The translations under genes and the position numbers were made by a program. Below the pieces are notes generated by a model. It did no database searches. It had not been told where the DNA came from and saw only the letters and a list, made by a program, of their open reading frames with translations. From an uncultured Bacillota bacterium (lineage in GTDB: Bacteria > Bacillota > Clostridia > Acetivibrionales > DTU013): DNA of 64,000 bases. This document shows positions 1 to 64,000 of the stretch, piece after piece. Within the stretch, counting starts at the first letter, position 1; every line of letters begins with the position of its first letter. The stretch covers positions 1,103,566 through 1,167,565 of the forward strand of contig OW818679.1 of NCBI GenBank assembly GCA_942493145.1. The letters are read 5' to 3'.

Positions 1-1481
1 GTTTCGGCAGGGATCTCAGGAAGAGGCTTTTTGCTCATGTTGAGAGCTTTTCACTCAATGAATTCGACAAGATTGGAACACCCTCGCTTATAACAAGGAC
101 AACGAACGATATTACCCAGATCCAGATGGTCGTAATGATGATGATGAGGATGATGCTGATGGCACCGATAATGTGCATTGGCGGCATTATTATGGCAGTA
201 TCGACCGATGCAAAATTATCGTTGCTGCTGGCTGTTGTAATCCCTATAATGGCTCTCTTGCTGACGATCATAACGAAAAAGAGCATGCCCATGTTCAAGG
301 CCATGCAGAAGAAAATTGACAGGATAAATCTGGTATTGCGCGAGAACCTTACCGGTATAAGGGTTATCAGGGCATTCAACAGGATAGAGCAGGAAAGAAA
401 GCGTTTCAGCGAGGCAAACACCGACCTGGCGGATGTCTCAATCAGGGCGAATGTCATAATGGCGGGGATGATGCCCTTCACGATGTTTATCATGAATCTT
501 GCCACAGTGGCTATAATCTGGTTCGGCGGTATAAGGGTCAATAACGGGGGAATGCAGATAGGCGAGCTTATGGCCTTCATACAATACGCGACAGAAATAC
601 TGATGTCAATCAACGGTATGTCCTTCATACTGGTCATGCTGCCGCGTGCATCGGCATCTTCAGGCAGGATCAACGAGGTGCTTGATACCGTACCTGGTAT
701 TCGGGATGCGGAGGTCGTCAAATCGACAGCCGGGAAAAAGGGCTATGTGGAGTTCAGGGACGTATGCTTCAGCTATCCCGGTGCCGAGCAGCCTGCGATA
801 AGTGATATATCATTCAGCGCATTCCCGGGCGAGATAACTGCAATAATCGGGGGAACAGGTTCTGGAAAATCAACGCTGATAAACCTTTTGCCAAGATTCT
901 ATGATATAGACCTTGGTTCGGTAATGGTTGACGGTGTTGATGTAAGGGAGATATCCCAGGAGGAGCTCCGCTCCAAAATCGGTTATGTACCCCAGAAGGC
1001 AGTACTATTCACAGGGACTGTAGAAGGAAATATCCGTTATGGCAAGCAGGACGCCAGTATGGAGGAAGTAAGGCATGCGGCAGAGGTAGCCCAGTCAATC
1101 GATTTCATAGAAGGTATGAACGAAGGTTTCAAATCATATATAGCGCAGGGTGGCACAAATGTATCAGGTGGTCAGAAGCAGCGGTTGTCCATTGCAAGGG
1201 CTCTTGCCCGTAAACCTGAGATATACATATTTGACGACAGTTTTTCAGCTCTTGACTTTAAAACAGATGCAAGGCTTCGTGCAGCATTGAAAAAGGAAAT
1301 TGCGGATGCCACTGTTATCATCGTTGCACAGCGTGTCAGCACTATAATGGATGCTGACAGGATCATAGTGCTTGAAGAAGGAAGGATATCAGGTATGGGC
1401 AATCACAGGGAGCTTCTATCCAGCTGCGGGGTATACAGGGAGATTGTTTCCTCCCAGCTTTCAGAGGAGGAAATAGCATGA
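1..1481 (+). CDS. ABC exporter, fused permease/ATPase subunit (heterodimeric multidrug-type); 5' end lies outside the window
   Basis: Frame 3 is open from base 3 (FGRDLRKRLFAHVESFSLNEFDKIGTPSLITRTTNDITQIQ) and runs into ORF 126..1481. Walker A GGTGSGKST, signature VSGGQKQR, Walker B IYIFDDSFSALD. ATGA overlap with the next gene. Confidence 0.9.
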   Translation, partial: FGRDLRKRLFAHVESFSLNEFDKIGTPSLITRTTNDITQIQMVVMMMMRMMLMAPIMCIGGIIMAVSTDAKLSLLLAVVIPIMALLLTIITKKSMPMFKAMQKKIDRINLVLRENLTGIRVIRAFNRIEQERKRFSEANTDLADVSIRANVIMAGMMPFTMFIMNLATVAIIWFGGIRVNNGGMQIGELMAFIQYATEILMSINGMSFILVMLPRASASSGRINEVLDTVPGIRDAEVVKSTAGKKGYVEFRDVCFSYPGAEQPAISDISFSAFPGEITAIIGGTGSGKSTLINLLPRFYDIDLGSVMVDGVDVREISQEELRSKIGYVPQKAVLFTGTVEGNIRYGKQDASMEEVRHAAEVAQSIDFIEGMNEGFKSYIAQGGTNVSGGQKQRLSIARALARKPEIYIFDDSFSALDFKTDARLRAALKKEIADATVIIVAQRVSTIMDADRIIVLEEGRISGMGNHRELLSSCGVYREIVSSQLSEEEIA

Positions 1482-3415
1482 GCGATGCACCTATAGGAAA
1501 AGGGAATCAAAGCTTCAAACCCGGGCAGGGACCCGGACAAGGACCAGGCGGTCCAGGACACGGTCCTGGTGGCGGAAGACCTGGAGGCCCCATGGGCGGC
1601 CTTCTTATGATCGTTGAAAAACCCAAGGATCTCAAGGGTTCTTTGAGAAGGATCTTCTCATATTTAAAACCAAGAATGTTCCAGGTTATAATGGTTGTGA
1701 TCCTGACCATCCTCGGTACTGCTTTCGGAGTAATAAGCCCCAAGGTCCTGGGCAATGCCACGACTAAGATATTTGAAGGCGTTGAGGATAAACTGAAAGG
1801 CATATCCGATGCAGGTGTGGATTTCAAATACCTGTCCGTACTTGTGACCTTCCTTGTGCTTATATATCTGGGCAGTACATTGTTCAACTATCTGCAGCAG
1901 GTTCTGATGGCGAAAATATCCCAAAAGACCGTATTCGATATACGGGAGGATATAAATAAGAAGCTCTCAAAGCTGCCACTCAGATTTTATGATTCACGTA
2001 CCCATGGAGAAATAATGAGCAGGGTAACGAATGACGTGGACAATATCAGTGTAACAATCCAGCAGACTCTGACCCAGATGATTTCAGCGATAGTAACTCT
2101 TTTAGGCACCTTTGTCATGATGCTGGTCATAAGCCCATTGCTCACGCTGATTGTTGTTCTTACACTGCCACTGTCGTTGTTTCTTACAACAGTGATTGCT
2201 AAAAAATCGCAGAAATACTTCAAGGACCAGCAGACCTGGCTAGGCGAGCTCAATGGGCATGTTGAGGAAATGTATACCGGTCACAAAATCGTCAAGGCTT
2301 TTGGGAATGAAGAAGTATCCATAAGAGAGTTTGACGATATAAACGATAAGTATTTCGAAGCCTCATGGAAGGCACAGTTCATATCAGGCATCATCATGCC
2401 GATGATGAATTTTATCAACAACTTCGGGTATGTTCTGGTATGTGTGGTCGGAGGTATTCTTGTAACCAGGAATGCCATGGAGATAGGGGACATACAGGCT
2501 TTCATACAATATACAAGGCAGTTTTCACAGCCAATAGTGATGCTTGCTTCGGTAACGAACATCATACAGTCGGGCATAGCATCTGCCGAAAGGGTCTTTG
2601 AGCTGCTCGACCAGCCGGAGGAACTGCCTGACAGCGAGGATTCAGTTGAAGGCAGCGCACCCGAAGGCGTGGTCAGGATTTCAAATGTTGACTTCGGATA
2701 TAAGGAAAACAATCCGATCATTGAAAATTTGAACATGGATGTTAAGTCAGGTCAGACAATAGCTATCGTCGGGCCTACCGGTGCAGGTAAAACCACCCTT
2801 GTGAACCTGCTTATGAGGTTCTATGAGCTATGGGACGGAAGCATAACCATTGATGGCCGCAATATAACTGATATGAAGCGTGGTAGCCTCAGGAGGATAT
2901 TCGGCATGGTGCTTCAGGACACATGGCTGTTCAACGGAACCATACGTGACAATATCGCATATGGCCGTGAAGGCGCCACCGAGGAGGAAATAATTCGTGC
3001 GGCAAAAGCGGCCCACGCTGACCACTTCATCAGGACGCTTCCGGACGGATACAACACATTATTGAATGAAGACGCCTCCAATATATCACAGGGGCAGAAG
3101 CAGCTGCTTACAATTGCTCGCGCGATACTTTCAGATCCTGCGATCCTGATCCTCGACGAAGCAACCAGCAGTGTAGATACCAGGACGGAAATACTGATTC
3201 AGAAGGCTATGACCTCCATGATGAAGGGCAGGACCAGCTTTGTAATAGCACACAGACTGTCCACCATCAGGGAGGCGGATATTATTCTGGTAATGAATAA
3301 CGGAAGCATCATAGAGACTGGAAGCCACAAGGAACTGCTTGAGCAGAAGGGCTTCTACGCTGATCTTTACAACAGCCAGTTCACCGGGGCGAATCTGGAA
3401 GAGTTGGCGGTGTAA
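1478..3415 (+). CDS. ABC exporter, fused permease/ATPase subunit (partner of the upstream gene)
   Basis: Membrane domain followed by Walker A GPTGAGKTT, signature ISQGQKQL, Walker B ILILDEATSSVD. Gly/Pro-rich N-terminal tail GQGPGQGPGGPGHGPGGGRPGGP. Translationally coupled to the upstream gene. Confidence 0.9.
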   Translation: MSDAPIGKGNQSFKPGQGPGQGPGGPGHGPGGGRPGGPMGGLLMIVEKPKDLKGSLRRIFSYLKPRMFQVIMVVILTILGTAFGVISPKVLGNATTKIFEGVEDKLKGISDAGVDFKYLSVLVTFLVLIYLGSTLFNYLQQVLMAKISQKTVFDIREDINKKLSKLPLRFYDSRTHGEIMSRVTNDVDNISVTIQQTLTQMISAIVTLLGTFVMMLVISPLLTLIVVLTLPLSLFLTTVIAKKSQKYFKDQQTWLGELNGHVEEMYTGHKIVKAFGNEEVSIREFDDINDKYFEASWKAQFISGIIMPMMNFINNFGYVLVCVVGGILVTRNAMEIGDIQAFIQYTRQFSQPIVMLASVTNIIQSGIASAERVFELLDQPEELPDSEDSVEGSAPEGVVRISNVDFGYKENNPIIENLNMDVKSGQTIAIVGPTGAGKTTLVNLLMRFYELWDGSITIDGRNITDMKRGSLRRIFGMVLQDTWLFNGTIRDNIAYGREGATEEEIIRAAKAAHADHFIRTLPDGYNTLLNEDASNISQGQKQLLTIARAILSDPAILILDEATSSVDTRTEILIQKAMTSMMKGRTSFVIAHRLSTIREADIILVMNNGSIIETGSHKELLEQKGFYADLYNSQFTGANLEELAV

Positions 3416-3429
3416 GGCCAGTGGGGTAA

Positions 3430-3465
3430 GAACCCTTGAAATTTTCTCAAGGGTTCCCGTTTTTG
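3430..3465 (+). terminator. Intrinsic terminator of the ABC exporter operon
   Basis: GAACCCTTGA / TCAAGGGTTC 10-bp stem, 7-nt loop, then CCGTTTTT. Confidence 0.7.
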
Positions 3466-3707
3466 GGACTGCTGCCGGAGGTATTCTTCCATGAGCCTTC
3501 TTCATTACATTCATACTCCGAACCATCATCATTCTTGATTTTCGATCCAACAGCATGCCTTTTATGGTCATATACACAGAAAGGATCAACTGCCGCATTG
3601 CCTGTTGGCTGTTGGGTAACGGCTTTTATTTCAGTTGAAGCCTTTATGTCACTATGTGAAGTAATGTTGTTTACAGAGATATCATCTTTCTTTTTATTAT
3701 TACGCAT
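3447..3707 (-). CDS. Small hypothetical protein (86 aa; Lys/Asn-rich N-terminus; C-terminal C..YDHKRHAVGSKIKNDDGSEYECNEEGSW)
   Basis: ORF with GAGAGGA about 8 nt upstream of the ATG. No family recognised. Its 3' end runs through the convergent terminator hairpin. Confidence 0.45.
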   Translation of the reverse strand: MRNNKKKDDISVNNITSHSDIKASTEIKAVTQQPTGNAAVDPFCVYDHKRHAVGSKIKNDDGSEYECNEEGSWKNTSGSSPKNGNP

Positions 3708-3784
3708 TTCATCAATCCTCTCACAGCTATGATTGGGTGTATAAAAACCCTATCATAAATATGCGCAATATATGATAAAATAAT

Positions 3785-4963
3785 TCATTCCACTCTAAGT
3801 AGATGTTTTAACTGTTCTACATTGAGCTCTGTCGGGATACCTTCTTCATGCCAATGGTTCCTGCAGCCGCAGTAATCCAGAAGCACACACTGGGCGGGAA
3901 CCCCCATGTCCTTAAGCATCCATCCACCGGAGATAAGGTTCAGGATACAGGCAACTCCGATAACTCCTGTATTTTCCGGAAAGGATGTACCATCATCTTT
4001 CCTTGCAGATATGGAGGATTCATGAGGGATGACAGCCACACCAAATCCATGTTGTTTTCCCAACCTGGCAAGTATGAAAACTGAGCAACCCTCGGTGCAA
4101 CCGGCACATTTGAAGCCTGTGCCATTTTGTGTAGCTTTGCATCTATCTCCAGGCATTAATCTCATACATGCCGGTAAAAGCAGCAGCTTATGGCCGGTTT
4201 TGAGAAAATCCTCCCGGAAGGCCATATTCATGATCTCAGCACCTACCATATTCAAATGATATTCCACCCTTCGCCTGCCACAGAAGATAACATCCTCATG
4301 CCAGTATCGTTCAGGGCGTATTTCATTAAGATAACGTTCAACATTTTTGGTATATTTGCCTAGTGCACTTTCGCTTTCTCCTTCGAACCATATGGCGAAT
4401 GTAAGGGAAGTGGCCAGGTGATCGGAAGCTTCCAGGGTAGACAGAGTGGAGAGGAATTCTTTCCACACAGTCAGCCTCTTTGCCTCCTGGGTGAATTCCC
4501 CTGTGGCATCCAGCCAACCAAGCAGCTTCTCCATATTTTTCAATGTCGGTTCCATAAAAAACATATTATCGTACAGATCGGGAGAAAGAAAAAGCGTGGA
4601 AAGTATTCCCCGAAGGAAGTCTATCCCGGGCTTGAGTACAATATTCTGGCGACGGAGGTTTTTGAGACCGGCCAGCACTTGCTTGGGTGGGTTTTCGAGA
4701 TTTGATGCATCTCCGCTGTATATTTTCCAAAGAGTGCCCAATATCAGGAATTCCAGTATACTCTCTTCAGATGCAGGAGGCGTTTGTGTCCCACAGGATT
4801 CCAGTGTCCTGGAGGATGCAAGATATGAACGGTATTGTTTTATCAGGCTTCCTGCCAGCCTGTCGGCTTCGGCCAGAACCTTATCTGTAAATACAGCGAC
4901 ATCCTGATAGTATGTATCTGAATCCTTTAATCTGCCTTTAAGAGAATAAGTGATTGTATACAT
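3785..4963 (-). CDS. DUF116-domain protein with a long N-terminal extension
   Basis: The C-terminal half has the DUF116-like pattern LLLLPACMR..C..C.GC..C......GVACILNL..G.......P.QCVLLDYCGC. The start is moved to MYTITYSL because GGAGG lies about 11 nt upstream. Confidence 0.65.
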   Translation of the reverse strand: MYTITYSLKGRLKDSDTYYQDVAVFTDKVLAEADRLAGSLIKQYRSYLASSRTLESCGTQTPPASEESILEFLILGTLWKIYSGDASNLENPPKQVLAGLKNLRRQNIVLKPGIDFLRGILSTLFLSPDLYDNMFFMEPTLKNMEKLLGWLDATGEFTQEAKRLTVWKEFLSTLSTLEASDHLATSLTFAIWFEGESESALGKYTKNVERYLNEIRPERYWHEDVIFCGRRRVEYHLNMVGAEIMNMAFREDFLKTGHKLLLLPACMRLMPGDRCKATQNGTGFKCAGCTEGCSVFILARLGKQHGFGVAVIPHESSISARKDDGTSFPENTGVIGVACILNLISGGWMLKDMGVPAQCVLLDYCGCRNHWHEEGIPTELNVEQLKHLLRVE

Positions 4964-5129
4964 TATTATTCTAACCTCCAAACACATCCTGAGTATGAAA
5001 TAATCCCCCCAATATTATATAGGATTTGAGGGGGTTATCAATTGTTTTTTTGTGAACTATACAGCCATTGAATTTGATATAATGTAATCAAATTTTGACA
5101 GTAGGTTCATTCTTATTTGGTGATGGGAG

Positions 5130-6056
5130 ATGACAGATTTGATAGATATATTATTAAAAGAAATAGAAGCAAACGGCGACAAGGTCGGAATCCTTTCAGT
5201 CGACGATCTTCGATATGTTGCGCAGGATATTGAAAAAATTGAAAATACCGGTTGGCTTAATGATTTTCAGAAATTTATAGTAAATGAATTATATGATTTC
5301 AATTTGCCCAGGATAAGCTTCGAAATCAAATCAATATTAATAGTGGCTACGCCAAGTTCATTGGTGAATTTGGTATTTAATAAAAAGGGGAAAAAGGCAT
5401 ATACTATATTGCCGCCAACCTATGCTGATTATATTTCTGCCCCAAAGAGTGTTGAGGAATATCTGAAAAAGTTGATGAAATTGTACGGATATCATATTTG
5501 TCCCGCACCCAAATTACCTTATAAACTATTAGCTGTAAGGAGCGGATTAAGTAAATACGGAAGAAACAATATTGCCTATATTGATGGATTGGGGAGCTAC
5601 TTCAATCTGGCAGTGTTCTACTCTGATTTACCTTATGACAAAGAAGGTTTAATTGAGATCAGCCAAATGGACAACTGTCAGAATTGTACTTTATGCATGC
5701 AATACTGCCCAACAAACGCCATATCGGAGAATAGATTTCTTATCGATAACCAGCGTTGCCTGACTTGCTATAATGAAGAAGATGGGCAGGATTTCCCTGA
5801 TTGGGTGGAAGAATCCGCTCATAATTCGATAGTTGGTTGTATACGTTGTCAAATAGTCTGTCCATATAATATGAAGCAGGCGGGCACTGTTAACAAAACG
5901 GTAGAATTTTCTGAACAGGAAACTGATATGCTATTGAATGGGAGTTCTTTTGAAAGCTATTCTTTTGAATTCCGGGAGAAGGTTGAAGATTTGGGTCTGG
6001 ATAACTATCTTACTGTTATACCAAGAAATCTGGGCGTTCTTTTTGAAAGGGGATGA
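5130..6056 (+). CDS. 4Fe-4S dicluster protein, epoxyqueuosine-reductase (QueG)/reductive-dehalogenase-like
   Basis: CQNCTLCMQYCP and GCIRCQIVCP ferredoxin motifs in the C-terminal third. The overall layout resembles short QueG-like proteins. Confidence 0.5.
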   Translation: MTDLIDILLKEIEANGDKVGILSVDDLRYVAQDIEKIENTGWLNDFQKFIVNELYDFNLPRISFEIKSILIVATPSSLVNLVFNKKGKKAYTILPPTYADYISAPKSVEEYLKKLMKLYGYHICPAPKLPYKLLAVRSGLSKYGRNNIAYIDGLGSYFNLAVFYSDLPYDKEGLIEISQMDNCQNCTLCMQYCPTNAISENRFLIDNQRCLTCYNEEDGQDFPDWVEESAHNSIVGCIRCQIVCPYNMKQAGTVNKTVEFSEQETDMLLNGSSFESYSFEFREKVEDLGLDNYLTVIPRNLGVLFERG

Positions 6057-6063
6057 TCGAAAT

Positions 6064-6828
6064 ATGTATTCCGGTGAACTGATGAAGGTTGCCTTGAAAG
6101 CAGGGGAACTGCTCCTGATAAGCGGTGCGGAGATATACAGGGTAGAGGATACCATATCCAGAATATGCAGGAGCTATGGCGCAAACTGTGAAAGCTTCGT
6201 ACTCCCTACAGGTGTGTTTGTGTCCATTACGCAGGAGGGTCAGGAGGTTTATACGGCATTCAGACGCATAAAGCAGAGATCGGTTGACCTGAACAGAATA
6301 GATATGGTGAATTCTTTTTCCAGAAGATTGATAACAGCACCACTGTCATATGAAGAGGCTTTAGCTGAGCTTGATTCGATTGCAGCAAGCAAGGAGTACG
6401 GCTTTCTTATGAGAACTGCAGCTGCGGGACTTGCCGCTTTTGCATTTGCACTTCTTTTTAAAGGCAGTCTGAAGGACGGACTTGCCGCTTTTATAATAGG
6501 TATGCTTATATACATAATCAAGGAGAGGATTGCTGTAAAGGGCCTCTTTCAATTCTTCGAGCTTTTTGTTGCCGGACTCGTTACAGGTGTGGCTGCTGCT
6601 TTCGCTGTATGGCTTTTCCCTGATTTGAATATATACAAGATCATAATCGGTTCCATTATGATGTTCCTGCCTGGTGTGGCTATTACAAACAGCATTAAGG
6701 ACATATTGTATGGAGACCTTGTAGCCAGTATAGCCAGGATGGGGGAGGCTGTATTTTCAGTTGCTTCGATTGGAGTAGGTGTTGCAATTGCATTATCAAT
6801 CGCGCTGAAATGGGGGATTATCTTATGA
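6064..6828 (+). CDS. Threonine/serine exporter family protein, ThrE N-terminal-type (DUF1212)
   Basis: MYSGELMKVALKAGELLLISGAEIYRVEDTISRI.. is the typical family start, followed by five hydrophobic segments. The ORF-track start at 5938 overlaps the upstream gene and was trimmed. Confidence 0.8.
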   Translation: MYSGELMKVALKAGELLLISGAEIYRVEDTISRICRSYGANCESFVLPTGVFVSITQEGQEVYTAFRRIKQRSVDLNRIDMVNSFSRRLITAPLSYEEALAELDSIAASKEYGFLMRTAAAGLAAFAFALLFKGSLKDGLAAFIIGMLIYIIKERIAVKGLFQFFELFVAGLVTGVAAAFAVWLFPDLNIYKIIIGSIMMFLPGVAITNSIKDILYGDLVASIARMGEAVFSVASIGVGVAIALSIALKWGIIL

Positions 6829-7250
6829 ATGAAGTAATGCTTGCATTTGCCGGTAGTTTTTGTGCCGGAGTATTGTTCAACATCAAAGGTATGAAAATGT
6901 TCTGGATGGGCATTTCTGGCGCGGCAGGATGGCTGGTCTACATATGGTGCTATAATCTTACCGGACAATCTGTAATGTCGATTTTCATTGGTGCTGTTGT
7001 AGTGGGTATATACAGTGAGAGTGCAGCACGTCTGCTCAAAAGCCCTGCAACCATATTTTCCATTCCAGGTATTTTTCCCATTGTTCCGGGAATCGCAGCG
7101 TATGAAACGATACAATTCCTTGTCACAGGAAATCTGGATGCTGCTGGCGGTAAAATGCTGGAAACCCTAACCGGCGCCGGAGCAATAGCTTTTGGTATCA
7201 TGCTGGTCACAGCCATGTTCAGAATAATATTCAAAAGAATCAGAAGATAG
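6825..7250 (+). CDS. Threonine/serine exporter family protein, C-terminal-type (DUF3815)
   Basis: ATGA overlap with the upstream gene. Small four-TM protein (MNEVMLAFAGSFCAGVLFNIKG..), the usual partner of DUF1212. Confidence 0.8.
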   Translation: MNEVMLAFAGSFCAGVLFNIKGMKMFWMGISGAAGWLVYIWCYNLTGQSVMSIFIGAVVVGIYSESAARLLKSPATIFSIPGIFPIVPGIAAYETIQFLVTGNLDAAGGKMLETLTGAGAIAFGIMLVTAMFRIIFKRIRR

Positions 7251-7427
7251 TTAACTCTTATAACTGTGCAACTTAACTGAGCAACTTAACTGAGCAACTT
7301 AACTGAGCAACTTAACTGAGCAACTTAACTGAGCAACTTAACTGAGCAACTTAACTGAGCAACTTAACTGAGCAACTTAACTGTGCAGCTTAACTGAGCA
7401 GCTGAATTGCGTGCGCAGCTTAATTTA
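7251..7427. repeat. 13-bp tandem repeat array, unit CTTAACTGAGCAA
   Basis: Eight perfect head-to-tail units at 7272-7375. Degenerate units flank them on both sides (TATAACTGTGCAA, CTTAACTGTGCAG, CTTAACTGAGCAG, CTTAATTTAGCGG). Confidence 0.95.
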
Positions 7428-7653
7428 GCGGGCATGGCTGCAGGCTGGCTGAATGTTTGCGAACAGCTGCAGGCTGTTATGCTGATCCGAAGTCGTAATG
7501 GGGCACCAGGAACATAATGCCGAGCCATGGATGGCGAGGCCGCTGGTCTGGAGGAACGGATTCCGACTGACCTGCGCCCCCATTATGACGAGGATGAAGC
7601 ATTACAGCCTGCCTGTGAGCAAACCTGAAGCCCAAGCCTGCAGCCATGCCCGC
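7428..7653 (+). ncRNA. Candidate structured element, unclassified (copy A of a two-copy family)
   Basis: 18-bp perfect closing stem 7428-7445/7636-7653, with the arms paired almost end to end. The apex has unpaired CAGGAACATAAT followed by two small hairpins. It is homologous to 29353..29581 on the opposite strand, with compensatory changes. Strand is assigned by analogy to copy B, which lies sense-downstream of the transposase. Confidence 0.5.
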
Positions 7654-7657
7654 ACCT

Positions 7658-8362
7658 TTACATCGGTTTCATAAACTGTTGCGTCCAGTAGCATACACCT
7701 TTGCTGTTCTTAGCCAATCCGACGCCTATTTCTGTATAAGTCGCACTCATTATATTGCTCCTGTGGCCGGGGGAGTTCATCCAGGCGTTCATTACCTCCT
7801 GGGGAGTCTGCTGGCCGTATGCGATATTTTCACCGGCAGCTGAAAACCTGAGGCCGAAATTCTCCATCATTTGGAAGGGCGTTCCGTATGTGGGAGATGT
7901 GTGCGAAAAATAGCCCTTGTTTGCCATATCTGCAGATTTGTATCGTGCTACCCTGCAAAGCTGCCAGTTTGCCTTAAGAGTCTGGAGGCCTGCTTTTGAT
8001 CTCTGTACATTGACCAGCCTGATTACTTCGTTTTCCTGGGCAGTTGTTGTAACGGTCGGTATATTGAGCTGTTGACCGGGATAAATCATATTGGGATTCT
8101 TTATCTGCGGATTGGCAGAAATTATCTCACTTACACCGACCTGGTTCCTTGATGCTATTCTCCACATGGTATCGCCGGACTTAACGATATATGTGGTGGA
8201 TTGGGCAAAGGTTTGCGCAGTGAAAACCAGCAGCACCGCAGTTATAAGAAGGATTTTTTTTCTGAAACCGAAACGCTTTTTAAAACCAAACCGCTTGTTA
8301 AAACCGAGCCGTGTCTTAATTTCCAGTATCCAATCTTCCTTCACATTAGAATCTTTCATCAT
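7658..8362 (-). CDS. Secreted LysM-domain plus CAP/SCP (YkwD-like) domain protein
   Basis: Signal/TM segment. LysM: YIVKSGDTMWRIASRNQVGVSEIISANPQIKNPNMIYPGQQLNIP. CAP domain: VN.QR...GL..L.......A..KS.DM....YFSHTSP.YG.....M......AGENIAYG......V...WMNSPGHR.NI. Confidence 0.85.
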   Translation of the reverse strand: MMKDSNVKEDWILEIKTRLGFNKRFGFKKRFGFRKKILLITAVLLVFTAQTFAQSTTYIVKSGDTMWRIASRNQVGVSEIISANPQIKNPNMIYPGQQLNIPTVTTTAQENEVIRLVNVQRSKAGLQTLKANWQLCRVARYKSADMANKGYFSHTSPTYGTPFQMMENFGLRFSAAGENIAYGQQTPQEVMNAWMNSPGHRSNIMSATYTEIGVGLAKNSKGVCYWTQQFMKPM

Positions 8363-8549
8363 ATAAAAATCACCTCATCATATTTTCAAAATCTCTTCAG
8401 TATATTTTTTACCTTCAGAGGGGGAAATGATGCTGTCAAATTCGAGCTTGAATGCCAATAAATGATGCCTGAAAATATGGCTATTGACATGCTGATTGCT
8501 TTGCGAAATAATAATTACGTACTAAAGAAAAAACAGGAAGAGGTTTCAG

Positions 8550-10535
8550 ATGACAAAAAGTACAAAACCCGCGGTATATGGAAACGACAGCATTTCATCC
8601 TTGAAAGGAGCTGACAGGGTCCGTCTCAGGCCGGGTGTCATTTTCGGTTCCGACGGCATCGAAGGCTGCCAGCATTCCTTCTTTGAAATCCTTTCAAATT
8701 CAATTGACGAAGCTCGGGAAGGCCATGGCAGCCTTATTGAGGTAATACGCCATAAGGACAGGGCAATTACGGTCAAAGATCACGGCAGGGGCATTCCTCT
8801 CGATTACAACCAAAAAGAGGAGAAATATAACTGGGAGCTGGTATTCTGTGAATTGTACGCCGGGGGAAAATACTCCAACAATTCAGGTGAGAATTATGAA
8901 TTCAGCCTTGGACTCAATGGCCTTGGATCATGCGCCACCCAGTACAGCTCTGAGTATATGGATGTAACGGTTTTCAGGGATGGCTTCAAATTTGATCTGC
9001 ACTTTGAAAAGGGACAGAATATCGGGGGATTGCAGAAGGAAAAATGCAAATATGAGAGCACAGGGTCAACACAGAAGTGGAAACCTGATCTTGACGTTTT
9101 CACAGATATAAACGTATCACTGGAATACTTCCAGAACACAATAAAGAAGCAGGCGGTAGTCAATGCGGGCATTCGCTTCATCCTCACCGATGAGGAATCC
9201 GAGGCCGTTTTTGAGTATTGCTATGAAAACGGGATAATAGACTATTTGAAGGAAGTCAGTCTGGATAAGGGCTTTACGGAAATCCAGTCTTGGGAGACCG
9301 CTACAAAGGGCAGGGACAGGGAGGACAAGCCTGAGTACAGGGTAAAGATGCAGATTGCTTTCTGCTTCAATAATGAGATGAATCTGCTCGAGTACTACCA
9401 CAACTCCAGTTTCCTGGAGCATGGAGGGGCGCCGGATAAAGCGGTAAAGGCCGCATTTGTATATGAGCTGGATAAAGCGCTGAAGGTGCGTGGAAAGTAT
9501 AATAAGGATGAGTCAAAGATAACCTTCGTTGACATACAGGACAGCCTGATACTTGTTACCAACTCCTTTTCGACAGTTACAAGCTATGAGAACCAGACCA
9601 AGAAATCAATAACCAACAAATTCATCCAGGAGTCTATGGCTGACTTTATAAAGCAGCAGCTGGAGGTTTACCTCATAGAGAACAAGATGGAAAGCGACAG
9701 GATACTGGAGCAGGTGCTGGTAAACAAGAGGAGTCGTGAAACGGCAGAGAAAACAAGGATCAACATAAAAAAGAAGCTAAGCGGAGCCATTGACATATCA
9801 AACCGTGTTAAGAAATTTGTTGACTGCAGGACCAGGGATACTAACAGAAGAGAGCTTTACATCGTGGAAGGTGATTCTGCGCTGGGTTCGTGTAAACTGG
9901 GGAGAGATGCGGAATTCCAGGGAATTATGCCGGTGCGGGGAAAAATCCTGAACTGCCTGAAAGCCGAATACGACAGTATTTTCAAGAGTGACATAATAAC
10001 CGATCTTTTGAAGGTGCTCGGCTGCGGTGTAGAGATCAAAACAAAGCACAACAAGGACTTGAACACCTTTGACATTAACAATTTAAGATGGGACAAGATA
10101 ATAATATGCACCGATGCAGATGTTGACGGCTACCAGATCAGGACCCTCATCCTTGCAATGCTCTACCGTCTGGTGCCAACTCTTATACATGCGGGCAAGG
10201 TTTATATAGCCGAATCTCCTCTGTTTGAAATCACAGCCGGAAAGAAGACCTTCTTTGCATATACCGAGAAGGAGAAAGCGTCTATTACAGCAAAGCTGGA
10301 TGGCAAGTATTCGATCCAGCGTTCAAAGGGACTGGGCGAGAACGAACCTGAGATGATGTGGCTGACCACCATGAACCCGGAAACCCGCAAGCTGATCCAG
10401 GTTGAGCTGGAAGATGCGGAGCAGGCTCAGGCAGAAATGATGTTCGACATACTGCTGGGCGACAACCTGCAGGGCAGGAAGGATTTTATCGAAGTTAATG
10501 GTCATAAATACATGGACATGATAGATGTAAGCTGA
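8550..10535 (+). CDS. parE: Type IIA DNA topoisomerase subunit B (topo IV/ParE-like paralogue)
   Basis: GHKL ATPase, transducer and TOPRIM domains (ELYIVEGDSALGS, IICTDADVDGYQIRTLIL, QRSKGLGE). The N-terminus is divergent. The symbol is tentative because it could be a second gyrase-like enzyme. Confidence 0.8.
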   Translation: MTKSTKPAVYGNDSISSLKGADRVRLRPGVIFGSDGIEGCQHSFFEILSNSIDEAREGHGSLIEVIRHKDRAITVKDHGRGIPLDYNQKEEKYNWELVFCELYAGGKYSNNSGENYEFSLGLNGLGSCATQYSSEYMDVTVFRDGFKFDLHFEKGQNIGGLQKEKCKYESTGSTQKWKPDLDVFTDINVSLEYFQNTIKKQAVVNAGIRFILTDEESEAVFEYCYENGIIDYLKEVSLDKGFTEIQSWETATKGRDREDKPEYRVKMQIAFCFNNEMNLLEYYHNSSFLEHGGAPDKAVKAAFVYELDKALKVRGKYNKDESKITFVDIQDSLILVTNSFSTVTSYENQTKKSITNKFIQESMADFIKQQLEVYLIENKMESDRILEQVLVNKRSRETAEKTRINIKKKLSGAIDISNRVKKFVDCRTRDTNRRELYIVEGDSALGSCKLGRDAEFQGIMPVRGKILNCLKAEYDSIFKSDIITDLLKVLGCGVEIKTKHNKDLNTFDINNLRWDKIIICTDADVDGYQIRTLILAMLYRLVPTLIHAGKVYIAESPLFEITAGKKTFFAYTEKEKASITAKLDGKYSIQRSKGLGENEPEMMWLTTMNPETRKLIQVELEDAEQAQAEMMFDILLGDNLQGRKDFIEVNGHKYMDMIDVS

Positions 10536-10549
10536 GAGAAGAGGTAACC

Positions 10550-12739
10550 ATGCTTAACAACAAATCAACGCGGCAAAAGATTGCCGACACACTTGAACAG
10601 AATTACATGCCTTACGCTATGAGTGTCATAGTGTCCAGGGCCATACCTGAAATAGATGGACTAAAGCCTTCCCACAGAAAGCTGCTTTATACGATGTACA
10701 AGATGGGACTGCTTGCCGGGTCAAAGACAAAATCGGCAAATGTTGTGGGACAGACCATGAAGCTGAATCCACATGGTGATCAGGCCATTTATGAGACTCT
10801 TGTCAGGCTTTCGCGCGGAAACGCTGCGCTGCTGCACCCGCTCATCGACTCAAAGGGCAACTTCGGTAAGCAATATTCCAGGGATATGCATTATGCAGCC
10901 TCCCGTTACACGGAAGTTAAACTGGAGAAGATATGCGAGGAGCTTTTCAGAGATATTGATAAAAACACAGTTGAATATGCTGATAATTATGATGGGTCCA
11001 TGAAGGAACCTGTCCTGCTTCCTGCGACTTTTCCCAGCATCCTTGTCAACTCCAACCAGGGTATTGCAGTTGGTATGGCAAGCAATCTATGCAGCTTCAA
11101 TTTACAGGAGATATGTGATGCGACGGTACATTACATCAATGACGAAAACACCGATCTTGCACAATATATAAAAGCACCGGATTTTTCCACGGGCGGACAG
11201 CTCATATACAATGAAAAGGATATGAGAGAGATATACAGAACCGGCAGGGGCGGTTTCAAGCTGAGGGCCAAATACCGTTATGACAAGAAGAACAGCTGTA
11301 TCGAGATTTTTGAGATACCGTATACAACAACCGCAGAAGCCATAATCGACTCGGTGATCGAGCTCGTTAAAAGCGGAAGAATTAAGGATATCAACGATGT
11401 CAGGGATGAGACCGACCTTGATGGCCTGAAGATAACACTGGACATAAGGAAAAGCGCTGAACCGGACAGCATCATGAACAGACTGTTCAGGTTCACTACA
11501 CTTCAGGATACCTTCAATTGTAATTTCAACATACTGGTCAACAGCATCCCGAGGGTGATGGGGATCCGCACGATACTGGATGAATGGCTGAAGTTCAGAA
11601 TTGGCTGCATCAGGAGGCAGCTGGTCTTTGATATCGGTAAAAAAGAGGAGAAGCTCCATCTGTTGCTCGGACTCAGCAAGATACTGCTGGACATCGACAA
11701 GGCAGTCAGGATAGTCAGGGAATCTGAAAATGATTCACTGGTTGTGCCGAACCTGATGTCAGGCTTTTCAATTGACCAGGTCCAGGCGGAATTCATAGCG
11801 GAGATAAAGCTCAGGAATCTTAACAAGGAATACATAATCAACAGAGTAGGCGAAGTCGAGAACCTCAAAAAGGAGATCGCTGACCTGAAGGAGACCTTTT
11901 CTGACGAGAAGAAGGTCAGAAAACTCATTGTAAAACAGCTCAACGAGGTTTCGAAGAAATACGGCCAGCCAAGGAAAACAGAGATAATACAGGATGATAT
12001 GATAGAAGAGATTACGGAGCAGCACCTCATCGAGGATTACAACCTCAAGCTTTTCCTCACCGATCACGGTTATCTTAAAAAGATACCCCTTGTATCGTTG
12101 CGCGCCAATCCCGAGCACAAGATGAAGGACGACGACACCTTAGTCCAGGAGATAGACACAAGGAACAAGGCGGAGCTTTTATTCTTCACCAACAAATTCA
12201 CGGTATATAAAACAAGGATATATGAAATAAACGACTGCAAGGCAAGCTCCCTGGGGGAATACCTGCCTAATATCCTTCAGCTGGACAGTGATGAAAAGGT
12301 CATCAGGATGGTGGCTACAGACAGCTATAAGGGTTGGATGCTGTTCTCCTTTGAAAATGGAAAGGTAGCCAAGATAGAGCTTGACAGCTATGCGACAAAG
12401 ACCAACAGGAAAAAGCTGGCAAACGCATATTCAGACTTGTCTACCCTTATAGACGTAAGATATATTGAGAATGATATCGAGCTTGTCGCGTACAGCAGCA
12501 TAAACAAGGTCCTCATCTTCGACACCTCCTTCATAAATCCCAAATCAACGAGGGATTCGCAGGGAGTGCAGGTGCTCAAGGAGAAGAAGGGCAGCACCAT
12601 GACAAGGATATGCGGCATTGAGGAGTCCGGGCTTAACAATCCCGACTATTACAGGACCAAAACAGTACCTGCTGTTGGTTGTTACCTGAGGGAAGAGGAT
12701 GTTGAGAACAGGCAGCTTGGATTCAGCTTCCCAGAGTGA
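10550..12739 (+). CDS. parC: Type IIA DNA topoisomerase subunit A (topo IV/ParC-like paralogue)
   Basis: YMPYAMSVIVSRAIPEIDGLKPSHRKLLYTMY, active-site region AASRYTEVKL, and a short C-terminal beta-pinwheel. It directly follows the B subunit. Confidence 0.8.
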   Translation: MLNNKSTRQKIADTLEQNYMPYAMSVIVSRAIPEIDGLKPSHRKLLYTMYKMGLLAGSKTKSANVVGQTMKLNPHGDQAIYETLVRLSRGNAALLHPLIDSKGNFGKQYSRDMHYAASRYTEVKLEKICEELFRDIDKNTVEYADNYDGSMKEPVLLPATFPSILVNSNQGIAVGMASNLCSFNLQEICDATVHYINDENTDLAQYIKAPDFSTGGQLIYNEKDMREIYRTGRGGFKLRAKYRYDKKNSCIEIFEIPYTTTAEAIIDSVIELVKSGRIKDINDVRDETDLDGLKITLDIRKSAEPDSIMNRLFRFTTLQDTFNCNFNILVNSIPRVMGIRTILDEWLKFRIGCIRRQLVFDIGKKEEKLHLLLGLSKILLDIDKAVRIVRESENDSLVVPNLMSGFSIDQVQAEFIAEIKLRNLNKEYIINRVGEVENLKKEIADLKETFSDEKKVRKLIVKQLNEVSKKYGQPRKTEIIQDDMIEEITEQHLIEDYNLKLFLTDHGYLKKIPLVSLRANPEHKMKDDDTLVQEIDTRNKAELLFFTNKFTVYKTRIYEINDCKASSLGEYLPNILQLDSDEKVIRMVATDSYKGWMLFSFENGKVAKIELDSYATKTNRKKLANAYSDLSTLIDVRYIENDIELVAYSSINKVLIFDTSFINPKSTRDSQGVQVLKEKKGSTMTRICGIEESGLNNPDYYRTKTVPAVGCYLREEDVENRQLGFSFPE

Positions 12740-12756
12740 TTAAACTCTAAAAAGGA

Positions 12757-13458
12757 GTGCACAGGATAGAAAGTAAGATTAAGCACCGATTAATATTGAA
12801 TATTGTATTGGCCGCCATATTTTTAGCAGCAGTGACTTACGCTGCTGTAAAATATGGACCATATATTACTAAGCTGGCTGGAAAGCCGCAGGAATTGAAG
12901 GATCTTCTGAATTCCTTCGGATGGAAGGGTGTGCTGGTTTTCATCGCACTACAGATGTTCCAGGTGGTGGTGGCAGTCATACCCGGTGAAGTGGTGCAGA
13001 TAGCCGGCGGCTATGTTTACGGGGTGTGGGCAGGGACATTGTACTCACTGGTCGGGATAGTCCTGGGCTCAATAATCGTGTTTTATATATCCCGGTTACT
13101 GGGATACTCAATAATCAAAGCCTTCATACCAGAAAAGACCATCAGCAGGTTCAATTTAAAAATGAACAGCAACAAATCAGAAATTGCTATGCTCATCTTT
13201 TTCCTGATACCAGGCATACCCAAGGATATGCTCACTTATATCGCAGGGTTGACGCCTGTAAGACCACTGCGGTTTTTTGCAGTCATCACCATCGGCCGGC
13301 TGCCCGCGCTCTTTGCGTCTTCATACATCGGATATAATACCCAGCAGGGCAACTACACCATTGTAATAATTCTATCTGCGATAGCACTGGTTCTTTTTGT
13401 CGCCGGTCTGTTGAACAAGGACAGGATCATCAGCCATCTGCACAGGCACAAGGAATGA
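12757..13458 (+). CDS. TVP38/TMEM64 (DedA/SNARE-associated) family membrane protein
   Basis: VIPGEVVQIAGGYVYG motif and a multi-TM layout. The GTG start sits immediately after AAGGAG, so the exact start is uncertain. Confidence 0.75.
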   Translation: MHRIESKIKHRLILNIVLAAIFLAAVTYAAVKYGPYITKLAGKPQELKDLLNSFGWKGVLVFIALQMFQVVVAVIPGEVVQIAGGYVYGVWAGTLYSLVGIVLGSIIVFYISRLLGYSIIKAFIPEKTISRFNLKMNSNKSEIAMLIFFLIPGIPKDMLTYIAGLTPVRPLRFFAVITIGRLPALFASSYIGYNTQQGNYTIVIILSAIALVLFVAGLLNKDRIISHLHRHKE

Positions 13459-13491
13459 CCATGGCCTGACTCAAGACTTTGGGAAGTATCA

Positions 13492-14598
13492 TCAACTGCT
13501 TTTCTTTCCGGAAGCCTTTGGAATTTTGCGGAGCTTTGCAATCAGCAGCGTCAGCGGAGGCAGGATGAATATTACAGGTATAAGGTAAAAGACACCTGCA
13601 TTTATGGATATAATTGATTGTTCTGCTGGCGATTGGTATACAGTGGCTGCAAGGATGACCTCAAAGCCTGCAATGGGAAGGATTAATGGCCTGTAGGACT
13701 TCAATCCGAAAAACTGGGAAATTGAAACCGACAGTGCATATAATAATATACTGCTTTTAAAAAAGATAACCATTGTCTGCGTTATGCCGATAAGCAGATC
13801 CATCCGTGTGAAAACATTCCCGATGTCAATGAGCCTCACAGCCTGGAAGGATGTATAGGCCAGTATGGATTCCATACTGCCAAGTACTGCAGTGTTTCTA
13901 ATGGATGCTATAAGCAGTAAAGCTGAGCCTAACAGGAAACCCTTGTAGAAGTTGCCGGTGATTTTTTCGGGCTTGCCTGCACTGGAAAGAAGCATAAGAA
14001 AAACGACTGACCCACCGAATGAAATTGCACTGACGATATGCACTGAATGTACTACATCTACCACAGTTATGTCCAACAACGGCCGCAGGTTTGCAAGATC
14101 CATTTTTTCGCTTAACATCAGTGTAGTAATTATTACGGTGAATATGGTAATAACGATAATTACCAGGCTGATCCTGCCCATGGCCTCAATGCCGCTCCAT
14201 ACAAGATATGAACAGACTGCGGCACCTACAATTGTAAAAAAGAAAGCAGGCGTTTCGGTCATAAAAAAGGTTGTGTATAAGGATCCCAGATCCCTTAAAT
14301 TGAAAGATAACGTCAGCGAAAAAAAGACAATGTAAAGAACAGAGATGATCCTTCCGGCAACACCCCCGTAAACAGAATTGTTTATTTGTATAAGATTCAA
14401 ACCTGCAAATCTGGACGAAAGTCCTGAATAAACAAGTAAAAAGGGAGTGCTCAATAAGGTAGACAGGATTATCACCAGCCATGTATTTCTTTCGCTTATC
14501 CTGCCTACAAAGGATATTACGAGTATAGAACCTACTACGAAGGTTGCGGTGAGGCAGAAAATCTGATATTCAGTTATTCGACCCTTTTCAATATTCAT
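13492..14598 (-). CDS. Spore germination protein, GerAB/GerKB-type permease (paralogue 1)
   Basis: Ten-TM amino-acid-permease-like protein starting MNIEKGRITEYQIF. Highly similar to 14885..15991. Confidence 0.85.
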   Translation of the reverse strand: MNIEKGRITEYQIFCLTATFVVGSILVISFVGRISERNTWLVIILSTLLSTPFLLVYSGLSSRFAGLNLIQINNSVYGGVAGRIISVLYIVFFSLTLSFNLRDLGSLYTTFFMTETPAFFFTIVGAAVCSYLVWSGIEAMGRISLVIIVITIFTVIITTLMLSEKMDLANLRPLLDITVVDVVHSVHIVSAISFGGSVVFLMLLSSAGKPEKITGNFYKGFLLGSALLLIASIRNTAVLGSMESILAYTSFQAVRLIDIGNVFTRMDLLIGITQTMVIFFKSSILLYALSVSISQFFGLKSYRPLILPIAGFEVILAATVYQSPAEQSIISINAGVFYLIPVIFILPPLTLLIAKLRKIPKASGKKSS

Positions 14599-14663
14599 AT
14601 TTGTTAATCCTTTTGTTGATCATCAGCCATTTGCACAGTCACAAGGAATAATCATGTTCATAC

Positions 14664-14885
14664 TTAAGACTCAGGGTACTTCAGCCCCATCTTTTCGCTT
14701 ATGAGAAAATGCAGTGCTCTCATGGGGCTTGGAATTGGGATATCCATCACAAACAAAAATCCTATTGCGAATGCAATAACATATATGATTGAAAATACAA
14801 TGAGCTCCCTCCAGTATTTATTCTTTACCAATCCCGGTATCTGGATCAAAGCTATTATAGTATAAGCTGAAATCAGAACGAGCAT
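14664..14885 (-). CDS. Small two-TM membrane protein of the ger operon
   Basis: 73-aa hydrophobic ORF. Its ATG overlaps the TGA of the upstream gerAB-2 (TGATG), which suggests translational coupling. Confidence 0.55.
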   Translation of the reverse strand: MLVLISAYTIIALIQIPGLVKNKYWRELIVFSIIYVIAFAIGFLFVMDIPIPSPMRALHFLISEKMGLKYPES

Positions 14886-15991
14886 CAGCCACCTTCCTTT
14901 CCGGAAGCCTTCGGCATTTTACGGAGCTTCGCAAGCAGCAGTGTAAGTGGAGGCAGGATGAACATGACAGGTATCAGGTAGATGATACCAGTATTTATAG
15001 ATACATTCGACTGTTCCACTGCAGATTGGTATACAGTTGACGCCAGAATGACCTCAAAGCCTGCAATGGGAAGGATCAATGGTCTGTAGGACCTCAAGCC
15101 GGTTAGCTGGGAAACAGAAACCACCAGTGCATATAAAAATATACTGCATTTAGAAAAGATCAGCATTGTCTGTGCTATGCCGATAAGCAGGTCCATTCGT
15201 GTAAAAACATTCCCGATATCAATCAACCGCACAGCCTGGAAGGATGTGAAGGACAGTATGGTCTCGGAAGAACCAAGGACAGCAGTGTTTCTGATGGATA
15301 TGATAAACAGTAATAATGCACCTGTCAGGAAACCCTTATAGAAGTTACCGGTGATTTTTTTGGGACTCCTTGCAGAGGAAAGGATCATAAGAAAAACGAC
15401 TGTCTCACCGAATGGAATGGCACTGACGATATGGATTGAATGTACCACATCAACTGCAGGTATGTCCAACAAAGGCCGCAGATTTGCAAGATCCATTTTT
15501 CTGCTTAGCATTAGTGTAGTAATTGCTACGGTGAAAAAAGAAACAACTACAAATACCAGGCTGATCCTGCCCATGACCTCAATACCGCTCCATACAAGAT
15601 AGGAACAGACTCCCAAAATAATTATTATAAAAAAGTTTATCGGCGTCTCAGGCATGAAAAAAGTTGTGTATAATGAACTCAGGTCCCTTAAATTGAAAGA
15701 TAGTGTCAGTGAAAAAAAGATAATGTAAAAAACAGAGATTAACCTTCCGGCAACCCCTCCATAAACAGAGTTGTTAATCTGTATAAGATTCAATCCCGCA
15801 AATCTGGACGAAAGTCCGGAATATGAAAGCATAAAGGGAGTGCACAATAAGGAAGATATAATTATCACTATCCATGTATTTCTTTGGCTTATGCTGCCTA
15901 CAAAGGATATTACGAGTACAGATCCCAGTACGAAGGCTGTGGTAAGGGAAAAAACCTGGTATTCAGTTATTCGTCCTTTTTCAATATTCAT
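14885..15991 (-). CDS. Spore germination protein, GerAB/GerKB-type permease (paralogue 2)
   Basis: Starts MNIEKGRITEYQVF. The ORF-track N-terminal extension to 16027 reads through a duplicated copy of the gerAC 3' end and was trimmed. Confidence 0.85.
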   Translation of the reverse strand: MNIEKGRITEYQVFSLTTAFVLGSVLVISFVGSISQRNTWIVIIISSLLCTPFMLSYSGLSSRFAGLNLIQINNSVYGGVAGRLISVFYIIFFSLTLSFNLRDLSSLYTTFFMPETPINFFIIIILGVCSYLVWSGIEVMGRISLVFVVVSFFTVAITTLMLSRKMDLANLRPLLDIPAVDVVHSIHIVSAIPFGETVVFLMILSSARSPKKITGNFYKGFLTGALLLFIISIRNTAVLGSSETILSFTSFQAVRLIDIGNVFTRMDLLIGIAQTMLIFSKCSIFLYALVVSVSQLTGLRSYRPLILPIAGFEVILASTVYQSAVEQSNVSINTGIIYLIPVMFILPPLTLLLAKLRKMPKASGKEGG

Positions 15992-16023
15992 ATCTGTCAA
16001 TCCTTTTGGGCGCAACAGGTCTG

Positions 16024-17217
16024 TCAATCCTTTTTGGGCGCAACAGGTTTTGTAAGGAGATCGGTTCTCCTTATTTTGACCTCAACTTCAAGCATTAATT
16101 CAATATCCTGATATGCTTCATCCCAATTATCCTTAAGCTCCTTCCACTCCCTGTTGTACTTTTTGTCAAGCATTTCTCCGAAATCGTAGATATCGCATTT
16201 CAACTCCTTTGATTTCCTTAGGGATGCCATGATTTCCTTGCGTATGACATCTTCCTGCAGCTGCTGAAGCTTTTCAAACATGGGCAGGGTGGCAAGGTTT
16301 TCATCGGTGTTCTGCTCAACAAGGCTGGTATCCGCTTTTATAGCCACGTCGAAATATATTTTCCCATTCTTTATTTCCGGTTTTGTTTCACTTGTAGCCT
16401 TCATGATCTCAAAAGCGACTTTCCCCTTGCCGTCGGGGGCATCAACATTTATAACTCCGCTTTTTACCTTATTCATTACCCATAGGAGCCCACGGGTTTC
16501 ACTTTTATCAAGATGCCCTGTCAGCTTGCCTGTTTTAAAAACAACCATACCTGAAAAATCTACAACCTTTTTATTATTTTCAACTGATACGCTTACAAGA
16601 GGTGCTATCGGAGAACTGGTCCTCCTTAACATTCTTTCTGAAAAATCCTGAAGGTTGATTTCCAATAGATGTGAGGTAAGCGTACCTGACTTGATTATAT
16701 TTGCCAAACCCATAGCCGGAAGCTTTTCATTTTCGAATTCCGCTTCAAGTATATCAGCGGCTTTCCCGTTTGAGATAACAACCAGCGTGTTAGGCCTCAT
16801 TCCATGGGCCCTCATAAAGAAGTCAAGATACTTGTTAATTCCATTTTCTGCGATGTCATTACTGAAAATTACAATTTGGCTGTGTGAAACAAACAGCTTG
16901 TTACCGGTTGTATGGGTAATTTCCCTGGCGGCATCAAATATAGTAGGCATGGCGGTACTTACGTTCCACCACGCTTTGGCAGGCTCCGAGCCACCACCCT
17001 TGCCGGAAGGCTTGCTCATTTCTCCGGGCTTGACTATTTGTGCCGTGAGTTTTACATTATCTGTGGATGCCTCCTTATCGACAGCCATACCGATAACCAT
17101 CTCAAGTTCGTTGATTTCGGTTGCATTCCAGCACCCTGAAAGCAGGAAGGATATTATTATAATCAAAGGAGCAAATTTTAACATTAAAGACATCCTTATT
17201 TTGCTTCTTTTTTTCAT
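16024..17217 (-). CDS. Spore germination lipoprotein, Ger(x)C family
   Basis: Lipobox LLSGC followed by WNATEINELEMVIGMAVDK, typical of GerAC/GerKC. Confidence 0.85.
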   Translation of the reverse strand: MKKRSKIRMSLMLKFAPLIIIISFLLSGCWNATEINELEMVIGMAVDKEASTDNVKLTAQIVKPGEMSKPSGKGGGSEPAKAWWNVSTAMPTIFDAAREITHTTGNKLFVSHSQIVIFSNDIAENGINKYLDFFMRAHGMRPNTLVVISNGKAADILEAEFENEKLPAMGLANIIKSGTLTSHLLEINLQDFSERMLRRTSSPIAPLVSVSVENNKKVVDFSGMVVFKTGKLTGHLDKSETRGLLWVMNKVKSGVINVDAPDGKGKVAFEIMKATSETKPEIKNGKIYFDVAIKADTSLVEQNTDENLATLPMFEKLQQLQEDVIRKEIMASLRKSKELKCDIYDFGEMLDKKYNREWKELKDNWDEAYQDIELMLEVEVKIRRTDLLTKPVAPKKD

Positions 17218-17221
17218 ATCG

Positions 17222-18865
17222 TTACTCCTTCTCTTTCTTGCCTTCTTTAGGGCCTTTGGGCGGTTTGGGTCTGAGTCCGCCGGCCTGTTTGTAGGAGTCT
17301 TTCCCGGCTATAGGTTCAGGCCGTTCGGGCATTGCCCATAAAGGTGCCCTGATGAAGGTGTCTTTGAGACCCTGGGGTGTAAAAGGCAGAATCGGCGACA
17401 GGTATGGCGTTCCAAAGGATCTTAGGGTTGTCATATGTATCAATGTTATAAGAAGACCCATCAGAATGCCGAAACCGCCTGCAAAGCCTGCAGAAATAAG
17501 GTAGTAGTACCGCAGTATGGTACCTGAGTCTGTCTGCGACGGAACCACAAAGCTTGATATTGCCGTAGCCGATACGACTATGACCATTATCGGACTGATA
17601 AGGCCTGCTTCGACTGCCGATTGACCGAGTACAAGGGCACCGACGATGCTCACGGCAGAGCCGACAGGTTTGGGGAGCCTGACTCCTGCCTCCCTGAGGA
17701 TATCGAAAACAAAAATCATTATAAGGGCTTCCAGCACTGCGGGAAAGGGGACCTGCTCACGGCTGGCTGCTATTGAGATGAGCAACTGTGTGGGGATCAG
17801 TTCCTGGTGGTATACGGTCAGCGCAACATATATGGCGGGAGCCAATATACTTATTACATAAGAAATAAAACGCAATAGCCTCAAAAAACTGGCGAAATAC
17901 GGTCTGGAATAATAATCCTCCTCGCTTTGAAAGCTCGAGAGAAAAAGCGCCGGTACTGCCAGCGCAAAAGGTGATCCATCCACCAGGATGCCAACCCTGC
18001 CTTCAAGCAGCTTAGCCGCCAGTTTATCGGGTTTCTCCGTGTTGGATACTGTAGCAAATATTGATAAAGGCGCATCTTCTATGTACTGTTCGATAAATCC
18101 CGATTCCAGGACTGCTTCGATATCTATCTTTTTAAGCCGCTTCCTTACCTCCTCCGGAAGTTTGGGATCGGCGACATTTTTCATATAGGTCATATATACT
18201 AAAGTTTTTGTTTTTGTTCCTATTGTGAATTTTTCGATACACAGGTCTGGATCCTTTATTTTACGGCGAAGCATGGCTGTATTCACCTTGATGTTCTCTG
18301 TGAAACCTTCCCTGGAACCGCGGACGGTGCTTTCCGTCTGAGGCTCATCTATTCCTCTTGATTCCCACTTTCTTTCATTGATGCAAAGTGCTTCGGCAAT
18401 GCCGTCTATAAGAAGTATGGTACTTCCGGAAAGGAGCCAGTCAAAAAGCTCACCCATTATGGTTATCCTGTGGTTGTTCATTGTATGAAGCAGGTTTTGT
18501 GCCATGGACATAACGTCGGTATTACCTGCCTGACTTTGCAGAATATTATCTGAAGTACTGTCCATCAATGGTTTCAAAACATTTCTCTGAATAGAATTTT
18601 CATTTGTAAGTCCGCTTACGAATATTACCATTCCGCGATTTTTGCCGGATTTCCCATAATTGAATTCATGAAAAATAATGTCGGGACTAAAGTGAAGAGC
18701 AGTGCGAATTCTGCTCACATTCTGGTCAATACTTGCCAGAAGGGGTACCTGCTTTTTTATAGAATCGCTTTTTTCAGTGCTGGTACTTGTATTCTTCGAA
18801 CTTTTTCTGAACAAAACAAAATCCCCCTGATCAAATAACTTTGATACATAGGGGATTGTTAACAA
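17222..18865 (-). CDS. Spore germination protein, GerAA/GerKA family
   Basis: GerA-family core (..GFTENIKVNTAMLRRKIKDP.., ..IVGALVLGQSAVEAGLISPIMVIVVSATAISSF..). The annotated start is a TTG and is uncertain. Confidence 0.8.
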   Translation of the reverse strand: MLTIPYVSKLFDQGDFVLFRKSSKNTSTSTEKSDSIKKQVPLLASIDQNVSRIRTALHFSPDIIFHEFNYGKSGKNRGMVIFVSGLTNENSIQRNVLKPLMDSTSDNILQSQAGNTDVMSMAQNLLHTMNNHRITIMGELFDWLLSGSTILLIDGIAEALCINERKWESRGIDEPQTESTVRGSREGFTENIKVNTAMLRRKIKDPDLCIEKFTIGTKTKTLVYMTYMKNVADPKLPEEVRKRLKKIDIEAVLESGFIEQYIEDAPLSIFATVSNTEKPDKLAAKLLEGRVGILVDGSPFALAVPALFLSSFQSEEDYYSRPYFASFLRLLRFISYVISILAPAIYVALTVYHQELIPTQLLISIAASREQVPFPAVLEALIMIFVFDILREAGVRLPKPVGSAVSIVGALVLGQSAVEAGLISPIMVIVVSATAISSFVVPSQTDSGTILRYYYLISAGFAGGFGILMGLLITLIHMTTLRSFGTPYLSPILPFTPQGLKDTFIRAPLWAMPERPEPIAGKDSYKQAGGLRPKPPKGPKEGKKEKE

Positions 18866-18890
18866 AAAAAAACGATTATATACCTTTCTC

Positions 18891-20240
18891 CTATTTGAAA
18901 AACTCGTGATAAAGCGCTATTACAGCCTTGTCGCTGTCTGAACCGACAACGCCGAACATCATGCTTACCTCTGACGATCCCTGGTTTATCATTTCAAGGT
19001 TTACATCCGCGTCCCTTAATGCAGCTGTAGCCCTTGCAGCAATACCGATGGTATGGTTCATACCCTCACCGACGATCATAACGAGGGCGATATCACGCTG
19101 CACTGATACATCATCTACGGCGAGCTCATTCTTTATCCTGCTTAAAACCTTTGCTTCCTTTGTCTCGGTCAGCAATGCCTGCTTGAGGATAATTGACATG
19201 TTGTCGATACCGGATGGGATATGTTCAAAAGAAAGGCCTTCTTCCTCGAGGATCTGAAGTATTTTGCGGCCGAAGCCGACTTCACGGTTCATAAGGTACT
19301 TGCTCATGTATATGAAGCAGAAACCTCCTTCGCTTGCTACTCCGACAACAGGGTCACAGGCCTCTTCCCGGGCCTTGACGATTGTTGTGCCGGGTGCGTC
19401 GGGATTGTTGGTGTTTTTGATCCTTACGGGTATACCTTTGTGGTATACGGGTTCCAGGGCTTCTTCATGGAATACGCTGAAGCCTGCGTAAGAAAGCTCG
19501 CGCATCTCCCTGTAAGTGAGTACGGTTACAGGACGGGGATTTTGTACCAGGCTGGGGTTGACGGAATAGACATTGTCCACATCGGTGAAGTTCTCATATA
19601 GATCGGCGTCAACAGCAGCAGCAACTATGGAACCTGATATATCCGAGCCTCCTCTGGGTAATGTAACAACATCACCATCCTTTGAAAAGCCGAAAAAGCC
19701 GGGGAAGATAACTTTCCCAGGAATGTCCTTCAAGGATTTGAGGTTTTCATAAGATTCATTGAGGACCTGTGCGTTGCCGAATTCATCGCTCAGCAGCAGA
19801 CCCGCTTTACCGGCATTCACATATGTAGCTTTTTCGCCGGTTTTGTTGAGATAAGCTGCAACCAGCTTGGCACAGTTGTCTTCTCCTGCCGCTTTAAGTG
19901 AATCCATGAACCTTCCTTTGTTGGATGTGTCGCCTTCCACCCTGGCCTTGAGATCTGCAGATATTTCATCGGTCAATGTGCTGTCCAGTCCGAGATCTGA
20001 GGCAATCATCGCAAATCTGTCTGTTAAGGCTGCCAGTTCAGCATCTGCCGAGCCTTTTACCAAAACGGCATTTGCACAGGCGATAAGCATGTCTGTGACT
20101 TTGACATCGTCCTTGCTCCTTTTCCCCGGAGCAGATACTACAACCAGCTTGCGTTCGGGATCGGACACAACGATTTTGCATACCTTTCTTATCTGATCGG
20201 CAGATGCCAGGGATGTTCCTCCAAATTTTACAACTTTCAT
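18891..20240 (-). CDS. Aspartate kinase (monofunctional, with two C-terminal ACT domains)
   Basis: MKVVKFGGTSLASADQIRKV..VVVSAPG, followed by ACT-type C-terminal repeats. The start is chosen at MKVVKFGG, with GGAGG 9 nt upstream. Confidence 0.9.
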   Translation of the reverse strand: MKVVKFGGTSLASADQIRKVCKIVVSDPERKLVVVSAPGKRSKDDVKVTDMLIACANAVLVKGSADAELAALTDRFAMIASDLGLDSTLTDEISADLKARVEGDTSNKGRFMDSLKAAGEDNCAKLVAAYLNKTGEKATYVNAGKAGLLLSDEFGNAQVLNESYENLKSLKDIPGKVIFPGFFGFSKDGDVVTLPRGGSDISGSIVAAAVDADLYENFTDVDNVYSVNPSLVQNPRPVTVLTYREMRELSYAGFSVFHEEALEPVYHKGIPVRIKNTNNPDAPGTTIVKAREEACDPVVGVASEGGFCFIYMSKYLMNREVGFGRKILQILEEEGLSFEHIPSGIDNMSIILKQALLTETKEAKVLSRIKNELAVDDVSVQRDIALVMIVGEGMNHTIGIAARATAALRDADVNLEMINQGSSEVSMMFGVVGSDSDKAVIALYHEFFK

Positions 20241-20454
20241 TAATATAGTCCTCCATTTCAAATGCTACTTATTTAGCATTCAGCATTGTCTGCAAGTTCG
20301 GTCATCTAATCCTGCATATGCAATTTCTGCTAATCATTCTTTCATATAATCATATTATCACACTAGCAAAATTACTGTGTCAAGAATTATATTGTTAATG
20401 TATAATCAATCTGTATTATACTAATTATGTTATATATAAAGACAATCAAAAAAT

Positions 20455-20468
20455 CGAACATCTGTTTG
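20455..20468 (+). promoter_or_regulatory. LexA (Cheo/SOS) box upstream of uvrB
   Basis: CGAACATCTGTTTG compared with the Gram-positive consensus CGAAC-N4-GTTCG. It overlaps the -35 element. Confidence 0.65.
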
Positions 20469-20493
20469 ATTTTTTGATTTTTTGTGGTATAAT
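20466..20493 (+). promoter_or_regulatory. Sigma-A-type promoter of uvrBA
   Basis: -35 TTGATT (20466-20471), 16-nt spacer, extended -10 TGgTATAAT (20485-20493). Confidence 0.6.
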
Positions 20494-20514
20494 ATTTTTG
20501 TGCAGGAGGAGAGT

Positions 20515-22497
20515 ATGCCGGATTTTAAAATAACATCTGATTATAAATTGTGTGGCGATCAGCCCGATGCTGTGGACAAGCTTGTCAAAGGCCTTAACCT
20601 GAATTGCAGACACCAGTCACTCATGGGTGTTACCGGCTCTGGAAAGACCTTTACCATGGCGAATGTAATTGAAAGGGTTCAGAGACCGACCCTTGTTATG
20701 GCGCACAATAAAACGCTGGCTGCCCAACTCTGCAGTGAATTCAAGGAATTCTTCCCGGATAACGCCGTAGAATACTTTGTCAGCTACTATGACTATTACC
20801 AGCCGGAGGCGTACATACCAGCCACCGATACTTATATAGAAAAGGATTCCTCCATAAACGATGAGATAGACAAGCTCAGGCATTCTGCAACGGCAGCCCT
20901 TTTTGAACGGAGGGATGTCATAATAGTCGCCAGTGTTTCCTGCATATATGGACTTGGCGACCCGGAGGACTACACCGACCTCATGCTTTCCTTGAGGCCT
21001 GGCATGGTGAAGGACAGGGATGAGATAATAAGGAAGCTGGTCGGAATCCAATATGAAAGAAATGAGATTGATTTCAGGCGTGGCAGGTTCAGAGCCAGGG
21101 GGGATGTCCTGGAAATATTCCCGCCCGATTCCACCGACAGGGTATTAAGGATAGAATTCTTTGGGGATGAAATTGAAAAAATATCGGAGATTAATTATAT
21201 CACCGGAGAAATACTTGGAAGCAGGAGCCATGCAGCGATTTTCCCGGCAAACCATTATGCCACTTCGCGTGTGAAAATGGAAAAGGCACTGGGCTCCATC
21301 GAGCAGGAACTGGAAGAACAACTGGTGGAGCTTAAAAGCCAGGGTAAGATTTTGGAAGCACACAGATTGGAACAAAGGACCAGGTACGATCTGGAGATGC
21401 TTCAGGAAATCGGTTTCTGTCAGGGAATAGAGAACTACTCCAGGCATATAAGCGGAAGGACTCCGGGTAGTGCGCCATTTACGCTGATTGACTACTTCCC
21501 TGATGATTTCCTGCTTATTGTAGACGAATCCCATGTTTCAATTCCTCAAATCGGCGGAATGTATAACGGTGACAGGGCAAGGAAGGAAGCACTGGTCAAT
21601 TTCGGCTTCAGACTCCCCTCAGCATATGACAACAGACCACTGAAGTTCAATGAATTTGAGGGCAAGATAAAAAATGCAATATATGTGAGTGCGACACCCG
21701 GACCTTATGAAAAGAAACATTCTGGACAGATGGTAGAGCAGATCATCCGCCCGACAGGCCTGATAGATCCCGAAATAATAGTTAGGCCGGTAAAAGGACA
21801 GATCGACGACCTTATAGGCGAATTGAACAAGAGGATTGAAAAAGGCCACAGGGTTCTTGTAACCACCCTTACGAAAAAAATGTCCGAGGATCTTACCAAC
21901 TACCTGGGTGAACTTGATTTCAAGGTCAAATATCTGCATTCCGATATTGAAACACTTGAGAGGATGGAAATAATAAGAGATCTGAGGCTGGGCGTCTTCG
22001 ATGTACTGGTAGGGATAAACCTCCTAAGGGAAGGACTTGACCTGCCTGAGGTATCACTGGTAGCTATCCTCGATGCCGATAAGGAAGGTTTCCTGCGTTC
22101 TGAAACCGCCCTTGTGCAGACCATCGGAAGAGCTGCCCGGCATGTTGAGGGTACGGTTATCATGTATGCAGATAAAATGACCGACTCCATGAGCAGGGCA
22201 ATCAGTGAGACAAACAGAAGAAGAAGGCTCCAGGTTGAATACAACCTCGAGCACGGAATTACACCTACCTCCATCCAGAAGGGCGTAAGAGACGTAATTG
22301 AAACGATGAAGGTAGCAGAGACATCGGGTGCATATATTGCCGCAACCGACCTTGAGGGGATGGCTGAACAGGAACTTGAAGCAATTGCGCTCAAACTCGA
22401 AAAGGATATGAAGCAGGCAGCAAGAGAGCTGCAGTTCGAAAGGGCGGCCGAGCTCAGAGACAGACTGACGGAGATCAAACGAAGGCTGCCACGGTAG
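20515..22497 (+). CDS. uvrB: Excinuclease ABC subunit B
   Basis: [26 protein letters not shown], Walker [10 protein letters not shown]-terminal UVR motif [18 protein letters not shown] lies 5 nt upstream of this ATG. Confidence 0.97.
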
Positions 22498-22577
22498 AAA
22501 TATTAATTTCCAGATAAAAATCAATCAGAATAAAATCAATCAAGAAAAGATAAAACAAATGGAAACAGGTGGTATGT

Positions 22578-25403
22578 ATGACTGCAGAAAGTATTTTTAT
22601 AAAGGGAGCAAGGGAACACAACCTCAAAAACATAGATGTGGAGATACCCAGAGACAAATTTGTCGTCATTACCGGGCTGAGTGGTTCGGGGAAATCTTCA
22701 CTGGCGTTTGATACTATTTATGCCGAAGGACAGAGACGCTATGTCGAATCACTTTCGGCTTATGCGAGACAGTTTCTCGGACAGATGGAAAAACCTGATG
22801 TCGATTATATAAACGGCCTTTCACCGGCCATTTCAATAGACCAGAAAACGACCAGCCGCAATCCGCGCTCAACAGTCGGAACCGTCACTGAGATATATGA
22901 TTATTTAAGGCTGTTATATGCCAGGATAGGTATTCCACACTGTCATATATGCGGTAAGGAGATTTCCCAACAGACGGTGGACCAGATGGTGGATACCGTC
23001 ATGGATATTGGTGAGGGAGCCAGGATACAGCTCCTCGCCCCGGTAGTAAGAGGCAGGAAGGGTGAATACCACAAGCTGATCGAGGATGCCCGTAAAAGCG
23101 GTTATGTCAGGATACGCATCGACGGAGAAGTCCTGGATATCAATGAACCGGTCAATCTGGACAAAAACAAAAAACATACAATAGAGATAGTAGTGGACAG
23201 GCTTATTGTAAAGCCGGATATACGTAAGAGGCTTGCGGAATCGATAGAAACTGTCCTGCACCTGAGCAGCGGTATCCTGGTTATCGATGTAAACGGTGAA
23301 AGGGAGCTCCTGTTCAGCCAGAATTTTGCCTGCAGCGATTGCGGTATAAGCATTGAGGAGCTCACTCCAAGAATGTTCTCCTTCAACAACCCCTTCGGAG
23401 CCTGTCCAACATGCAGCGGTCTGGGAACTTTGTTGAAAATGGATCCCGACCTTGTAATCCCCGACAGATCCAAAAGCCTGACAGAAGGAGCTATAAAGGT
23501 AGGAAGCTGGAACTTCGAAAACGAGGATGGATATGCGAGGATGTATATCAATGCACTTGCCAAACATTACAATTTCAATCTCCATACTCCGATTGAAAAG
23601 CTTCCATCCAAAATAGTGGACATAATCCTTTATGGTACCGGCGGTGAAAAGATAAAGGTGGTTTATGACAAGGAATACGGCAGTGGTACCTTCATGACAG
23701 CCTTCGAAGGCGTGATCGGCAGCATGGAAAGGCGATACAAGGAAACCCAGTCCGATAGTATGAAGCAGTATTATGAGGAATACATGAGCAGCAACCCATG
23801 CCCGGAATGCAAGGGGGCCAGACTGAAGAAGGAGAGCCTCGCTGTGACTATAGGAGATAGCAATATAAACCAGCTTGTCAGCCTTCCGGTTGGTGAAATA
23901 GGCGCATTTTTCAGCGGACTCAGACTCACAGAGCGCGAGCTTCTCATAGCAAACCAGATACTTAAGGAGATCTATGCAAGGATAGGTTTCCTTATGGATG
24001 TTGGTCTGGATTACCTGACGCTTTCGAGAGCAGCCGGTACGCTGTCCGGCGGCGAGGCACAGCGCATAAGGCTGGCGACCCAGATAGGATCGGGGCTGGT
24101 AGGTGTATTGTATATTCTGGACGAACCCAGTATCGGCCTTCATCAGAGGGATAATGACAAGCTCCTTAAGACGCTGAAACGCCTGCGTGATCTCGGGAAT
24201 ACCCTTATAGTCGTGGAACATGACGAGGATACCATGTTTGCAGCCGATCAAATAATCGACATGGGTCCGGGACCTGGAGTTCGTGGGGGTTACATTGTGG
24301 CACAGGGAACCATTGAAGAGATAATTGCCTGTGAGGAGTCCCTCACCGGACAATACCTGAGCGGCAAAAAAATGATAGATATCCCTGAAAAAAGGCGCAA
24401 ACCAAACGGTAAATGGCTTGAAGTCGTCGGAGCCCGGGAAAACAATTTGAAAAATATCGACGTAGGCATACCTTTGGGAGTATTGACTGCTGTAACAGGT
24501 GTTTCAGGTTCGGGAAAGAGTTCCCTGGTCAACGAAATAATCTACAAGAAGCTTTCAGCGGAACTCAACAGGGCAAGGCACAGGGCAGGCGACCATGATT
24601 GCATCAAAGGGCAGCAGCATCTGGACAAGGTAATAGACATAGACCAATCCGCTATCGGAAGGACACCCCGGTCGAATCCTGCGACCTATACAGGGATGTT
24701 TGACCTCATCAGGGAAGTTTTTTCCGGAACCACCGAATCAAAAATGAGGGGTTACAAGGCAGGAAGATTCAGCTTCAACGTCAAGGGTGGAAGGTGCGAA
24801 GCCTGCAGCGGAGACGGAATAATCAAGATAGAAATGCATTTCCTGCCTGATGTATATGTGCCATGCGAGGTTTGCAAGGGCAAGAGGTATAACAGGGAGA
24901 CACTCGAAGTAAGGTACAAGGGTAAAAGCATCGCTGACGTATTGGATATGACGGTGGAGGATGCCATGGAGTTTTTCAAAAACATACCACGCATACACAG
25001 GAAACTGGAGACGCTTAATGACGTAGGCCTTGGATATATCAAGGTAGGCCAGCCTTCAACCACTCTTTCGGGCGGAGAGGCACAGAGAATCAAACTTGCG
25101 ACTGAACTTTCGAAGAGGGCTACCGGAAAGACCTTGTATATACTTGACGAACCTACCACCGGCCTCCATATGGCTGATGTGCACAGACTGGTGGATATAC
25201 TTCATCGCCTTGTTGACGCCGGTAATACCGCACTGGTTATAGAACATAACCTTGATGTGATTAAAACTTCCGATTATATTATAGATCTGGGCCCCGAAGG
25301 TGGAGGAAAAGGTGGATATGTTATTGCAAAGGGAACACCTGAGGAAGTTGCAGCTACTGAAGACTCATATACAGGACATTTTTTGAAGAAAGCTCTGGAG
25401 TGA
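22578..25403 (+). CDS. uvrA: Excinuclease ABC subunit A
   Basis: [36 protein letters not shown], a second Walker [10 protein letters not shown], and zinc-finger Cys pairs. The start is ATG 22578 (AGGTGG 6 nt upstream) or GTG 22569. Confidence 0.97.
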
Positions 25404-25411
25404 ACGAAATT

Positions 25412-25479
25412 ACATCAGGAAACCAACCTGTTTCGGAGGTTTGGTTTCCTGATGTGCAGCCTGTTACAGGCGCTTTTTT
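25412..25479 (+). terminator. uvrA terminator (two consecutive hairpins, the second followed by a T-run)
   Basis: ACATCAGGAAACCAACCT / AGGTTTGGTTTCCTGATGT, then GCCTG-tta-CAGGC followed by GCTTTTTT. Confidence 0.7.
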
Positions 25480-25514
25480 CGTAAAACCCGGTTGATGTAG
25501 CCTACGTAAAATTT

Positions 25515-25637
25515 TTAGGTAGGATTCGTGTAAAAACCACGAGGGCTTACGAATAATAAAAGGAATACGAGAATGAAAAACAAAATCGCACAGTTGTCAT
25601 TAAATATATTGCCGAGTACGCCGCCTCTTTCTCCCAT
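25515..25637 (-). CDS. Candidate small hydrophobic peptide (40 aa), below the ORF-track cutoff
   Basis: MGERGGVLGNIFNDNCAILFFILVFLLLFVSPRGFYTNPT, preceded by GAGGAGGTG 6 nt upstream of the ATG. Gly-rich head plus one hydrophobic helix, reminiscent of small clostridial sporulation-type peptides. Confidence 0.35.
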   Translation of the reverse strand: MGERGGVLGNIFNDNCAILFFILVFLLLFVSPRGFYTNPT

Positions 25638-25882
25638 TGTCAACACCTCCTCATTTCAATTTATTCCACCCGCCCGAAATAGGTTACAAGTAATTTCTTC
25701 AGGCACTATTTGGTCGTTTACCTCCTGTATATCAGGGGTTGATAAGGTCTCGACCGACTTGAGGAGCTTGCACATGTGTTAAATTTATGTTAAGTGATAT
25801 TGTATAAAAGTTAACTGTATTATATAATTTTTACGAATCATACTATCTGTATAATTCAGATTATAGGAAAAGAGGAAGTTGA

Positions 25883-26506
25883 ATGTTTAGGATTACAGCT
25901 AAAGAAGGTGTTTTTTTCGACCTGTTCATTGCGACCATGACTGATACCTGTGAAGCTGCAAAAAAGCTGCAGGACCTTATGATCAATTATGAAAACATTG
26001 AAGATAAAATTAGTGTCATAGAAGATTATGAGCATAAATGCGACAGCCATCTCCACAGGATGCTTGAAAACCTAAATAAATCATTTATAACGCCTATCGA
26101 CAGAGAGGATATACACCAAATTGCAAAGGAACTGGATGACATTACCGATGCTATAGAAGCTACAGCCCACAGGTTCAGGATGTTCAATGTAAAGAAGATA
26201 AGAAGCGAAGCAGTGGAGCTTACAAACCTTATAGTCCAGGGCACGGAGGAGTTGTATAAGCTGATGGTTGAGCTTAAGAACTTCAAGACCAGCAAAAACA
26301 TGAAAAACATGGTCATCGAAGTCAACCGTATAGAAAACTGCGGTGATGATATGTTCAGAAGCGCAATGCACAAGCTTTTCGTAACAGAGACTGACCCCCT
26401 CGAAGTAATAAAATGGAAAGAGATATACGAATTCCTGGAAAATACACTTGATGCCTGTGAGGATGTTGCCAACGCAATTGAAGGCGTTGCAATGAAAAAC
26501 TCATAA
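25883..26506 (+). CDS. DUF47 family protein (PhoU-like putative phosphate-transport regulator, YkaA type)
   Basis: Helical protein with ..HKCDSHLHRMLENLNKSFITPIDREDIHQIAKELDDITDAIE.. and ..GDDMFRSAM..L, the pattern typical of DUF47. Confidence 0.75.
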   Translation: MFRITAKEGVFFDLFIATMTDTCEAAKKLQDLMINYENIEDKISVIEDYEHKCDSHLHRMLENLNKSFITPIDREDIHQIAKELDDITDAIEATAHRFRMFNVKKIRSEAVELTNLIVQGTEELYKLMVELKNFKTSKNMKNMVIEVNRIENCGDDMFRSAMHKLFVTETDPLEVIKWKEIYEFLENTLDACEDVANAIEGVAMKNS

Positions 26507-26581
26507 ACTGCATTAAAAAACAGGGTATTGAATTTTTCATAATTACTTGTTTTCTGGAATATAATTAATCAGAAATTATCC

Positions 26582-26645
26582 ATTGCCTGTGGTTTGCCCT
26601 TCTAATGTATCATTGTGAAGGTCCTTTCGCAGGCAATTTTATTTG
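26582..26645 (+). terminator. Possible terminator after the DUF47 gene
   Basis: ATTGCCTG / CAGGCAAT stem enclosing an inner CCTTC/GAAGG hairpin, followed by TTTTATTTG. The loop is large, hence modest confidence. Confidence 0.4.
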
Positions 26646-26846
26646 TAGGATGACATTTCGATTTTTCCAAAAGATGAGTGGTTTAGATTATTCGTATAAT
26701 ATGTTATATTTATATTAAATGATAGAAAAGGCTTTGAGTTGGTAAATACTTTCTAGAGAAACAAAACATATGAGACAATTCGGGTTGAATAAACGTAATT
26801 ATATATGGAAATGACTTTATTCAGCGCCTATAGGAGATGATGGAAC

Positions 26847-29177
26847 ATGATGTGCACAATCTGCAAGGAAAACTATGCAGTGGTTTTTATAACCAAGATA
26901 ACAGACGGAAAACAATCACAAGAGGGCTTATGCCTTTCCTGCGCAAAAAAACAGGGTATCCAGCCGGTAAATCAACTGATAGAACAGACTGGGATGAGCG
27001 AAGAAGATATAGATAACCTGAACAAGCAAATGAGCAGCATGCTTGAAAACATGGATATGGATATGCCCGGAAATGATCCATCTGGACAGAATTCGATGAA
27101 AAAAGGCAATCCTTTTTTCAACTTCATAAACAAGGCATTTCCCAAAAATGATGAGGGCAATGAGGGATTGCTTGAACCTGGAAAAGAATTCTACGAGGAT
27201 AAGGAAGGCAAGAACGGATCAAACGGCACAAGGACGAAAACCCAGGAGAAAAAGGGTTCAAAGAAGAAAAAATACCTTGATATGTATGGTACCAATCTGA
27301 TTGATCTTGCAAAGGAAGACAAAATAGACAGGGTCATAGGCAGACAAAGTGAAATTGACCGGATAATCCAGATATTGAACAGAAGGACAAAAAACAATCC
27401 ATGTCTGATTGGTGAGCCAGGCGTTGGAAAAACAGCCGTAGCCGAAGGACTTGCAGTCAGGATAGCAAAAAAACAGGTTCCGGCGAAGCTTTTTAACAGC
27501 GAGGTATACCTGCTGGATATGACGTCTATCGTTGCCGGGACACAATTCAGGGGCCAATTTGAAAGCCGGATGAAGGGTATAATTGAGGAAGCGAAAGCTC
27601 TCGGCAATGTTATACTGATCATCGATGAGCTCCATAATATCATGGGCGCCGGGGAGGCGGAAGGAGCCATGAATGCTGCAAACATCCTGAAGCCGGCATT
27701 GGCAAAGGGTGAAATACAGGTAATAGGCTCGACCACACTGAATGAATACCGCAAGCATATTGAAAAGGACTCGGCCCTCGAAAGACGATTCCAACCTGTC
27801 GTTGTTGATGAACCCAGTGTCGAGGATACCATTGAGATAATCAAAGGCATAAGGGATTATTATGAAAACTATCACAGGGTAAGGATATCCGACGAAGTCA
27901 TAGAAGCAGCCGTAAAGCTTTCGGAACGGTATATAACCGATAGATTCCTGCCGGACAAAGCCATAGATGTCATCGACGAGGCGGGCTCCAGGGCGAATCT
28001 GAGCAATACCAGTCTGGTTGAACTGGAAACAATGAAGGATGAACTAAAGAAAGTCCAGGATGAAAAGGAATATGCAATTTCTGCAGATTCCATAGAGGAT
28101 TATCAAAAGGCGGCAGACCTTAAGGTCAGAGAATGCAAGCTTTTGCAGGAAATTAAAGACTTTGAGGATAGGAACAAGGAAGATGTACTGACTATTGAAG
28201 ATGTTGCCAGGGTGGTTGAGGTTTGGACAAAGATACCGGTTCAAAGGCTTACAGAAATTGAAGCGGAAAAATTGATGAACCTCGAGGATAGACTTCACAA
28301 AAGGGTAGTAGGGCAGAACGAAGCTGTCAGGAGCATTGCGAAGGCTATAAAGAGAAGCAGGTCAGGATTCAGAAAGAAAAAGAAACCAGCATCCTTTGTA
28401 TTCGTAGGACCGACCGGTGTCGGAAAAACTGAGCTTGTAAGAGCACTGGCAGTTGAACTGTTTGAGACCGAAGAAGCTTTGATAAGGCTCGACATGTCCG
28501 AATATATGGAGAAGCATACCGTTTCCAAGCTTATTGGTTCACCTCCGGGATATGTTGGATATGACGAAGGAGGACAACTGACTGAAAAGGTGCGCAGGAA
28601 GCCATTCTCAATATTGCTGCTGGATGAGATAGAAAAAGCCCATCCGGATATCTTCAATATGCTGCTACAGATACTTGAAGATGGCAGGCTTACCGACAGC
28701 CATGGCAGGGTGGTCAGCTTTGAGAACACCATCATCGTCATGACCTCAAATGCGGGTACGTCACTCAAGGCAAATGCCATCGGCTTTTCAAATGACGGGT
28801 ATAAAGCGCTGGAAAGCCGTGTAAAGGATGTGTTGAAGGAAACCTTCAGGCCTGAGTTCCTGAACAGGCTGGATGAGATAATAGTATTCACCGAACTGAA
28901 CAGGGAAGAGCTCAGAAAAATCGTTGAACTCATGTTGTCGGAGGTCGCAGTGGAAGCTTCTTCAAAGGGCATTTCAATGCACTTTACCGAAACAGTCAAG
29001 GATTTCATTCTTGACAAGGGGTACGATCCGAAATATGGTGCACGGCCATTAAGAAGGACCATTCAGAAGTATGTGGAGGATGAGATGACAGAGCAGTTCC
29101 TCATCGGTGGCTTTGGTGAAGGCAGCAATATTTCAGTAGATATTGAGGAAGAAAAGGTAGTTATTAAGATGGTATAA
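26847..29177 (+). CDS. clpE: Clp/Hsp100 AAA+ ATPase with an N-terminal zinc ribbon (ClpE-like)
   Basis: N-terminal CTIC...CLSC zinc ribbon in place of Clp_N repeats, then a low-complexity linker. Two AAA modules (GEPGVGKTA; GPTGVGKTE) and a middle coiled coil. Confidence 0.8.
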   Translation: MMCTICKENYAVVFITKITDGKQSQEGLCLSCAKKQGIQPVNQLIEQTGMSEEDIDNLNKQMSSMLENMDMDMPGNDPSGQNSMKKGNPFFNFINKAFPKNDEGNEGLLEPGKEFYEDKEGKNGSNGTRTKTQEKKGSKKKKYLDMYGTNLIDLAKEDKIDRVIGRQSEIDRIIQILNRRTKNNPCLIGEPGVGKTAVAEGLAVRIAKKQVPAKLFNSEVYLLDMTSIVAGTQFRGQFESRMKGIIEEAKALGNVILIIDELHNIMGAGEAEGAMNAANILKPALAKGEIQVIGSTTLNEYRKHIEKDSALERRFQPVVVDEPSVEDTIEIIKGIRDYYENYHRVRISDEVIEAAVKLSERYITDRFLPDKAIDVIDEAGSRANLSNTSLVELETMKDELKKVQDEKEYAISADSIEDYQKAADLKVRECKLLQEIKDFEDRNKEDVLTIEDVARVVEVWTKIPVQRLTEIEAEKLMNLEDRLHKRVVGQNEAVRSIAKAIKRSRSGFRKKKKPASFVFVGPTGVGKTELVRALAVELFETEEALIRLDMSEYMEKHTVSKLIGSPPGYVGYDEGGQLTEKVRRKPFSILLLDEIEKAHPDIFNMLLQILEDGRLTDSHGRVVSFENTIIVMTSNAGTSLKANAIGFSNDGYKALESRVKDVLKETFRPEFLNRLDEIIVFTELNREELRKIVELMLSEVAVEASSKGISMHFTETVKDFILDKGYDPKYGARPLRRTIQKYVEDEMTEQFLIGGFGEGSNISVDIEEEKVVIKMV

Positions 29178-29198
29178 CAAGCGTTGACAGATAATATG

Positions 29199-29235
29199 AG
29201 CCGGATTGTATAAGGGGTTAAACCCTTGTTCAATC
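29199..29235 (+). terminator. 5' half of the clpE-like terminator, split by the IS insertion (3' half at 30909-30918)
   Basis: Removing 29236-30908 restores AGCCGGATTG...CAATCCGGCT followed by TTTTTTATT. Confidence 0.7.
29228..29235. repeat. Target-site duplication, left copy (GTTCAATC)
   Basis: An identical 8-mer directly flanks the other IS end at 30901-30908. Confidence 0.85.
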
Positions 29236-29293
29236 GGCTCTACGTCAATAGTTGGGGTGGGGCACAAGTAAAATAAAATATTGATATATTTTC

Positions 29294-29334
29294 CCGGCGG
29301 ATGACCAAAATGATATTGGTTATCTGCCGGTTTT
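29294..29334 (+). terminator. Subterminal hairpin plus T-run inside the IS end, oriented to stop transcription entering from the flank
   Basis: CCGGCGGATGACC / GGTTATCTGCCGG (two G.U pairs on the + strand), followed by TTTTGG. Confidence 0.45.
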
Positions 29335-29352
29335 GGTTTGTAAAGGCGTTAT

Positions 29353-29581
29353 GCAGGTGGGTCAAGCAGGTACCAGCATCAGGCTCCGTCACAGACAGGC
29401 TGTAGGAAGAAAAGGCTCGCTGCAATGCGGGCGCCGGTGAAACGGCGTCCATGCCTATGCACCGGCGGCTGTGCCATCGTGGCACACCTTTATGTTCCTT
29501 GAGCCGCATTCCAGCTTCTCCATACTTCACAGCCTGTAACCGTTCCTCCGCATTCTGCTATATACTGCTTAACCCACCTGC
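29353..29581 (-). ncRNA. Candidate structured element, unclassified (copy B, IS-borne)
   Basis: Closing stem 29353-29367/29567-29581 (14 of 15 pairs). Inner stems 29395-29403/29529-29537 and 29419-29430/29504-29515. Apical hairpins 29433-29466 and 29471-29485. Conserved unpaired motif at 29489-29501. It lies directly after the transposase stop codon on the same strand. Confidence 0.5.
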
Positions 29582-29587
29582 TTTTTA

Positions 29588-30763
29588 TCAAGACATAACA
29601 TGCAGTATGCGATTCCGGAATCTCTTGAAATTCCTTACACCAAAAGCATTTCGCTTAATTACCTTGATCTTGTTGTTCACCCCTTCAGTGTAACCATTGG
29701 AGAAAGGGTGTTCAAATGAGTTGAGGATTTCATCGCTCCAGTTCATAAAAGTTCTTGTACATGCTTGAAATTCAGGCAAATTGTAACCAGTGGCCATCAT
29801 GTTCCAAACTCCTAATTGCTTCTTTGCATCATCTCGGCGTTTACACTCCATAAGCTTATGGAATTCATTCTTCATACGGTAGGCCTGCCTTAATCGGTCA
29901 GAGACATTAAGCATGGCTTCAACCTGGGCAACTTCGTCTTCAGTGAGATTTTCTGGCTTTTTCAAAAGCAGCTTCCTACTGCGTTTGAAATACTTCCTTC
30001 GGGCATCATGGAACCTCGACTGTTCATCTTTCCTGACATTTTCAAAAGCCCAGATGACCTGCCGTACGACATGATACCTGTCCGCAATTATCTTTGCATG
30101 TGGGAACAGGCTTTTTGCAAGGCTCCGATAAGGTCCGCTCATATCGATGACGACATACTGGACCTTTTTCCGATCCTTGTACTTAAGAAAATATCCGCTC
30201 AAGTCCTCTGTTCTTCTGTTGGGAAGGATATCCAACACCTTCTTGTGTTCAGGATCTGTAACAATACATTGGAACTTTTCTCCACCGGCATTTCCCCGGA
30301 ATTCATCCAGTGAAAGTACCCTTGGCAAATCCTTGTTTGAATATCCTACATGATCAAAGATTCTAGCTGCTGTAGGTTGAGATATGTTAGAAACGGCTGC
30401 AACACTTTTCATTGAACGAACCTCTTTCAATGAGCTGATTACATGGGCTGCAAGGCGACTTGTCATTCGATGATACCTTGGAAGGAACGATACTTCTTCA
30501 AAAAAACGTTTCCCGCATAAGGGGCAAACATGACGCCGCTTTGTAAGATATATGACTGTGGTATCACCAAATGCCGATATGTCCTTTATCGGCTGCGTCC
30601 TATAGTCGTGAACCTTGCTTGTCCTTTCTCCACACCTGGGACATTTGTGAATTCGCTGATACATACCCACATGAATACACAACTTATTGTCATTCCTTAC
30701 AACGGATTTTAGAAAAACATCTTTCAAACCTAACAATTCTTCCGTATAATTAGTGTAGAGCAT
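29588..30763 (-). CDS. ISL3 family transposase
   Basis: N-terminal zinc ribbon (CPRCG...CPLCG), HTH, then the DDE domain (..SLDEFRGNAGGEKFQCIVTDPEHKKVLDILPNRR.., ..VVIDMSGPYRS.., ..SNGYTEGVNNKIKVIKRNAFG). Confidence 0.95.
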   Translation of the reverse strand: MLYTNYTEELLGLKDVFLKSVVRNDNKLCIHVGMYQRIHKCPRCGERTSKVHDYRTQPIKDISAFGDTTVIYLTKRRHVCPLCGKRFFEEVSFLPRYHRMTSRLAAHVISSLKEVRSMKSVAAVSNISQPTAARIFDHVGYSNKDLPRVLSLDEFRGNAGGEKFQCIVTDPEHKKVLDILPNRRTEDLSGYFLKYKDRKKVQYVVIDMSGPYRSLAKSLFPHAKIIADRYHVVRQVIWAFENVRKDEQSRFHDARRKYFKRSRKLLLKKPENLTEDEVAQVEAMLNVSDRLRQAYRMKNEFHKLMECKRRDDAKKQLGVWNMMATGYNLPEFQACTRTFMNWSDEILNSFEHPFSNGYTEGVNNKIKVIKRNAFGVRNFKRFRNRILHVMS

Positions 30764-30900
30764 AGATTGAATTTCCTTTCAAATGGTGTGTCGCAACTTC
30801 ATTTTACTTGATAATTCAACTCTATGCTCTTTCTTTATGCAAAAAAATGCTGGAGCAGTTAAATTATTAATCTAACCACCCCAACATTTATTATAGAACC

Positions 30901-30908
30901 GTTCAATC
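30901..30908. repeat. Target-site duplication, right copy (GTTCAATC)
   Basis: Matches 29228-29235. Confidence 0.85.
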
Positions 30909-31045
30909 CGGCTTTTTTATTGAAAAGACAGGGTGTATGCAATGCATTTGCGACCGTTGATGGTAATGCAGTGTTATGATAGAATAACATATGATATGGA
31001 AATATCAATAGAAATACCAAATGAAAAGAAAAAGGATGGTGACGA

Positions 31046-31948
31046 GTGAATTTTAAACAGATAAACCTGCTTCAGATCAACTATTTTCTTGAGTTGGCAA
31101 AACACCTGAATTTTACAGAGGCAGCAAAGAGCCTGTATGTTTCACAGCCATCACTGAGCAAGCAGATAGCACTTTTTGAGAAGGAAATCGGAATACAGCT
31201 TTTTTTCAGGACAAAACGTTCCGTCCGCCTTACTCCTGCTGGTACCGTACTTCTCAAAGAATTGAGCGGGATAACCGCACATATTGAAAATGCTATAAAC
31301 AAATCAAAACAACCTAATCTTGGAGAAAACAGCACACTAACCATAGGCTTTCTGGAAGCGATGGATACAGGAACTTTTCTGCCCCGGCTTATTAAAGAGT
31401 TTACAGAGAAGTATCCTGGGGTCGATCTCAGCTTTGAAAGACACTCCTTCAAAGTGCTAAGAGAGAAGCTCATAACCGGGTCGCTGGATGTAATCTTTAC
31501 GATGTCTTTTGAAATTGACGATTCCATGGGGGTTCTTTCAGACATAGTTTATAAAACCAATTCGAGTATTGTCTTGTCATCATCCCATCCCAAGGCTGGA
31601 CTGGAGAAGCTATCCGTCGCTGATCTTGCTGACGAGGATTTCATATTCATATCAAGGGATGAGTCGCCAAGGGGGTTCGATTCCGAAGTGGGTCTATGTA
31701 TGAGGTACGGATTTACACCTAAAATTGTCAAGCAGGTACCAAATATTGAATCCATTCTGCTTTGTGTGGAATCGGGGCTTGGGGTGGCGCTTTTCGACTC
31801 AAGCGTGCGTTTATACAATAAGGACGCATTTAAATTATTTCAGGTTGATGATGATTTTATAGGCATTGCAATGGCATGGAAAAAGGAGAATCTTAATCCT
31901 GCTATCCCTCTTTTCTCAAACAGCATCCTTCAAAAAGTCGAAGAATAA
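31046..31948 (+). CDS. LysR family transcriptional regulator
   Basis: N-terminal wHTH INYFLELAKHLNFTEAAKSLYVSQPSLSKQIALFEKEIGIQLFFRTKRSVRLTPAG followed by a LysR substrate-binding domain. GTG start. Confidence 0.9.
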   Translation: MNFKQINLLQINYFLELAKHLNFTEAAKSLYVSQPSLSKQIALFEKEIGIQLFFRTKRSVRLTPAGTVLLKELSGITAHIENAINKSKQPNLGENSTLTIGFLEAMDTGTFLPRLIKEFTEKYPGVDLSFERHSFKVLREKLITGSLDVIFTMSFEIDDSMGVLSDIVYKTNSSIVLSSSHPKAGLEKLSVADLADEDFIFISRDESPRGFDSEVGLCMRYGFTPKIVKQVPNIESILLCVESGLGVALFDSSVRLYNKDAFKLFQVDDDFIGIAMAWKKENLNPAIPLFSNSILQKVEE

Positions 31949-31982
31949 AAGGGCTGCTCAAAGATATTATCAATGAGCAGCC
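31948..31982 (-). terminator. Terminator of the HydABC-1 operon (the hairpin is shared with the convergent lysR)
   Basis: GGCTGCTCA / TGAGCAGCC 9-bp stem. On the minus strand it is followed by CTTTTATTCTT. Confidence 0.6.
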
Positions 31983-32039
31983 ATCTATCAAGTAACTATA
32001 TTCGCGCCTTCAAGTATCAATATTAGCACAATCAAGTAA

Positions 32040-33761
32040 CTATATTCGCACTTTGTACTTGGTATGAAGAAGCTTGTGCGACTTTTCTCCCAGTGGTTTT
32101 ATAAGGAAATCAGTGTATAGCTGTGTTATAGCGGGGTTTTCGTGGGACTTGCGGATCGGCATGTCGCTGTCCACTTGGTAAAGGGAGGATATACGCTTCT
32201 TCCTTACCTCATTGTTTGTCTGGTAGGGTTGGCCACCTCCACCGATGCAGCCTCCGGGGCAGCACATGACTTCTATGAAGGTTTTATCTGAAGTGCCGGA
32301 TTTGATGCTTTCCATGATCTTTTTAGCATTAGCCAGTCCATGGGCTACTGCCACATTGACCTGGGTACCGGCAAGATCCACCGAAGCTTCCTTAACGCCT
32401 TCCATCCCGCGAATATCTTCGAATTCCAGCTTCTCGAGTGTCTTTCCCGTTACAACCTCGTAAACGGTACGCAATGCGGCCTCCATAACACCTCCGGTTG
32501 CTCCGAATATGGCTGCTGCGCCGGTTGACATTCCCAGAGGGGCGTCAAATTCTTCATCAGGAAGTTCATTGAACTCTATTCCGTCGTGCTTCAGCATTCT
32601 TCCCAGTTCCCTGGTAGTAAGCACAACATCAACATCCCTGTATCCGCTGGAAGTCATCTCTTCACGTGCGGCCTCGAATTTTTTTGCCGTACAAGGCATT
32701 ATGGATACAACAAACACATTTTCAGGAGAGATTCCGCTTGTCTGCGGATAATAGGTCTTAGCCAAAGCCCCGAACATCTGCTGAGGGGATTTGCACGAGG
32801 ATACATGGGGGAGCAATTCGGGGTAGTAGTGTTCTATATACTTTATCCAACCCGGGCTGCAGGAGGTTATCATAGGAAGTACGCCACCGTTCTGTAGCCT
32901 GTGGAGTAACTCATTGCCTTCTTCTATTATTGTAAGATCTGCAGCGAAATCGGTATCGAAAACCTGGTTGAATCCCAAAGCGCGAAGTGCCGAAACAAGC
33001 TTGGCAGTGGATATCTCTCCGGAGGGAAGACCAAACTCTTCTGCTATGGAAACCCTTACTGAGGGCGCAACCTGTACGACCACATGCTTGTCAGGATTCT
33101 CCAGTGCTTCCCAAACAAGGCTGGTGTCATCCTTTTCGTGAATTGCTCCTGTGGGACAGACCAGTGCACATTGCCCACAAAGTACACATGCCACTTCTGA
33201 AAGCTTTTTACCATATTCGGGGGTCACACAGATATCCGTACTCCTGTTGTGGGAGTATAATATACCGACCTCCTGGGTATGATGGCAGGCTTCTGCACAG
33301 CGGCCGCACTTGATGCACTTGTTGGGGTTGCGTACCAGTGATGTTGTAGAGAGATCAAGAGGCTGGAAATTCTGCTGTTTTTCACCGTGGATGTCCCTTA
33401 CGTCGAATTTGGCTGCTATTCTTCTTAGCTCGCAATCACCGTTACGTATGCAGGTCAGGCATTCCTGGGGATGATCTGCGAAGATCAGTTCCAGTATGGT
33501 CCTGACGGTTTCCTTAACTTTCTGGGAATTTGTCCTTATTTTCATGCCTTCTGTGACGGGCGTGGAGCATGACGCCACAAGGTTTTTCATTCCTTCAACC
33601 TCTACGACACATACACGGCAATTAGCTTTAACCCTCTGGTCGGGGTGGTTGCATAATGTAGGTATATATCTCCCTTGACGTTTGGCAGCCTCAAGGATTG
33701 TTATTCCGGATTCTACGGCAACTTCTCTGCCGTTGAGTGTTATATTTACAGTTTCCATCAT
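32040..33761 (-). CDS. hydA: [FeFe]-hydrogenase catalytic subunit (group A, HydA of trimeric complex 1)
   Basis: N-terminal 2Fe-2S, His-ligated 4Fe-4S (HPQECLTCIRNGDCELR) and two ferredoxin clusters. H-domain motifs ITSCSPGW, MPCTAKKFE, EVMCCPGGCIGGGGQP. ATGA overlap with hydB. Confidence 0.92.
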   Translation of the reverse strand: MMETVNITLNGREVAVESGITILEAAKRQGRYIPTLCNHPDQRVKANCRVCVVEVEGMKNLVASCSTPVTEGMKIRTNSQKVKETVRTILELIFADHPQECLTCIRNGDCELRRIAAKFDVRDIHGEKQQNFQPLDLSTTSLVRNPNKCIKCGRCAEACHHTQEVGILYSHNRSTDICVTPEYGKKLSEVACVLCGQCALVCPTGAIHEKDDTSLVWEALENPDKHVVVQVAPSVRVSIAEEFGLPSGEISTAKLVSALRALGFNQVFDTDFAADLTIIEEGNELLHRLQNGGVLPMITSCSPGWIKYIEHYYPELLPHVSSCKSPQQMFGALAKTYYPQTSGISPENVFVVSIMPCTAKKFEAAREEMTSSGYRDVDVVLTTRELGRMLKHDGIEFNELPDEEFDAPLGMSTGAAAIFGATGGVMEAALRTVYEVVTGKTLEKLEFEDIRGMEGVKEASVDLAGTQVNVAVAHGLANAKKIMESIKSGTSDKTFIEVMCCPGGCIGGGGQPYQTNNEVRKKRISSLYQVDSDMPIRKSHENPAITQLYTDFLIKPLGEKSHKLLHTKYKVRI

Positions 33762-35044
33762 GCAGTTTCCTCCTGAGATATTTCAGTATTGTTTTCCTTA
33801 CAGTAAAGCAGGTATTCATCACGATAGTACGAAAGCGATGAAATCAGGCTGTTACCGGCTGCCTGGCCTAATCCACAGAAGGATGCATTCTGCATCGCCT
33901 TGGTGTATCGTTCAAGATTATTGACGTCAATAACCGAGGCCTCTCCTGATAGCAGCTTGCCAAGTATGACATTGGCCTGTCGTAATCCTTCTCTGCAGGG
34001 CGTACATTTGCCACAGCTTTCATGAAGGAAGAATTTTATCCTGTTATGCACATTTGAAAGGATGGAGCGGGTATCATCCAGTACGAATATGGCGCCGGAA
34101 CCAATTGTAATACCGGCCCGGTTGCATGCGCCATATTCGAGTGGTGTATCAAGCATCTCAGGGGGTACTAAAACGCCGGATGCGCCGCCTATATTAACGG
34201 CTTTTATTTTGCGGCCGTTGGCTATACCGCCACCGTATTTCTCTATGATCTGGTTGAAGGTCATACCGAATGGCACTTCGCACAGACCTCTTTTGACTAC
34301 ATCTCCAGAAAGAGAAATAAGCTTTGTACCATGGCTGTCTGCTGTTCCGATAGAGCGGTACCATTCTGCGCCATTTTGTATAATTTTCGGTATGATAGTG
34401 AGTGTTTCAACGTTGTTTATGAGTGTCGGTTTATCCCAAAGGCCAGACTGGGTGGGATAAGGGGGCTTGACGCGCGGACGTCCCTTTTTGCCCTCAATTG
34501 AGGATATCAACGCAGTCTCTTCGCCGCACAAATAGCTGCCTGCACCTGAGAAAAGTTCAAGTTTAAAGCTGAAATCACTGCCCAGTATGGAATTTCCCAG
34601 CAAGCCGGCACTTTCTGCCGCTTTTATGCTGGCTTTAAGTATCCTTTGTGCTTCAGGATATTCATGTCTTACGTAGATGAACCCTCTTGATGCACCAGCC
34701 AGATAAGCTGCAATGGTAATGCCCTCAATCAGCTGAAAAGGCATGTTCGTCATTATGAACCTGTCTTTGAAGGTGCCCGGTTCACCTTCATCTGCATTGC
34801 AGATTACGAATCTCTGTTCTTCTGAGTTTGAGCGCACCATTTCAATCTTCTTAGCGGTTGGGAAAGCTGCTCCACCCCTGCCGCGAAGTTCTGCATCAGA
34901 TATGATCTTTACAGAATCGACAGCATCAGTTTCAAGAACCTTCTTTAGTGAAGAATAACCACCATGCTGTCTGTAGTGCTCAATACCTCTGTTTTCACAT
35001 TTGGATATGTTAAATACCAGCTTATCATCATGCAGTCTGTTCAT
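33758..35044 (-). CDS. hydB: NuoF-like flavoprotein subunit of hydrogenase 1 (short HydB: core only)
   Basis: GRGGAAFPT, CNADEGEPGTFKDR, GAGSYLCGEETALISSIEG, ESCGKCTPCREG. Lacks the N-terminal 2Fe-2S and C-terminal 2x[4Fe-4S] domains seen in 49635..51431. Start at MNRLHDD, with GGGAGGA 8 nt upstream. Confidence 0.88.
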   Translation of the reverse strand: MNRLHDDKLVFNISKCENRGIEHYRQHGGYSSLKKVLETDAVDSVKIISDAELRGRGGAAFPTAKKIEMVRSNSEEQRFVICNADEGEPGTFKDRFIMTNMPFQLIEGITIAAYLAGASRGFIYVRHEYPEAQRILKASIKAAESAGLLGNSILGSDFSFKLELFSGAGSYLCGEETALISSIEGKKGRPRVKPPYPTQSGLWDKPTLINNVETLTIIPKIIQNGAEWYRSIGTADSHGTKLISLSGDVVKRGLCEVPFGMTFNQIIEKYGGGIANGRKIKAVNIGGASGVLVPPEMLDTPLEYGACNRAGITIGSGAIFVLDDTRSILSNVHNRIKFFLHESCGKCTPCREGLRQANVILGKLLSGEASVIDVNNLERYTKAMQNASFCGLGQAAGNSLISSLSYYRDEYLLYCKENNTEISQEETA

Positions 35045-35513
35045 TACGGTGATCCTCCCTGAGCTCATTTATTATGGAAGATACATCCCCGGCGGTCAGG
35101 TATCCGTGTATTGTATCGTCGACCTTGATTGCGGGGGACATGTAACAGGCGCCGAGGCAATTAACACTTTCCAGTGTAAACAGTCCGTCAGCTGTAGTCT
35201 GTCCGATCGTTATGCCAAGCTCTTCTTCCAAAGCTTTCTGCACTTCGGCCTTACCGGCATTTTCACAAGGAGCATTGACGCATACCCTGATCAGATGTAT
35301 GCCCCTGGGCTCGAGTGATATTTCACTATAGTAGGAGGCTGTTGAATAGACTCTGCTGCGGGAGATGTTCATAACGTATGCAATTGCGTTTATATCTTCT
35401 TCACTCACATACCTCCTGGGATTATTGTCCTGAACATCCAACAGTACCTGCAAAAGTGGAACTTCATTTTTGTCGTATTGTGCAACTATATCCCGTATGG
35501 CTTTGGTTTTCAT
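35028..35513 (-). CDS. hydC: NuoE-like [2Fe-2S] subunit of hydrogenase 1 (HydC)
   Basis: Thioredoxin-like 2Fe-2S pattern C.NAPC....(31)...CLGAC, and first position in the operon. Confidence 0.88.
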   Translation of the reverse strand: MKTKAIRDIVAQYDKNEVPLLQVLLDVQDNNPRRYVSEEDINAIAYVMNISRSRVYSTASYYSEISLEPRGIHLIRVCVNAPCENAGKAEVQKALEEELGITIGQTTADGLFTLESVNCLGACYMSPAIKVDDTIHGYLTAGDVSSIINELREDHRNEQTA

Positions 35514-35904
35514 AAATGACCTCCTAGTTAAAATTGCTTCCAGGAAAATTCCTGGCTATTAATTATTAAATGAAGTATAAATTGCCTTTTATTGCAAGTC
35601 AAGAAAAGTTATTGAAATGACGAACAGTGTTGCAATCATCGCCAATATGCCGTCAAAGATGACGAATATCGTTAATTTGGGCAATTAATTCGTTTGTATA
35701 ATAACAAACTTTGATATAATTATTAACACACTCTGTTTTCAAAATTGCAGGAAGAACAGGCTCAATATTCATATTCTCATTTATAACGATATGGAATAAG
35801 TCTAATACATTATGTATATTTCACCTCTGAACGAATAATTGATACAATATGGTCGTGGACAAATTATTGCAATAAAACAATTATATTAGCATGGAGTTGA
35901 TTAT

Positions 35905-38019
35905 TTGAAAAAGATCAATCTGATAATAGACGACCAGAATGTTGAAACAATTGAGGGCAAATCATTGCTGGAGGCGGCGCTGGAGGCTGGTATCTATGTA
36001 CCCCACATATGCTCCCATGATGATCTTAATCCATCCGGCGCATGCCGGTTATGCGTCGTTGAGGTCGAAGGCAGAGAAGGAATCTCTGCCTCCTGTATGA
36101 CACAAGCAGAGACTGGCATGAATGTAAGGACCCGCACGCCACGTCTCAAAAAAATGCGCAGGCTGGCATTGGAATTGATGCTGACATCACATCCTTCAGA
36201 ATGCACCTCCTGCCCCAAATACCTTCAATGCGAGCTTCAGAACATGTTCCAGTATCTTGAGGTCACCGACGCCAGAATAAGGAAGCGCGCAGATCCTACA
36301 CCCCGGAATACTTCAAATCCACTGGTCCTGCACGACATGGGCCGCTGCATCCTGTGTGGAAGGTGTGTTCGTGCCTGTAACGAGCTTAGAGGGGTAGGAG
36401 CTATCACATTTGTAAAGAAGAACGGCATTGCGAAGGTAGGCGTAAAGGGAGGGACAACCCTTGCCGAGGCCGGATGCAAGTTCTGCGGGGCTTGTATTGA
36501 GGTATGCCCGACAGGTTCCATACTGGACCAGGAAGGCCTCATAAAGCCAGGTACATCACGGAAAGCAGCACTTGTGCCCTGCCGTGAAACGTGCCCGGCA
36601 GGAATTGATATACCACGTTATATCAGGTTCATACGTGAAGGCGATTATCCGGCCGCGGCGGCTGTTGTGAGGGAAAAGGCGCCATTACCGTCCATACTTG
36701 GACATATATGCAACCATCTTTGCGAACTTGAATGCCGCAGGGGTCAGATAAATGAAGCGGTTTCGATAAAACAGCTTAAGCGTTTTGCTGCAGCTCAGGA
36801 TGACGGCAGTTGGAAAAAGAACCTTGTGGAGCCTGCAAAAACAGGAAAAAGAGCGGCTGTAATCGGATCGGGTCCTGCCGGGCTTACGGCTGCATATTAT
36901 ATGGCACGGCTGGGACATGATGTGAATGTATTTGAAGAACAAGCCCACGCTGGTGGGATGATGAGGTATGGTATTCCTAAATACAGGCTCCCATGGGACG
37001 TACTTGACAAGGAAATCGGAGAGATAGTTGAAGCCGGTGTAGATATTAAGACGGGAATTAAGATAGCATCTGCCGGACTACTGCTCAATCAAGGTTACGA
37101 CGTCGTACTGGCAGCACCTGGTACACATCAGGGAGTGAAGCTGCCTTTGCCGGGCTCCGATCTGGAGGGTGTCCTTATAAATACAGATTTTCTTAGAAAG
37201 GCAAGCCAGGGAGAAAAGGTGGAAGTAGGAGACAGAGTTGTGGTGCTAGGCGGGGGCAGTGTCGCCTTCGACTGTGCAGGAACAGCCCGCCGTCTCGGAG
37301 CACGTGAAGTACATGTAGCATGCCTTGAAGCAAGGGAAGACATGAAGGCAAGTGCCGAAGAAATCCTTGAAGCCCTTGAAGAGGGGATTGTGGTACACCC
37401 GTCTCTCTCGTTTATTGAGATAAAAGGTGATAACGGCAAGGTTGCAGGAGTGCTCTGCAGCAAGGTCTGTACCTTCCATTTTGATGAAAGCGGCCGAGCC
37501 GTAGTGGAATGTGAAGATGATTCAGAGCATTTGCTTCCTGCTGATACAGTGATCTTTGCAGTTGGTCAGCGTCCTGACATTGATGCGGATTTTGGTCTTC
37601 CTCTGGCAAGAGGGAACAGGATAGAGGCATCCAGAGAAGATCTTTCCACTACGGTCACAGGTATTTTTGCAGCAGGAGATGCTGTCACTGGAACGTTATC
37701 CGTCATTGAAGCCATAGCAGCCGGAAGGAAAGCTGCTGTATCAATGGATAAATATCTCGGAGGCACGGGTGAGATTGACGAAAAGCTGGCACCGGTCACA
37801 GAACCTGAAAAATGGTTGGGCAGGGATGAAGGCTTTGCAGGGTCCGAGAGACGCAAAAGCACCTGCATTCCAGTTGATACAAGGATCGCCGGATTCGAGC
37901 GGGTAAATGATGGGTTCGACTGTGCAAATGCTGCCGGTGAAGCTGGACGGTGTCTGCAATGTGACCTCAGACTGGGGATAAAACGTCAGAAATTCTGGAG
38001 CGAGTATGCCAGCCGGTGA
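35905..38019 (+). CDS. Fusion of a NuoG/HydA-N-terminal Fe-S module with a GltD/NfnB-like NAD(P)H:FAD oxidoreductase
   Basis: 2Fe-2S (CSHDD..C..C), HPSECTSCPKYLQCELQ, CILCGRCVRAC, CKFCGACIEVCP. Then the GltD-type region CRETCPAGIDIPRYI..., AVIGSGPAGLTAAYY, VVVLGGGSVAFDCA, IFAAGDAV. TTG start 8 nt after GGAG. Confidence 0.85.
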   Translation: MKKINLIIDDQNVETIEGKSLLEAALEAGIYVPHICSHDDLNPSGACRLCVVEVEGREGISASCMTQAETGMNVRTRTPRLKKMRRLALELMLTSHPSECTSCPKYLQCELQNMFQYLEVTDARIRKRADPTPRNTSNPLVLHDMGRCILCGRCVRACNELRGVGAITFVKKNGIAKVGVKGGTTLAEAGCKFCGACIEVCPTGSILDQEGLIKPGTSRKAALVPCRETCPAGIDIPRYIRFIREGDYPAAAAVVREKAPLPSILGHICNHLCELECRRGQINEAVSIKQLKRFAAAQDDGSWKKNLVEPAKTGKRAAVIGSGPAGLTAAYYMARLGHDVNVFEEQAHAGGMMRYGIPKYRLPWDVLDKEIGEIVEAGVDIKTGIKIASAGLLLNQGYDVVLAAPGTHQGVKLPLPGSDLEGVLINTDFLRKASQGEKVEVGDRVVVLGGGSVAFDCAGTARRLGAREVHVACLEAREDMKASAEEILEALEEGIVVHPSLSFIEIKGDNGKVAGVLCSKVCTFHFDESGRAVVECEDDSEHLLPADTVIFAVGQRPDIDADFGLPLARGNRIEASREDLSTTVTGIFAAGDAVTGTLSVIEAIAAGRKAAVSMDKYLGGTGEIDEKLAPVTEPEKWLGRDEGFAGSERRKSTCIPVDTRIAGFERVNDGFDCANAAGEAGRCLQCDLRLGIKRQKFWSEYASR

Positions 38020-38046
38020 GTGGAAGAAACTGAAAGGAGTCTGTGA

Positions 38047-39603
38047 ATGTCACTCGAAATATTGAAGTCAAACTATGAAAGTATACTACTTCGTAATATT
38101 GGGAAGATAGCTAATGATGGAATAAAAGGCTACATTTCATCTGGAGGATATTCTGCTCTGAAGATGGTGCTTTCAATGACACCGGATGCGGTGTTGCCAA
38201 TCATCAGAGAAGCCGGACTCAGGAAAAGATCGGGAGAGGGAGCATTTATAGCCCCATTGATGACGAAGTGTCTTGAACAGACAGGTGCAGGCAAGTATTT
38301 TATATGTAACGGCACAGATGGCGATCCGGTATGTGAAATATCGGCATTCCTGCTGGAGAATGATCCCCATTCCGTATTGGAAGGAATCATTATCAGCGCA
38401 TATGCTACCGGGGCTGAGAAGGGGATATTATGCATAAACCCGGGAAAGGCTGTGGATATTGTTGAAAATGCACTAAAAGAGGCTGTTGCCGGAGGATTTA
38501 CCGGTGAAGGAATCCTTGGTACATCATACAGCTTTGAGTTGGAATTGAGGATCGTTGATAAAGCTTATATAAATAGTGAGGAATCGGCACTTCTGAATGG
38601 TCTGGAGGGTAAGACGCTCACGTCTGGAAGGACAAATCATATTACAGAAACAGGACAACCATTTCCGGGGTTGTTTGCATATGAGGGAAGTCCTGCTGTA
38701 GTCGTGGATGCCGAGGCTCTGGCGAACATACCGGTTATAATCCAAAGAGGAGCCGGTTGGTATAAAGGCATCGGCACTGAGAATTGTACAGGAACGAAGC
38801 TTTTCTGCATCAACGGAAGTGCTGCTTCCTGCGGGCTGGTCGAAGTGCCTTTTGGAACTACAATCAGAAGCATTATATATGATGTCTGTGGCGGAATTAA
38901 AGAAGGAAGCGAAATCAAAGCCTTGCTGGTTGGAGGCCCAATGGGAGGGTTTTTTACACCCGAAGGCCTCGATGTCATGCTGGATTTTGATCATCTTAAA
39001 GAAGCAGGTGCTGTTACAGGTACCGGTAGTATCGTTATATATGACACCGGCAGTTGCATAGTGAATACGGTGAAGGAGTGTATGTCCTTTTCCAGAATGG
39101 AATCCTGCGGCAAATGTGTTTTCTGCCGTGAAGGAACGTTCCAGCTACAGGAAATCCTCTCGGACATAACATCAGGAAAAAGCAGGACAAATGACCTTGA
39201 GATGCTGGCGGATCTATGTGAGGGAATGGCCGAAGGCTCGTTCTGCGCACAGGGAAAGGCTGCTCCAAACCCAGTAATTACATCACTCAAGCTATTCGGT
39301 GAGGAATATGAAGCGCATATGAAGCGCCGGAGATGTACTGCTATGGTTTGCAAGAAATATATCACCTATCATGTATTGCCGGATAAATGCACCGGTTGCG
39401 GGGATTGCATGGAGAAATGCCCGGAGGAGGCCATTGAAGGCGATGACGGCATGATACATGTCATTGACGCCGATTCCTGCACAAAATGCGGTCTGTGCCT
39501 CGAAATATGCAGCTCAGGTGCCAACGCCATAGTAAAAGCCGGACCTGTGAAGCCAATGACACCAAAGGAGCCTGTCAAAGTCGGCTCCTGGCGCAAGCGC
39601 TAA
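38047..39603 (+). CDS. NuoF-like protein with degenerate FMN/NADH motifs and a C-terminal 2x[4Fe-4S] ferredoxin domain
   Basis: The fold is collinear with NuoF/HydB. GRGGAGFPTG is replaced by RSGEGAFIAP, CNADEGEPG by CNGTDGDPV, and GAGAYICGEETAL by VDKAYINSEESAL. ESCGKCVFCREG and CTGCGDCMEKCP/CTKCGLCLEIC are retained. Confidence 0.8.
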   Translation: MSLEILKSNYESILLRNIGKIANDGIKGYISSGGYSALKMVLSMTPDAVLPIIREAGLRKRSGEGAFIAPLMTKCLEQTGAGKYFICNGTDGDPVCEISAFLLENDPHSVLEGIIISAYATGAEKGILCINPGKAVDIVENALKEAVAGGFTGEGILGTSYSFELELRIVDKAYINSEESALLNGLEGKTLTSGRTNHITETGQPFPGLFAYEGSPAVVVDAEALANIPVIIQRGAGWYKGIGTENCTGTKLFCINGSAASCGLVEVPFGTTIRSIIYDVCGGIKEGSEIKALLVGGPMGGFFTPEGLDVMLDFDHLKEAGAVTGTGSIVIYDTGSCIVNTVKECMSFSRMESCGKCVFCREGTFQLQEILSDITSGKSRTNDLEMLADLCEGMAEGSFCAQGKAAPNPVITSLKLFGEEYEAHMKRRRCTAMVCKKYITYHVLPDKCTGCGDCMEKCPEEAIEGDDGMIHVIDADSCTKCGLCLEICSSGANAIVKAGPVKPMTPKEPVKVGSWRKR

Positions 39604-39684
39604 AAGGTTCGCAGAGGAAGGAAGAATAAAAAACAATTAAAAATTTGAAAAAATAAAAACAAAATGATACGAGGAGGTTTTTTG

Positions 39685-41178
39685 ATGAAGAAGATGAACG
39701 CGGATGTAATTGTCGTAGCAGCAGGCCTGTCAGGTCTTGCAGCAGCCATTACCGCAGCTGAGAAAGGTGCCACTGTTATTGCATTTGAAAAGATGGGTAC
39801 TACAGGAGGAGCTGCAAACATGGGCATGGGCCCGCTCGGAGTAGGATCACGTTTCCAGAGGCGACGTTTCATAAGCATCACCCCAGGCGAAGCTTTCAGA
39901 AAGCATATGAACTTCACACACTTTCGCGGTGATCCAAGATTGGTCAGGGACTATTATTTCAAATCGGGTGAAACCATTGACTGGCTGGAGGACATGGGTG
40001 TAAACTTCCTTACCGTAACGAAGCTTTATCCGGTGCCGGAGGTCATGCGCCCATATGCTACCTCCGAGGAGACCTGGCATGTTGTCAGGCCGGCTGACGG
40101 AAGCGAGAACTTCGGTCCCAGGATGGCTGCGCCCATGATGAAGGCAATGACTGAAAAAGCAATTGACCTGGGTGTAGACATCCAACTCAACACGCCTGTC
40201 AAAAAGATCATTGTTGAAAATGGGCAGGTTGTTGGTGTCATTGCAGAAAGCAAGGACGGAGAAACAATTGAAGCAAGAGCAACAGGCGGAGTAATTCTGG
40301 CAACAGGCGGAGCCGGTGACAATCCTGAAATGATCAAGCAACTGACAGGTTACGAATGGGGCAAGGATCTTTACTCCTTCAGGATACCGGGAATGGATGG
40401 CGAAGGACTCAAGATGGCATGGGAAGCCGGGGCTCAAAAGACCAATGTGACAATGGAACTTATGTATACTGTTCCTTATAACCTGGCGAACCACAACAAT
40501 TTCCTGATTGACGGAGCCTTCCGTAATCCCTGCCTCTGGGTCAATGCCCTGGGTGAAAGGTTTATGAGTGAAGAATGTATCGGAAACAACACATTTGTCG
40601 GCAATGCCATAACCGAGCAGCCTAAGCGCTACATCTATTCCATATTCGACGCAAACCTTCTGAAACACTACAAGAAACACGGAGCAGACCTGGAATCATA
40701 TGTGCATCCTGTCGACATGTTCGATCATATAGAAGAAGCGATTGACGGTGCAATCAAAGACGGTTACCAGCATGTATTCGTTGCAGATACTATCGAAGAG
40801 CTGGCTCAGAAGCTTGAGATCAGTCCTGAAGTCCTTCAGAATACAGTCGATGAATACAACGGCATGTGCGACAAAGGCTTTGATGAACTTTTTGAAAAAG
40901 ACCACAGATTCCTGCAGCCTATCAAAAAGGGCAAATTCTATGCAGCCAGGTTTTACTCGGGAGCATACGGTACCCTTGGCGGAGTCAAGATCAATCACAA
41001 GACGGAAGTAATGAATGACAATTTTGAAGTTATTCCCGGATTATATGCAGTAGGACTTGAATCCTGCACGATTTATGGTGACAGCTATCCTTTCATACTT
41101 CCCGGAAATACCATGGGCTACTGCCTCAATTCAGGCCGTATTGGCGGGGAAAACGCTGCAAATCGTTCAGTTGAGTAA
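39685..41178 (+). CDS. FAD-dependent oxidoreductase of the fumarate-reductase/flavocytochrome-c flavoprotein family (FAD_binding_2)
   Basis: DVIVVAAGLSGLAAAITAAEKGATVIAFEK..TTGG at the N-terminus and GLYAVG...GNTMGYCLNSGRIGGENAA at the C-terminus. Start at MKKMNADV, with GAGGAGG 7 nt upstream. Confidence 0.8.
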   Translation: MKKMNADVIVVAAGLSGLAAAITAAEKGATVIAFEKMGTTGGAANMGMGPLGVGSRFQRRRFISITPGEAFRKHMNFTHFRGDPRLVRDYYFKSGETIDWLEDMGVNFLTVTKLYPVPEVMRPYATSEETWHVVRPADGSENFGPRMAAPMMKAMTEKAIDLGVDIQLNTPVKKIIVENGQVVGVIAESKDGETIEARATGGVILATGGAGDNPEMIKQLTGYEWGKDLYSFRIPGMDGEGLKMAWEAGAQKTNVTMELMYTVPYNLANHNNFLIDGAFRNPCLWVNALGERFMSEECIGNNTFVGNAITEQPKRYIYSIFDANLLKHYKKHGADLESYVHPVDMFDHIEEAIDGAIKDGYQHVFVADTIEELAQKLEISPEVLQNTVDEYNGMCDKGFDELFEKDHRFLQPIKKGKFYAARFYSGAYGTLGGVKINHKTEVMNDNFEVIPGLYAVGLESCTIYGDSYPFILPGNTMGYCLNSGRIGGENAANRSVE

Positions 41179-41282
41179 ATTGAGCAAGAAAAGAAATAGG
41201 GTAATGCAGCGATTAAATCAGGTAATACGGTGAATAAAAAGAAGCCGGATAATGGATGCCGGATGACGGAAGGACGATGAAT

Positions 41283-42104
41283 ATGAGCGAATTGATAAGG
41301 GGATTGACGCCCGAGGAGGCGAAGCTGCCTTATGCCAAATATTACTACAGGCCAATAGCACCACCGAATCCAAAACTGATTGAGATACTGAAACAGGGGC
41401 CTATGGATCCTGCGAAGGCACTGAAGCCCGAAAACATAAACGACTTGCTGAATCCAGGTTATCATGAAGTAGAGACCGGCTATTGCATTATGCCGGATGG
41501 AACAGGATATGCGGCTATCAACAACGTGTTCCCCGGATCTACCGTTGAAATGCACAACTGGTGGTTTGCCTGGCATGCGCTTGAAGACATCAGATACATG
41601 CTCTGGTTCAATAAGGGGCATTTTGGCATCCGTATCAGCGATGCCGACAGGGCGAAGATACTTGACCCCGATGTACCAATGGTAAAGAAGTACCAGGGTA
41701 TGCAGCATCATGTAGTAGAAGATGTGGGTGGTGGAGTGGAGGACATAGAAATCAATTTCCTGACACCGGAGGAAATGGGCTTTGATATGGAACGGTTCAA
41801 AGCCCCGGCTGTCGCAACTATAGTCGGAGCCAACGGATTTTCCCAGGCAAGGGCTGGAGGCCCAAAAGCCCCTGCAATAATGCTGCATTTCGCCCGTGAG
41901 ATTCCCGGCGGTATCGAATTCCGCACACGCTTCTGGATGGGCTGGCATATGATCAACGGAAAGCCGGTCAAACTGCTTCCGGACGGAATCAGGATACCAA
42001 TTCAGGCACCCATGGGCCTGGCCTTCCATAATGTGGAGGAGTACAGCAACCTGGCAGCATTTCTCCCTGAAATCTACAAGGAGATGCAGGGCAAGGTGTC
42101 GTAA
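41283..42104 (+). CDS. DAPG/phloretin hydrolase family (PhlG-like) C-C bond hydrolase
   Basis: Recognised from the family-like pattern ..YYRPIAPPNP.., VETGYCIMPDGTGY, WWFAWHALEDIRYMLW, and the C-terminal HNVEE (HxxxE). Recalled, not searched. Start is 41283 (GGAAGGA 8 nt upstream) or 41256. Confidence 0.6.
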   Translation: MSELIRGLTPEEAKLPYAKYYYRPIAPPNPKLIEILKQGPMDPAKALKPENINDLLNPGYHEVETGYCIMPDGTGYAAINNVFPGSTVEMHNWWFAWHALEDIRYMLWFNKGHFGIRISDADRAKILDPDVPMVKKYQGMQHHVVEDVGGGVEDIEINFLTPEEMGFDMERFKAPAVATIVGANGFSQARAGGPKAPAIMLHFAREIPGGIEFRTRFWMGWHMINGKPVKLLPDGIRIPIQAPMGLAFHNVEEYSNLAAFLPEIYKEMQGKVS

Positions 42105-42117
42105 TTCAAAGTATATT

Positions 42118-42209
42118 GGCTCTACGTCAACAGTTGGGGTGGGGTACAAGTAAAAAAATATAGATGTATTTTCGGTGGATGATTTTATTGATCATCCACC
42201 GTTTATTTT
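42118..42209 (+). repeat. Solo ISL3 end: terminal inverted repeat plus subterminal terminator hairpin, with no IS body
   Basis: GGCTCTACGTCAACAGTTGGGGTGGGGTACAAGTAAAA matches 29236-29273 with 2 mismatches over the first 38 nt. It is followed by CGGTGGATGAT / ATCATCCACCG and TTTATTTT. No transposase or second IR follows. Confidence 0.8.
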
Positions 42210-42489
42210 GTGATTGTTATTTTATACAGTGTCATGAGGTCGGCGTTGTTCATTTTCAACAACTTTTATTGATGTATTTCTTTTTAAAACTCGTCAAGGT
42301 ATAATTAATAAATAAGTGAACTATATACCCTTGAATTAATGAAATTTAGCCACATTTACTATCTGATATATATGAAATGATATAAATGAAAGTTATTAAT
42401 CATTAACACTGTTGTTTAAACTGGGCTGCAGACCTTTCGGTTTATATAGAAACGGAAGCCAGGCAGAAAAAATCAATAGGAGGGTATTT

Positions 42490-44169
42490 ATGAAAAATGT
42501 TAAACGGTTACTGGCAGTGGTTCTGGTACTGATGTTTGCATTCACAATGTTTACTGGATGCGGAGCCAAGCCTGAAGAACAGGCAGCAACTACCCAGGCA
42601 GCAGAGTCAACAGCTCCTGCTGAATCAACAGCAGAGGCACCTGCCAGCACGGCGGCAGCTGAACCGGGGAAAGCTGAACTACCGCTTACCAAAGACAAGG
42701 TCACTTTCTCAATCTGGCTTGGCTTCAATCCCCAGGTAGCAGCATTCCAGAAAACTATGGCTGATAATGCCGCTATACAGGAATTGGAAAAGCTGACCAA
42801 TGTCCATCTCGAATGGCAGGAAGTCCATCCATCGCAGCAGGTTGAGAAATGGAACCTGGCCATTGCCTCCGATGAATATCCTGATCTGGTCATTGCACTG
42901 GGCAACCTCTACCAGGGCGGCTATGACAAGGCAATTTCCGATGGCGTCGCAGTTAAGCTGAACGACTATATCGACAAATACGCTCCCAATTTGAAGGCAC
43001 TCATGGCAACAAACCCGCAAGCCGTGAAGTCAATGGTAACCGACACTGGTAATATCGGTGCGTTCCCGGCATTCATGGTCAATATGCAGGGCGAAGATTA
43101 CGGCGCCGTTGTTAGAAAAGACTGGCTCGATGCCGATGGTCTGAAAGCTCCCGTTACCTATGATGATTATTACAATATGCTCAAGGCGTTCAAGGAAAAG
43201 AACGGCGCAACCGGAGCCTTCCTCATGGGCGCAGGGATTGCACCCCAATTCGGTTGTCTGGCAGGCGGATATGGAATCAATGCCGCAAATCAGACCGATC
43301 CCTTCCTTGCGACCTCCTTCTTCCAGGTGGACGGCAAGGTCAAGTTCGGTCTTGCTGAACCCGGCTACAAGGAGTTCGTCGGCATGCTGGCCAAGTGGTA
43401 TTCAGAAGGCCTCATCTACAAGGATTACATGAAGAACAACTTCCCGTGGCCTGACGAACAAGCCGTTTTGACGAACAAAAGCGGATTGTTCTACATGGAC
43501 CAGGGCTTACTTACATCCTATGAGAAAAAGTCAACAACTCCCGGCTTCAAGCTGACAGCTGTACAGGATGCGGTTAAACAGGCAGGAGATGTGGTGCATC
43601 TGGGCAGGGATACCTCTCCTATAGCAGGCGGAGGAATCAGTGTAACCAGCAAATGCAAAAATGTGGAACTGGCTACGAAATATATCGATTTCATGTATAC
43701 TGAACAGGGCGCCATGCTCTGCAATTATGGCGTGGAAGGTGTGTCGTACAACATGGTTGACGGCAAACCCAAATATACCGAGGTCATAACCAACAATCCG
43801 GATGGTATCAATCCAAGGCTGGCCATATACAAGTTTGCTCTCGAACAGGGCGCCTTCAAGAGCGATGCCGGCAGATACCTGCAGGTCTATCCGCAGGTCG
43901 ATGCAGATGCAGCCAAGATCTGGTCCACCAACAAGGATGGTGCTTACGCATTGCCTATGAGCTTGTCCATGACACCCGAGGAAGCTTCTGATTATTCCAA
44001 AACCATCATTGATATCAATACCTTTGCAACTGAGAATGTAAATCAGTTCATTACAGGCAAAAAGCCGATGGCCGAATATGATGCATTCCTCGAGCAGATG
44101 AAGTCAATGGGCCTTGACAAGACTATTACCATCCAGCAGGCTGCTCTTGACAGGTATAACAAAAGATAA
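42490..44169 (+). CDS. Extracellular solute-binding lipoprotein (large ABC sugar-binding family 1 type)
   Basis: Signal plus lipobox MFTGCGA and a Thr/Ala/Glu-rich linker, about 560 aa overall. AGGAGGG precedes ATG 42490. No permease or ATPase genes are adjacent. Confidence 0.8.
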   Translation: MKNVKRLLAVVLVLMFAFTMFTGCGAKPEEQAATTQAAESTAPAESTAEAPASTAAAEPGKAELPLTKDKVTFSIWLGFNPQVAAFQKTMADNAAIQELEKLTNVHLEWQEVHPSQQVEKWNLAIASDEYPDLVIALGNLYQGGYDKAISDGVAVKLNDYIDKYAPNLKALMATNPQAVKSMVTDTGNIGAFPAFMVNMQGEDYGAVVRKDWLDADGLKAPVTYDDYYNMLKAFKEKNGATGAFLMGAGIAPQFGCLAGGYGINAANQTDPFLATSFFQVDGKVKFGLAEPGYKEFVGMLAKWYSEGLIYKDYMKNNFPWPDEQAVLTNKSGLFYMDQGLLTSYEKKSTTPGFKLTAVQDAVKQAGDVVHLGRDTSPIAGGGISVTSKCKNVELATKYIDFMYTEQGAMLCNYGVEGVSYNMVDGKPKYTEVITNNPDGINPRLAIYKFALEQGAFKSDAGRYLQVYPQVDADAAKIWSTNKDGAYALPMSLSMTPEEASDYSKTIIDINTFATENVNQFITGKKPMAEYDAFLEQMKSMGLDKTITIQQAALDRYNKR

Positions 44170-44175
44170 TAGACC

Positions 44176-44213
44176 AGGGACAAAGGTTGACACTTCCCCC
44201 GTCCCTTTGTCAA
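44176..44213. repeat. Short palindromic intergenic repeat (AGGGAC..TTGACAnnTTCCCCGTCCCTnTGTCAA), copy 1
   Basis: About 38 bp similar to the reverse complement of 63416-63452. Confidence 0.6.
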
Positions 44214-44271
44214 TTTCCCCCAAGGTAGGCTAAACGGGGACGGTACTTGCTCATCCATTTGTTATTAATAA

Positions 44272-44306
44272 AGCCACATGGTATAATCATACCGTGTGGC
44301 TTTTTC
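44272..44306 (+). terminator. Terminator after the solute-binding protein gene
   Basis: AGCCACATGGTAT / ATACCGTGTGGCT followed by TTTTT. Confidence 0.75.
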
Positions 44307-44349
44307 CATAAAGCCGAGTGTAATATCAAGTATAGGGGGCGACGCCGGA

Positions 44350-44703
44350 ATGAAGATTGAAGAGATAATCCGAATATTGGACGCAGAACTCCTGACATCA
44401 ACAGATACAACTTTTATAGATATATTTTCCGCTTGTGGTGCCGATCTGATGAGCGACGTAATGGCTTATGTCAAGGAAAACGTTTTGCTGCTGACGGGGT
44501 TGGTCAACCCACAGGTGATACGTACGGCTGAAATGATGGATATTAAGGCTGTTATGTTTGTAAGAGGCAAGACCCCGGGACAGGACATCATCGATCTTGC
44601 GGAAGAAAAAGGCATAATCATTATGAAAACAAAGAATCCGCTGTTTATTTCGTGCGGCAAGCTATACAAATCAGGGCTGACGGGCAGGGGTGTATGGGAT
44701 TGA
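44350..44703 (+). CDS. DRTGG domain protein
   Basis: LLLTGLVNPQVIRTAEMMDIKAVMFVRGK pattern. Small single-domain protein, first gene of the regulatory cluster. Confidence 0.75.
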   Translation: MKIEEIIRILDAELLTSTDTTFIDIFSACGADLMSDVMAYVKENVLLLTGLVNPQVIRTAEMMDIKAVMFVRGKTPGQDIIDLAEEKGIIIMKTKNPLFISCGKLYKSGLTGRGVWD

Positions 44704-45128
44704 GCGAAGATTCAATGAAACTCCAATATGATATACCGGCTGATGATTTTTCTGCTGCAGGAGAGGCATCCAGCAGTGTGAAGAAAGTCCTTGTCAAGTT
44801 GGGTGTAAGCCCTGAAGTCGTCAAAAAAGCCGCCATAGCAATGTATGAAGCGGAGATAAATGCCGTGATTCATGCAAATGGAGGATTTGCAGATGTGGAG
44901 ATAGCCCGTGATAAAATAAAAATATGCATCAGCGACAATGGACCAGGCATTCCTGATGTTGAGCAGGCCATGAAGGAAGGCTGGTCTACAGCTTCTGACA
45001 AGGTGCGCCAGCTCGGGTTCGGTGCTGGAATGGGCTTACCCAACATAAAGAGATACGCAGACAAACTTGATATAGATACGATTGTTGGAAAAGGAACAGC
45101 AGTTACCATAACCGTAAACCTTATGTAA
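44694..45128 (+). CDS. Anti-sigma-factor-type serine kinase (GHKL/HATPase_c, SpoIIAB/RsbW-like)
   Basis: AMYEAEINAVIHA (N box), DNGPGIPD (G1), GFGAGMGLPN (G2). The start is 44694 or 44715. Confidence 0.75.
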   Translation: MGLSEDSMKLQYDIPADDFSAAGEASSSVKKVLVKLGVSPEVVKKAAIAMYEAEINAVIHANGGFADVEIARDKIKICISDNGPGIPDVEQAMKEGWSTASDKVRQLGFGAGMGLPNIKRYADKLDIDTIVGKGTAVTITVNLM

Positions 45129-45149
45129 TCAGGGGAGGTTCAAAAGGCA

Positions 45150-46454
45150 GTGGAGAGCTATTTTCATTCGGTGACCCTGGATGAGGAAAAATGCCGGGGT
45201 TGTACAAACTGTATTAAAAGATGTCCGACCGAAGCAATAAGGGTGCGTAAGGGCAAGGCCAGGATAATCAACGAAAGGTGTATCGATTGTGGTGAATGCA
45301 TCAGGACGTGTCCCTACCATGCCAAAAAAGCCATCACCGATCCCTTTGACCTGATATATCAGTACAAATACAGAGTGGCCATACCTGCGCCATCTCTTTA
45401 TGGCCAGTTCAAGTCCGAGTTTACCAGGAGGCAGCTGCTTGAATCTTTGCGTGTGCTTGGCTTCAATGATGTGTTTGAAGTGGCAAGGGCAGCGGAATAT
45501 GTCACTGATGCGACAAAACGGCTCATGCAGAGGGAGGGTATAAAAAAACCGCTCATATCTTCAGCATGTCCTGCTGTTGTAAGGCTTATACAGGTTAACT
45601 TCCCAAACCTCATAGATAATCTTGTTAAACTGGAATCCCCGATGGAGACGGCCGCGAAGCTTGTAAGAAGGCGTATTTCACTCAAAGGCGATGTGCCGGA
45701 CGGCGATGTCGGAGTGTTCTTCATAACGCCATGTGCCGCCAAAGCAACAAGTGTCAAGGCACCATATGAGAATATACAATCATCTGTTAGTGGCGTAATA
45801 TCAATAAAGGATATTTATATTAAGATGATATCTGCACTGAATGCCGCAGGTGAGACCGATAATGAATCTCTCGCAGGGTTTGAGGGTATAAGATGGGCGA
45901 ATTCCGGCGGCGAAAGCGTTGCGCTTGGGACTGACAAGTTCCTGGCTGTCGATGGAATAAACAATGTGAATGCCATTCTTGAGGCAGTTGAAAATGACCA
46001 GCTTGAGGATGTTGAGTTCATAGAAGCGCTGGCATGTCCAGGAGGATGTATCGGCGGCCCACTTACCGTTGAGAATGTATATGTTGCAAAGAACAGACTA
46101 AACAAGCATGTAAATGATGCCAAAAATGAAGGCGGGACGGATGAGCGCCAGGAGCATCCTGATGAAGACCTTGTTTGGACTTCAGAACTTGAACACAAGC
46201 CGGTTATGAAGCTGGATGATGATTTCTCAGTAGCGATGAAGAAGCTTGAGGAACTTGAGATTATAAACAACCAGCTGCCGGGGCTTGACTGCGGAGCCTG
46301 CGGGGCACCCAGTTGCCGCGCTCTCGCGGAAGACATCGTAAGGGGCAATGCAAATGAAACCGATTGTATATTCAAGCTGAGGGAAAAGGTCAGGGACCTG
46401 GCTTCACAGATGATGGAACTTGAAGCGAAGATCCCGCCGGTCATGGAAAAGTAG
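45150..46454 (+). CDS. Sensory-type [FeFe]-hydrogenase-like protein (HydS/HfsB-like, no PAS domain)
   Basis: Two N-terminal ferredoxin clusters. The H-domain has altered motifs SSACPAV (versus TSCCP), TPCAAKATS, and ACPGGCIGGPL. A C-terminal CGACGAPSCRALAE Fe-S domain is present. Confidence 0.8.
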   Translation: MESYFHSVTLDEEKCRGCTNCIKRCPTEAIRVRKGKARIINERCIDCGECIRTCPYHAKKAITDPFDLIYQYKYRVAIPAPSLYGQFKSEFTRRQLLESLRVLGFNDVFEVARAAEYVTDATKRLMQREGIKKPLISSACPAVVRLIQVNFPNLIDNLVKLESPMETAAKLVRRRISLKGDVPDGDVGVFFITPCAAKATSVKAPYENIQSSVSGVISIKDIYIKMISALNAAGETDNESLAGFEGIRWANSGGESVALGTDKFLAVDGINNVNAILEAVENDQLEDVEFIEALACPGGCIGGPLTVENVYVAKNRLNKHVNDAKNEGGTDERQEHPDEDLVWTSELEHKPVMKLDDDFSVAMKKLEELEIINNQLPGLDCGACGAPSCRALAEDIVRGNANETDCIFKLREKVRDLASQMMELEAKIPPVMEK

Positions 46455-46462
46455 TAACGAGT

Positions 46463-46810
46463 ATGAATAAAGTAGGAATGAGTATGAATATTAAAGAGTT
46501 GGCAGAAAAAATCAATGCGGTTATCCTGACAGGACAGGCTGAAAACGAGGTCACCGGAATATATGCATGTGATCTCCTCAGCAGGGTCATGGCAAAGGCA
46601 ACCAAAGGGAACGCCTGGATAACAGTCCACACCCACCTCAATGTCGTAGCGGTCGCTGTCTTTGCAGAGCTTTCCTGCGTAGTGATCCCCGAAGGAATAG
46701 AGGTGGAAGAGGCTACGCTGAAAAGGGCGATAAATGAAGGCATTCCTATACTGACGACACAACTCCCGGCTTATGAAATCTGTGGGAGGTATTATGCAGT
46801 ACGCGGTTGA
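46463..46810 (+). CDS. DRTGG domain protein (second copy)
   Basis: ..ACDLLSRVMAKATKGNAWITVHTHLNVVAVAVFAELSCVVIPEG... The start may be 46463, 46478 or 46484. Confidence 0.7.
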   Translation: MNKVGMSMNIKELAEKINAVILTGQAENEVTGIYACDLLSRVMAKATKGNAWITVHTHLNVVAVAVFAELSCVVIPEGIEVEEATLKRAINEGIPILTTQLPAYEICGRYYAVRG

Positions 46811-47501
46811 CCTGCATATTCATTCGGTGCTCTCTCCCTGTTCCGATGATGGAATGACGCCGAACAACATCATCAATATGGCAATCCTAAAAAGACTTGA
46901 TTTTATTGCCGTTACAGACCATAATTCAACCGGCAACCTCAAGGCTGTCTTGGATTGTGCCCTTGGAAGGGATTTGATAGTTGTACCGGGTATCGAGGTA
47001 GAAACGGCTGAGGAAGTACATCTTGTTTGTCTTTTTCCATCACTGCATACCGCTATTGAAGCGGGAGATATCATTTCTTCAGCATTGCCGGAAATCAAAA
47101 ACCGTGAAGAAATATTCGGGAGACAACTGCTGATGGATGAGTATGACAATATAAAAGCCGAAGTCGGACAACTTCTTCTGACAGCAACCAGGCTTCCCCT
47201 TGAAGAAGTATTCCGTATAACAGTCAATGCCGGCGGAGTTGTCATCCCTGCCCATATCAACCGAAGCTCTTACAGCATCCTTTCAAACCTCGGAGCAATA
47301 CCTGGGGATCTTAACATTAAATACGTGGAAATAACCCCCAGAGACCCTTATGAAGCTCCAAACGGGTACATACCTATCATCTCATCCGACGCACACTCCC
47401 TTGGAGATATCCTTGAGAGGACATCCTTACTCGATTTGCCCCAAAAAAGCATAGAATGCCTTATCCAAAAGTTAAAAGGAAGAGTTTCTCCCATTGAATA
47501 A
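46794..47501 (+). CDS. PHP-domain phosphoesterase
   Basis: VDLHIHSVLSPCSDD...AVTDHNS...AHI.. metal-binding pattern. GGGAGG lies upstream of ATG 46794. The gene overlaps the upstream one. Confidence 0.8.
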   Translation: MQYAVDLHIHSVLSPCSDDGMTPNNIINMAILKRLDFIAVTDHNSTGNLKAVLDCALGRDLIVVPGIEVETAEEVHLVCLFPSLHTAIEAGDIISSALPEIKNREEIFGRQLLMDEYDNIKAEVGQLLLTATRLPLEEVFRITVNAGGVVIPAHINRSSYSILSNLGAIPGDLNIKYVEITPRDPYEAPNGYIPIISSDAHSLGDILERTSLLDLPQKSIECLIQKLKGRVSPIE

Positions 47502-47541
47502 TGGGTAAACTCTAATAAAATGAATTTTGAAAGGAGAAACC

Positions 47542-47931
47542 ATGGAAGGAAACAAAAATGAATTCAAGTCAATTGAGGAATATATTTTGCAGTTTTCTCC
47601 CGGGATACAGGAAAAGCTTCAAACACTAAGAAGCATTATAAAAGAGTCGGCGCCGGATGCAGAAGAAAAGATAAGCTGGCAGATGCCGACGTTTTATTAT
47701 TATGGAAATGTGGTGCATTTTGCAGCACATAAAAATCATATTGGGTTTTATCCTGGTGCCAGTGGTATTGAAGTTTTCAAGCATAAGATGCTGGAGTATA
47801 AAGCTTCAAAAGGTGCCGTGCAATTTCCTTTTGAAAAGCCGTTGCCAAATGAGCTGATAAGCGAGATAGTAAAATATAGAGTTGCTGAAAATAAAAAATG
47901 GGCAGAAGAGAAATCTCCAAAGAAAAAATAA
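47542..47931 (+). CDS. DUF1801 (YdhG-like) domain protein
   Basis: SIEEYI..F....Q..L..LR..I....P.AEE.ISW.MPTF...GN.VHFAAHKNHIGFYP. AAAGGAG precedes the ATG. Confidence 0.75.
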   Translation: MEGNKNEFKSIEEYILQFSPGIQEKLQTLRSIIKESAPDAEEKISWQMPTFYYYGNVVHFAAHKNHIGFYPGASGIEVFKHKMLEYKASKGAVQFPFEKPLPNELISEIVKYRVAENKKWAEEKSPKKK

Positions 47932-48040
47932 TAGCAACCTTTGTATACAATAAACTGCATTTCAAGTCAAAAGTACTTAATTGTAGCATAAAACAAATTT
48001 CTGGAAAAACAAAATTTCACAAAAAAATAAAAAATGGGCA

Positions 48041-48069
48041 TTGAATACACAAATCTTTCTTGTTATAAT
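48041..48069 (+). promoter_or_regulatory. Sigma-A-type promoter of the HydABC-2 operon
   Basis: TTGAAT (48041-48046), 17-nt spacer, TATAAT (48064-48069). Confidence 0.6.
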
Positions 48070-48080
48070 ATTAACGTACG

Positions 48081-48098
48081 TTGTTAATTGATTAACGT
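48081..48098 (+). promoter_or_regulatory. Rex-like operator
   Basis: TTGTTAATTGATTAACGT compared with the clostridial Rex consensus TTGTTAA-N4-TTAACAA (12 of 14 defined positions). It lies 12 nt downstream of the -10 element. Confidence 0.55.
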
Positions 48099-48200
48099 TG
48101 ATAATCCATAATTGGTATGATGTATTATGAATTTTTTATTACTGATATTTATATCCTATAACATTTAAATCATATAATTTTTGAAAGTGAGAGGTGTATT

Positions 48201-48692
48201 ATGAGCGGTAATTGCTGCTGTGGATGCGAAGATACAAGAACGCAAAAATTGCAGGAAGTGATTGAGAAATACAAGGACACCAAGGGTGCGCTTATTCCGG
48301 TGCTGCATGAAGCACAGGATATTTTCGGTTATCTTCCGATGAACGTTCAGAAGCAGGTTTCAGAAGGACTGAATATTCCACTTACCGAGATCTATGGTGT
48401 GGTGACCTTTTATACTCAGTTTTCACTGAAGCCGAAGGGCAAATACAGAATAAGCCTTTGTATGGGTACAGCCTGCTATGTAAAAGGCTCAAGCCATATC
48501 CTTGACAAGCTCCAGGAAAAACTTGGCATACATGTAGGTGATATAACTGAAGATGGCCAGTTTTCACTTGATTCCTGCCGTTGTGTCGGAGCCTGCGGTC
48601 TTGCACCGGTCATGATGGTGAACGATGATGTATACGGAAGGCTTACACCCGATGAAATAGAAGGTATTCTGGATAAATACAGGCATGAGTGA
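48201..48692 (+). CDS. hydC: NuoE-like [2Fe-2S] subunit of hydrogenase 2 (HydC)
   Basis: GALIPVLHEAQDIFGYLP, C.GTAC...(36)..C.GACGLAP. Confidence 0.9.
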   Translation: MSGNCCCGCEDTRTQKLQEVIEKYKDTKGALIPVLHEAQDIFGYLPMNVQKQVSEGLNIPLTEIYGVVTFYTQFSLKPKGKYRISLCMGTACYVKGSSHILDKLQEKLGIHVGDITEDGQFSLDSCRCVGACGLAPVMMVNDDVYGRLTPDEIEGILDKYRHE

Positions 48693-48701
48693 GAAACCAA
48701 T

Positions 48702-49262
48702 ATGGAAGACATATCGCTACATGTGCTTGATATAATACAAAATTCCATAACTGCCGGCGCATCAGTCATAAGGCTGTCTTTGACGGCTGATACCGGAACC
48801 CTTGAGCTGTTGATAGATGATAACGGGCAGGGTATGAATGAGGAACTGGTGAAAAATGCAGTTGATCCCTTTGTAACACATAGGACCACAAGGAAAGTGG
48901 GGCTTGGGCTCCCTCTGTTAAAGGATTCTGCGGAGCTTACGGGTGGACGGCTGGAAATCAACTCAGTACCAGGCAGGGGAACCGAGGTAAAGGCATATTT
49001 CTTCATCGGACATATAGACAGACTTCCGCTGGGTGATATAGCTGAAACTATTTCTGAAGTTGTGCTTGCACATCCTCTGATTGATATGGAAATCATGTTT
49101 TCCAATGGAAATGCCGTTTTTGAAATGAAGACAGTGGAGCTGAAAGACAGGCTGGGCGAGGTCCCGATTACAGAGCTGGAAGTAATAAACTGGATTAGAG
49201 ATTATTTAAATGAAGGTATAGAAGAAATCTTTGGAGGTGTATTGGATGAAGTCGATAGCTGA
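48702..49262 (+). CDS. GHKL-type ATPase domain protein embedded in the hydrogenase operon
   Basis: HVLDIIQNSITAGA (N box), DDNGQGM (G1), GLGLPLL (G2). No DHp or receiver domain. Confidence 0.75.
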   Translation: MEDISLHVLDIIQNSITAGASVIRLSLTADTGTLELLIDDNGQGMNEELVKNAVDPFVTHRTTRKVGLGLPLLKDSAELTGGRLEINSVPGRGTEVKAYFFIGHIDRLPLGDIAETISEVVLAHPLIDMEIMFSNGNAVFEMKTVELKDRLGEVPITELEVINWIRDYLNEGIEEIFGGVLDEVDS

Positions 49263-49620
49263 TCTTGAAGAGATAAGAAGGAAGACACTCGATGACATAC
49301 AGATGCGGAAGACTGACGGGAAAAGAAGGATAGTCGTGGGTATGGCGACCTGTGGAATAGCAGCCGGTGCAAGACCAGTAATGAACGCTTTTGTTGAAGA
49401 GCTCAGAAAAAGGAACGTCAGCGATGTAAATGTAACGATGACAGGCTGTATAGGTGTTTGCAGACTGGAACCGATTGTGGAAATATTTGAAGAGGACGGC
49501 AGCAAGGTAACCTATGTAAAAATGACCGCGGAAAAGGCTGTCAGGGTAGTAACGGAGCACCTGGTTAACGGCAGGGCCTGCCTTGATTTGACAATCGGTG
49601 CGGCAGACGATAAGAAATAG
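49246..49620 (+). CDS. Thioredoxin-like [2Fe-2S] ferredoxin
   Basis: VGMATCGIAAGA...TGCIGVCRLEP pattern. GGAGGTG precedes ATG 49246. The gene overlaps the upstream one. Confidence 0.8.
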   Translation: MKSIADLEEIRRKTLDDIQMRKTDGKRRIVVGMATCGIAAGARPVMNAFVEELRKRNVSDVNVTMTGCIGVCRLEPIVEIFEEDGSKVTYVKMTAEKAVRVVTEHLVNGRACLDLTIGAADDKK

Positions 49621-49634
49621 GGGGAGGAAGCGAA

Positions 49635-51431
49635 ATGGAATTCTTTAGGGCTCATGTCCTTATTTGCGGTGGTACGGGCTGTACATCATCTAATTCCGAA
49701 AAGGTAAAGAAGGAATTTGAGCTGCAGCTTGCAAAGCATAAACTTGAGAAGGAAATCAAACTGGTGACAACCGGATGCTTCGGCCTATGTGCCGAGGGCC
49801 CGATCGTTATGGTATACCCGGAAGGAGCCATGTATACCATGGTCAGACCGGAGGATGTCTCTGAAATTGTAATAGAACACCTTCTTAAGGGCAGGCTTGT
49901 AAAGAGGCTGTTGGCAGGTGCAGACAAGGAGACGGAAACGGAGAAATCCCTTGATGGCACTGATTTTTTCAAAAAGCAGCTTCGTGTGGCACTGAGGAAC
50001 TGCGGTGTAATTAATCCAGAAAACATTGACGAATATATAGCTTACGACGGGTATAAGGCGCTTTCAACGGTTTTAACAGAAATGACGCCGGAAGAGGTCA
50101 TAGGTGTTGTAAAGAAGTCCGGACTTAGAGGCAGGGGCGGAGCAGGTTTCCCAACCGGCTTGAAATGGGAGTTTGCAGCAAAATCAAAAGGAGAACAGAA
50201 ATTCATATGCTGCAATGCTGATGAGGGCGATCCTGGAGCATTCATGGACAGGAGCGTTCTGGAGGGAGATCCCCATTCTGTGCTTGAGGCTATGGCCATT
50301 GCAGGTTATGCAGTTGGCTCAAACCAGGGTTATATATATGTCAGGGCAGAATACCCCATAGCTGTTAAGAGGCTCAACATAGCCATTGAACAGGCCAAGG
50401 AATACGGATTGCTTGGAAAGAACATCTTCGGCACCGATTTCAGTTTCGATCTGGAGCTCAGGCTTGGCGCCGGTGCCTTTGTTTGCGGGGAAGAAACAGC
50501 GCTCATGACATCAATAGAGGGAAAACGTGGAGAACCCAGACCAAAGCCTCCATTTCCAGCAGTTAAGGGTTTGTGGCAGAAACCTACACTTCTGAATAAT
50601 GTTGAAACCTATGCCAACATTCCTGTGATTTTTATAAAAGGTGCAGAATGGTTCTCCAGTATTGGAACAGAAAAGAGCAAGGGTACCAAGGTATTTGCCG
50701 TCGGCGGCAAGATCAAGAATACCGGACTGGTAGAGGTACCAATTGGTACAACACTCCGTGAAGTCATATACGATATAGGAGGCGGAATACCAAACGGCAA
50801 GAAGTTCAAAGCTGCACAGACAGGCGGACCTTCGGGCGGTTGCATTCCGGCAAGTCATATCGATGTAAAGATAGATTATGATACATTGGTGGAACTCGGT
50901 TCCATGATGGGATCAGGCGGTCTTATTGTAATGGACGAGGACAACTGTATGGTTGATATAGCAAGGTACTTCCTTGACTTTACAGTGGATGAATCCTGTG
51001 GCAAATGCCCACCCTGCCGTATTGGTACGAAGAGGATGCTTGAGATCCTCGAAAGGATCACCGGAGGGAAAGGTGAAATGGAGGACCTTGATAAGCTTGA
51101 GGTTCTGGCAAAGAACATCAAGGCAGCGGCGCTGTGTGGTCTTGGCCAATCCGCTCCACAGCCGGTTCTGAGCACACTGAGGTATTTCAGGGATGAATAT
51201 GTGGCACATGTCAGGGACAAGAAATGTCCTGCAGGAGTATGTAAATCGATGATGCACTATTATATCCATAACGATATCTGCAAAAATTGCGGCATATGCG
51301 CAAGAAATTGCCCGGTCAGCTGCATCAGCGGTGACAAGAAGGTTCCATATGTGATAGATCAGGAAAATTGCATCAAGTGCGGACAATGTATGGAAAAATG
51401 TCCCTTCAAGGCGATATTCAAGAACGAATAA
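49635..51431 (+). CDS. hydB: NuoF-like flavoprotein subunit of hydrogenase 2 (full-length HydB)
   Basis: N-terminal 2Fe-2S (CGGTGC...CFGLC). GRGGAGFPTG, CNADEGDPGAF, GAGAFVCGEETAL, ESCGKCPPCRIG. C-terminal CKNCGICARNCP/CIKCGQCMEKCP. Confidence 0.93.
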   Translation: MEFFRAHVLICGGTGCTSSNSEKVKKEFELQLAKHKLEKEIKLVTTGCFGLCAEGPIVMVYPEGAMYTMVRPEDVSEIVIEHLLKGRLVKRLLAGADKETETEKSLDGTDFFKKQLRVALRNCGVINPENIDEYIAYDGYKALSTVLTEMTPEEVIGVVKKSGLRGRGGAGFPTGLKWEFAAKSKGEQKFICCNADEGDPGAFMDRSVLEGDPHSVLEAMAIAGYAVGSNQGYIYVRAEYPIAVKRLNIAIEQAKEYGLLGKNIFGTDFSFDLELRLGAGAFVCGEETALMTSIEGKRGEPRPKPPFPAVKGLWQKPTLLNNVETYANIPVIFIKGAEWFSSIGTEKSKGTKVFAVGGKIKNTGLVEVPIGTTLREVIYDIGGGIPNGKKFKAAQTGGPSGGCIPASHIDVKIDYDTLVELGSMMGSGGLIVMDEDNCMVDIARYFLDFTVDESCGKCPPCRIGTKRMLEILERITGGKGEMEDLDKLEVLAKNIKAAALCGLGQSAPQPVLSTLRYFRDEYVAHVRDKKCPAGVCKSMMHYYIHNDICKNCGICARNCPVSCISGDKKVPYVIDQENCIKCGQCMEKCPFKAIFKNE

Positions 51432-51510
51432 AAAGGACAGGGGACACACCTCTCCCGCCGAAGTACCGGACGTCGAGGAATTTCCCCTTTAGAAAAGGAG
51501 AGTGTAAGCT

Positions 51511-53259
51511 GTGGAAATGGTTAATATGACAATAGATACAAGAAAAATACAGGTGCCAAAGACCTATACGGTCCTGGAGGCAGCAAGGGAAGCCAACATA
51601 GCAATCCCAACACTATGCTTTCTCAAGGATATCAATGAGATAGGCGCATGCAGGATGTGTGTCGTGGAGATCAAGGGAGCCAGAAGTCTTCAGGCTGCAT
51701 GTGTATATCCGGTTTCAGAGGGACTGGAAATATTTACGCAGACCCCGGCTGTCAGGGAGGCCCGGAAGGTCACTCTGGAACTGATATTGTCCAATCACGA
51801 CAAGAAGTGCCTTACCTGTGTCAGGAGCAGGAACTGCGAATTGCAGAAGCTTGCAGAGGACCTGAATATCCAGGACATCAGGTTTGAAGGTGAATCACTT
51901 AAACACCCTATTGATGATTTTTCTCCCTCAATAGTAAGGGACCCGAACAAGTGCGTGCTCTGCAGGCGCTGTGTGAATATGTGCAAAAATATCCAGAATG
52001 TAGCCGTAATAGACACAAATGAAAGAGGCTTCAAGACCATTGTCGGATCGGCCTTCAACAGATCGTTGAGTGAAGTTCCCTGCATCAACTGTGGACAGTG
52101 TATTAACGTTTGCCCTGTCGGAGCACTTAAAGAGAAGGATGACACAGACAAAGTATGGGCTGCGCTGGCAAACAAAGATCTGCATGTGGTGGTACAGACC
52201 GCTCCTGCAGTCAGGGTAGCAATTGGCGAGGAATTTGGACTGCCTATCGGTACGAGGGCAACCAGCAATATGATCGCTGCACTTAGGAGGCTTGGCTTCC
52301 AGAAGGTATTTGACACAGATACTGCTGCCGACCTGACAATAATGGAAGAGGGAACCGAACTGCTGCACAGGATAAAGGAAGGTGGAAAGCTTCCGCTGAT
52401 AACCTCCTGCAGCCCTGGGTGGATAAAGCTTTGCGAGCACTATTATCCGGAGTTCCTTGACAACCTTTCATCCTGCAAATCGCCTCAGGCCATGTTCGGT
52501 GCTGTGATAAAATCATACTATGCCGAAAAGGAAGGAATCGATCCTTCAAAGATATTTGTAGTATCGGTCATGCCATGTACGGCCAAGAAATTTGAGATAA
52601 AGAGGCCTGAACTGTCTTCAAACGGATACCCGGATGTTGATGTGGTACTGACGACCAGGGAAATCGCTAAAATGATCAGGGAAGCGGGAATAGATTTTAC
52701 CGAGCTTCCAATGAGGCATTTCGACGATCCCATGGGTGAAGCTTCAGGCGCAGCTGTAATTTTCGGAGCAACCGGAGGTGTTATGGAAGCAGCACTTAGA
52801 ACTGTTGCAGAGCTTCTTAACGGTAAGCCGGCGGATAATATAGAATATCATGCTGTCAGAGGCGTGGAAGGTATAAAAGAAGCCACCATTGAAGCGGGCG
52901 GCATGAAGATAAAGGCAGCTGTAGCCCATGGTACGGGCAATGCAAGAAAGCTGATGGACGCAATCAAAAACGGAGAGGCAGATTACCACTTTGTTGAGAT
53001 AATGGCCTGCCCCGGCGGATGTGTCAATGGCGGAGGACAGCCAATTCAGCCCTCGTCAGTGAGAAGTTGGATTGATTTACGCGCAGAAAGGGCGAAGGCA
53101 ATATACGAAGAGGATGCCAGCCTGCCCATAAGGAAATCCCATGAGAATCCAAAGATTCAGAAGCTCTATGAGGAATACTTCGGGGAGCCGGGCAGCCACA
53201 AAGCCCATGAACTGCTGCACACCCATTATCACCAGAGGGAGAACTATCCTGAGAAGTAA
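51511..53259 (+). CDS. hydA: [FeFe]-hydrogenase catalytic subunit (group A, HydA of trimeric complex 2)
   Basis: Same architecture as 32040..33761. ITSCSPGW, MPCTAKKFE, EIMACPGGCVNGGGQP. GTG start 10 nt after AGGAG. Confidence 0.93.
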   Translation: MEMVNMTIDTRKIQVPKTYTVLEAAREANIAIPTLCFLKDINEIGACRMCVVEIKGARSLQAACVYPVSEGLEIFTQTPAVREARKVTLELILSNHDKKCLTCVRSRNCELQKLAEDLNIQDIRFEGESLKHPIDDFSPSIVRDPNKCVLCRRCVNMCKNIQNVAVIDTNERGFKTIVGSAFNRSLSEVPCINCGQCINVCPVGALKEKDDTDKVWAALANKDLHVVVQTAPAVRVAIGEEFGLPIGTRATSNMIAALRRLGFQKVFDTDTAADLTIMEEGTELLHRIKEGGKLPLITSCSPGWIKLCEHYYPEFLDNLSSCKSPQAMFGAVIKSYYAEKEGIDPSKIFVVSVMPCTAKKFEIKRPELSSNGYPDVDVVLTTREIAKMIREAGIDFTELPMRHFDDPMGEASGAAVIFGATGGVMEAALRTVAELLNGKPADNIEYHAVRGVEGIKEATIEAGGMKIKAAVAHGTGNARKLMDAIKNGEADYHFVEIMACPGGCVNGGGQPIQPSSVRSWIDLRAERAKAIYEEDASLPIRKSHENPKIQKLYEEYFGEPGSHKAHELLHTHYHQRENYPEK

Positions 53260-53284
53260 ATAGTATATATATCAATATTCAATC

Positions 53285-53318
53285 AAATGCGGGCGCTGGA
53301 TAATCAGCGCCCGCATTT
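53285..53318 (+). terminator. Strong hairpin after hydA-2
   Basis: AAATGCGGGCGCTG / CAGCGCCCGCATTT 14-bp stem with no clear T-run. Confidence 0.5.
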
Positions 53319-53439
53319 GAACTTCCGGTGACAGACAGGAATTCATGAACTGCATGTAAAATTTTCGATGTTTGTATTCTCAATATTTATTTTCAGTGAT
53401 AAAATCCTATTATGTCGGGAAAAAGACGGGGTGTGACTA

Positions 53440-54891
53440 GTGAATACAGATATTGAAAGTATTGAATTATACAAAGAGCTGGCAGAGAAATATCAACTTC
53501 TCGCAGAAAATACTGTCGAGTGTATTTGGCTGCTTGATTTTACAAACATGCAATTCAAATATATAAGTCCAGCTATAACTTCTTTAAGAGGTTTGACTGT
53601 TGAAGAGGCTATGAAAGAAAAACTGGAAGATTCGTTAACCCCCGAATCACTGGAAAAAGTATATAAGATAGCTGAAAATTATCTATCAGGGATTCTGAAT
53701 GATAGCGGAAGCGAAGATACGATTGCAAGTATAAATGAGTTCAGGCAGTATTGTAAAGATGGAACTATCAAGGATGTAGAAATATCCACCAGATTTGTTA
53801 AGAATGAAAAAGAAAATACCATTGATGTTTTGGGTGTTACAAGAGATATAACAGAAAGAAAGAAACTGGAAGAAAAACTCAGGAAAGAGATGAACCAAAA
53901 AAATGAATTTATAAAAAAGCTCAAAGAGTCAAAAAAAGAACTGATTCAGTTAACAGAAGAATTACGACTGAAAAACGGGATTTTTAAAAATGCTGCCATT
54001 ACCGACAAGCTAACAGGACTACATAATCGGTACTTTTTTGATCAAAAGGTTAAGGAAGAGTTTGAAAGAGCCGATCGGTATAAAATTCCCGTTTCTTTAA
54101 TACTATTTGATTTGGATCACTTCAAGAAGGTAAATGATTTATGGGGGCATGGCGTTGGAGATAATGTACTGAAAACGGTTTCAAAGGTTGTTAAAGGCCT
54201 GATTCGGAAGCCGGATGTTTTTGCAAGGTGGGGCGGAGAGGAATTTGTAATATTAATGCCGCAAACAACATTGGAGGGCGCTTTTATTGCTTCGGAAAAA
54301 CTTAGAGAAGAGATTGGCAAGCTTGATCATCCTTCAGCAGGGATGGTAACTGCCAGCTTTGGATGTGCAGAATGGCTCAAGGGCGAATCATATGAAAGCT
54401 GGTTCAAAAGAGTGGATCATGCTCTTTATAGAGCAAAGAGTGAAGGACGCAATCGGGTAATCAAATGCAATGACATTGAAATTAAGCCGTTTGCATTCAT
54501 TCGATTGGAATGGAGAAAAGAATGGGAATGTGGCAATGAATTGATTGACAGTCAGCATAAGGAGCTTTTGGACCTGTCCAATATCATGATTGATGCATCT
54601 CTGACAGAAAAGAAGGTCGAGAGTTTACTGGAGAAGTTTGACAAGCTACTTCTGCATATTGTCCAACACTTTGAAAATGAAGAGCAGGTTTTAAAACGCT
54701 TGAATTTCCCGGAGACAGTGCGACATTCTCAAATTCATAAGGATCTTACCCTAAAAGCTCTGTCTTTGAAAGAAGAGTTGATCATAGGAGTACTAAAACC
54801 TTCTGCGTTCTTTTCTTTTTTAGTTGATGAAGTTATTATGGGACATTTATTGGCTGAGGATGTAAAGTTTTTTCCATTCACACAAAAATAG
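53440..54891 (+). CDS. PAS - GGDEF diguanylate cyclase - hemerythrin-like domain protein
   Basis: PAS (CIWLLDFTNMQFKYISPA..), coiled coil, GGDEF core RWGGEEFVIL, then hemerythrin-type H..(HxxxE).. H....D (IDSQHKELL, HFENEE, HSQIHKDL, HLLAEDVKF). GTG start. Confidence 0.85.
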   Translation: MNTDIESIELYKELAEKYQLLAENTVECIWLLDFTNMQFKYISPAITSLRGLTVEEAMKEKLEDSLTPESLEKVYKIAENYLSGILNDSGSEDTIASINEFRQYCKDGTIKDVEISTRFVKNEKENTIDVLGVTRDITERKKLEEKLRKEMNQKNEFIKKLKESKKELIQLTEELRLKNGIFKNAAITDKLTGLHNRYFFDQKVKEEFERADRYKIPVSLILFDLDHFKKVNDLWGHGVGDNVLKTVSKVVKGLIRKPDVFARWGGEEFVILMPQTTLEGAFIASEKLREEIGKLDHPSAGMVTASFGCAEWLKGESYESWFKRVDHALYRAKSEGRNRVIKCNDIEIKPFAFIRLEWRKEWECGNELIDSQHKELLDLSNIMIDASLTEKKVESLLEKFDKLLLHIVQHFENEEQVLKRLNFPETVRHSQIHKDLTLKALSLKEELIIGVLKPSAFFSFLVDEVIMGHLLAEDVKFFPFTQK

Positions 54892-55790
54892 AACTGGGCA
54901 GCCGGAACAGTAACTTTTTTCCGACCACTGGCTATTGAAATAATCACGGACGCCAATATGAGCACACTTCCTGCAATCTGGCCAAGTCCGGAGAAATTCT
55001 CGCCGATGAGCACGAAAGCCAGCATCACGGTGGTGAGGGGCTCCAGAGTATATATCAGGGTAGCCCTTTCCGGCTTGACGAATTTGAGCGCCTTGCTTTG
55101 AATAAGTTCAGTCGATACTGCAACGAATATGCTTGCAAATATGGCCGCTGCGAATACAGGGCTGGCAAGTCCGTAGAAATTTATGGATCCCACCTCGAAA
55201 GTGAGTGCAAGTATCATGAAAACAAACAAGTTGAAGGAATGGTGGACGAAGGTATATTGGACGGCATCAAGCTTCTTTGAAAACTTGTTGAGGGCTGCCA
55301 GTCGTATGGAGAAAAAAAGTGCGGCTCCAAGGGCGAAAAGATCACCGGTATGTAAGGAGAATGAACTGAAATCGCTGGTCAGCATGAATATTCCGACAAT
55401 GGCTGTTATTGCTCCGATAATGAACTTAAAGCCTGGAAATTTTCTATCTACGACCATCATGATCAAAGGCGTCATTATGACCGAGGTCTGTATGATGAAG
55501 GAGGCATTGGAGCTGCTGGTGTGCTGCAGGGCCAGCATGCAGAAGGTGTTGCTCAATACTGCAAAGCTGCTTATTCCGATACTCAGGAAGATAGTGCCCT
55601 TACTCAGTGCTTTGATCGCTGGGAAGAAGAAGATAAGTATGGTTATAAGGCTGCCAAATGAGCATATTGCAAGTATGGAAAAACGCGGAAGATATCCCAG
55701 CAGCATCTTTGACCAGACATAGGAGGATCCCCACAAAATTGCATTTATCAATAGAAAAACCTGCGCGTTGCTCTTTTTTACGAATCCCAT
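54735..55790 (-). CDS. DMT superfamily (EamA-like) transporter
   Basis: Ten-TM two-EamA-repeat layout. Start at MGFVKKSN, preceded by GAAGGAGGA. The 3' tail extends about 50 codons past the last TM and overlaps the convergent gene. Confidence 0.8.
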   Translation of the reverse strand: MGFVKKSNAQVFLLINAILWGSSYVWSKMLLGYLPRFSILAICSFGSLITILIFFFPAIKALSKGTIFLSIGISSFAVLSNTFCMLALQHTSSSNASFIIQTSVIMTPLIMMVVDRKFPGFKFIIGAITAIVGIFMLTSDFSSFSLHTGDLFALGAALFFSIRLAALNKFSKKLDAVQYTFVHHSFNLFVFMILALTFEVGSINFYGLASPVFAAAIFASIFVAVSTELIQSKALKFVKPERATLIYTLEPLTTVMLAFVLIGENFSGLGQIAGSVLILASVIISIASGRKKVTVPAAQFYFCVNGKNFTSSANKCPIITSSTKKEKNAEGFSTPMINSSFKDRAFRVRSL

Positions 55791-55864
55791 TAGTCCTCCT
55801 TCGAGTGTTTCCATATGATAGCCCCATAAAGTTCAGCTCATGATTTATTATATTCAAAACAAAA

Positions 55865-55899
55865 GCAATATATAGTGCTAATTGTGCTTGATATATTGC
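55865..55899. promoter_or_regulatory. Inverted repeat in the eamA/araC divergent region (candidate operator)
   Basis: GCAATATAT - 17 nt - ATATATTGC. Confidence 0.3.
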
Positions 55900-55973
55900 A
55901 AAATGTGCTGTAAGCTAAAAACATATGCTAATATGCTTATATGGAAAAAGGATATAAACTGGAGGCTGATATT

Positions 55974-56867
55974 ATGAAATCTGTATCAGACGCTAAAAGC
56001 GAAGAAGCGAAAAGGGGATATCTGGAGTGTGATTTCAGACTCTTTCATCTCAAGGACCGCAAAAGCATGCAGTTTGAGTCCCACTATCATGATTTTGATA
56101 AAATAATCATTTTCATATCAGGAAATGTGACATACCTTGTTGAGGGAAAGGCATACAAGCTTTCTCCATGGGACATCCTCCTCATAGGCAGGAATGAAAT
56201 GCATAAACCTGTAATAGACCCGGAAGAGATATATGAGAGAATGGTCATATGGGTCAATCCGGAATTTCTTGATAAGCACAGTAATGAACAATGCAGACTT
56301 GAGGAATGCTTCAGGACCGCCGCAGAATCGGGATACAACCTTTTGAGGACAGGACCTGAAACTCTCAGGGACATCAAACGCCTTCTGAACAATATGAAAG
56401 ACTCCTGTAACAGCGGTGAATTCGGTAGCAGAATCCTTCAAAATTCCCTGTTCCTGCAGCTTGTAGTAAAGCTAAACAGGATATTTGCCGGAATCGACAG
56501 AGAAGAGAAGCAACCGATCGATATGGAATACGATGAGACGGTCAGGAGCATCATTGAATACATAAACAGTCATCTCGAAGAAGAGCTGTCAATCGACAGC
56601 ATCGCAGAAAAATACTTCATCAGCAGGTACTACCTGATGCATAACTTCAAGAAGCATACAGGATACTCATTGCATAACTACATATTGCAAAAGCGGCTGA
56701 TACTTGCCGGGTCACTTGTTAAAAACGGCATGCCTGCAACTGAAGCCAGCATCAGGAGCGGATTCTCCGATTATTCAAATTTTATAAGGGCATTTAAAAG
56801 GATGTACAGTCTTTCACCCAGGGAATATTGCAAAAACAGCCACAAGCAGGAAATAAGTCATTTCTGA
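55974..56867 (+). CDS. AraC family transcriptional regulator (cupin plus HTH)
   Basis: C-terminal dual HTH (..IAEKYFISRYYLMHNFKKHTGYSLHNY... GFSDYSNFIRAFKRMYSLSPREY). GGAGG lies 9 nt upstream of ATG 55974. The alternative start is 55941. Confidence 0.85.
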   Translation: MKSVSDAKSEEAKRGYLECDFRLFHLKDRKSMQFESHYHDFDKIIIFISGNVTYLVEGKAYKLSPWDILLIGRNEMHKPVIDPEEIYERMVIWVNPEFLDKHSNEQCRLEECFRTAAESGYNLLRTGPETLRDIKRLLNNMKDSCNSGEFGSRILQNSLFLQLVVKLNRIFAGIDREEKQPIDMEYDETVRSIIEYINSHLEEELSIDSIAEKYFISRYYLMHNFKKHTGYSLHNYILQKRLILAGSLVKNGMPATEASIRSGFSDYSNFIRAFKRMYSLSPREYCKNSHKQEISHF

Positions 56868-56950
56868 CAAAAAATCATCACATTTGAACATATATGCCTA
56901 GAATTACAGTCTAATATGATATAATTGTCAGGAGAAAAAGGAGAAGCCTC

Positions 56951-58042
56951 ATGATAAACAGAAAGACACCATTAATATGGACCATTCTGGTATCGATTGC
57001 AGCTGTTTCTGTTATTGCAGCCGGGTATCTGTTCAATTCATCCGTTTCCGGAGGCAGGAGTATCGAAACTGCAGTCTCTGCAGTCACAGGTGTTGAGCAG
57101 GTGATAACTCCAGAAAAAACCGTCAGGGATGATGGCTCTGCAGTACTGCAGCCACCCGCTGTTATAGAGGATGACAGTCTTACAACAGGCAGGAAATATG
57201 GCAAGGCACTGGTGGAGGAAGGTTCGAGGAATATCCTCATACTTGGAGAGGACAAGGTTTCATATCTGTATGATACCCTTGGCATCCTTAGTATTGACAG
57301 AAATGGCGAAATTATAAAAATCATAATGATCCCGAGGGATACATATGTTCAATATAACCAGAAAACAATCAATGTGCTGGCTGAAGAGGGCAAAGCTGAA
57401 GAGCCGGGCATATATAAAATCAATTATACGCACCATATCGGAACCATGATAAAATATGAAGGCAGATTTAATGGGAGCTCCATAAGCTTCCTGGCGGATG
57501 TAGTGGAAGAGAAATTCGGCGTTCATATAGACGAGTACATAAAGGTCAATCTGGCCGGTTTTAAAGGGATCATCGACATATTGGGCGGTGTGGAGATGAG
57601 TGTACCTTATGATATGAACTATGATGATCCGGTACAGGACCTGCACATACATCTGACAAAGGGCGTCCAGGTATTGGATGGTGAGGGGGCGGAAGGCTTC
57701 TCCAGGTTCAGGAAGGGCTATAAGGAAGATGGGACTTTTTTTGAAATAGGTGACGATGGAAGGAAGAACAACCAGATAAAACTGATTAAGGCTGTCATCA
57801 AGCAACATGGGACAGTCAGGAATATTAAAAAGATTCCGGACATACTTAAAACACTGGGGAAAAATGTAAAGCACAGCATAGGGCTGGGAGATGTCCTGCA
57901 GACATATATGGGCATTGCCAGGGATATCGTGACTGATGAATATAAGATAGAGAGTGAAGTGATTGAAACTGAACAAATAAGGATCAATGGCTCCGCTTAT
58001 GTGGATTTTAAGGAGAATGCCGTTTCTATAAATGATAATTGA
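56951..58042 (+). CDS. LytR-CpsA-Psr (LCP) family protein
   Basis: N-terminal TM, then NILILGED....DT..ILSID......II.IPRDTYV... and ..VNLAGFKGIIDILGGVEM.VPYDMNYDD. Confidence 0.8.
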   Translation: MINRKTPLIWTILVSIAAVSVIAAGYLFNSSVSGGRSIETAVSAVTGVEQVITPEKTVRDDGSAVLQPPAVIEDDSLTTGRKYGKALVEEGSRNILILGEDKVSYLYDTLGILSIDRNGEIIKIIMIPRDTYVQYNQKTINVLAEEGKAEEPGIYKINYTHHIGTMIKYEGRFNGSSISFLADVVEEKFGVHIDEYIKVNLAGFKGIIDILGGVEMSVPYDMNYDDPVQDLHIHLTKGVQVLDGEGAEGFSRFRKGYKEDGTFFEIGDDGRKNNQIKLIKAVIKQHGTVRNIKKIPDILKTLGKNVKHSIGLGDVLQTYMGIARDIVTDEYKIESEVIETEQIRINGSAYVDFKENAVSINDN

Positions 58043-58061
58043 GAACCTGAGGAGGTTTTTT

Positions 58062-58784
58062 ATGATAAAAATACAAAATGTATCAAAGTCATATAATAAA
58101 GGGGCGGTAAAGGCGGTTGACGACCTGAACCTTGAAGTCAAACCGGGTGAAATATTCGGCTTCCTGGGCCCAAATGGAGCAGGTAAGACGACGACGATTA
58201 AAATGATCGTTGGCCTTCTTAACCCCGACAGCGGAAAAATACTCATAAAGGGTTTTGACAATTCGACGGAGCCCCTCGATGCAAAAAGGAGTATAGGGTA
58301 TGTCCCGGACAGCCCTGCATTGTATGACCGCCTGACCGGTACTGAATATCTGAATTTCATGGCTGACGTTTACAAGGTTTCAACTGAATTGCGTAAAGAG
58401 AGGATTGAACATTATCTTGATATGTTTGAACTGAGGGATGCTGCAGGAGATCCGGTCAAGAGCTATTCACACGGCATGAAACAGAAGCTGGCGCTCACAG
58501 GTGCCCTTATACACGATCCTGCAGTCTGGATACTTGACGAACCTATGGTAGGGCTTGACCCGAAATCAGCGCACCTTCTTAAGGAACAGATGAGGGATCA
58601 TTGCAACAAGGGCAACACAGTGTTCTTTTCGACACACATACTTGAGGTTGCTGAAAAACTCTGCGACAGGATAGGTATTATACATAAGGGAAAACTGATT
58701 GCCATAGGTACGATGGATGAATTAAGGCAAGGCGACAACAGGGATTCCCTGGAAAATATATTTTTGGAGCTGACAGAACGATGA
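58062..58784 (+). CDS. ABC transporter ATP-binding protein (ABC-2 type)
   Basis: Walker A GPNGAGKTT, signature YSHGMKQKL, Walker B WILDEPMVGLD. GAGGAGG lies upstream. Confidence 0.9.
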   Translation: MIKIQNVSKSYNKGAVKAVDDLNLEVKPGEIFGFLGPNGAGKTTTIKMIVGLLNPDSGKILIKGFDNSTEPLDAKRSIGYVPDSPALYDRLTGTEYLNFMADVYKVSTELRKERIEHYLDMFELRDAAGDPVKSYSHGMKQKLALTGALIHDPAVWILDEPMVGLDPKSAHLLKEQMRDHCNKGNTVFFSTHILEVAEKLCDRIGIIHKGKLIAIGTMDELRQGDNRDSLENIFLELTER

Positions 58785-60463
58785 ATACTATGTTATCTCT
58801 GATAAAGCTACAACTGAATTCAAACTTCGGAATATCAGCATTGAAATACAAGTTCACGAAGGAGAAGAAAAAGAGGTGGGAGCCTGTTTTGATCGGACTC
58901 TCAATACTCTTTGGTGTAGGCTCGCTTCTTGTGTTGTACACACTGGGAATGACAGGTTTGTTCATAGCGGGTAAAGCCATTGGACATCCGGAAATTGTTC
59001 TTACTATAGCCTTTATGGGGGCACAGCTTTTCATACTGGTATTTGGGATGTTCTATATACTGGGCGCCTTTTATTTCTCGCGGGATCTTGAGATGCTGGT
59101 GCCGCTCCCGTTGAAGCCCTATGAGGTGATAGGAGGAAAGTTTGCTGTTGTCATGGTCAACGAATACCTGACAGTTTTCCCTATAATCCTGCCGCCTCTC
59201 CTCATTTATGGGATTGGTACGGGACAAGGCCTTTTCTACTGGGTCAAGGGACTGATACTATTATTAACGGCTCCTGCCATACCACTCATCATAGGGGCAC
59301 TTTTCATCATGCTTCTGATGCGGGTGGTGAATCTCAGGCGGAACAAGGACCTTTTTGCCATCATAGGGGGCTTTACAGGCTTGATTTTGGCACTTGGCTT
59401 TAATCTGATCTTTCAAAACGTGCCGGAGAATGCAGGAGCGGACTATTTCCAGAGCATCCTTGCAAGTCAGTATGGTTTAATTGAAGCAATCGGAAATAAA
59501 TTTCCACCTGCAATATGGGCAACCCTTGGGCTTTCCCAGGGAGGCACTTTTGGATTTGGCCAATTTCTTCTGTTTTTAGCTGTGTCGCTGCTGATGCTTG
59601 CCGCGATGCTGTGGTTGTCCAACCAGGTGTTTTATAAAGCGCTCCTTGCAGGGCAGGAGGTTTCCAGGAAAAGAAAGGTACTCAGCAACATCGATTTCAG
59701 ACGCCAGTATGATAGGGCTTCAAGCCCCGTATGGGCGATACTGGCAAGGGAGTGGAAACTTCTGATGCGATCGCCGCTGTATGTTATAAATGGAATGACC
59801 GGAGCGGTGATAGGTCCGTTCCTCGTAATAGTATTAGCCCTCACGCGGGGTAGTGACGAGGACAGCATGATGATAATGAATGCGCTGAACAATCCCGATT
59901 ATGCCGTTTATGTCACTTTAGGCGGATTAGGGCTGATGCTTTTCACTGCGGGAATGAACATAGTAGCTTCCACGGCGGTTTCCAGGGAGGGCCAGACCTT
60001 CTGGATAGCAAAAATGATACCGGTCGCAGGCCGTCAACAGGTTATTGGCAAATTCCTGCATGGCTGGCTGATATCTTTAATTGGCATAATAACTACCTGC
60101 ATAGCACTGGCCATTTTTCCCGGATTCTCCATCAGCAGGATACTTGTGATAGCCTTGCTGGCCGTTATATGTTCGATATCGATGATAGCCCTGAACCTTC
60201 TGATAGATATCATTCGTCCAAAGCTCTTCTGGAACAGTGAGCAGGAGGCTATGAAGCAGAATCTCAACGGCGGATTGGGAATGCTTGTATCGGTGATAAA
60301 CATAGTTCTGCTGGCCGCCGCTGCAATAATACCCATTATCCTGCAAATGCCCGAATGGACATCATTTTTAGCGGTCGGTATCCTTGCCGTAATCATCGAC
60401 ATCGTATCGCTGACGGCCGTATTAAAAATCGCAGATCGCAGATACAAGCAAATTGAAGTCTGA
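58781..60463 (+). CDS. Putative ABC exporter permease (large multi-TM protein coupled to the upstream ATPase)
   Basis: ATGA overlap with the ATPase gene. About 12 hydrophobic segments. No further family call. Confidence 0.65.
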   Translation: MNTMLSLIKLQLNSNFGISALKYKFTKEKKKRWEPVLIGLSILFGVGSLLVLYTLGMTGLFIAGKAIGHPEIVLTIAFMGAQLFILVFGMFYILGAFYFSRDLEMLVPLPLKPYEVIGGKFAVVMVNEYLTVFPIILPPLLIYGIGTGQGLFYWVKGLILLLTAPAIPLIIGALFIMLLMRVVNLRRNKDLFAIIGGFTGLILALGFNLIFQNVPENAGADYFQSILASQYGLIEAIGNKFPPAIWATLGLSQGGTFGFGQFLLFLAVSLLMLAAMLWLSNQVFYKALLAGQEVSRKRKVLSNIDFRRQYDRASSPVWAILAREWKLLMRSPLYVINGMTGAVIGPFLVIVLALTRGSDEDSMMIMNALNNPDYAVYVTLGGLGLMLFTAGMNIVASTAVSREGQTFWIAKMIPVAGRQQVIGKFLHGWLISLIGIITTCIALAIFPGFSISRILVIALLAVICSISMIALNLLIDIIRPKLFWNSEQEAMKQNLNGGLGMLVSVINIVLLAAAAIIPIILQMPEWTSFLAVGILAVIIDIVSLTAVLKIADRRYKQIEV

Positions 60464-60547
60464 AAGATAACAATAGAATAAGAATAGAGTAACAATAGAC
60501 TATATTCGGATATGCTGAAAATAGCAATCCAGCCAGGAGGAAAGATA

Positions 60548-61126
60548 ATGTCAAAATTAATGTGGAAACCGTCTACACTTCTGAATCCAGTGCCGCTTGT
60601 TATGGTCACCAGTGCTGATAAAGACGGAAAACCCAATATAATAACCCTTGCATGGGCAGGAACCATAAACTCGGAACCCCCTATGATATCGGTGTCGATA
60701 AGGAAAGAAAGATACTCATATAACCTCATCAAGGATAAGGGTGAATTCGCTGTGAACCTTGTAACAGAGCAGCTTGTACAGGCAGCTGACTTTTGCGGGG
60801 TGAAGTCCGGTAAGGACATGGATAAGTTCTCCACAACCGGTCTGACACCTGAGAAGGCTTCGGTAATAAGTGTTCCAGTGATAAAGGAATCTCCAGTATC
60901 ACTGGAATGTGTCGTGAAAAACATTTTAGAACTGGGATCCCACGATATGTTCATAGCAGAAGTGGTATCGGTGAATGTCGAAGAGGGTTTACTTGATCCG
61001 AACGGAAAACTGGAACTGGAAAAGGCAGGCCTGGTCTGCTATTCACATGGCAAGTACTGGTCTCTGGCAAAAAACCTGGGTTTCTTCGGTTATTCCGTTG
61101 CGAAGAAAAAGAATATAAAAAGGTAA
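60548..61126 (+). CDS. Flavin reductase family protein (FMN-binding split barrel)
   Basis: LLNPVPLVMVTS.D.DGK.NIITLAW.G...S.PP.I.VSI. AGGAGG precedes ATG 60548. Confidence 0.8.
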   Translation: MSKLMWKPSTLLNPVPLVMVTSADKDGKPNIITLAWAGTINSEPPMISVSIRKERYSYNLIKDKGEFAVNLVTEQLVQAADFCGVKSGKDMDKFSTTGLTPEKASVISVPVIKESPVSLECVVKNILELGSHDMFIAEVVSVNVEEGLLDPNGKLELEKAGLVCYSHGKYWSLAKNLGFFGYSVAKKKNIKR

Positions 61127-61133
61127 TACCGAC

Positions 61134-63209
61134 TTATGAATTGATTTCAAGAAAATAATCAAGAAGCATTGGGTCAAACTGTGTTCCGGCACAAGCTTTG
61201 AGTTCTGCCAGCGCCTCCTGCAAAGGCATGGCTTTCCTGTAAGGGCGGTCATTTACCATTGCATCGAAGGCATCGACTATGGATATGATTCTGCACTGTA
61301 TTGGAATCTGGGTACCTTTCAGTTCGTGAGGGTATCCGCCTCCATTCCACCATTCGTGATGTTTCAGGATATAGTCGGAAATATGAGTGAGCTCATGAGA
61401 GGAAAGAGCTATCTTCTGTCCTATGTTGCAGTGTCTCTGCATTTCAAGTTTTTCCTCAGATGTCAGCTTTCCGTTTTTGAATAGAAGCCTGTCAGGGATA
61501 CCTACCTTTCCGATATCATGGAACCGTGCAAGCAATACAACCTCCTCGGTTGTGTCCTTTGCCAGGCCCATACTCCGGCAGAGAGCGGCAGAATAGTGCT
61601 GCATCCTTTCGGTATGCTCCTCTGTTATATTGTCCCTGGCTTCCAGCATATTCATGAGGGTTTTGACCAGGCTGTTTCTGGAGCTTTTAATGTGAGTAAG
61701 CTTCTCCCTGGACATCCTGTCATATGCTTCCTTGTATACATCGGAAAAATCTCTGCTTTTCTCATATGAAAGGTCATATCCGATTGAAAGGCTGAGCAGG
61801 TTGTCAGGCTCTTTCCTGTTGCTTTCATCAATTTCCTTGTGTATTCTTTCAACCAGCTGTACGGTTTCATATCTGTTTGCTGACTGGATCACCATCGCAA
61901 ACTCGTCGCCACCGACCCTTGAAATCAATGTATTGGGTTTTGCAGCAGAGGACAGGATTTCAGCAGTTCTGACCAGCAGCTGGTCTCCATATGTGTGACC
62001 AAGGGTTTCATTAATGAATTTCAGCCCGTCTACGTCACAAAGCACATAGGCCAGAGGATAGGCACCATCGTATGAAAGCCTCTCTATTTCACTTTCAAAA
62101 AAGCTTCTGTTGTACAAGCCGGTAAGTGTATCATATAGAAGAAGGTATTCCATCTTCTCCTCGTTTTTCTTTCTTTCTTCGATTTCTTTTTCCAGTAGTT
62201 TAATTGAACTCATATCATGAGCTACCATAACAATATATCCTGGTTTGCCAGTATTGTTGTTGATGCTGGTGATGTTTATGCTGAAGGGGAGGGTATCACC
62301 GTTTATTGTCATGAAAGGTTGTTCGTATGTTATGTTCATCTTATCATTAAGGCAGATGCTTTTTAGTTCAGTGGGTTTCAAGTTGCTTGTGATTGCCTCC
62401 ACCGGCTTGCCAATAAGCTCATCTTCTGAAAATCCGAGGTAATCATATACGCGGTTGTTCACTTTAAGAATATTGCCCTTTATATCCATAAGGACCACGA
62501 TATCCATTGTGTTCTGCAGAACTCCGTTACTGGCCATTTGCCAGTCAGGGACAGACTTTTTGAAACTTGGTATGATACAAATAACTGCAAAACTCAACAG
62601 TATCATAAGGACAGGAGTGGTGATGAGATTGTTTGAATATCCGAAAGATGGCAGAATGTAATATGCTGCACATCCGATCAAGGCTATGGGAATGCCACTA
62701 AGGATTAGTACTCTGGCTTTTCTTGCATCCAGACCATATTGTGACTTCTCCTTCCATTTGAAGAGGACGGCAGTAGATATTGCATAAAATATTACGTGAT
62801 AACTATTCAGCAATACCATGAAGAGAATATTCTGCATTGGGTTGATTGCAAATAAAGATATCAGCAATAAGGATAATATCAGCATTATGGTTCCCGGGAG
62901 AAACATCAACCTGATTCCTGAGCTGGAATCCATACGGTTTCTGATTGATGAAACAATGAGGATAAATAAAAGGAAGAAAGCGGGGAAATAAGATATGGAA
63001 ACAAGCTGCAGACAGCTTAAAACGCTTGCAGCGATGCTCCCTGAGGACAAAAGCCTGATTCCATCGGCAGCTGCCCATATAGATAAAAGGATACTACAGA
63101 TTGACATAATTCTAGTCAACCTGTTTTTATCACGGGAAGTTATCAAAAGTAATAAATAAAAAGAGTACAGTGCTGACGCTATAAAGAAAACCAATATGCT
63201 CAGTACCAT
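61134..63209 (-). CDS. Membrane sensor - PAS - GGDEF - HD-GYP signalling protein
   Basis: About seven N-terminal TM segments, PAS, GGDEF core RVGGDEFAMV, and an HD-GYP domain (ARFHDIGK ... HHEWWNGGGYP). Start at MVLSILVFF, with GGGGAG 6 nt upstream. Confidence 0.85.
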   Translation of the reverse strand: MVLSILVFFIASALYSFYLLLLITSRDKNRLTRIMSICSILLSIWAAADGIRLLSSGSIAASVLSCLQLVSISYFPAFFLLFILIVSSIRNRMDSSSGIRLMFLPGTIMLILSLLLISLFAINPMQNILFMVLLNSYHVIFYAISTAVLFKWKEKSQYGLDARKARVLILSGIPIALIGCAAYYILPSFGYSNNLITTPVLMILLSFAVICIIPSFKKSVPDWQMASNGVLQNTMDIVVLMDIKGNILKVNNRVYDYLGFSEDELIGKPVEAITSNLKPTELKSICLNDKMNITYEQPFMTINGDTLPFSINITSINNNTGKPGYIVMVAHDMSSIKLLEKEIEERKKNEEKMEYLLLYDTLTGLYNRSFFESEIERLSYDGAYPLAYVLCDVDGLKFINETLGHTYGDQLLVRTAEILSSAAKPNTLISRVGGDEFAMVIQSANRYETVQLVERIHKEIDESNRKEPDNLLSLSIGYDLSYEKSRDFSDVYKEAYDRMSREKLTHIKSSRNSLVKTLMNMLEARDNITEEHTERMQHYSAALCRSMGLAKDTTEEVVLLARFHDIGKVGIPDRLLFKNGKLTSEEKLEMQRHCNIGQKIALSSHELTHISDYILKHHEWWNGGGYPHELKGTQIPIQCRIISIVDAFDAMVNDRPYRKAMPLQEALAELKACAGTQFDPMLLDYFLEINS

Positions 63210-63393
63210 GGCCGTCTCCCCATGGCAGTATGCAGGCATACTGCCCCTTGTCTTTTGTGTGTATATGTCGTAATTGCAAGCATTATAGCATATATACAAA
63301 TATTGTAGCATATAATGGAAGTGGTTACAATCCCATATACAATACCGAATATTACATTATTGTTACGCCACGGCTAATTGGTAAGGAAGAGTG

Positions 63394-63452
63394 TGACAGA
63401 GGGACGGAGATGAGTTTGACAGAGGGACGGGGAAGATGTCAACGTCCCTCTG
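63394..63452. repeat. Short palindromic intergenic repeat, copy 2, plus a partial direct repeat
   Basis: TGACAGAGGGACGG occurs twice (63394-63407, 63417-63430). The hairpin is CAGAGGGACG / CGTCCCTCTG (63420-63452). Related to 44176-44213. Confidence 0.6.
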
Positions 63453-63459
63453 CACACTT

Positions 63460-64000
63460 CTATACAGGTATCTTTTTTAATTTTGCAAATCTGGGAAGGC
63501 CGTTTTCATAAGGTGGTGCGGATTCACCCTGGATCAGAGGCAGGGCATAATTGATGAAATCCATAGTCATACCTGTGCCTTCAGCATTGATCCATTCAAG
63601 AGGTATCTTCTTTTCCTTGTTTGCAACGTCATTCAAATTGACAAGCTTTATGCCACAATCGTATATGGACCCCTCTTTTCTTTCGAAAGCTACCATATAA
63701 TCAGTCTTGCCTTCGATAGCATATTTGACGGCCATCCTGCCTGCCAGATATGCTTCTTCGACATCAGTCTTCGAGCCGGAGTGAGCAGCACAACGCTGCA
63801 GGAGACTGAACTCGATACCACGTACCTTTGCTCCGGTCTTATCCTTAACAATTGAAGCCAGTGTTGCGGCCAGGCCTCCCAGCTGTGAATGGCCGAAGGC
63901 ATCCTTGCTCTGAGCAAGGGTGGAACCGTATTCGGATATATATACTCCGTCCTTGTCTTTAATGCCTTCTGAGACGGCAACTATTACATTTTTGTTTTTA
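63460..64000 (-). CDS. pfp: 6-phosphofructokinase family protein, probably PPi-dependent (Pfp type); 5' part lies outside the window
   Basis: The frame stays open upstream of the listed ORF to the window edge: ..NVIVAVSEGIKDKDGVYISEYG..DAFGHSQLGGLAATLASIVKDKTGAKVRGIEFSLLQRCAAHSGSKTDVEEAYLAGRMAVKYAIEG... PPi versus ATP specificity cannot be decided from this fragment. Confidence 0.8.
   Translation of the reverse strand, partial: KNKNVIVAVSEGIKDKDGVYISEYGSTLAQSKDAFGHSQLGGLAATLASIVKDKTGAKVRGIEFSLLQRCAAHSGSKTDVEEAYLAGRMAVKYAIEGKTDYMVAFERKEGSIYDCGIKLVNLNDVANKEKKIPLEWINAEGTGMTMDFINYALPLIQGESAPPYENGLPRFAKLKKIPV

Follow-up and report, generated by a model that had tools for sequence, protein, structure and literature searches.

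A putative divergent subfamily of the TwoAYGGAY RNA motif associated with ISL3 insertion sequences of Clostridia

Two copies of a Y-shaped element found in a 64-kb window (the whole stretch of DNA analysed in this work) probably represent a divergent subfamily of the known orphan motif TwoAYGGAY (RF01731), since copy B and several homologues in other genomes give sub-threshold matches to this Rfam model and the published descriptions of the motif fit the element. What is new is that an ISL3 transposase unit carries the element in its 3' region, and that solo copies exist in apparently lineage-specific DNA; a link between TwoAYGGAY and ISL3 was not found in the literature searched. A plausible, if tentative, reading is that this divergent TwoAYGGAY RNA acts as a scaffold, read in the sense direction, that shows GGA loops to a dimeric RNA-binding protein, most likely CsrA. 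We are much more confident of the element being a structured RNA of the TwoAYGGAY class than of CsrA being its partner.

Results

Two homologous copies of a branched element

The features identified in the window are listed in Table 1. When folded as RNA, copy A reaches a minimum free energy (MFE) of -141.3 kcal/mol, against a shuffle mean of -80.7 (z = -12.8, a value equalled by 0 of 200 shuffles), and copy B reaches -120.4 kcal/mol, against a shuffle mean of -80.8 (z = -8.6). The Y-shaped element at 7428-7653 and the helices listed for it in a preliminary description of this DNA were recovered in the MFE fold of copy A, which consists of helices 7428-7446/7635-7653, 7469-7477/7604-7612, 7479-7483/7598-7602, 7485-7488/7592-7595 and 7492-7503/7578-7589. 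The same description had pointed out a diverged homologue on the opposite strand at 29353-29581, and homology between the two copies was confirmed (nhmmer E = 2e-14), with 65% identity and scores of 145 bits for copy A and 152 bits for copy B with covariance model R1. No third copy was found in the 64-kb window beyond A and B, either with nhmmer or with R1. A simple hairpin, AAUGCGGGCGCUG...CAGCGCCCGCAUU, is located on the minus strand at 53287-53316, with arms that resemble P5 and the base of hairpin 2 of the element; its match to the covariance model is weak (14.6 bits, E = 0.15), and either the collapse of a former copy or chance resemblance might account for it.

Table 1. Coordinates, strand and main characteristics of the features identified in the window.
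Feature	Position	Strand	Characteristics and basis
13-nt tandem repeat array	7261-7400	+	10.8 copies of TAACTGAGCAACT, 96% matches; directly upstream of copy A, in the same putative lineage-specific block
Copy A	7428-7653	+	226-nt Y-shaped TwoAYGGAY-like element, outside any IS; fold z, score with covariance model R1, helix list
Copy A, 5' junction	7504-7518	+	Unpaired, CACCAGGAACAUAAU with conserved AGGAAC; MFE fold
Copy A, hairpin 1	7519-7540	+	Tandem G.A pairs, loop C-AUGGAU-G; MFE fold, alignment
Copy A, hairpin 2	7541-7576	+	Tandem G.A pairs, apical ACGGAU; MFE fold, alignment
Target-site duplication, right flank	29228-29235		GATTGAAC, perfect 8 bp, identical to 30901-30908
ISL3-family insertion sequence	29236-30900	-	Complete, 1665 bp, containing copy B; terminal inverted repeats GGTTCTATAATAAATGTTGGGGTGG and GGCTCTACGTCAATAGTTGGGGTGG
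Inward-facing terminator hairpin	29294-29330	+	Between copy B and right inverted repeat; terminator scan; predicted to stop plus-strand transcription short of copy B
Copy B	29353-29581	-	229-nt homologue inside the IS, begins 6 nt past the transposase stop codon; fold z, covariance model R1, Rfam
ISL3 transposase gene	29588-30763	-	391 aa; Pfam DDE_Tnp_ISL3 (E = 1e-74), Zn_ribbon_ISL3, HTH_Tnp_ISL3
Inward-facing terminator-like hairpin	30845-30889	-	Other IS end (left repeat side); terminator scan
Target-site duplication, left flank	30901-30908		GATTGAAC, perfect 8 bp, identical to 29228-29235

Covariation and conserved motifs

Eleven homologues were compared, namely copies A and B and nine others (L019, L020, L021, L057, L082, L090, L091, L102 and L103). 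They are built on a long stem of about 60 pairs, irregular and G+C-rich, with a three-way junction that has an unpaired AGGAAC and two short hairpins. RNAalifold on the alignment of the 11 sequences (A3) gave 54 pairs, 32 of them with compensatory change. When 42 core pairs were evaluated, 96.0% of the cells turned out to be paired, versus 86.6% in shuffles, and changes on both sides were present in 22 of these pairs (40 cells), the shuffles giving 6.7 pairs and 9.3 cells, with 0 of 500 reaching the observed values. In a control where partners were slid by 1-3 columns, pairing went down to 30-40% and no more than 5 pairs showed changes on both sides. The differences between copies A and B had previously been described as compensatory and attributed to selection on a folded single strand; the particular changes quoted at that time were verified, and the second claim agrees with the strong covariation and with the fact that homologues keep the helices rather than break them.

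The outer arms form 23-36 pairs in all 10 full copies despite sequence drift, as they differ among A, B, L020, L090, L091 and L103, and the terminal helices of the closing stem consist of 17-19 perfect pairs. Rather than being unrelated in sequence, as first thought, the closing stems are fast-evolving, with recognisable stretches common to B, L102 and the L019 group. The idea that they could be guide-like or target-related sequences was dropped, since by eye they resembled neither the ends of the IS nor its target duplication.

With respect to the apex, loops correspond exactly to AYGGAY in 17 of the 22 hairpins of the 11 copies and contain GGA in 21, the exceptions to the consensus being ACGAU (hairpin 1 of copy B), AAGGAU, AAGGAC, AGGAU and ACGGAA; both apical loops read C-A-N-G-G-A-N-G. 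The junction AGGAAC is present in 9/11 homologues, as is a purine-rich internal loop containing GGA (RAGGAGCA or GGAGGAAC). Tandem G.A pairs, with GA opposite GA, could be read from the sequences in hairpin 2 of nine copies out of 11 and also in hairpin 1 of copy A. In one of the homologues, hairpin 2 is split in its 3' half by an 87-nt insertion with a hairpin of its own (L019:1461-1547).

Relation to TwoAYGGAY

At curated thresholds there was no match to Rfam anywhere in the 64-kb window. With a permissive threshold, copy B gave a match to the full RF01731 model (33.6 bits, E = 0.0011). The scan covered seven of the 11 members (A, B, L082, L019, L090, L021 and L020), and five of the homologues also matched on the same strand, with scores of 37.4 (L082), 34.9 (L019), 32.4 (L090), 32.2 (L021) and 29.7 bits (L020), so that all six matches (29.7-37.4 bits) are below the gathering cut-off of 43 bits for this family. 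The matches of the homologues are mostly limited to the two-hairpin core of the model (positions 49-108). For copy A, no Rfam match was obtained at E <= 10. A scan of this kind had been suggested in the preliminary description, where the element was considered not assignable to any family; this last statement has to be revised in view of the sub-threshold matches of copy B and five homologues and the presence of the published hallmarks of TwoAYGGAY, even if the scan returned nothing for copy A.

TwoAYGGAY owes its name to two AYGGAY terminal loops, its closing stem is in many cases very long (24 base pairs, for example), and it has been found in Clostridia, gammaproteobacteria and the human gut; in the published alignment, giant outer stems enclose two short hairpins, and several copies of the canonical motif are present in Psychromonas ingrahamii (Weinberg et al., 2010). 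Tandem G.A pairs are also a feature of the motif (Gardner and Eldai, 2015; PMC4333381). Our element has in common with it the adjacent pair of hairpins, where both the AYGGAY loops and the tandem G.A pairs occur, the helix that encloses them, followed by a very long and poorly conserved closing stem, and its hosts, which are Clostridia. The element differs from the canonical motif in that it lacks the CGG..GCGUCA segment conserved downstream of hairpin 2, it has its own conserved helices (CAGGCUGU/ACAGCCUG and GCUGGAAUGCGG/CCGCAUUGCAGC) and the AGGAAC junction, it is carried inside ISL3 elements, and its scores remain under the Rfam cut-off. A preprint dated 24 September 2026 ("Minerva", bioRxiv 10.64898/2026.09.22.753630) may give TwoAYGGAY a different function. 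Judging from its word counts, AYGGAY appears 56 times, including the abstract, reverse transcriptase 14, pseudoknot 12 and phage 11 times, transposase once, and ISL3, insertion sequence, transposon, CsrA and RNA-binding do not appear; on these counts, the preprint does not appear to describe the ISL3 link.

Copy B is part of an ISL3 insertion sequence

As an element, copy B was correctly delimited in the preliminary description, which missed its placement inside an insertion sequence. The latter can be ascribed to the ISL3 family by its DDE_Tnp_ISL3 transposase, its inverted repeats and the 8-bp target duplication. Its left end is GGTTCTATAATAAATGTTGGGGTGG and its right end is ...CCACCCCAACTATTGACGTAGAGCC, the repeat search giving a 26-nt arm with 73% complementarity. 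The order of elements is left repeat, inward terminator, transposase gene, 6 nt, copy B, second inward terminator and right repeat. The terminator located next to copy B (29294-29330) is kept in all the related IS copies examined, whether the element is present or absent, and because of it plus-strand transcription entering the IS should stop before reaching copy B. Both terminators would shield the transposase unit from outside transcription, and copy B would be read as the tail, i.e. the 3' untranslated region, of the transposase transcript.

Elsewhere in the window, a right end of this ISL3 type occurs alone at 42118-42205, consisting of inverted repeat GGCTCTACGTCAACAGTTGGGGTGG and the inward terminator hairpin, without transposase. 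It directly follows the ORF at 41256-42104 and may now act as its terminator.

Solo copies and their surroundings

Copy A and L090 are solo copies, located outside IS. In the case of copy A, the element itself is as had been described, and what had been overlooked is that the surrounding DNA is absent from related genomes at the matching site. At the matching site, L111 and L112 lack a block of around 400 bp (7251-7657) that comprises the 13-nt array, a small hairpin and copy A. In two related genomes, with a topoisomerase 85% identical, ThrE_2 and LysM/CAP face each other as convergent genes across a gap of only 18 bp, while in the closest relative (91% identical) ThrE_2 is followed by different genes. 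The element was not found at any of these three syntenic loci matching the copy A site and, since the syntenic loci of relatives are without the block, positions 7251-7657 appear to be lineage-specific DNA. The small hairpin of this block (7401-7429) lies between the 13-nt repeat array and copy A.

L090 is flanked by a tRNA gene with a terminator of its own and by a convergent gene encoding a membrane protein. The possibility that copy A or L090 were what is left of a decayed IS was ruled out, as neither a transposase nor similarity to ISL3 ends could be detected nearby; inspection of the sequence flanking copy A revealed no target duplication.

Distribution among ISL3 relatives

A search for the transposase in representative genomes yielded 61 loci, and the element was found after the transposase stop codon in L019, L020, L021 and L057. 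A pattern scan of metagenomes (13 matches, 9 of them due to chance) added the IS-borne L082 and the solo copy L090, and contigs encoding close homologues of the transposase added L091, L102 and L103, with the element, as well as an IS type that is devoid of it (L092-L101). Altogether, the element occupies the same IS position in eight related ISL3 copies from other Clostridia (L019, L020, L021, L057, L082, L091, L102 and L103). The hosts of the homologues appear to be Clostridia of digesters and bioreactors (Acetivibrionales, Clostridiaceae and relatives of Ruminiclostridium). Close IS relatives without the element are L018, L022 and L092-L101. In L018, L022 and L023-25, whose transposases are 65-81% identical to that of the window, the slot between the stop codon and the terminator is occupied by unrelated A+T-rich spacers. 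The element was found in none of the more distant ISL3 relatives (covariance model search, 71 loci). Other ISL3 relatives have different G+C-rich, well-folding inserts in the same slot (L025:1310-1540, L053, L048 and L047), none of which matches R1. This slot, running from the stop codon to the end of the IS, may accommodate cargo in general.

Among IS-borne copies, the higher the identity between transposases, the higher the identity between elements (Spearman 0.48, 36 non-independent pairs), and because element identity tracks transposase identity, the RNA has diverged together with its IS and has undergone several losses. Copy A is an outgroup, 61-66% identical to every other copy, and L090 is 73-80% identical to the IS-borne copies. 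In L057 (2501-3674) the transposase gene is broken, the longest ORF reaching the stop codon being of 155 aa, and the RNA element downstream is intact. As for other types of mobile DNA, copy A had no match in plasmid and phage collections (blastn), and two pattern scans of viral contigs gave chance matches or nothing; a strict pattern had no match in the representative genomes.

Discussion

G-U pairs are almost absent from the element (2 of 449 core cells, equal to the A-C count), so wobble pairs do not tell RNA apart from single-stranded DNA, nor one strand from the other, and the opposite strand, or DNA, would be just as able to adopt these helices. As a conjecture, the rarity of G-U could derive from selection for very stable stems. 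There are other indications with respect to the strand. In 6 of 7 sequences the sense strand gives the better fold, the antisense fold being weaker by a small margin, and the sense strand alone has the tandem G.A pairs and the GGA loops, with the Rfam matches on that same strand. In addition, the IS terminators are oriented in such a way that sense transcription would be permitted and antisense transcription from outside would be blocked. These facts suggest that the sense strand of the element is favoured.

In the mechanism we propose, the element in copy B would correspond to the 3' untranslated part of the ISL3 transposase transcript, and the IS lineage with the RNA has kept it through long divergence. 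A rigid scaffold would present two GGA loops around 29 nt apart and one or two extra GGA sites, a dimeric RNA-binding protein, most likely CsrA, would bind the GGA loops, and the RNA could then either sequester this protein or bring it to the transcript. CsrA is considered the most likely partner because of the match between the loops and its consensus site and because of the CsrA proposal published for TwoAYGGAY. Regarding the former, the loops fit the RsmE/CsrA consensus, A/U-C-A-N-G-G-A-N-G-U/A (derived from SELEX and work on RsmE), and there are multiple candidate GGA sites, i.e. the two C-A-N-GGA-N-G loops, the AGGAAC junction and, in 9/11 copies, the internal loop. [quoted passage not shown] Points against the CsrA scaffold are the near absence of G-U pairs, the existence of close IS relatives without the element, the Rfam scores under the cut-off, the fact that copy A is unmatched and, by its word counts, the lack of CsrA and RNA-binding in the 2026 preprint. 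A motif scan revealed no csrA-like ORF in the 64-kb window, which is part of a 4.34-Mb genome.

Like CsrB, CsrC and RsmX/Y/Z, the element has GGA motifs in hairpin loops and single-stranded linkers. As in sRNAs titrating CsrA/RsmA, its loop sequence fits the consensus, and sites with a spacing of about 29 nt could be bridged by one dimer. It is unlike CsrB, which has up to ~20 sites, in that the candidate sites are 2-4 and are placed on a long rigid duplex. The CsrA/RsmA sponges known to us are gammaproteobacterial, and in Bacillus the known antagonist of CsrA is a protein, FliW. A second term of comparison are the structured RNAs that originate from transposase units, such as the sRNA derived from the 5'UTR of IS200 tnpA (PMC5435999), the bridge RNA of IS110 and the omega RNA of IS200/IS605, which the element resembles also in being inherited along with the IS. 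It differs from all of these in its location 3' of a DDE transposase of the ISL3 type, in being dispensable in close relatives and in showing no guide-like variable segments in single-stranded form, since its variable parts pair together.

Several of the observations could also be explained if the element were a selfish palindromic repeat of the MITE or ERIC type, spreading at the DNA level, whose hairpin would be a by-product or would only affect mRNA stability in a general way, without any specific partner. Copies A and B are both in accessory DNA (B in an IS, A in a block missing from relatives), canonical TwoAYGGAY is multicopy in P. ingrahamii, and, pairing being almost entirely Watson-Crick, folding occurs with either strand. 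ERIC and MITE repeats share with the element the character of long imperfect palindromes between convergent genes, with a structure kept by paired changes, and they are transcribed within neighbouring mRNAs. However, the element lacks the conserved terminal inverted repeats and the target duplications characteristic of MITEs, the termini of the copies not being conserved and no duplication having been seen around copy A; copy number is low, with just two copies in 64 kb that are 65% identical; and the element co-diverges with the IS, with no jumping among IS copies. Besides, loops and junction, and with them the branched apex, are conserved while the stems covary, which argues for a sequence-specific reader. 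We consider this explanation rather unlikely.

The position of all copies at the 3' end of a co-oriented gene, with the solo copies facing a convergent gene downstream, together with closing stems of 17-19 perfect pairs and the location of the IS slot past the stop codon and before the IS end, would be in agreement with a cis-acting 3'-end structure that sets the stability of the transposase mRNA and, for the solo copies, that of the transcript of the upstream gene, be it an exonuclease block, an RNase III site or a barrier to read-through. The likelihood we assign to it is similarly low, since a simple hairpin would be enough for that purpose, leaving the Y-shaped apex, the GGA loops and the AGGAAC junction unexplained. 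There is also no U-tract after the closing stem in copies A and B, and IS relatives cope with an A+T-rich spacer in the same slot.

That the element works in the form of single-stranded DNA, with its hairpin serving for instance in priming, recombination or protein loading when DNA is replicated or transferred, seems very unlikely. The near absence of G-U pairs, the antisense folds that are only slightly weaker and the tie to mobile DNA would be expected in that case, but searches of plasmid, phage and viral collections did not find the element, the transposases of ISL3, being of the DDE type, use double-stranded ends, close IS relatives lacking the element do transpose, as indicated by their target-site duplications, and the loops match the site of an RNA-binding protein. 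A single-stranded DNA promoter similar to Frpo was discarded as well: no boxes resembling -35/-10 could be seen in the stems by eye, and a promoter scan of positions 7000-8000 was empty. Finally, a small peptide starting after the AGGA of the junction is hardly credible and was dropped because the ORFs are not conserved, in line with the preliminary view that a peptide is unlikely. The small ORFs of the copies have different starts, lengths and sequences. In copy A an AUG does come after AGGA with a typical spacing, and a common MVCHGRQTRWH-like peptide could be read from the sequences of L019, L082 and L021, but the start codon is missing or different in B, L102, L020 and L057, and length and sequence shift wherever the hairpin stems covary.

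Going back to the GGA-loop scaffold, a further step would be that the transposase transcript of this ISL3 lineage has for a long time included, in its 3' part, an RNA serving as decoy for CsrA or some other reader of GGA loops that acts as a global post-transcriptional regulator. We see this as unlikely. If it were true, each new copy of the IS would tie transposase output to host physiology or shift the regulatory balance, and it would represent the first function for TwoAYGGAY, a motif without demonstrated function since its description in 2010 in the literature covered, and the first IS-borne decoy of a regulator in Firmicutes. We know of no RNA antagonist or recruiter of CsrA established in Clostridia; if the GGA loops do bind CsrA, the element would be one of them, and it would be carried on mobile DNA. 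The subfamily offers a defined transcription unit (the ISL3 transposase mRNA), natural IS variants with and without the element, and compact loop motifs that can be mutated.

Follow-up and report, generated by a model that had tools for sequence, protein, structure and literature searches.

A structured RNA module lies directly downstream of the transposase gene in one clade of ISL3-family insertion sequences (ISs), and the comparisons reported here show that its fold has been selected, inherited and transposed together with the element. The window that we analyzed, a stretch of 64,000 nucleotides from an uncultured Bacillota bacterium, holds one complete IS of this clade with the module on board (copy B) and a second, stand-alone copy of the module (copy A). 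We lean, with modest confidence, toward the view that the module is inherited as accessory cargo and is not a transposition cofactor; most likely, it is an RNA in the 3′ untranslated region (3′UTR) that binds a protein. What is new is the finding of an orphan RNA motif in a mobile ISL3 context, which we regard as real and well supported; both the kind of RNA and the kind of IS were already known.

The features are listed below with their positions in the window.

7426 to 7657, plus strand: module copy A, stand-alone, between convergent ThrE_2 and LysM/CAP genes
29228 to 29235: left copy of the target site duplication (TSD), GTTCAATC, 8 bp, perfect
29236 to 30900, minus strand: complete ISL3-family IS, 1665 bp, defined by its inverted repeats, TSD, the restored terminator and the transposase families
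29236 to 29260: right terminal inverted repeat (IRR), 25 nt, reading GGCTCTACGTCAATAGTTGGGGTGG
29294 to 29330, plus strand: inward-facing terminator hairpin adjoining IRR
29353 to 29581, minus strand: module copy B, 229 nt, TwoAYGGAY-like structured RNA, identified by its fold, Rfam, model R1 (222 bits) and covariation
29434 to 29465, minus strand: hairpin 2 of copy B, loop AUGGAC
29467 to 29488, minus strand: hairpin 1 of copy B, degenerate loop ACGAU in place of AYGGAY (1-nt deletion)
29494 to 29499, minus strand: AGGAAC, unpaired motif just upstream of the hairpins, invariant in 16 of 16 copies
29588 to 30763, minus strand: ISL3 transposase gene, 391 amino acids, the span including the stop codon at 29588 to 29590
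30876 to 30900: left terminal inverted repeat (IRL), 25 nt, reverse complement of GGTTCTATAATAAATGTTGGGGTGG
30901 to 30908: right copy of the TSD, GTTCAATC, 8 bp, perfect

The ISL3 element and its insertion sites

The transposase matches Pfam DDE_Tnp_ISL3 (251.6 bits), together with Zn_ribbon_ISL3 and HTH_Tnp_ISL3, and it scores 349 bits against NCBIfam transpos_ISL3, for which the cutoff is 180. Along with this DDE/Zn-ribbon/HTH architecture, the element has the terminal inverted repeats (IRs) of an ISL3 member, here an imperfect pair of 25 nt each, and an 8-bp TSD. TSDs of the same length were found in relatives of the window IS (TATTTTTT and TAAAAAAC). Joining the flanks without the IS yields a hairpin of −30.2 kcal/mol that is followed by a U-run (z = −7.4). 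The original prediction of a 1665-bp IS with a perfect 8-bp duplication and a restored host terminator was confirmed on all three points, and so was the placement of copy B 6 nt after the transposase stop codon (the gap is 29582 to 29587) and about 115 nt short of the IR, the distance to the IS end at 29236 being 117 nt. A blastn search of the window IS against plasmids gave no match, and a viral pattern scan returned 0 matches.

Hairpins beside IRR are common to module-bearing and module-less relatives and are kept in all family members. At the other end of the window IS, an inward-facing terminator-like hairpin (30845 to 30889, minus strand) overlaps IRL. The clade inserts in or beside Rho-independent terminators, as seen for the window IS and for the related loci L002, L004 and L041 (TSDs GATTGAAC, which lies within a terminator stem, TATTTTTT and TAAAAAAC), and the inward hairpins at the two IS ends (29294 to 29330, plus; 30889 to 30845, minus) may serve as a replacement for the disrupted terminator. 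Elsewhere in the window, a solo ISL3 right end at 42118 to 42182 consists of an IR and an inward terminator hairpin and is 87% identical to 29236 to 29304. It lies directly after the stop codon of the open reading frame at 41256 to 42104, has neither transposase gene nor module and is probably a leftover of another IS copy.

Fold and family of the module

On the transposase strand, copy B folds with −121.9 kcal/mol (z = −7.3), whereas the opposite strand folds less well (−102 kcal/mol; z = −4.9). A first alignment of nine copies, made by MAFFT with no model used, yielded 59 consensus pairs; 91.3% of the cells were paired, and 39 pairs had changes on both sides. The second alignment was model based and covered 16 copies; here, 93.8% of the cells were paired, and compensatory changes were present in 41 of the 59 pairs. 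None of 500 column shuffles reached the observed covariation values, and sliding the 3′ partners by 1 to 3 columns as a control reduced pairing to 30 to 41% of the cells. When the IS-borne copies were considered alone, 95% of the cells were paired, and 24 of the 59 pairs showed compensatory changes. The outer helix of the module, at 11 to 22 bp, also covaries; together with two inner helices, it surrounds the adjacent hairpins 1 and 2. The proposed presence of a conserved, covarying RNA-type fold sense-downstream of the transposase is therefore borne out by both alignments.

The conserved motifs of the module, namely, AGGAAC, the AYGGAYG loops and an internal loop of hairpin 2 (YUGAG/GAAUN, a tandem GA), are strand asymmetric. 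G-U pairs outnumber A-C pairs by 19 to 8, or by 15 to 3 when the poorly aligned L064 is left out. Together, the asymmetric unpaired motifs and the excess of G-U over A-C pairs favor an RNA made from the transposase strand over a DNA palindrome. Each module has three GGA motifs, one in AGGAAC and one in each of the two loops, with the loop GGAs approximately 29 to 30 nt apart. Loop 1 is canonical in 14 of the 16 copies, the exceptions being copy B of the window (ACGAU) and L071 (AAGGAU); loop 2 is canonical in 10 and reads A-GGAU in the remaining six. The same two exceptions lack the tandem-GA loop found in most other copies, copy B having CAUAG/GUUUC at this position. Since copy B has lost a G from loop 1 and its tandem-GA loop is altered, the window copy may be partly decayed or impaired.

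Two further observations concern sequences close to the fold. In L003, the module contains an extra 89-nt insertion (1470 to 1558) directly after hairpin 2, perhaps in the form of an additional hairpin or of a nested element; model R1 still gives this module 220 bits. In the window, positions 53283 to 53320 form a perfect 16-bp inverted repeat (TCAAATGCGGGCGCTG / CAGCGCCCGCATTTGA), the core of which, GCGGGCGC, has a weak likeness to the inner helix of the module (model R1, 9 bits; E of ∼1). This repeat is most likely an ordinary terminator.

In a local scan, copy B matched the Rfam family TwoAYGGAY (RF01731) with 33.6 bits (E = 0.0014), a likeness that is visible in local scans only and did not appear in the whole-window E-value scan. 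The same two hairpins gave 34.9 bits in L003, 32.2 bits in L005 and 29.7 bits in L004. The Rfam gathering score for this family is 43 bits, which no module copy reaches; at the gathering threshold, the whole window gave no match, and copy A did not match TwoAYGGAY at E < 1. TwoAYGGAY was described by Weinberg et al. in 2010 from Clostridia and from gut and anaerobic metagenomes, with no assigned function, as a pair of AYGGAY hairpins with a tandem-GA loop and a P1 stem that is often very long (PMC2864571). The module shares these hallmarks, having two adjacent AYGGAY-loop hairpins, a tandem GA in the second hairpin and a long enclosing P1. It differs from the family in its subthreshold scores of about 30 to 35 bits and in the lack of a match for copy A, and the subgroup described here has AGGAAC, a CAGGCUGU/ACAGCCUG helix and an AAUGCGG/CCGCAUU helix in addition. 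Because subthreshold matches coincide with shared hallmarks, we treat the module as a divergent TwoAYGGAY subgroup and not as a formal member by the Rfam threshold. The fold had at first been taken to be undescribed, a view that we abandon given this subthreshold relative.

Within the part of the published TwoAYGGAY alignment that we considered, one hairpin, CUGAGGCA.GGAUGCC.GAA, has the form of hairpin 2 of the module, and the A-GGAU loop variant also occurs (PMC2864571). The published description and the alignment rows examined mention no transposase link, and none of those rows has an annotated stop codon within ∼70 nt upstream (PMC2864571). Most known lineages of the present subgroup, on the other hand, reside within an ISL3 element. 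The Psychromonas ingrahamii copies of the published set have a long 3′ flank in common (PMC2864571, supplementary file 99), which suggests for the rows considered that in this species, too, the motif belongs to a longer repeat. Our literature search returned no paper joining ISL3 to TwoAYGGAY or to any structured 3′ module.

Carriage, sibling elements and stand-alone copies

A scan of the genome collection with the window transposase as the query returned 61 loci, among which the module follows the stop codon directly solely in L003, L004, L005 and L041. A metagenome scan with a module-only pattern, independent of the transposase, gave seven loci. Five of these are directly downstream of an ISL3 transposase 77 to 79% identical to that of the window (L062/63 and L065/66/67), and the other two stand alone (L064 and L068). 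Transposase-cluster look-ups added L071 (the closest relative, at 85% identity), L101 and cluster P0142, whose carriers are found in eight places (L092 to L099). IS copies within one genome were counted in the related MAG GCA_050953835.1, where four intact P0142 copies (L092 to L095) occupy different loci; the decayed copy L041 brings the module-bearing copies in this MAG to five. The module thus occupies the same position, starting 2 to 10 nt past the transposase stop codon, in 10 IS lineages (the window IS, L071, L003, L004, L005, L041, L062/63, L065 to L067, L092 to L099 and L101), all of which belong to one transposase clade (clade I; ≥72% identity, 200 of 200 bootstraps).

One module-bearing IS of 1642 bp occurs in identical form with three different flanks (L065, L066 and L067), which shows that the IS transposes with the module on board. 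The proposal that the module is inside the IS and moves with it is accordingly upheld, both by these flanks and by the four intact copies and one decayed copy in a single MAG. In broad outline, the tree of the modules agrees with that of the transposases, and this agreement, together with the compensatory changes in the IS-borne copies, indicates that the structure is under selection while it travels in the IS.

According to the original prediction, sibling ISs with identical ends but no module would mark the module as a nested, unrelated repeat, and siblings without it exist. One of them, L002, is complete at 1463 bp; it shares the IRL of the window IS, has an almost identical IRR, is flanked by a TSD of its own (TATTTTTT, 8 bp) and lacks the module. 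The sibling lineages of this kind number four (L002, L006, P0130 and P0138), and two of them are prolific: P0130 is present on 13 contigs, some of IS length (1454 to 1465 bp) and one at ∼490-fold coverage, and P0138 is listed in 48 index blocks. The module is clearly accessory and dispensable for transposition, as siblings without it still transpose. In the transposase tree, the module-less lineages are nested among the module-bearing ones, and monophyly of the latter was recovered in 2 of 200 bootstraps, which makes a single ancestral gain with one or more later losses the simplest history. Module remnants were sought in the spacers of L002 and L006, where local alignment scores were no better than those of shuffles; the loss is therefore read from the tree only.

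In other relatives as well, the interval that separates the transposase stop codon from the terminator hairpin holds variable cargo. L001 has an IS256-like element there (∼1320 to 1800), and L009 (1310 to 1445) has an unrelated insert of 130 nt after the stop codon.

The module could have been co-opted to regulate the transposase, stabilize its mRNA or aid transposition and be kept because it benefits the IS. Such an IS-specific role would agree with the constant position 2 to 10 nt past the stop codon, with the presence of the module in all five copies of one MAG and with the compensatory substitutions that preserve the fold in IS-borne copies while the transposases diverged by 15 to 28%. We nevertheless consider it rather unlikely, as the four module-less sibling lineages are intact, multicopy and found at many sites, the module is complementary to the IS ends only to the degree expected by chance and the window copy has damaged motifs. 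Stand-alone copies with the same fold, moreover, point to a function that is independent of the IS context.

There are three stand-alone copies (copy A, L064 and L068), with no transposase within the sequence examined. Copy A is ∼60% identical to copy B (nhmmer, E = 1e-13), scores 212 bits with model R1 and folds with −142.8 kcal/mol (z = −12); its loops, AUGGAU and ACGGAU, are both canonical. Homology of the stand-alone to the IS-borne copies ends at the module edge, and no ISL3 IR-like sequence (≤9 mismatches in 27) was found within several hundred nucleotides of any of the three. The loci orthologous to that of copy A, L069 and L070, are syntenic with it (gyrB, LysM/CAP, ThrE_2 and ThrE; LysM/CAP is 83 to 85% identical) and lack the module; their convergent genes are 34 to 41 nt apart, with a small terminator hairpin between them. 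Directly 5′ of copy A, at 7261 to 7400, lies a 13-nt tandem array (TAACTGAGCAACT, 10.8 copies, 96% matches), the last degenerate units of which reach to ∼25 nt from the module and which is also missing from L069 and L070. Since copy A and the array are both missing from the orthologous loci, they represent an insertion or replacement specific to this lineage. Scans for promoters and terminators in the surroundings of copy A gave no matches.

Copy A and L064 fall outside the IS-borne copies in the module tree. L068, whose surroundings contain no IS sequence, has the IS-borne copy of L004 as its sister, at 77% identity. The topology fits a single capture of a free-standing RNA by the IS, after which the module would have passed between IS and chromosome at least once. 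The suggestion that copy A is an old remnant of the window IS did not hold up, given the absence of IS ends, the outside branching and the orthologous loci without the module. A second observation that had been named in advance as counting against a link with the IS, namely, that the module is found mostly away from ISL3, was made in part: the module does occur without an ISL3 transposase in three places.

The stand-alone copies also raise the possibility of a selfish hitchhiker, a small, non-autonomous MITE-like unit mobilized in trans by the ISL3 transposase, as has been proposed for ssr9/MITEPpu9 and ISPpu9. Orphan and IS-linked copies exist side by side, comparison with L069 and L070 shows copy A to be a lineage-specific insertion, L068 is close to an IS-borne copy and ISPpu9 provides a precedent (PMC12288879). 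A unit of this type should be flanked by the ends of its parent IS, however, and no stand-alone copy is surrounded by ISL3 IR-like sequence or has recognizable TSDs; the outer stem covaries without conservation of its sequence, unlike ends that a transposase recognizes. These features make a MITE-like origin quite improbable.

We find it similarly hard to credit that the module acts at the DNA or transcription level, as a bidirectional terminator, an insulator or a cruciform, and not as a specific RNA. The location of copy A, at the site of the small terminator hairpin that its relatives have between convergent genes, would suit such a palindrome, as would the habit of the IS clade of inserting beside terminators and carrying inward-facing ones. 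The strand-asymmetric unpaired motifs and the surplus of G-U over A-C pairs argue against it, no U-tract follows the stem and the terminator scan found no terminator spanning or ending the module. A plain terminator, furthermore, would need no pair of conserved inner hairpins. A guide-RNA model was rejected because the module matches the 45-nt IS ends over 6 nt at most, a length that shuffles reach as well.

Proposed function and significance

For the reading that we prefer, in which the module is accessory cargo with a protein-binding role, the following course of events may be envisaged. An ancestor of one ISL3 clade would have acquired the RNA in the variable slot that separates its transposase stop codon from the IRR-side terminator hairpin. 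The module would thereafter have been inherited as part of the IS and lost from some siblings, with the same RNA remaining free-standing elsewhere. A separate promoter would not fit into the 6 nt between the stop codon and the module; judging from this spacing only, the module is presumably cotranscribed with the transposase gene and forms the 3′UTR of the transcript.

TwoAYGGAY is listed in Rfam clan CL00106, which we take to be the Csr/Rsm clan. The module has the layout of a CsrA/Rsm-type target, with several GGAs in loops and single strands at a spacing that a CsrA dimer could bridge. The three GGA sites, ∼30 nt apart, might thus bind a dimeric, GGA-recognizing protein of the CsrA type, and/or the very stable long stem might shield the 3′ end of the mRNA from degradation. 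Either route would tie the transposase transcript, or a host regulator, to the bound protein, and a role of the module in the fate of the transposase mRNA is possible. Resemblance to CsrA sites and CsrA binding have previously been suggested for TwoAYGGAY from its GGA loops (PMC4333381). The module resembles the CsrB/RsmZ-type small RNAs (sRNAs) that act as CsrA sponges in having several GGAs in hairpin loops and single-stranded spacers; it differs in having only three sites per RNA, all of them predicted, and in being located in a 3′UTR or an intergenic region in Clostridia. Within the 64-kb window, tblastn found no csrA gene. In the window copy, the transposase SD lies in the loop of a CsrA-style hairpin; relatives do not share this hairpin, which was dropped as a candidate, and we found no conserved partner site for the module in the transposase leader. 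A stronger version of the proposal, namely, that a TwoAYGGAY-type RNA is a true regulatory part of the ISL3 clade that sets the rate or timing of transposition, for example, by binding the transposase or a global host regulator in cis, would be attractive, although we think it improbable.

At the level of the whole system, the closest analogue is ISPpu9 with Ssr9, which likewise combines an optional downstream RNA with orphan copies and no requirement for transposition. ISPpu9 belongs to the IS110 family, and some of its copies have an Ssr9 sRNA module downstream of the transposase, with orphans elsewhere; the module is unnecessary for transposition (PMC12288879). There, copies of the IS end boxes lie on both sides of ssr9, which gives rise to minicircles of its own, and Ssr9 is complementary to an antisense RNA of the IS (PMC12288879). 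The ISL3 module, in contrast, has no IS ends around it, and we found no antisense partner; the transposase is of the DEDD type in ISPpu9 and of the DDE type in ISL3. The bridge RNA of IS110 and the omega-RNA (HEARO) of IS200/IS605 are also structured RNAs inside an IS beside a transposase or nuclease gene. These RNAs are obligatory and have guide segments that match the IS ends or the target, whereas the ISL3 module is optional, has no such complementarity and accompanies a DDE transposase with protein-recognized IRs. With no complementarity to the ends and with the module missing from four sibling lineages, the element does not qualify as an RNA-guided IS.

TwoAYGGAY has been without a known function or genetic context since 2010, and a subgroup of it can now be placed in an active ISL3 clade. 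This adds a DDE-family member to the short list of RNA-carrying ISs (IS110, IS605 and ISPpu9-Ssr9) and indicates that RNA modules of ISs can be optional cargo and not cofactors. Carriage by ISL3 elements is also a route by which a structured noncoding RNA could spread between genomes, and the natural pairs of sibling ISs with and without the module offer an experimental handle. If the regulatory reading is true, the module would provide the first functional context for this orphan RNA motif, and the element would be the first RNA-regulated member of the ISL3 family.

Follow-up and report, generated by a model that had tools for sequence, protein, structure and literature searches.

An operon of four genes in a spore-forming Clostridia bacterium may encode an NAD(P)H:flavanone/chalcone reductase complex (the products of g1, g2 and g3) that feeds a phloretin hydrolase (g4). 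This reading is based on comparative evidence only, without biochemical, expression or interaction data, and could as easily prove wrong as right. The initial annotation had proposed the saturation of a chalcone-type enone ahead of a hydrolase; this is supported by comparison, and no activity has been shown. The proposed reductase role is strengthened because orthologous modules are found inside flavonoid and phloroglucinol clusters, and because the module occurs in place of an Fcr-like enoate reductase. No earlier description of a g1-g2-g3 complex was found in the literature searched; the initial annotation likewise knew of no described system with this subunit combination.

The gene set itself is shown. 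The four ORFs lie on the + strand at 35905-42104 of the window, by which we mean the whole 64-kb stretch of DNA that was analyzed (Table 1). As first annotated, they are co-directional and closely spaced; the gaps are 27 nt (g1-g2), 81 nt (g2-g3; 60 nt when counted to the start of the g3 ORF) and 77 nt (g3-g4), compared with the about 30-100 nt given originally. The first ATG of the g3 ORF is at 39664, and the likely true start is the ATG at 39685, which has GAGGAGG 7 nt 5' of it. The terminator-like hairpin has a 12-bp stem, in which 6 pairs are GC, and a loop of 5 nt, and is followed by a T-rich tail.

Table 1. Coordinates of the operon and of its presumed control elements within the window
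Feature	Position	Strand	Remarks
g1	35905..38019	+	704 aa; TTG start, GGAG 8 nt 5' of start
g2	38047..39603	+	518 aa
g3	ORF 39664-41178; likely true gene 39685..41178	+	497 aa in database copy
g4	41256..42104	+	282 aa
Intrinsic-terminator-like hairpin closing the operon	42173..42210 (stem-loop and T-run at 42173-42201)	+	69 nt past the g4 stop
Presumed operon promoter region, AT-rich	35514..35904	.	Divergent, hydC (-) / g1 (+); several sigma-70-like matches on both strands; no functional evidence
LysR-family regulator, candidate operon regulator	31046..31948	+	HTH_1 and LysR_substrate domains

The families of the four products are likewise shown: the Pfam scores of their domains are all far beyond chance, and Pfam, NCBIfam and PDB searches upheld every family assignment of the initial annotation. 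The g1 protein matches Fer2_4 (71 bits), NADH-G_4Fe-4S_3 (45), Fer4_Nqo3 (38), Fer4_20 (66) and Pyr_redox_2 (106) in Pfam, and PRK12771/PRK12814 in NCBIfam. Its N-terminus is of the NuoG/HydA type, with a [2Fe-2S], a His-ligated [4Fe-4S] and two further [4Fe-4S] clusters, and is fused to a C-terminal GltD/NfnA-type module with two [4Fe-4S] clusters, FAD and an NAD(P)H site. The PDB chains nearest to the GltD part are of the NfnA/StnC type (9bov_A, 9n5u_A and 8oh5_C; E 1e-110 to 1e-125, with 3e-112 for 9n5u_A, an NfnA, and 2e-110 for 8oh5_C). Every cofactor motif is present, and seven family members show no variation in any cluster ligand or in either dinucleotide motif. With NuoG-type clusters and a GltD-type FAD/NADPH module as in Nfn, g1 meets the definition of a BfuA-type subunit. 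Its domain order differs: the full NuoG-type N-terminus is followed by GltD, whereas in Nfn-Bfu GltD is inserted after the [2Fe-2S] domain.

The g2 protein contains a Complex1_51K domain (69.5 bits, against 152.5 for the neighboring HydB), an NADH_4Fe-4S domain (95) and a C-terminal 2x[4Fe-4S] domain, and its top PDB matches are 9bov_B, 7p5h_B (HydB) and 9n5u_B (NfnB), with E-values of about 1e-112 to 1e-116. The N-terminal [2Fe-2S] domain of these three chains is missing. Retained are the N3-type [4Fe-4S] cluster, the ferredoxin domain with two [4Fe-4S] clusters at the C-terminus, and a conserved tail rich in Pro and Lys; like NfnB/StnB, g2 keeps B1-type and B3/B4 ferredoxin-type clusters. 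None of the five FMN/NAD elements described for NfnB is unaltered (RGRGGAGF to RKRSGEGAF, AFM to CEI, D195 to T, GGPSG to GGPMG and AGAFVCGEET to DKAYINSEES), and g2 accordingly fails as a BfuB, for which an intact site (glycine loop, AFM motif, GGPSG motif and D195) is required. Most g2 homologues have lost the flavin domain by deletion, with sizes down to 362 and 191 aa. Judging from sequence and PDB matches, g2 is a BfuB/HydB/NuoF-derived Fe-S subunit with a degraded FMN/NAD pocket.

The likeness of g1 and g2 to the StnC/StnB pair and the absence of a NuoE partner, both noted in the initial annotation, were confirmed. An ORF and Pfam check of the four genes found no NuoE-like gene in the operon, and NuoE genes occur twice in the window, at 35028-35513 (- strand) and 48201-48692, each time as part of a hydrogenase cluster. 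In sequence, the GltD module of g1 and most of g2 are nearest to the NADPH:ferredoxin/NAD+ transhydrogenases of the Nfn-Bfu/StnABC type (Thermococcus sibiricus NfnABC, Sporomusa ovata StnABC). Unlike them, the module has an added FAD_binding_2 partner and no BfuC (NuoE-like) subunit; next to g1/g2, no HydC-like gene was found in 80 related genome loci with HydC among the references. Since the AFM motif is absent, GGPSG is changed to GGPMG, D195 is replaced by T, and both BfuC and the N-terminal [2Fe-2S] domain are missing, the FMN-B1-C1 "flavobicluster" site of bifurcation cannot form.

The presumed catalytic subunit is g3, for which a role as C=C/enone reductase is inferred, without biochemical evidence. 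It has a FAD_binding_2 domain (202.5 bits) with the N-terminal dinucleotide-binding motif, and is nearest in sequence and fold to Fcc3, urocanate reductase, ketosteroid dehydrogenases and cyclohexanone dehydrogenase, the last two of which form enones. Foldseek ranks Fcc3 and UrdA highest (E about 1e-30). Fold and FAD site are those of Fcc3, UrdA and VprA, the substrate domain is complete, and the equivalents of Fcc3 R402 and R381 are conserved, including the invariant catalytic Arg. A fumarate reductase could be ruled out, as g3 has V, G and I in place of the dicarboxylate-binding residues H365, H504 and R545 (Fcc3 numbering). The best NCBIfam match, over the full length, is the vinyl phenol reductase VprA (NF053717); its score of 342.5 bits is below the equivalog cut-off of 600, so that g3 was not accepted as a VprA equivalog and represents a sister family.

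In the case of g4, the DAPG_hydrolase domain (PF18089) is matched with 259.2 bits, far above the gathering cut-off of 22.7, and positions 5-223 of the 223 in the model are covered. The annotated membership in the PhlG family with preserved metal ligands was checked and held: H122, E155, H258 and E262 align with the Zn ligands of PhlG, H129, E160, H270 and E274 (numbering after He et al. 2010; constant offset of +8 in chain 3hwp_A), and none of the four varies among 17 homologues. The best PDB match is the phloretin hydrolase of M. abscessus (5xe5, 8e-41), followed by PhlG (3hwp, 4e-32), so that g4 is nearer to phloretin hydrolases than to PhlG. A DAPG-specific PhlG (NCBIfam NF047887) was rejected with 121.5 bits against a cut-off of 600. 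Domain and Zn ligands are shared with PhlG and with the phloretin hydrolases of M. abscessus and E. ramulus. Orthologues of g4 occur in phloroglucinol catabolic clusters; a Caloramator orthologue (74% identical) lies among PGR, cyclase, BKACE and thiolase genes in such a cluster. We consider g4 a probable phloretin (dihydrochalcone) hydrolase, with the hydrolysis of phloretin to phloroglucinol and 3-(4-hydroxyphenyl)propionate inferred from family and genomic context only.

In the proposed mechanism, of which complex formation, electron path and substrate are all inferred, g1, g2 and g3 would form a soluble cytoplasmic iron-sulfur flavoprotein complex that passes electrons from NAD(P)H to a flavonoid-derived enone. 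NAD(P)H would reduce the FAD in the GltD-type part of g1, from which electrons would travel via the pair of GltD [4Fe-4S] clusters and the NuoG-type clusters to g2, and there along its N3-type and its ferredoxin-type clusters. They would thus reach the FAD of g3 from Fe-S subunits, not from haem, FMN_bind domains or NADH directly. A hydride would then be transferred to the substrate, with the proton supplied by the Arg equivalent to Fcc3 R402. Most probably, the C-ring of a flavanone would be opened reductively, or its chalcone tautomer reduced, and the product would be a dihydrochalcone, for example phloretin; chalcone isomerase (CHI) is reportedly not needed for flavanone cleavage (PMC11868195). 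Zn-dependent C-C cleavage of the acyl-phloroglucinol by g4 would yield phloroglucinol and phenylpropionate.

Linkage and genomic context are shown by comparison of related loci. A genome scan identified 525 species-level genomes encoding a g3 relative, and the 80 best-matching species-level loci, whose g3 homologues have 59-71% identity, were used for all linkage counts. In 71 of these, g3 adjoins a g1 homologue, and in six of the other nine the contig ends within 1.3 kb. Of the 80 loci, 69 have a g2-like Fe-S protein, and g1/g2 follow g3 in about 70, in several phyla. A homologue of the flavone reductase FLR (PDB 7D38, E 5e-28) lies beside the module in 65 loci, a PhlG/phloretin hydrolase in 17. 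About 15 contain genes for phloroglucinol degradation (phloroglucinol reductase, dihydrophloroglucinol cyclohydrolase, BKACE lyase, HOHDH). The conserved unit is g3-g1-g2, usually with an FLR homologue, and phy is attached in only about one fifth of the loci. Among the carriers are numerous Lachnospiraceae of gut and rumen, as well as Clostridium, Lacrimispora, Holophaga and Actinomycetota. Overall, the operon has relatives in about 500 anaerobic bacterial species, a large share of them from gut and rumen. The test of whether all four genes co-occur, suggested with the initial annotation, was passed: the order g1-g2-g3-phy of the window recurs in L101 and L117, L084 has LysR-g1-g2-g3-...-phy, and in L083 the order is g3-phy.

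The characterized route from flavonoids to phloroglucinol employs phloroglucinol reductase, cyclohydrolase, BKACE lyase, HOHDH, Phy and FLR enzymes (PMC10470551; PMC7862272). A tblastn search with three FLR homologues gave no match in the 64-kb window, which thus does not meet the definition of an FLR system (an FMN_red/7D38-like gene at the locus), and no phloroglucinol reductase, cyclohydrolase or lyase was found in the window either. The pathway is therefore locally incomplete.

The position of the module can be compared with that of Fcr. Two pairs of flavonoid/phloroglucinol clusters are syntenic apart from the slot adjacent to phy, which is occupied either by an Fcr-like OYE-class Fe-S flavoenzyme or by g3+g1+g2. 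L035 and L085 have sig54, Cupin, PGR, DPGC, MFS and phy genes in common (82-98% amino acid identity), and the interval between phy and flr contains one OYE/BaiCD-class Fe-S flavoenzyme in L085 and g3+g1+g2 in L035. The same exchange is seen between C. frigoriphilum (L045) and Caloramator (L001 and L089). Some loci (L020, L029, L057 and L064) possess the module together with a reductase of the OYE type (33-39% identical to the reference), so that the two may differ in substrate and not be equivalent. Among 57 phy-centered metagenomic loci, the module is found in seven, an Fcr-like gene in eight and both in none, but this exclusivity is not significant, as about one overlap would be expected by chance. 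The "Fcr-like" OYE genes are themselves uncharacterized.

Fcr (EnoR) and Phy of Eubacterium ramulus and Flavonifractor plautii, and the FLR-Fcr-Phy trio of Clostridium butyricum, have the same inferred position before Phy as the module, the same kinds of neighbors (phy, flr, LysR and phloroglucinol genes) and the same slot in syntenic clusters. However, Fcr is a single NADH-dependent polypeptide of the OYE class, while the catalyst of the module is a FAD_binding_2 protein with two multi-cluster Fe-S subunits. No Oxidored_FMN (OYE) domain was detected by Pfam in g1, g2 or g3, and the Fcr/EnoR architecture of OYE fused to Pyr_redox_2 is not met. The module is an analogue and not a homologue of Fcr, the likeness being confined to inferred function and position. 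A difficulty for the reductase-complex reading is the use of nine Fe-S clusters for a reaction that Fcr performs alone.

Regulation is inferred as well. The LysR gene about 4 kb upstream probably controls the operon: its product is 63% identical to the LysR directly upstream of phy in Caloramator and 61% identical to that upstream of phy-g3-g1-g2 in L035, and in L084 the gene directly upstream of g1 encodes a LysR with 59% identity to a reference LysR. A search for a conserved LysR operator found none. The electron supply from the neighboring hydrogenase that was suggested in the initial annotation is not supported, because HydABC is adjacent in 0 of ~160 related loci and the orthologous LysR of L084 is directly upstream of g1. 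This hydrogenase is an insertion specific to the window.

Among the alternatives, the one that survives best, although we consider it unlikely, is that g1-g2(-g3) is the electron-delivery chain of FLR, with g3 as a mediator or second head and the reduction of the flavone C2=C3 bond as the main task. It is supported by the frequent location of FLR directly beside g3-g1-g2 and by the inability of FLR to use NAD(P)H, its donor having been listed as unknown in 2021 and again in an August 2026 review. Moreover, short g2 forms without the flavin domain mostly co-occur with FLR (31/37) and long forms mostly do not (4/5 without), a pattern compatible with docking of the FLR FMN at the former place of the NuoF FMN. 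Against it, the window and the loci most closely related to it (L084, L101, L117, L003, L023 and L025) have the module without adjacent FLR, g3 retains its catalytic Arg and full substrate domain, and in the displacement pairs the module stands in for the OYE reductase and not for FLR.

It is also unlikely that g3 reduces another activated C=C bond of a plant phenolic, with g4 acting on another acyl-phloroglucinol; candidate substrates would be hydroxycinnamates, vinylphenols, stilbenes, auronols or prenylated acylphloroglucinols. The full-length match to VprA speaks for this, as do the many Lachnospiraceae FLR-g3-g1-g2 loci without phy or phloroglucinol genes within 10 kb and the Holophaga and Actinomycetota loci without any flavonoid gene nearby. 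However, the VprA score is well under the cut-off, the recurrent neighbors are FLR, phy and the phloroglucinol pathway and not phenolic-acid decarboxylases or CoA ligases, and the module is positionally swapped with an Fcr-like gene. That g1 and g2 constitute a Sporomusa-type Nfn (Stn/Nfn-Bfu) transhydrogenase or a HydABC partner, adjacent to g3/g4 by coincidence, is very unlikely: their best PDB matches (NfnA/StnC- and NfnB/HydB-type chains) and the HydABC cluster with a NuoE-like HydC divergently upstream of g1 would favor it, but the operon has no NuoE/BfuC gene, the g2 pocket is altered or deleted, g1/g2 accompany g3 across phyla, and, with HydA, HydB and HydC among the references, no HydA or HydC match was obtained beside the module in 80 genome and 82 metagenomic loci, L125 being the lone locus where a NuoF/HydB-type gene adjoins g1.

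Returning to the flavonoid reductase reading, a bolder version of it is possible although unlikely, in which g1/g2 would be a decayed Nfn-Bfu core reused as a common electron input for flavonoid reductases, namely g3 and, in most genomes, also FLR. The strongly exergonic reduction of the enone might then be coupled to that of ferredoxin, via either the ferredoxin-type clusters of g2, which are universally conserved, or the NfnL-like FAD of g1. If this were true, flavonoid reduction would conserve energy, and g1/g2 would be the long-missing physiological electron donor of FLR. Caffeate reduction is known to conserve energy in acetogens.

Anaerobic flavonoid breakdown shapes the polyphenol metabolites that reach the host and, in anoxic soils, mobilizes phenolic carbon. 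The accepted route (FLR, Fcr, Phy, then the phloroglucinol pathway) has two acknowledged gaps: the electron donor of FLR was still listed as unknown in the August 2026 review, and in several degraders the candidates for Fcr show no more than 32-36% identity to the characterized Fcr or to one another (PMC11868195). The g1-g2-g3/FLR gene set is a concrete candidate for one or both of these gaps, and a marker set for predicting flavonoid degradation from metagenomes. g3 would be the first fumarate-reductase-family flavoenzyme driven by a Bfu/Nfn-derived Fe-S module, and this module would be an example of a bifurcating core that has decayed and been re-wired.

The four ORFs on the + strand from 35905 to 42104 are listed in the table, together with their surroundings and with features of related loci (L numbers): g1 (a NuoG-N/GltD fusion), g2 (a NuoF-like Fe-S protein), g3 (a FAD_binding_2 flavoenzyme) and g4 or phy (a DAPG_hydrolase-family enzyme). 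The 585-aa ORF that follows was ruled out as an operon member, as it starts only after the terminator and is missing from all 162 related loci (80 genome loci centred on g3 and 82 metagenomic loci). An Rfam search of the window gave no match at the gathering score. The host is a spore former within the Clostridia, and Ger genes, UvrA/B and aspartate kinase are also carried in the window. The closest named relatives of its UvrB are encoded in MAGs labelled "Clostridiales bacterium" (89% identity) and "Ruminiclostridium sp." (84%).

Coordinates of the operon, its surroundings and selected features of related loci
Feature	Position	Strand	Remarks
ISL3-family transposase	29588-30763	-	immediately upstream of the LysR gene
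LysR gene	31046-31948		63% identical to Caloramator LysR
HydABC-type [FeFe] hydrogenase cluster	32040-35513	-	short HydB (436 aa)
g1	35905-38019	+	704 aa; TTG start, GGAG 8 nt upstream
g2	38047-39603	+	518 aa; 27 nt past g1
g3	ORF from 39664	+	start almost certainly ATG 39685, GAGGAGG 7 nt upstream; database copy 497 aa
g4 (phy)	41256-42104	+	282 aa; 77-nt gap after g3
Hairpin	42173-42201		12-bp stem and T-run; closes the g1-g4 unit
585-aa ORF	42412-44169	+	no Pfam match; only weakly similar (E 4e-5) to a carbohydrate ABC substrate-binding protein
HydABC-type [FeFe] hydrogenase cluster	44296-53259	+	full HydB (598 aa, AFM and GGPSG), HydA, NuoE
HydS-like sensory hydrogenase	45150-46454		with DRTGG, HATPase and PHP genes, upstream of the second hydrogenase
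c-di-GMP signalling protein	53440-54891	+	PAS-GGDEF-hemerythrin
c-di-GMP signalling protein	61134-63311	-	PAS-GGDEF and HD-GYP-like phosphodiesterase domain
g2 homologues with N3 Cys to Gly	L005:8524-9921; L024:13641-14726; L035:13667-14767; L058:13613-14185		
Cupin_2 protein	L001:4608-4946		homologues in L024, L035, L045, L085
Second flavoprotein and partners	L084:6558-8527; L116:570-2303; L125:1532-3256 and 4909-6639		

Pfam analysis of g1 gave Fer2_4, NADH-G_4Fe-4S_3, Fer4_Nqo3, Fer4_20 and Pyr_redox_2. All NuoG/HydA-type ligands are kept (for one [2Fe-2S], one His-ligated [4Fe-4S] and two more [4Fe-4S] clusters), and the Cys set for two GltD-type clusters, including the C-terminal CxxC, is conserved, as are both dinucleotide motifs. 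The GltD part is much nearer to NfnA/StnC-type chains (9bov_A, 9n5u_A and 8oh5_C, 1e-110 to 1e-125) than to NfnL or GltD itself. The second subunit, g2, is a clear homologue of BfuB/HydB (about 1e-112 to 1e-116), but without the N-terminal [2Fe-2S] domain; its Complex1_51K match is weak (69.5 bits, compared with 152.5 for the neighbouring HydB), and NADH_4Fe-4S and a C-terminal 2x[4Fe-4S] domain were also found. The five FMN/NAD elements listed for NfnB of T. sibiricus (PMC12018979) are all changed in g2: the glycine loop RGRGGAGF reads RKRSGEGAF, D195 is replaced by T, AFM by CEI, AGAFVCGEET by DKAYINSEES and GGPSG by GGPMG. Relatives of g2 fall into three size classes, one of 466-541 aa with a weak flavin domain, one of about 362-369 aa, and one of 191 aa that consists of NADH_4Fe-4S and the 2x[4Fe-4S] domain only. 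Because such shrunken relatives exist, we regard the flavin domain as dispensable and g2 as an Fe-S wire. As a separate observation, most g2 homologues have Gly in place of the last Cys of CxxCxxC, the N3 motif of NuoF (CGRCVFGHEG and similar); this Cys is retained in the window and in Holophaga. Due to this replacement, a non-Cys ligand or an altered cluster nuclearity is conceivable in the homologues concerned.

By sequence and by predicted fold (pLDDT 72), the flavoenzyme g3 (FAD_binding_2, 202 bits) is nearest to flavocytochrome c3 (Fcc3), urocanate reductase, ketosteroid dehydrogenases and cyclohexanone dehydrogenase. Its N-terminus opens straight at the FAD motif, without a signal peptide. 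Equivalents of the catalytic Arg402 and of Arg381 of Fcc3 are retained in the alignment. H365, H504 and R545, the fumarate-binding residues of Fcc3, have become V, G and I, and since the carboxylate ligands are missing, a function as fumarate reductase was excluded. The best curated family is the vinyl phenol reductase VprA (342 bits, cutoff 600).

The hydrolase g4 matches DAPG_hydrolase with 259 bits, and among solved structures it is closest to 5xe5, a phloretin hydrolase of M. abscessus (8e-41), and to PhlG 3hwp (4e-32). The Zn ligands of PhlG, H129, E160, H270 and E274 (a numbering supported by the four positions landing on H/E/H/E at a single constant offset in the deposited chain), align with H122, E155, H258 and E262 of g4, which show no variation across 17 homologues. 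As its score against the DAPG-specific PhlG equivalog is far below the cutoff (121 versus 600 bits), g4 is a phloretin-hydrolase-type member and not PhlG itself. The initial annotation, made from sequence alone, had assigned domains to all four genes, labelled g2 "degenerate NuoF-like" and likened g4 to the PhlG/phloretin hydrolase family. The domain calls held in Pfam, the label is accurate given that all five FMN/NAD elements are altered, and the family match and metal ligands of g4 held.

We aligned g3 homologues and scanned a single genome for each GTDB species with the alignment, which gave 525 g3 relatives, and neighbours were counted in the best 80 of these loci (g3 at 59-71% identity). 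A full-length g1 homologue (44-59% identity) was found in 71 of the 80, and six of the nine loci without g1 are cut off within 1.3 kb. A g2-like protein is present in 69/80, a flavone reductase (FLR) homologue in 65/80, a PucR-type regulator in 46/80, a PhlG-like gene in 17/80 and phloroglucinol genes (phloroglucinol reductase (PGR), cyclohydrolase, BKACE lyase, HOHDH, thiolase, CoA transferase) in about 15/80. The four genes had initially been read as one pathway; their co-occurrence elsewhere held for g3 with g1 in the g3-centred loci and for all four genes in L084, L101 and L117, and a PhlG-like gene accompanies g3 in the smaller number of loci just given. The FLR homologue (PDB 7D38, E 5e-28) is a ~314-aa FMN_red-domain gene, mostly located immediately 5' of g3, and the commonest order is FLR, g3, g1, g2. 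The order g1, g2, g3 of the window also occurs in loci of Anaerovoracaceae, Holophaga foetida and Actinomycetota, and the metagenomic contigs L084, L101 and L117 have it with phy next in line. Among the carriers are numerous Lachnospiraceae from gut and rumen (Butyrivibrio, Enterocloster, Dorea-like and Eubacterium-like MAGs), Lacrimispora, psychrophilic and soil Clostridium, Tissierella, Proteocatella, Flavonifractor-like and Oscillospiraceae MAGs, Fusobacteriaceae, Holophagaceae and Thermoleophilia.

In some loci a second flavoprotein (FAD_binding_2 and Succ_DH_flav_C, 564-577 aa) lies immediately 5' of phy. In L084 it has an 86-aa ferredoxin beside it, and the g1 partner in L125 is a genuine NuoF-like protein (Complex1_51K 138 bits). 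From this, the g1 module seems to pair with several different partners.

The strongest argument for g3-g1-g2 as a non-homologous substitute for Fcr in flavonoid breakdown is an in-situ displacement, in which the module stands in the place of an unrelated enzyme. In C. butyricum, FLR, Fcr (an OYE-class flavanone-cleaving reductase, also EnoR) and Phy form a trio, and chalcone isomerase is not required for flavanone cleavage (PMC11868195; our statements about Fcr rest on this paper and PMC13515148). A Clostridium MAG (L035) and a metagenomic contig (L085) share, at 82-98% amino acid identity, a sig54 regulator, Cupin, PGR, cyclohydrolase, MFS, one further gene and phy. The interval between phy and flr holds a single 669-aa OYE/BaiCD-class Fe-S flavoenzyme in L085, and g3, g1 and g2 in L035. 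The same swap is seen between C. frigoriphilum L045, which has phy-g3-g1-g2, and Caloramator L001 and L089, where OYE comes after phy, with 67-82% identity among the common genes. The OYE gene of these loci occupies the place of Fcr in the C. butyricum trio. From gene position we infer that g3-g1-g2 may carry out the Fcr step non-homologously; the substrate is likewise an inference. A phy-centred metagenome scan (57 loci with usable flanks) gave seven loci with the module, eight with an Fcr-like gene and none with both, but we give this exclusivity no weight, because about one overlap would be expected by chance. Four of the g3 loci additionally contain an OYE gene that is more distant, and a difference in substrate or stereochemistry between the two systems is therefore possible.

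The nearest named g4 orthologue (74% identity) is that of Caloramator sp. E03, directly 3' of a LysR gene. The cluster there comprises CoA transferase, Cupin, SDR, cyclase, thiolase, BKACE, an OYE-class Fe-S flavoenzyme and 3HCDH, families that agree with the enzymes that have been characterised for phloroglucinol breakdown in C. scatologenes (PMC10470551). A Cupin_2 protein of ~112 aa is conserved immediately 5' of the phloroglucinol reductase in many clusters (55-96% identity); no mention of it was found in the C. scatologenes paper as far as this was consulted.

Cofactor motifs and gene linkage are shown; complex formation, electron path and substrate are inferred. In the proposed mechanism, the GltD-type FAD of g1 would take up electrons from NAD(P)H, and these would pass through six g1 and three g2 clusters to the FAD of g3. 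There an enone would be reduced, with the conserved Arg as proton donor, and the dihydrochalcone product would be hydrolysed by g4. The canonical Bfu bifurcation site consists of FMN, B1 and a NuoE-type C1 cluster (PMC12018979) and is impossible here, since a BfuC gene is absent and the FMN pocket is degraded. By inference from sequence alone, ferredoxin coupling remains possible, as the ferredoxin-type clusters of g2 persist down to the 191-aa class and the FAD module of g1 is the kind at which bifurcation takes place in NfnSL.

Among the alternatives, a two-headed system that feeds both FLR and g3 fits all data and remains a possibility. That the module supplies electrons to FLR, for which no physiological donor is known according to the FLR study and a recent review, seems unlikely as the main reading. 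In its favour, FLR adjoins the module in 65 of the 80 loci, and short g2 forms tend to accompany FLR; against it, three points argue that g3 is itself an enzyme: window-type loci lack FLR, the catalytic residues of g3 are retained, and there is the OYE displacement. A different phenolic C=C as the substrate of g3 is suggested by its similarity to VprA, but we doubt this reading as well. An independent Stn-type transhydrogenase made of g1 and g2 can hardly be upheld. On g2 length itself, 31 of 37 short forms (<260 aa) in L003-L082 have a close FLR, and four of five long forms (>=420 aa) lack one, as does the window; these counts carry no phylogeny correction.

The initial annotation had also proposed a link to the neighbouring hydrogenase. 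With HydA, HydB and HydC among the reference proteins, no HydA or HydC match was found beside the module in any of the 162 related loci, and a NuoF/HydB-type gene adjoins g1 only in L125. The HydABC cluster between LysR and g1, on the opposite strand, is confined to the window, and L084 has a LysR gene (59% identical to a reference LysR) immediately 5' of g1. The link is thus not supported, and we rejected it as a general feature. The transposase, together with the HydABC cluster that separates LysR from g1, suggests local rearrangement. A comparison of 35514-35904 with the regions 5' of g1 in L084, L117, L005 and L023 gave only AT-rich chance matches and no LysR operator. The short HydB of the 32040-35513 hydrogenase cluster lacks the N-terminal [2Fe-2S] and C-terminal ferredoxin domains and has TFK for AFM and GGASG for GGPSG, a non-bifurcating signature.

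The component families and their chemistry are already known. No description of this gene combination was found in the full-text literature searched, and FLR, CHI, Fcr/EnoR and Phy are the only enzymes listed for flavonoid degraders in recent reviews and genome studies. An architecture in which a decayed Nfn-Bfu-type Fe-S module drives a flavoenzyme of the fumarate reductase family is thus, as far as this search goes, probably undescribed, and the same is likely for its placement in a flavonoid pathway. The module is widespread, and the electron donor of FLR and the existence of an alternative to Fcr become directly testable questions.

Follow-up and report, generated by a model that had tools for sequence, protein, structure and literature searches.

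A NuoF-type protein with a degenerate FMN/NADH pocket and retained iron-sulfur sites, encoded between a NuoG-GltD fusion and an FAD_binding_2 reductase

Introduction

In complex I, in NAD-linked hydrogenases and formate dehydrogenases, and in the Bfu family of bifurcating enzymes, electrons from NADH are considered to enter invariably at the FMN of a NuoF-type subunit, and the classification of Bfu enzymes calls their BfuBC core "absolutely conserved." In Caldicellulosiruptor saccharolyticus (Csac) NfnB, the roles of F159, G156, and K164 have been described, with F159 and K164 among the named NADH contacts; NfnB "loop 2" bears an adenine-stacking Phe, and the protein has a Zn site (PMC11829005). 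A glycine-rich loop stabilizes FMN in StnB, HydB, and Nqo1 (PMC10482914). In Stn, the C-terminal clusters of the B subunit are reached solely via a NuoE-type [2Fe-2S] cluster, an FdhF-like domain is catalytically inactive, and one cluster branch is considered a non-functional evolutionary remnant (PMC10482914). For flavone reductase (FLR), the paper describing it states that the electron-transfer chain "remains to be explored." We found no description of a flavin-less NuoF-type subunit or of a NuoF/GltD/FAD_binding_2 complex in the Bfu classification, in the papers searched on the structures of Stn and NfnABC, in surveys of the flavoproteome, or in work on flavonoid catabolism.

Here we analyze computationally a NuoF-type protein, F, encoded in a 64,000-nucleotide stretch (the window) of an uncultured Bacillota bacterium of the Acetivibrionales (assembly GCA_942493145.1, contig OW818679.1, positions 1,103,566 to 1,167,565). 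We consider it probable, with moderate confidence, that F is a catalytically dead descendant of NfnB/HydB (BfuB, NuoF-like) that conducts electrons through its Fe-S clusters and offers a docking scaffold within a soluble reductase of three subunits, G-F-R.

Results and discussion

The operon and its partner subunits

F is the second product of a four-gene operon—a NuoG-GltD fusion (G), F, an FAD_binding_2 reductase (R), and a phloretin-hydrolase homologue (Phy)—with intergenic gaps of 27, ~81, and 77 nt, strong Shine-Dalgarno sites, and one strong terminator after Phy. Its features are as follows.

35820..35884, plus strand: candidate sigma-70-like promoters; three overlapping 9/12 matches, weak and consensus-only
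35905..38019, plus strand: G subunit, 704 aa; Pfam Fer2_4, NADH-G_4Fe-4S_3, Fer4_Nqo3, Fer4_20, and Pyr_redox_2
38047..39603, plus strand: F subunit, degenerate NuoF/NfnB-like protein, 518 aa; from ORF calls, Pfam, PDB phmmer, alignment A1, AF2, and Foldseek
39685..41178, plus strand: R subunit, 497-aa FAD_binding_2 flavoprotein if translation begins at 39685, the likely start; the ORF itself opens at 39664
41256..42104, plus strand: Phy, phloretin hydrolase/PhlG-family C-C hydrolase, 282 aa; Pfam DAPG_hydrolase, 3.9e-77
42173..42211, plus strand: intrinsic-terminator-like hairpin closing the operon; 12-bp stem followed by a T-rich tail

The promoter candidates sit in the 391 nt that separate hydC1 from the divergently oriented G gene. 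That hydC1, the only nearby NuoE-like gene, might supply a NuoE partner to F was rejected, as it overlaps hydB1 and is part of the divergent hydABC-1 operon; the F operon itself contains no NuoE partner gene. The initial annotation of this DNA had missed both the absence of NuoE and the downstream R, the presumed electron acceptor.

The N-terminus of G is of the NuoG/HydA type, with a [2Fe-2S] cluster, a His-ligated cluster, and two [4Fe-4S] clusters, and its GltD/NfnB-like domain has two further [4Fe-4S] clusters, FAD, and a nucleotide-binding Rossmann fold. Its best PDB matches are Csac NfnA (9bov_A), Thermococcus sibiricus (Tsib) NfnA (9n5u_A), and StnC (8oh5_C), and it is 48 to 49% identical to G of Dehalococcoidales NuoE-NuoF-G loci. 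Both the FAD glycine motif and that of the second Rossmann fold are unbroken, and G is the presumed entry point of NAD(P)H. After the second Rossmann strand, ACLEAR occupies the site of the IYRRT found in NADPH-using Nfn-type modules. All 11 G proteins from loci of the intact Nfn type have YRR, 10 of them beside a NuoE-like gene and 1 not; where F is degenerate, the neighboring G has CLE, with CIE or CME in two cases, except for two short variants without that stretch. Since G carries ACLEAR and not IYRRT, its donor may be NADH rather than NADPH.

R matches Pfam FAD_binding_2 (1.7e-59), and GAGGAGG lies 5' of position 39685. In NCBIfam, vinyl phenol reductase VprA scores best, although its 342 bits fall short of the cut-off of 600, and the PDB matches of R are flavocytochrome c3 fumarate reductase and urocanate reductase. 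Solved relatives of R receive electrons from attached haem or FMN domains; Pfam and PDB searches of R found no nucleotide-binding input domain of its own. We presume that R is the catalytic ene-reductase. Phy has phloretin hydrolase 5xe5 as its best PDB match (8e-41).

A NuoF homologue with a predicted intact fold

The F reading frame of 518 codons is unbroken and preceded, 9 nt 5' of its start, by the Shine-Dalgarno sequence AAGGAG; the ORF and the motif strings quoted in the initial annotation are all present. F is a homologue of NuoF, HydB, and NfnB, scoring above the Pfam cut-offs for Complex1_51K (69 bits, against 152 for HydB-1) and NADH_4Fe-4S (95 bits), with 307 bits against TIGR01959 (NCBIfam nuoF_fam), below the cut-off of 559. 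The automatic label that annotation pipelines give to F-type proteins, "NADH-quinone oxidoreductase subunit F," is misleading.

The AF2 model (pLDDT 90.3, pTM 0.87) predicts an intact fold, with confidently folded Rossmann-like and ubiquitin-like domains and pLDDT below 50 solely at residues 193 to 205. NfnB and StnB are the best PDB matches (phmmer E of 1e-116 to 1e-109; TM 0.86 to 0.89), led in Foldseek by Csac NfnB 9bp5_B (TM 0.89, rmsd 2.2 Å), and the Foldseek matches also include Tsib NfnB, StnB, and HydB.

Degenerate motifs of the FMN/NADH pocket

Two intact paralogues in the window carry the canonical signatures as first reported: HydB-2 (49635-51431) has GRGGAGFPTG, CNADEGDPGAF, and GAGAFVCGEETAL, and HydB-1 (33758-35068, minus strand) has GRGGAAFPTA, CNADEGEPGTF, and GAGSYLCGEETAL. 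The corresponding regions of F, which in intact proteins line the FMN/NADH pocket, are altered.

38215..38262, plus strand: degenerate glycine-rich loop, residues 57 to 72; GLRKRSGEGAFIAPLM replaces GLRGRGGAGFPTGLKW in the alignment to Csac NfnB
38305..38337, plus strand: degenerate CNADEGDPGAF motif, residues 87 to 97; now CNGTDGDPVCE (DEG to TDG)
38554..38592, plus strand: degenerate GAGAFVCGEETAL motif, residues 170 to 182; now VDKAYINSEESAL (GAG to VDK), with both glutamates kept
38623..38661, plus strand: disordered loop, residues 193 to 205; identified from pLDDT and alignment A1
38704..38718, plus strand: NNVET signature, residues 220 to 224; now VDAEA, the fourth lost signature

Within the first of these, the GRGGAGF loop, which in the NuoF family holds FMN and stacks the adenine of NADH, has become KRSGEGA (RSGEGAFIAP spans residues 61 to 70), and the changes from Csac NfnB to F are G153 to K60, G155 to S62, A157 to E64, F159 to A66, and K164 to L71. 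The disordered loop corresponds to NfnB loop 2 and holds the insertion that had been noticed after LEGK, which is real and consists of seven residues (TNHITET, 196 to 202).

The FMN/NADH contact residues considered here are those given in the NfnABC (PMC11829005) and Stn (PMC10482914) papers. Of 37 canonical positions, F keeps 18, compared with 33 to 37 (mostly 36 or 37) in the intact NfnB/HydB-type proteins of the comparison set. By this count the motif degeneracy of F is far beyond chance. The initial annotation had gone further, stating that every nucleotide- and flavin-binding signature was lost; the motifs it named are degenerate, as is NNVET in addition, but E178 and E179 (in GEE(S/T)AL), Y174, F206, and most of the GxGS loop (320 to 328) survive. 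In the alignment to Csac NfnB and the Foldseek comparison of the AF2 model, the fold is kept and the FMN/NADH contact residues are changed. The loop sequences at the lost motifs differ in each close relative, and within the degenerate clade no new conserved motif has replaced them. We predict from these substitutions that F can bind neither FMN nor NADH, although the surviving contact residues may leave a weak or different ligand site.

Retained clusters, linker, and tail

All 12 cysteines of the B1, B3, and B4 clusters are kept in F (alignments A1 and A3).

39100..39258, plus strand: four-helix bundle with the N3/B1 [4Fe-4S] cluster; C354, C357, C360, and C400; Pfam NADH_4Fe-4S, 95 bits
39316..39351, plus strand: linker with H424, C430, and C435, which together with C337 are candidate ligands of the Bfu "B2" zinc site
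39388..39513, plus strand: C-terminal 2x[4Fe-4S] ferredoxin domain (B3/B4); CTGCGDCMEKCP and CTKCGLCLEICS; Pfam Fer4 family
39538..39600, plus strand: conserved C-terminal tail AGPVKPMTPKEPVKVGSWRKR, with residues invariant among the four closest relatives

The N3/B1 cysteine columns, represented in F by ESCGKCVFCREG...C400, are invariant in both alignments. In a 60-sequence alignment C337, C430, and C435 are invariant and H424 nearly so; their assignment as putative B2 Zn ligands follows the published description of the NfnB site (PMC11829005). The eight B3/B4 cysteines are all invariant, and B3/B4 is the most conserved domain of the degenerate relatives. Both C-terminal clusters had been reported as CxxCxxCxxxCP; both are present, and the second, CTKCGLCLEICS, ends in CS instead of CP. 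The tail residues K502, P503, T505, P506, P509, G513, S514, and W515 are invariant in the four closest relatives of F, and the tail is also found at loci L004, L005, L017, L023, and L070. The earlier statement that F kept all its Fe-S sites holds in comparison with plain NuoF but not with HydB-2, as the N-terminal thioredoxin-like [2Fe-2S] domain (B5 site) is absent from F, which starts ~110 residues after HydB-2 in alignment A1.

Degenerate relatives, gene linkage, and domain loss

A first homology search of 5.8 billion clusters returned three close relatives of F. The idea that F is a rare oddity was rejected because an exhaustive profile-free search and a pattern scan gave many diverged degenerate relatives. 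The G, F, and R trio recurs in Chloroflexota, Desulfobacterota, Bacillota, Spirochaetota, Holophaga, and Actinomycetes MAGs. Among 44 loci with a degenerate F, G is adjacent in 41, R lies within 6 kb in 32, and NuoE is present in 1, compared with NuoE in 13 and R in 2 of 14 loci with an intact F (Fisher P = 3e-4 for R and 6e-11 for NuoE); as the loci were retrieved by sequence patterns from the degenerate clade, these linkage statistics are biased and not phylogenetically independent. R is adjacent across six phyla, in the gene orders G-F-R, F-G-R, and R-G-F, and often in several paralogous copies around one F-G pair. In contexts fetched from R homologues instead, G is adjacent in 6/6 and F also in 5/6; the remaining contig (L069) ends inside G.

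The initial annotation had asked whether degenerate forms make a clade that always neighbors GltD fusions. They do form a single clade, with the fusion nearly always beside them: all 39 degenerate F proteins and that of L018 grouped together in 84/100 neighbor-joining (NJ) bootstraps after removal of the 37 motif columns, with the proviso that NJ trees may artificially join fast-evolving sequences. The clade adjoins Nfn-type B subunits in the NJ tree.

Mean pairwise identity among intact BfuB proteins is 0.56 in the Rossmann domain and 0.43 in the C-terminal domain, compared with 0.33 and 0.46, respectively, among degenerate F proteins; between the window F and its relative P0002 the values are 0.44 and 0.73. 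Judged by these identities, the stronger constraint in degenerate forms lies on the cluster-bearing C-terminal part and no longer on the Rossmann domain. In some relatives the flavin domain is deleted, leaving F proteins of 191 to 367 aa (191 aa in L065; 216 to 235 aa in L055-57; 366 aa in L052/54; 367 and 362 aa in L066/L068), and in L017 what remains of F, its last ~310 residues, forms a fusion with G. A large sister group of ~550 aa from Dehalococcoidia and Desulfobacterota is without the whole C-terminal ferredoxin domain; it keeps GRGGAG(Y/F) and NNVET, and its other motifs are changed.

Proposed electron path and flavonoid context

The initial annotation had read F as a pseudo-NuoF that transfers electrons or serves as a scaffold, in which case NAD(P)H would enter at the GltD module of the upstream gene. 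Every comparative test—a kept fold with changed contacts, the shift in constraint, the flavin-domain deletions and fusion, and the single clade beside GltD fusions—agrees with this proposal. Starting from the observed homology, motif loss, cluster retention, linkage, clade, deletions, and fusion, we infer the absence of flavin from F, the formation of a G-F-R complex, its order of electron transfer, its donor, and its substrate. The GltD-like domain of G would oxidize NAD(P)H, perhaps NADH, at its FAD, and single electrons would pass down the G Fe-S chain to the N3/B1 cluster of F and from the F clusters to the FAD of R, which would reduce the activated C=C of a phenolic substrate. With the NuoE-type [2Fe-2S] cluster absent here, a continuous path from B1 to B3/B4 is not guaranteed in F. 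Because the ~550-aa sister group has no C-terminal ferredoxin domain, the route to R is not identical in all members.

In the window operon, the product would probably be a dihydrochalcone, e.g., phloretin, formed from a flavanone or chalcone and then cleaved by Phy. This substrate assignment follows from the neighboring genes. Phy, an FLR homologue, and genes of the phloroglucinol-pathway type (BKACE, thiolase, and CoA-transferase) lie beside R-G-F in L066/L068. In Tissierella pigra, Lacrimispora algidixylanolytica, Butyrivibrio, and others, R-G-F has FLR homologues and Phy on its flanks. In several genomes G-F-R is placed between an FLR homologue and phloretin hydrolase, which makes it a concrete candidate both for the reductive middle step and for the electron supply of anaerobic flavonoid degradation.

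Alternative readings

It is possible, though unlikely, that G-F-R still bifurcates or confurcates. With the Bfu flavobicluster dismantled, ferredoxin would still dock on B3/B4 of F, and the energy released as R reduces a C=C bond would push electrons from NAD(P)H to ferredoxin, the bifurcation having moved to the GltD-type FAD, as in NfnSL, or to the FAD of R. B3/B4 is the ferredoxin site of NfnABC (PMC11829005) and Stn (PMC10482914), and it is the best-conserved part of the degenerate F, surviving even in the minimal forms of 191 to 235 aa. Yet the ~550-aa sister group dispenses with it, and there is no ferredoxin gene in the operon. The genes occur in anaerobes that live under energy limitation, among them acetogens, Dehalococcoidia, and sulfate reducers. 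The reduction of an enoate by NAD(P)H yields enough energy for ferredoxin reduction, by analogy to caffeyl-CoA reductase-Etf. The GltD-type FAD is the bifurcating flavin of NfnSL/NfnAB (PMC10482914), but in Stn and NfnABC it ends a linear chain and has been shown or argued to be non-bifurcating (PMC11829005, PMC10482914), and a second branch leaving the FAD of G lacks support.

Slightly less probable again is that G and F form a self-contained ferredoxin:NAD(P)+ oxidoreductase, a non-bifurcating Nfn remnant, with R and Phy as co-regulated neighbors and R fed by flavodoxin, free reduced flavin, or an FLR-like protein. The ferredoxin-type domain kept in F and the nucleotide site in G would fit such an enzyme, at three loci (L002, L020, and L021) the degenerate F lacks a nearby R, and FLR-like flavoproteins accompany many R genes. 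However, the window contains no FLR homologue and its operon no other donor gene. Further evidence against it is that R keeps its adjacency through several gene orders and six phyla, often as paralogous copies per F-G pair, and that contexts retrieved from the R side lead back to G in every case and to F in all but the truncated contig.

We think it quite improbable that the pocket of F is remodelled rather than dead, binding another flavin, a nucleotide effector, or a phenolic substrate in a catalytic or regulatory role. The confidently predicted Rossmann-like and ubiquitin-like domains, the persistence of GEE(S/T)AL, Y174, and F206, and the partial motif retention of the sister group speak for such a reading. 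Nevertheless, conservation within the clade is lowest in the Rossmann domain, its lost motifs have no new conserved substitute, and several lineages have deleted it from otherwise identical gene contexts. That F is a decaying pseudogene without function, as its catalytic motif loss and disordered insertion might suggest, is effectively refuted by an unbroken frame behind a strong Shine-Dalgarno site, 12 cluster cysteines and a C-terminal tail conserved across phyla, a confident predicted fold, and conserved synteny.

Comparison with known systems

The preferred reading of F as an Fe-S wire and scaffold points to an uncharacterized three-subunit reductase family in Dehalococcoidia, sulfate reducers, acetogens, and gut Clostridia. 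A much broader version, which we regard as doubtful, would make G-F-R an unrecognized and widespread class of Bfu-derived modular reductases. The flavin-less NuoF and NuoG-GltD would then be a universal input module for many FAD_binding_2 (possibly FLR-type) enzymes, forms with the C-terminal domain might couple ferredoxin in a new bifurcation architecture whose site has moved off the NuoF flavin, and the system would be the missing chain of flavone/flavanone catabolism in gut Bacillota.

Phy is shared between the window operon and the gut bacterial flavonoid system of FLR (7d38), Fcr/EnoR, and Phy. Compared with Fcr/EnoR, the flavanone-cleaving reductase, R would take the step in which flavanone is reduced toward dihydrochalcone. 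Fcr/EnoR as known is an Fe-S flavoenzyme of the OYE type and takes electrons straight from NADH, whereas R belongs to FAD_binding_2 and would depend on a separate input module.

F shares the Complex1_51K and NADH_4Fe-4S domains and the N3 cluster with NuoF/Nqo1/NDUFV1, the 51-kDa subunit of complex I. NuoF oxidizes NADH at FMN, whereas F is predicted to have no FMN site, carries two extra clusters, and is not part of a membrane complex. HydB of HydABC (Thermotoga maritima 7p5h, Acetobacterium woodii 7q4v, Thermoanaerobacter kivui 8a6t, and HydB-2 of the window) is homologous to residues 8 to 492 of F and has the B1, B3, and B4 cysteines in common with it. HydB, whose partners are HydC and HydA, binds FMN and NADH, unlike F, which is predicted to lack the FMN and NADH sites; F and HydB-2 are 39% identical and encoded in different operons.

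The best sequence and fold matches of F are NfnB of Bfu-type NfnABC (C. saccharolyticus 9bov/9bp5; T. sibiricus 9n5u) and StnB of Sporomusa ovata StnABC (8oh5). They have the same domain order (Rossmann-like, ubiquitin-like, four-helix bundle with B1, linker, and 2x[4Fe-4S]) and the same type of partner, a NuoG-GltD fusion. In contrast to these systems, that of F has no predicted FMN/NADH pocket and no N-terminal thioredoxin-like domain or NuoE-like subunit; without an FMN pocket and NuoE, a [B1-FMN-C1] bifurcation site could not exist. G differs from their partner subunits in that its GltD domain is C-terminal, not inserted, and carries ACLE rather than YRR. The acceptor in G-F-R would be an FAD_binding_2 reductase in place of NAD+ and ferredoxin, and since the NAD+ site is missing from F, NADPH:NAD+/ferredoxin transhydrogenase activity is not expected. 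The relics of Stn offer a precedent for a once-catalytic module kept for structure or electron transfer, although they are located in the G-type subunit, unlike F. Across the degenerate clade the core is lost stepwise while clusters are kept, from the NuoE cluster to NuoE, the FMN site, and finally the entire flavin domain. The clade thus shows how a bifurcating machine can be pared down and reused as plain wiring.

Operon and genomic setting

Three NuoF-type genes occur in the window, HydB-1, HydB-2, and F. The degenerate one, F, lies in an operon with short intergenic gaps, together with a NuoG-GltD fusion (G), an FAD_binding_2 reductase (R), and a phloretin hydrolase homologue (Phy).

35905-38019: G, NuoG-type N-terminus and GltD/NfnB-like FAD domain
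38047-39603, plus strand: F, 518 aa, AAGGAG nine bases 5'
39685 (likely start)-41178: R, FAD_binding_2; top family match vinyl phenol reductase VprA, below cut-off
41256-42104: Phy, DAPG_hydrolase; best PDB match phloretin hydrolase 5xe5
42173-42211: one strong terminator, 3' of Phy
33758-35068, minus strand: HydB-1, NuoF-type, 436 aa
49635-51431: HydB-2, NuoF-type, 598 aa

The ORF of R opens with ATG at 39664; of the two start codons in 39664-39687, the ATG at 39685 is the likelier, being preceded at 7 nt by GAGGAGG, and the database copy of R has 497 aa. No NuoE gene was found within the operon. HydC1 was rejected for this role, as its gene overlaps hydB1 and belongs to the divergent hydABC-1 operon (hydC1-hydB1-hydA1, 32040-35513, minus strand). 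HydB-1 has intact FMN/NADH motifs and lacks the N-terminal thioredoxin-like and C-terminal ferredoxin domains, an architecture tied to non-bifurcating NADH-dependent hydrogenases in the classification paper on bifurcating (Bfu) enzymes; a functional link from hydABC-1 to the operon (H2 to NADH to reductase) is conceivable.

Upstream of this hydrogenase/reductase region are an ISL3-family transposase (29588-30763, minus) and a LysR-type regulator (31046-31948, plus); LysR genes also flank R-G-F in L005, L067, and L070 (L numbers denote related loci from other genomes). Within 44296-53259, a second hydrogenase locus is preceded by a regulatory set of DRTGG (44296), HATPase_c (44652), a HydS-like protein bearing Fe_hyd_lg_C and "Putative Fe-S cluster" domains (45150-46454), DRTGG (46463), and PHP (46773). 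After these come hydC2 (48201), HATPase_c (48702), a small 2Fe-2S protein of thioredoxin-like type (49231), hydB2 (49635), and hydA2 (51511).

Loss of the flavin-site motifs in F

Pfam Complex1_51K scored 69 bits on F versus 152 on HydB-1, NADH_4Fe-4S scored 95 bits alongside a Fer4 dicluster domain, and NCBIfam nuoF_fam reached 307 bits, below its 559-bit cut-off. The nearest solved relatives are Bfu B subunits, namely NfnB of Caldicellulosiruptor saccharolyticus (Csac; 9bov_B, E 3e-116) and of T. sibiricus (Tsib), HydB of T. maritima, StnB of S. ovata, and the B subunit of NiFe HydABCSL. An AF2 model from a 60-sequence alignment was confident (pLDDT 90.3, pTM 0.87) and poor solely at residues 193-205; its superposition on Csac NfnB gave TM 0.89 and rmsd 2.2 Å.

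The FMN is held by a conserved glycine-rich loop in StnB, HydB, and Nqo1 alike (PMC10482914). NADH contacts in Csac NfnB include loop 1 (150-GLRGRGGAGFP-160), where F159 stacks on the adenine and G156 touches the ribose, loop 2 with its F294, and K164 and E274, which contact the ribose of the adenine moiety (PMC11829005). By HMMER alignment, NfnB G153, G155, A157, F159, and K164 correspond to K60, S62, E64, A66, and L71 of F, C271-G272 to N176-S177, the GAG motif to V170-D171-K172, and DEG of motif 2 to T90-D91-G92. The initial annotation had F losing every nucleotide- and flavin-binding signature. All of its quoted strings were found in the window sequences, and a fourth signature is lost as well (VDAEA at residues 220-224, where NNVET is expected). 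All four motifs are degenerate, but the loss is not total, with E273/E274 and F294 kept as E178/E179 and F206, and Y174 likewise retained. The insertion behind LEGK is present (seven residues, TNHITET, 196-202) and sits in loop 2.

The cysteines of the N3 [4Fe-4S] cluster (B1: C354, C357, C360, C400) and of the C-terminal 2x[4Fe-4S] clusters (B3/B4: C448-C458, C478-C488) are complete, all twelve. Of the two C-terminal CxxCxxCxxxCP clusters that had been described, both ferredoxin motifs are there, the second ending in CS rather than CP. The claim that F kept all its Fe-S sites holds only against plain NuoF, since F lacks the N-terminal thioredoxin-like [2Fe-2S] domain of HydB-2. C337, H424, C430, and C435 are also present and are candidate ligands of the zinc site B2. 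The C-terminal tail (39538-39600) is a highly conserved K-P-x-T-P-x-x-P-(I/V)-P-V-G-(S/T)-W-(K/R), found also in L004, L005, L017, L023, and L070. Similar proline-rich tails in Dehalococcoidales Nfn-type B subunits suggest a peptide that docks onto G (704 aa) rather than onto R.

Gene linkage and path of decay

A word-indexed search returned only three close relatives (51, 47, and 44% identity), after which came ordinary HydB-like proteins at ~43%; the contigs of the three carry G-F-R-MFS (L001), G-F in another setting (L002), and F-R-FMN_red (L003). In an exhaustive search, 50 of the 149 nearest 50%-cluster representatives scored ≤25 of 37 canonical pocket positions, so degenerate NuoF-like proteins are diverse and not a curiosity. 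Scanning species-representative genomes for sequence patterns yielded 61 loci, whose ORFs were called and classified against the window proteins. F-like genes with G and one to several R, without NuoE, occur in Dehalococcoidia, Desulfobacterota, Bacillota (Sporomusa, Desulfosporosinus, Lachnospiraceae), Spirochaetota, Holophaga foetida, and Actinomycetes MAGs, in the orders G-F-R, F-G-R, and R-G-F. Among 44 loci with degenerate F (score ≤29), NuoE was adjacent in 1, G in 41, and R within 6 kb in 32; the counts for 14 loci with intact F (≥33) were 13, 11, and 2 (Fisher P = 6e-11 for NuoE and 3e-4 for R, counts biased by retrieval patterns and shared ancestry). In L019, L031, L036, L058, and L043 (Desulfobacterota, Dehalococcoidia), just one F-G pair has two to four paralogous R genes around it, which suggests one input module for several substrate-specific reductases.

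The initial annotation proposed a phylogeny to see whether degenerate forms make a clade always neighbouring GltD fusions, and one clade, almost always beside such a fusion, was recovered. A neighbor-joining tree, built from 80 sequences after the 37 motif columns had been dropped, grouped all 39 degenerate F and L018 (84/100 bootstraps, with long-branch attraction possible) next to Nfn-type B subunits, and joined F of the window with L001, L003, and Holophaga L023 (100/100).

The trajectory itself is visible among these loci. L018 (3429-5407), in which F keeps its FMN motifs (34/37) beside a 95-aa NuoE-like N-terminal domain without the [2Fe-2S] domain, and L014 (9154-11506), in which a partly degenerate F accompanies a 138-aa NuoE-like ORF that lacks some of the [2Fe-2S] cysteines, appear to be transitional. 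A ~550-aa Dehalococcoidia/Desulfobacterota group retains GRGGAG(Y/F), with CNAVDADP and VxxSLVSGEETAL elsewhere; its thioredoxin-like N-terminus has no cysteines, and its C-terminal ferredoxin domain is missing. In the window clade all four motifs are gone. Shortened forms measure 366 aa (L052/54), 362-367 aa (L066/L068), 216-235 aa (L055-57), and 191 aa (L065). In L017 (7910-10930), known from the single MAG Bacillota bacterium OH_HBrB_152, a 1006-aa fusion consists of G (1-700), a linker of ~10 residues, and the final ~310 residues of F, keeping the ubiquitin-like, B1, and B3/B4 parts with the Rossmann-like flavin domain deleted. Several truncated or strongly degenerate F have glycine for the third B1 cysteine (CGKCVFGYEG, CGRCSVGREG; L065 10613-11188, L066 10659-11762, L068 10627-11715, L070 4506-5906), so their B1 may be [3Fe-4S], have a non-Cys ligand, or be lost. 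Domain-wise identities, intact versus degenerate, bear out a shift in constraint.

Domain-wise identity (Rossmann; ubiquitin-like; four-helix bundle; C-terminal domain)
Intact BfuB: 0.56; 0.56; 0.53; 0.43
Degenerate F with C-terminal domain: 0.33; 0.37; 0.38; 0.46
Window F versus its relative P0002: 0.44; 0.43; 0.62; 0.73

Electron donor and proposed path

In G, the glycine motifs of the FAD site and of the second Rossmann fold are intact, as is every cluster motif. Just past the second Rossmann strand, Csac and Tsib NfnA carry IYRRT, whereas G of the window has ACLEAR (within 37228-37344, residues ~442-480). IYRRT occupies this site in 11/11 G of intact Nfn-type loci (10 with a NuoE-like gene adjacent), and G beside degenerate F has CLE (CIE or CME in two), save two short variants without this stretch. 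G next to FAD_binding_2 reductases (L001-L064) reads ACLE[S/A/C]R. The switch correlates near-perfectly with loss of NuoE and the FMN site. As a general rule for Rossmann folds, basic residues here bind the NADPH 2'-phosphate and an acidic residue favours NADH, so the donor may have changed from NADPH to NADH.

Sequence analysis, on which the whole case rests, shows homology, motif state, linkage, and evolutionary trajectory; from these we infer complex formation, electron path, donor, and substrate as follows. NAD(P)H would be oxidised at the FAD of G, electrons would pass through its clusters to B1 of F and then, directly or by way of B3/B4, to the FAD of R, and R would reduce its substrate; F would be wire and scaffold, its catalytic site gone. 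Geometry is the main uncertainty in this path, because in Stn B3/B4 receive electrons only via a NuoE-type cluster (PMC10482914), which is missing here, and because B3/B4 are absent altogether from the ~550-aa sister group. A ferredoxin-coupled bifurcating variant, favoured by the ferredoxin-binding domain being the best-conserved part of F, is unlikely given that in Stn and NfnABC the GltD FAD ends the electron chain and was shown or argued not to bifurcate (PMC11829005, PMC10482914). A stand-alone ferredoxin:NAD(P)+ oxidoreductase made of G and F, which would share that domain, is slightly less probable still beside the recurrent R. A remodelled ligand site in the pocket, where a few contacts persist, is improbable, and a pseudogene, in an ORF with all twelve cluster cysteines, is barely credible.

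Flavonoid context and comparison with known systems

Homologues of R at 60-76% identity are abundant. In six contexts fetched from the R side, G was adjacent in 6/6 and F degenerate or truncated in 5/6, the sixth contig (L069) ending inside G. A ~315-aa FMN_red-type gene lies directly upstream of R in four (L065 6038-6982, L066 6024-6983, L068 6033-6980, L069 5038-5982) and a few genes off in a fifth (L070 128-1099); others are in L003 (3409-4359) and L005 (2614-3546). FMN_red-domain proteins accompany R-G-F in many Bacillota loci. The sole solved relative of the L068 copy is flavone reductase FLR (7d38, E 9e-30), whose physiological electron donor was not known in its discovery paper; G-F is a candidate. 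No FLR homologue was found in the window. Phy homologues lie beside R-G-F clusters in Tissierella pigra and Lacrimispora algidixylanolytica, the latter also having nearby genes for BKACE, thiolase, and CoA-transferase such as serve in phloroglucinol degradation, and a Sporomusa MAG combines R-G-F with Phy, an FLR-like gene, several URO-D-type genes, MFS, and LysR.

In the known pathway, FLR converts flavone to flavanone, Fcr/EnoR yields dihydrochalcone, and Phy releases phloroglucinol and phenylpropionate; R would fit the middle reductive step. The finding makes two questions testable, namely where FLR-type enzymes obtain their electrons and which alternative enzymes reduce flavanones or chalcones. 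The papers searched describe neither a flavin-less NuoF nor a G-F-R trio. We see in G-F a probable Nfn-Bfu that was dismantled and now serves ene-reductases as their input module. The Bfu classification holds the BfuBC core invariant, with no FAD_binding_2-linked or flavin-less type among its types, and a flavin-less F runs against this assumed invariance of the NuoF flavin site.
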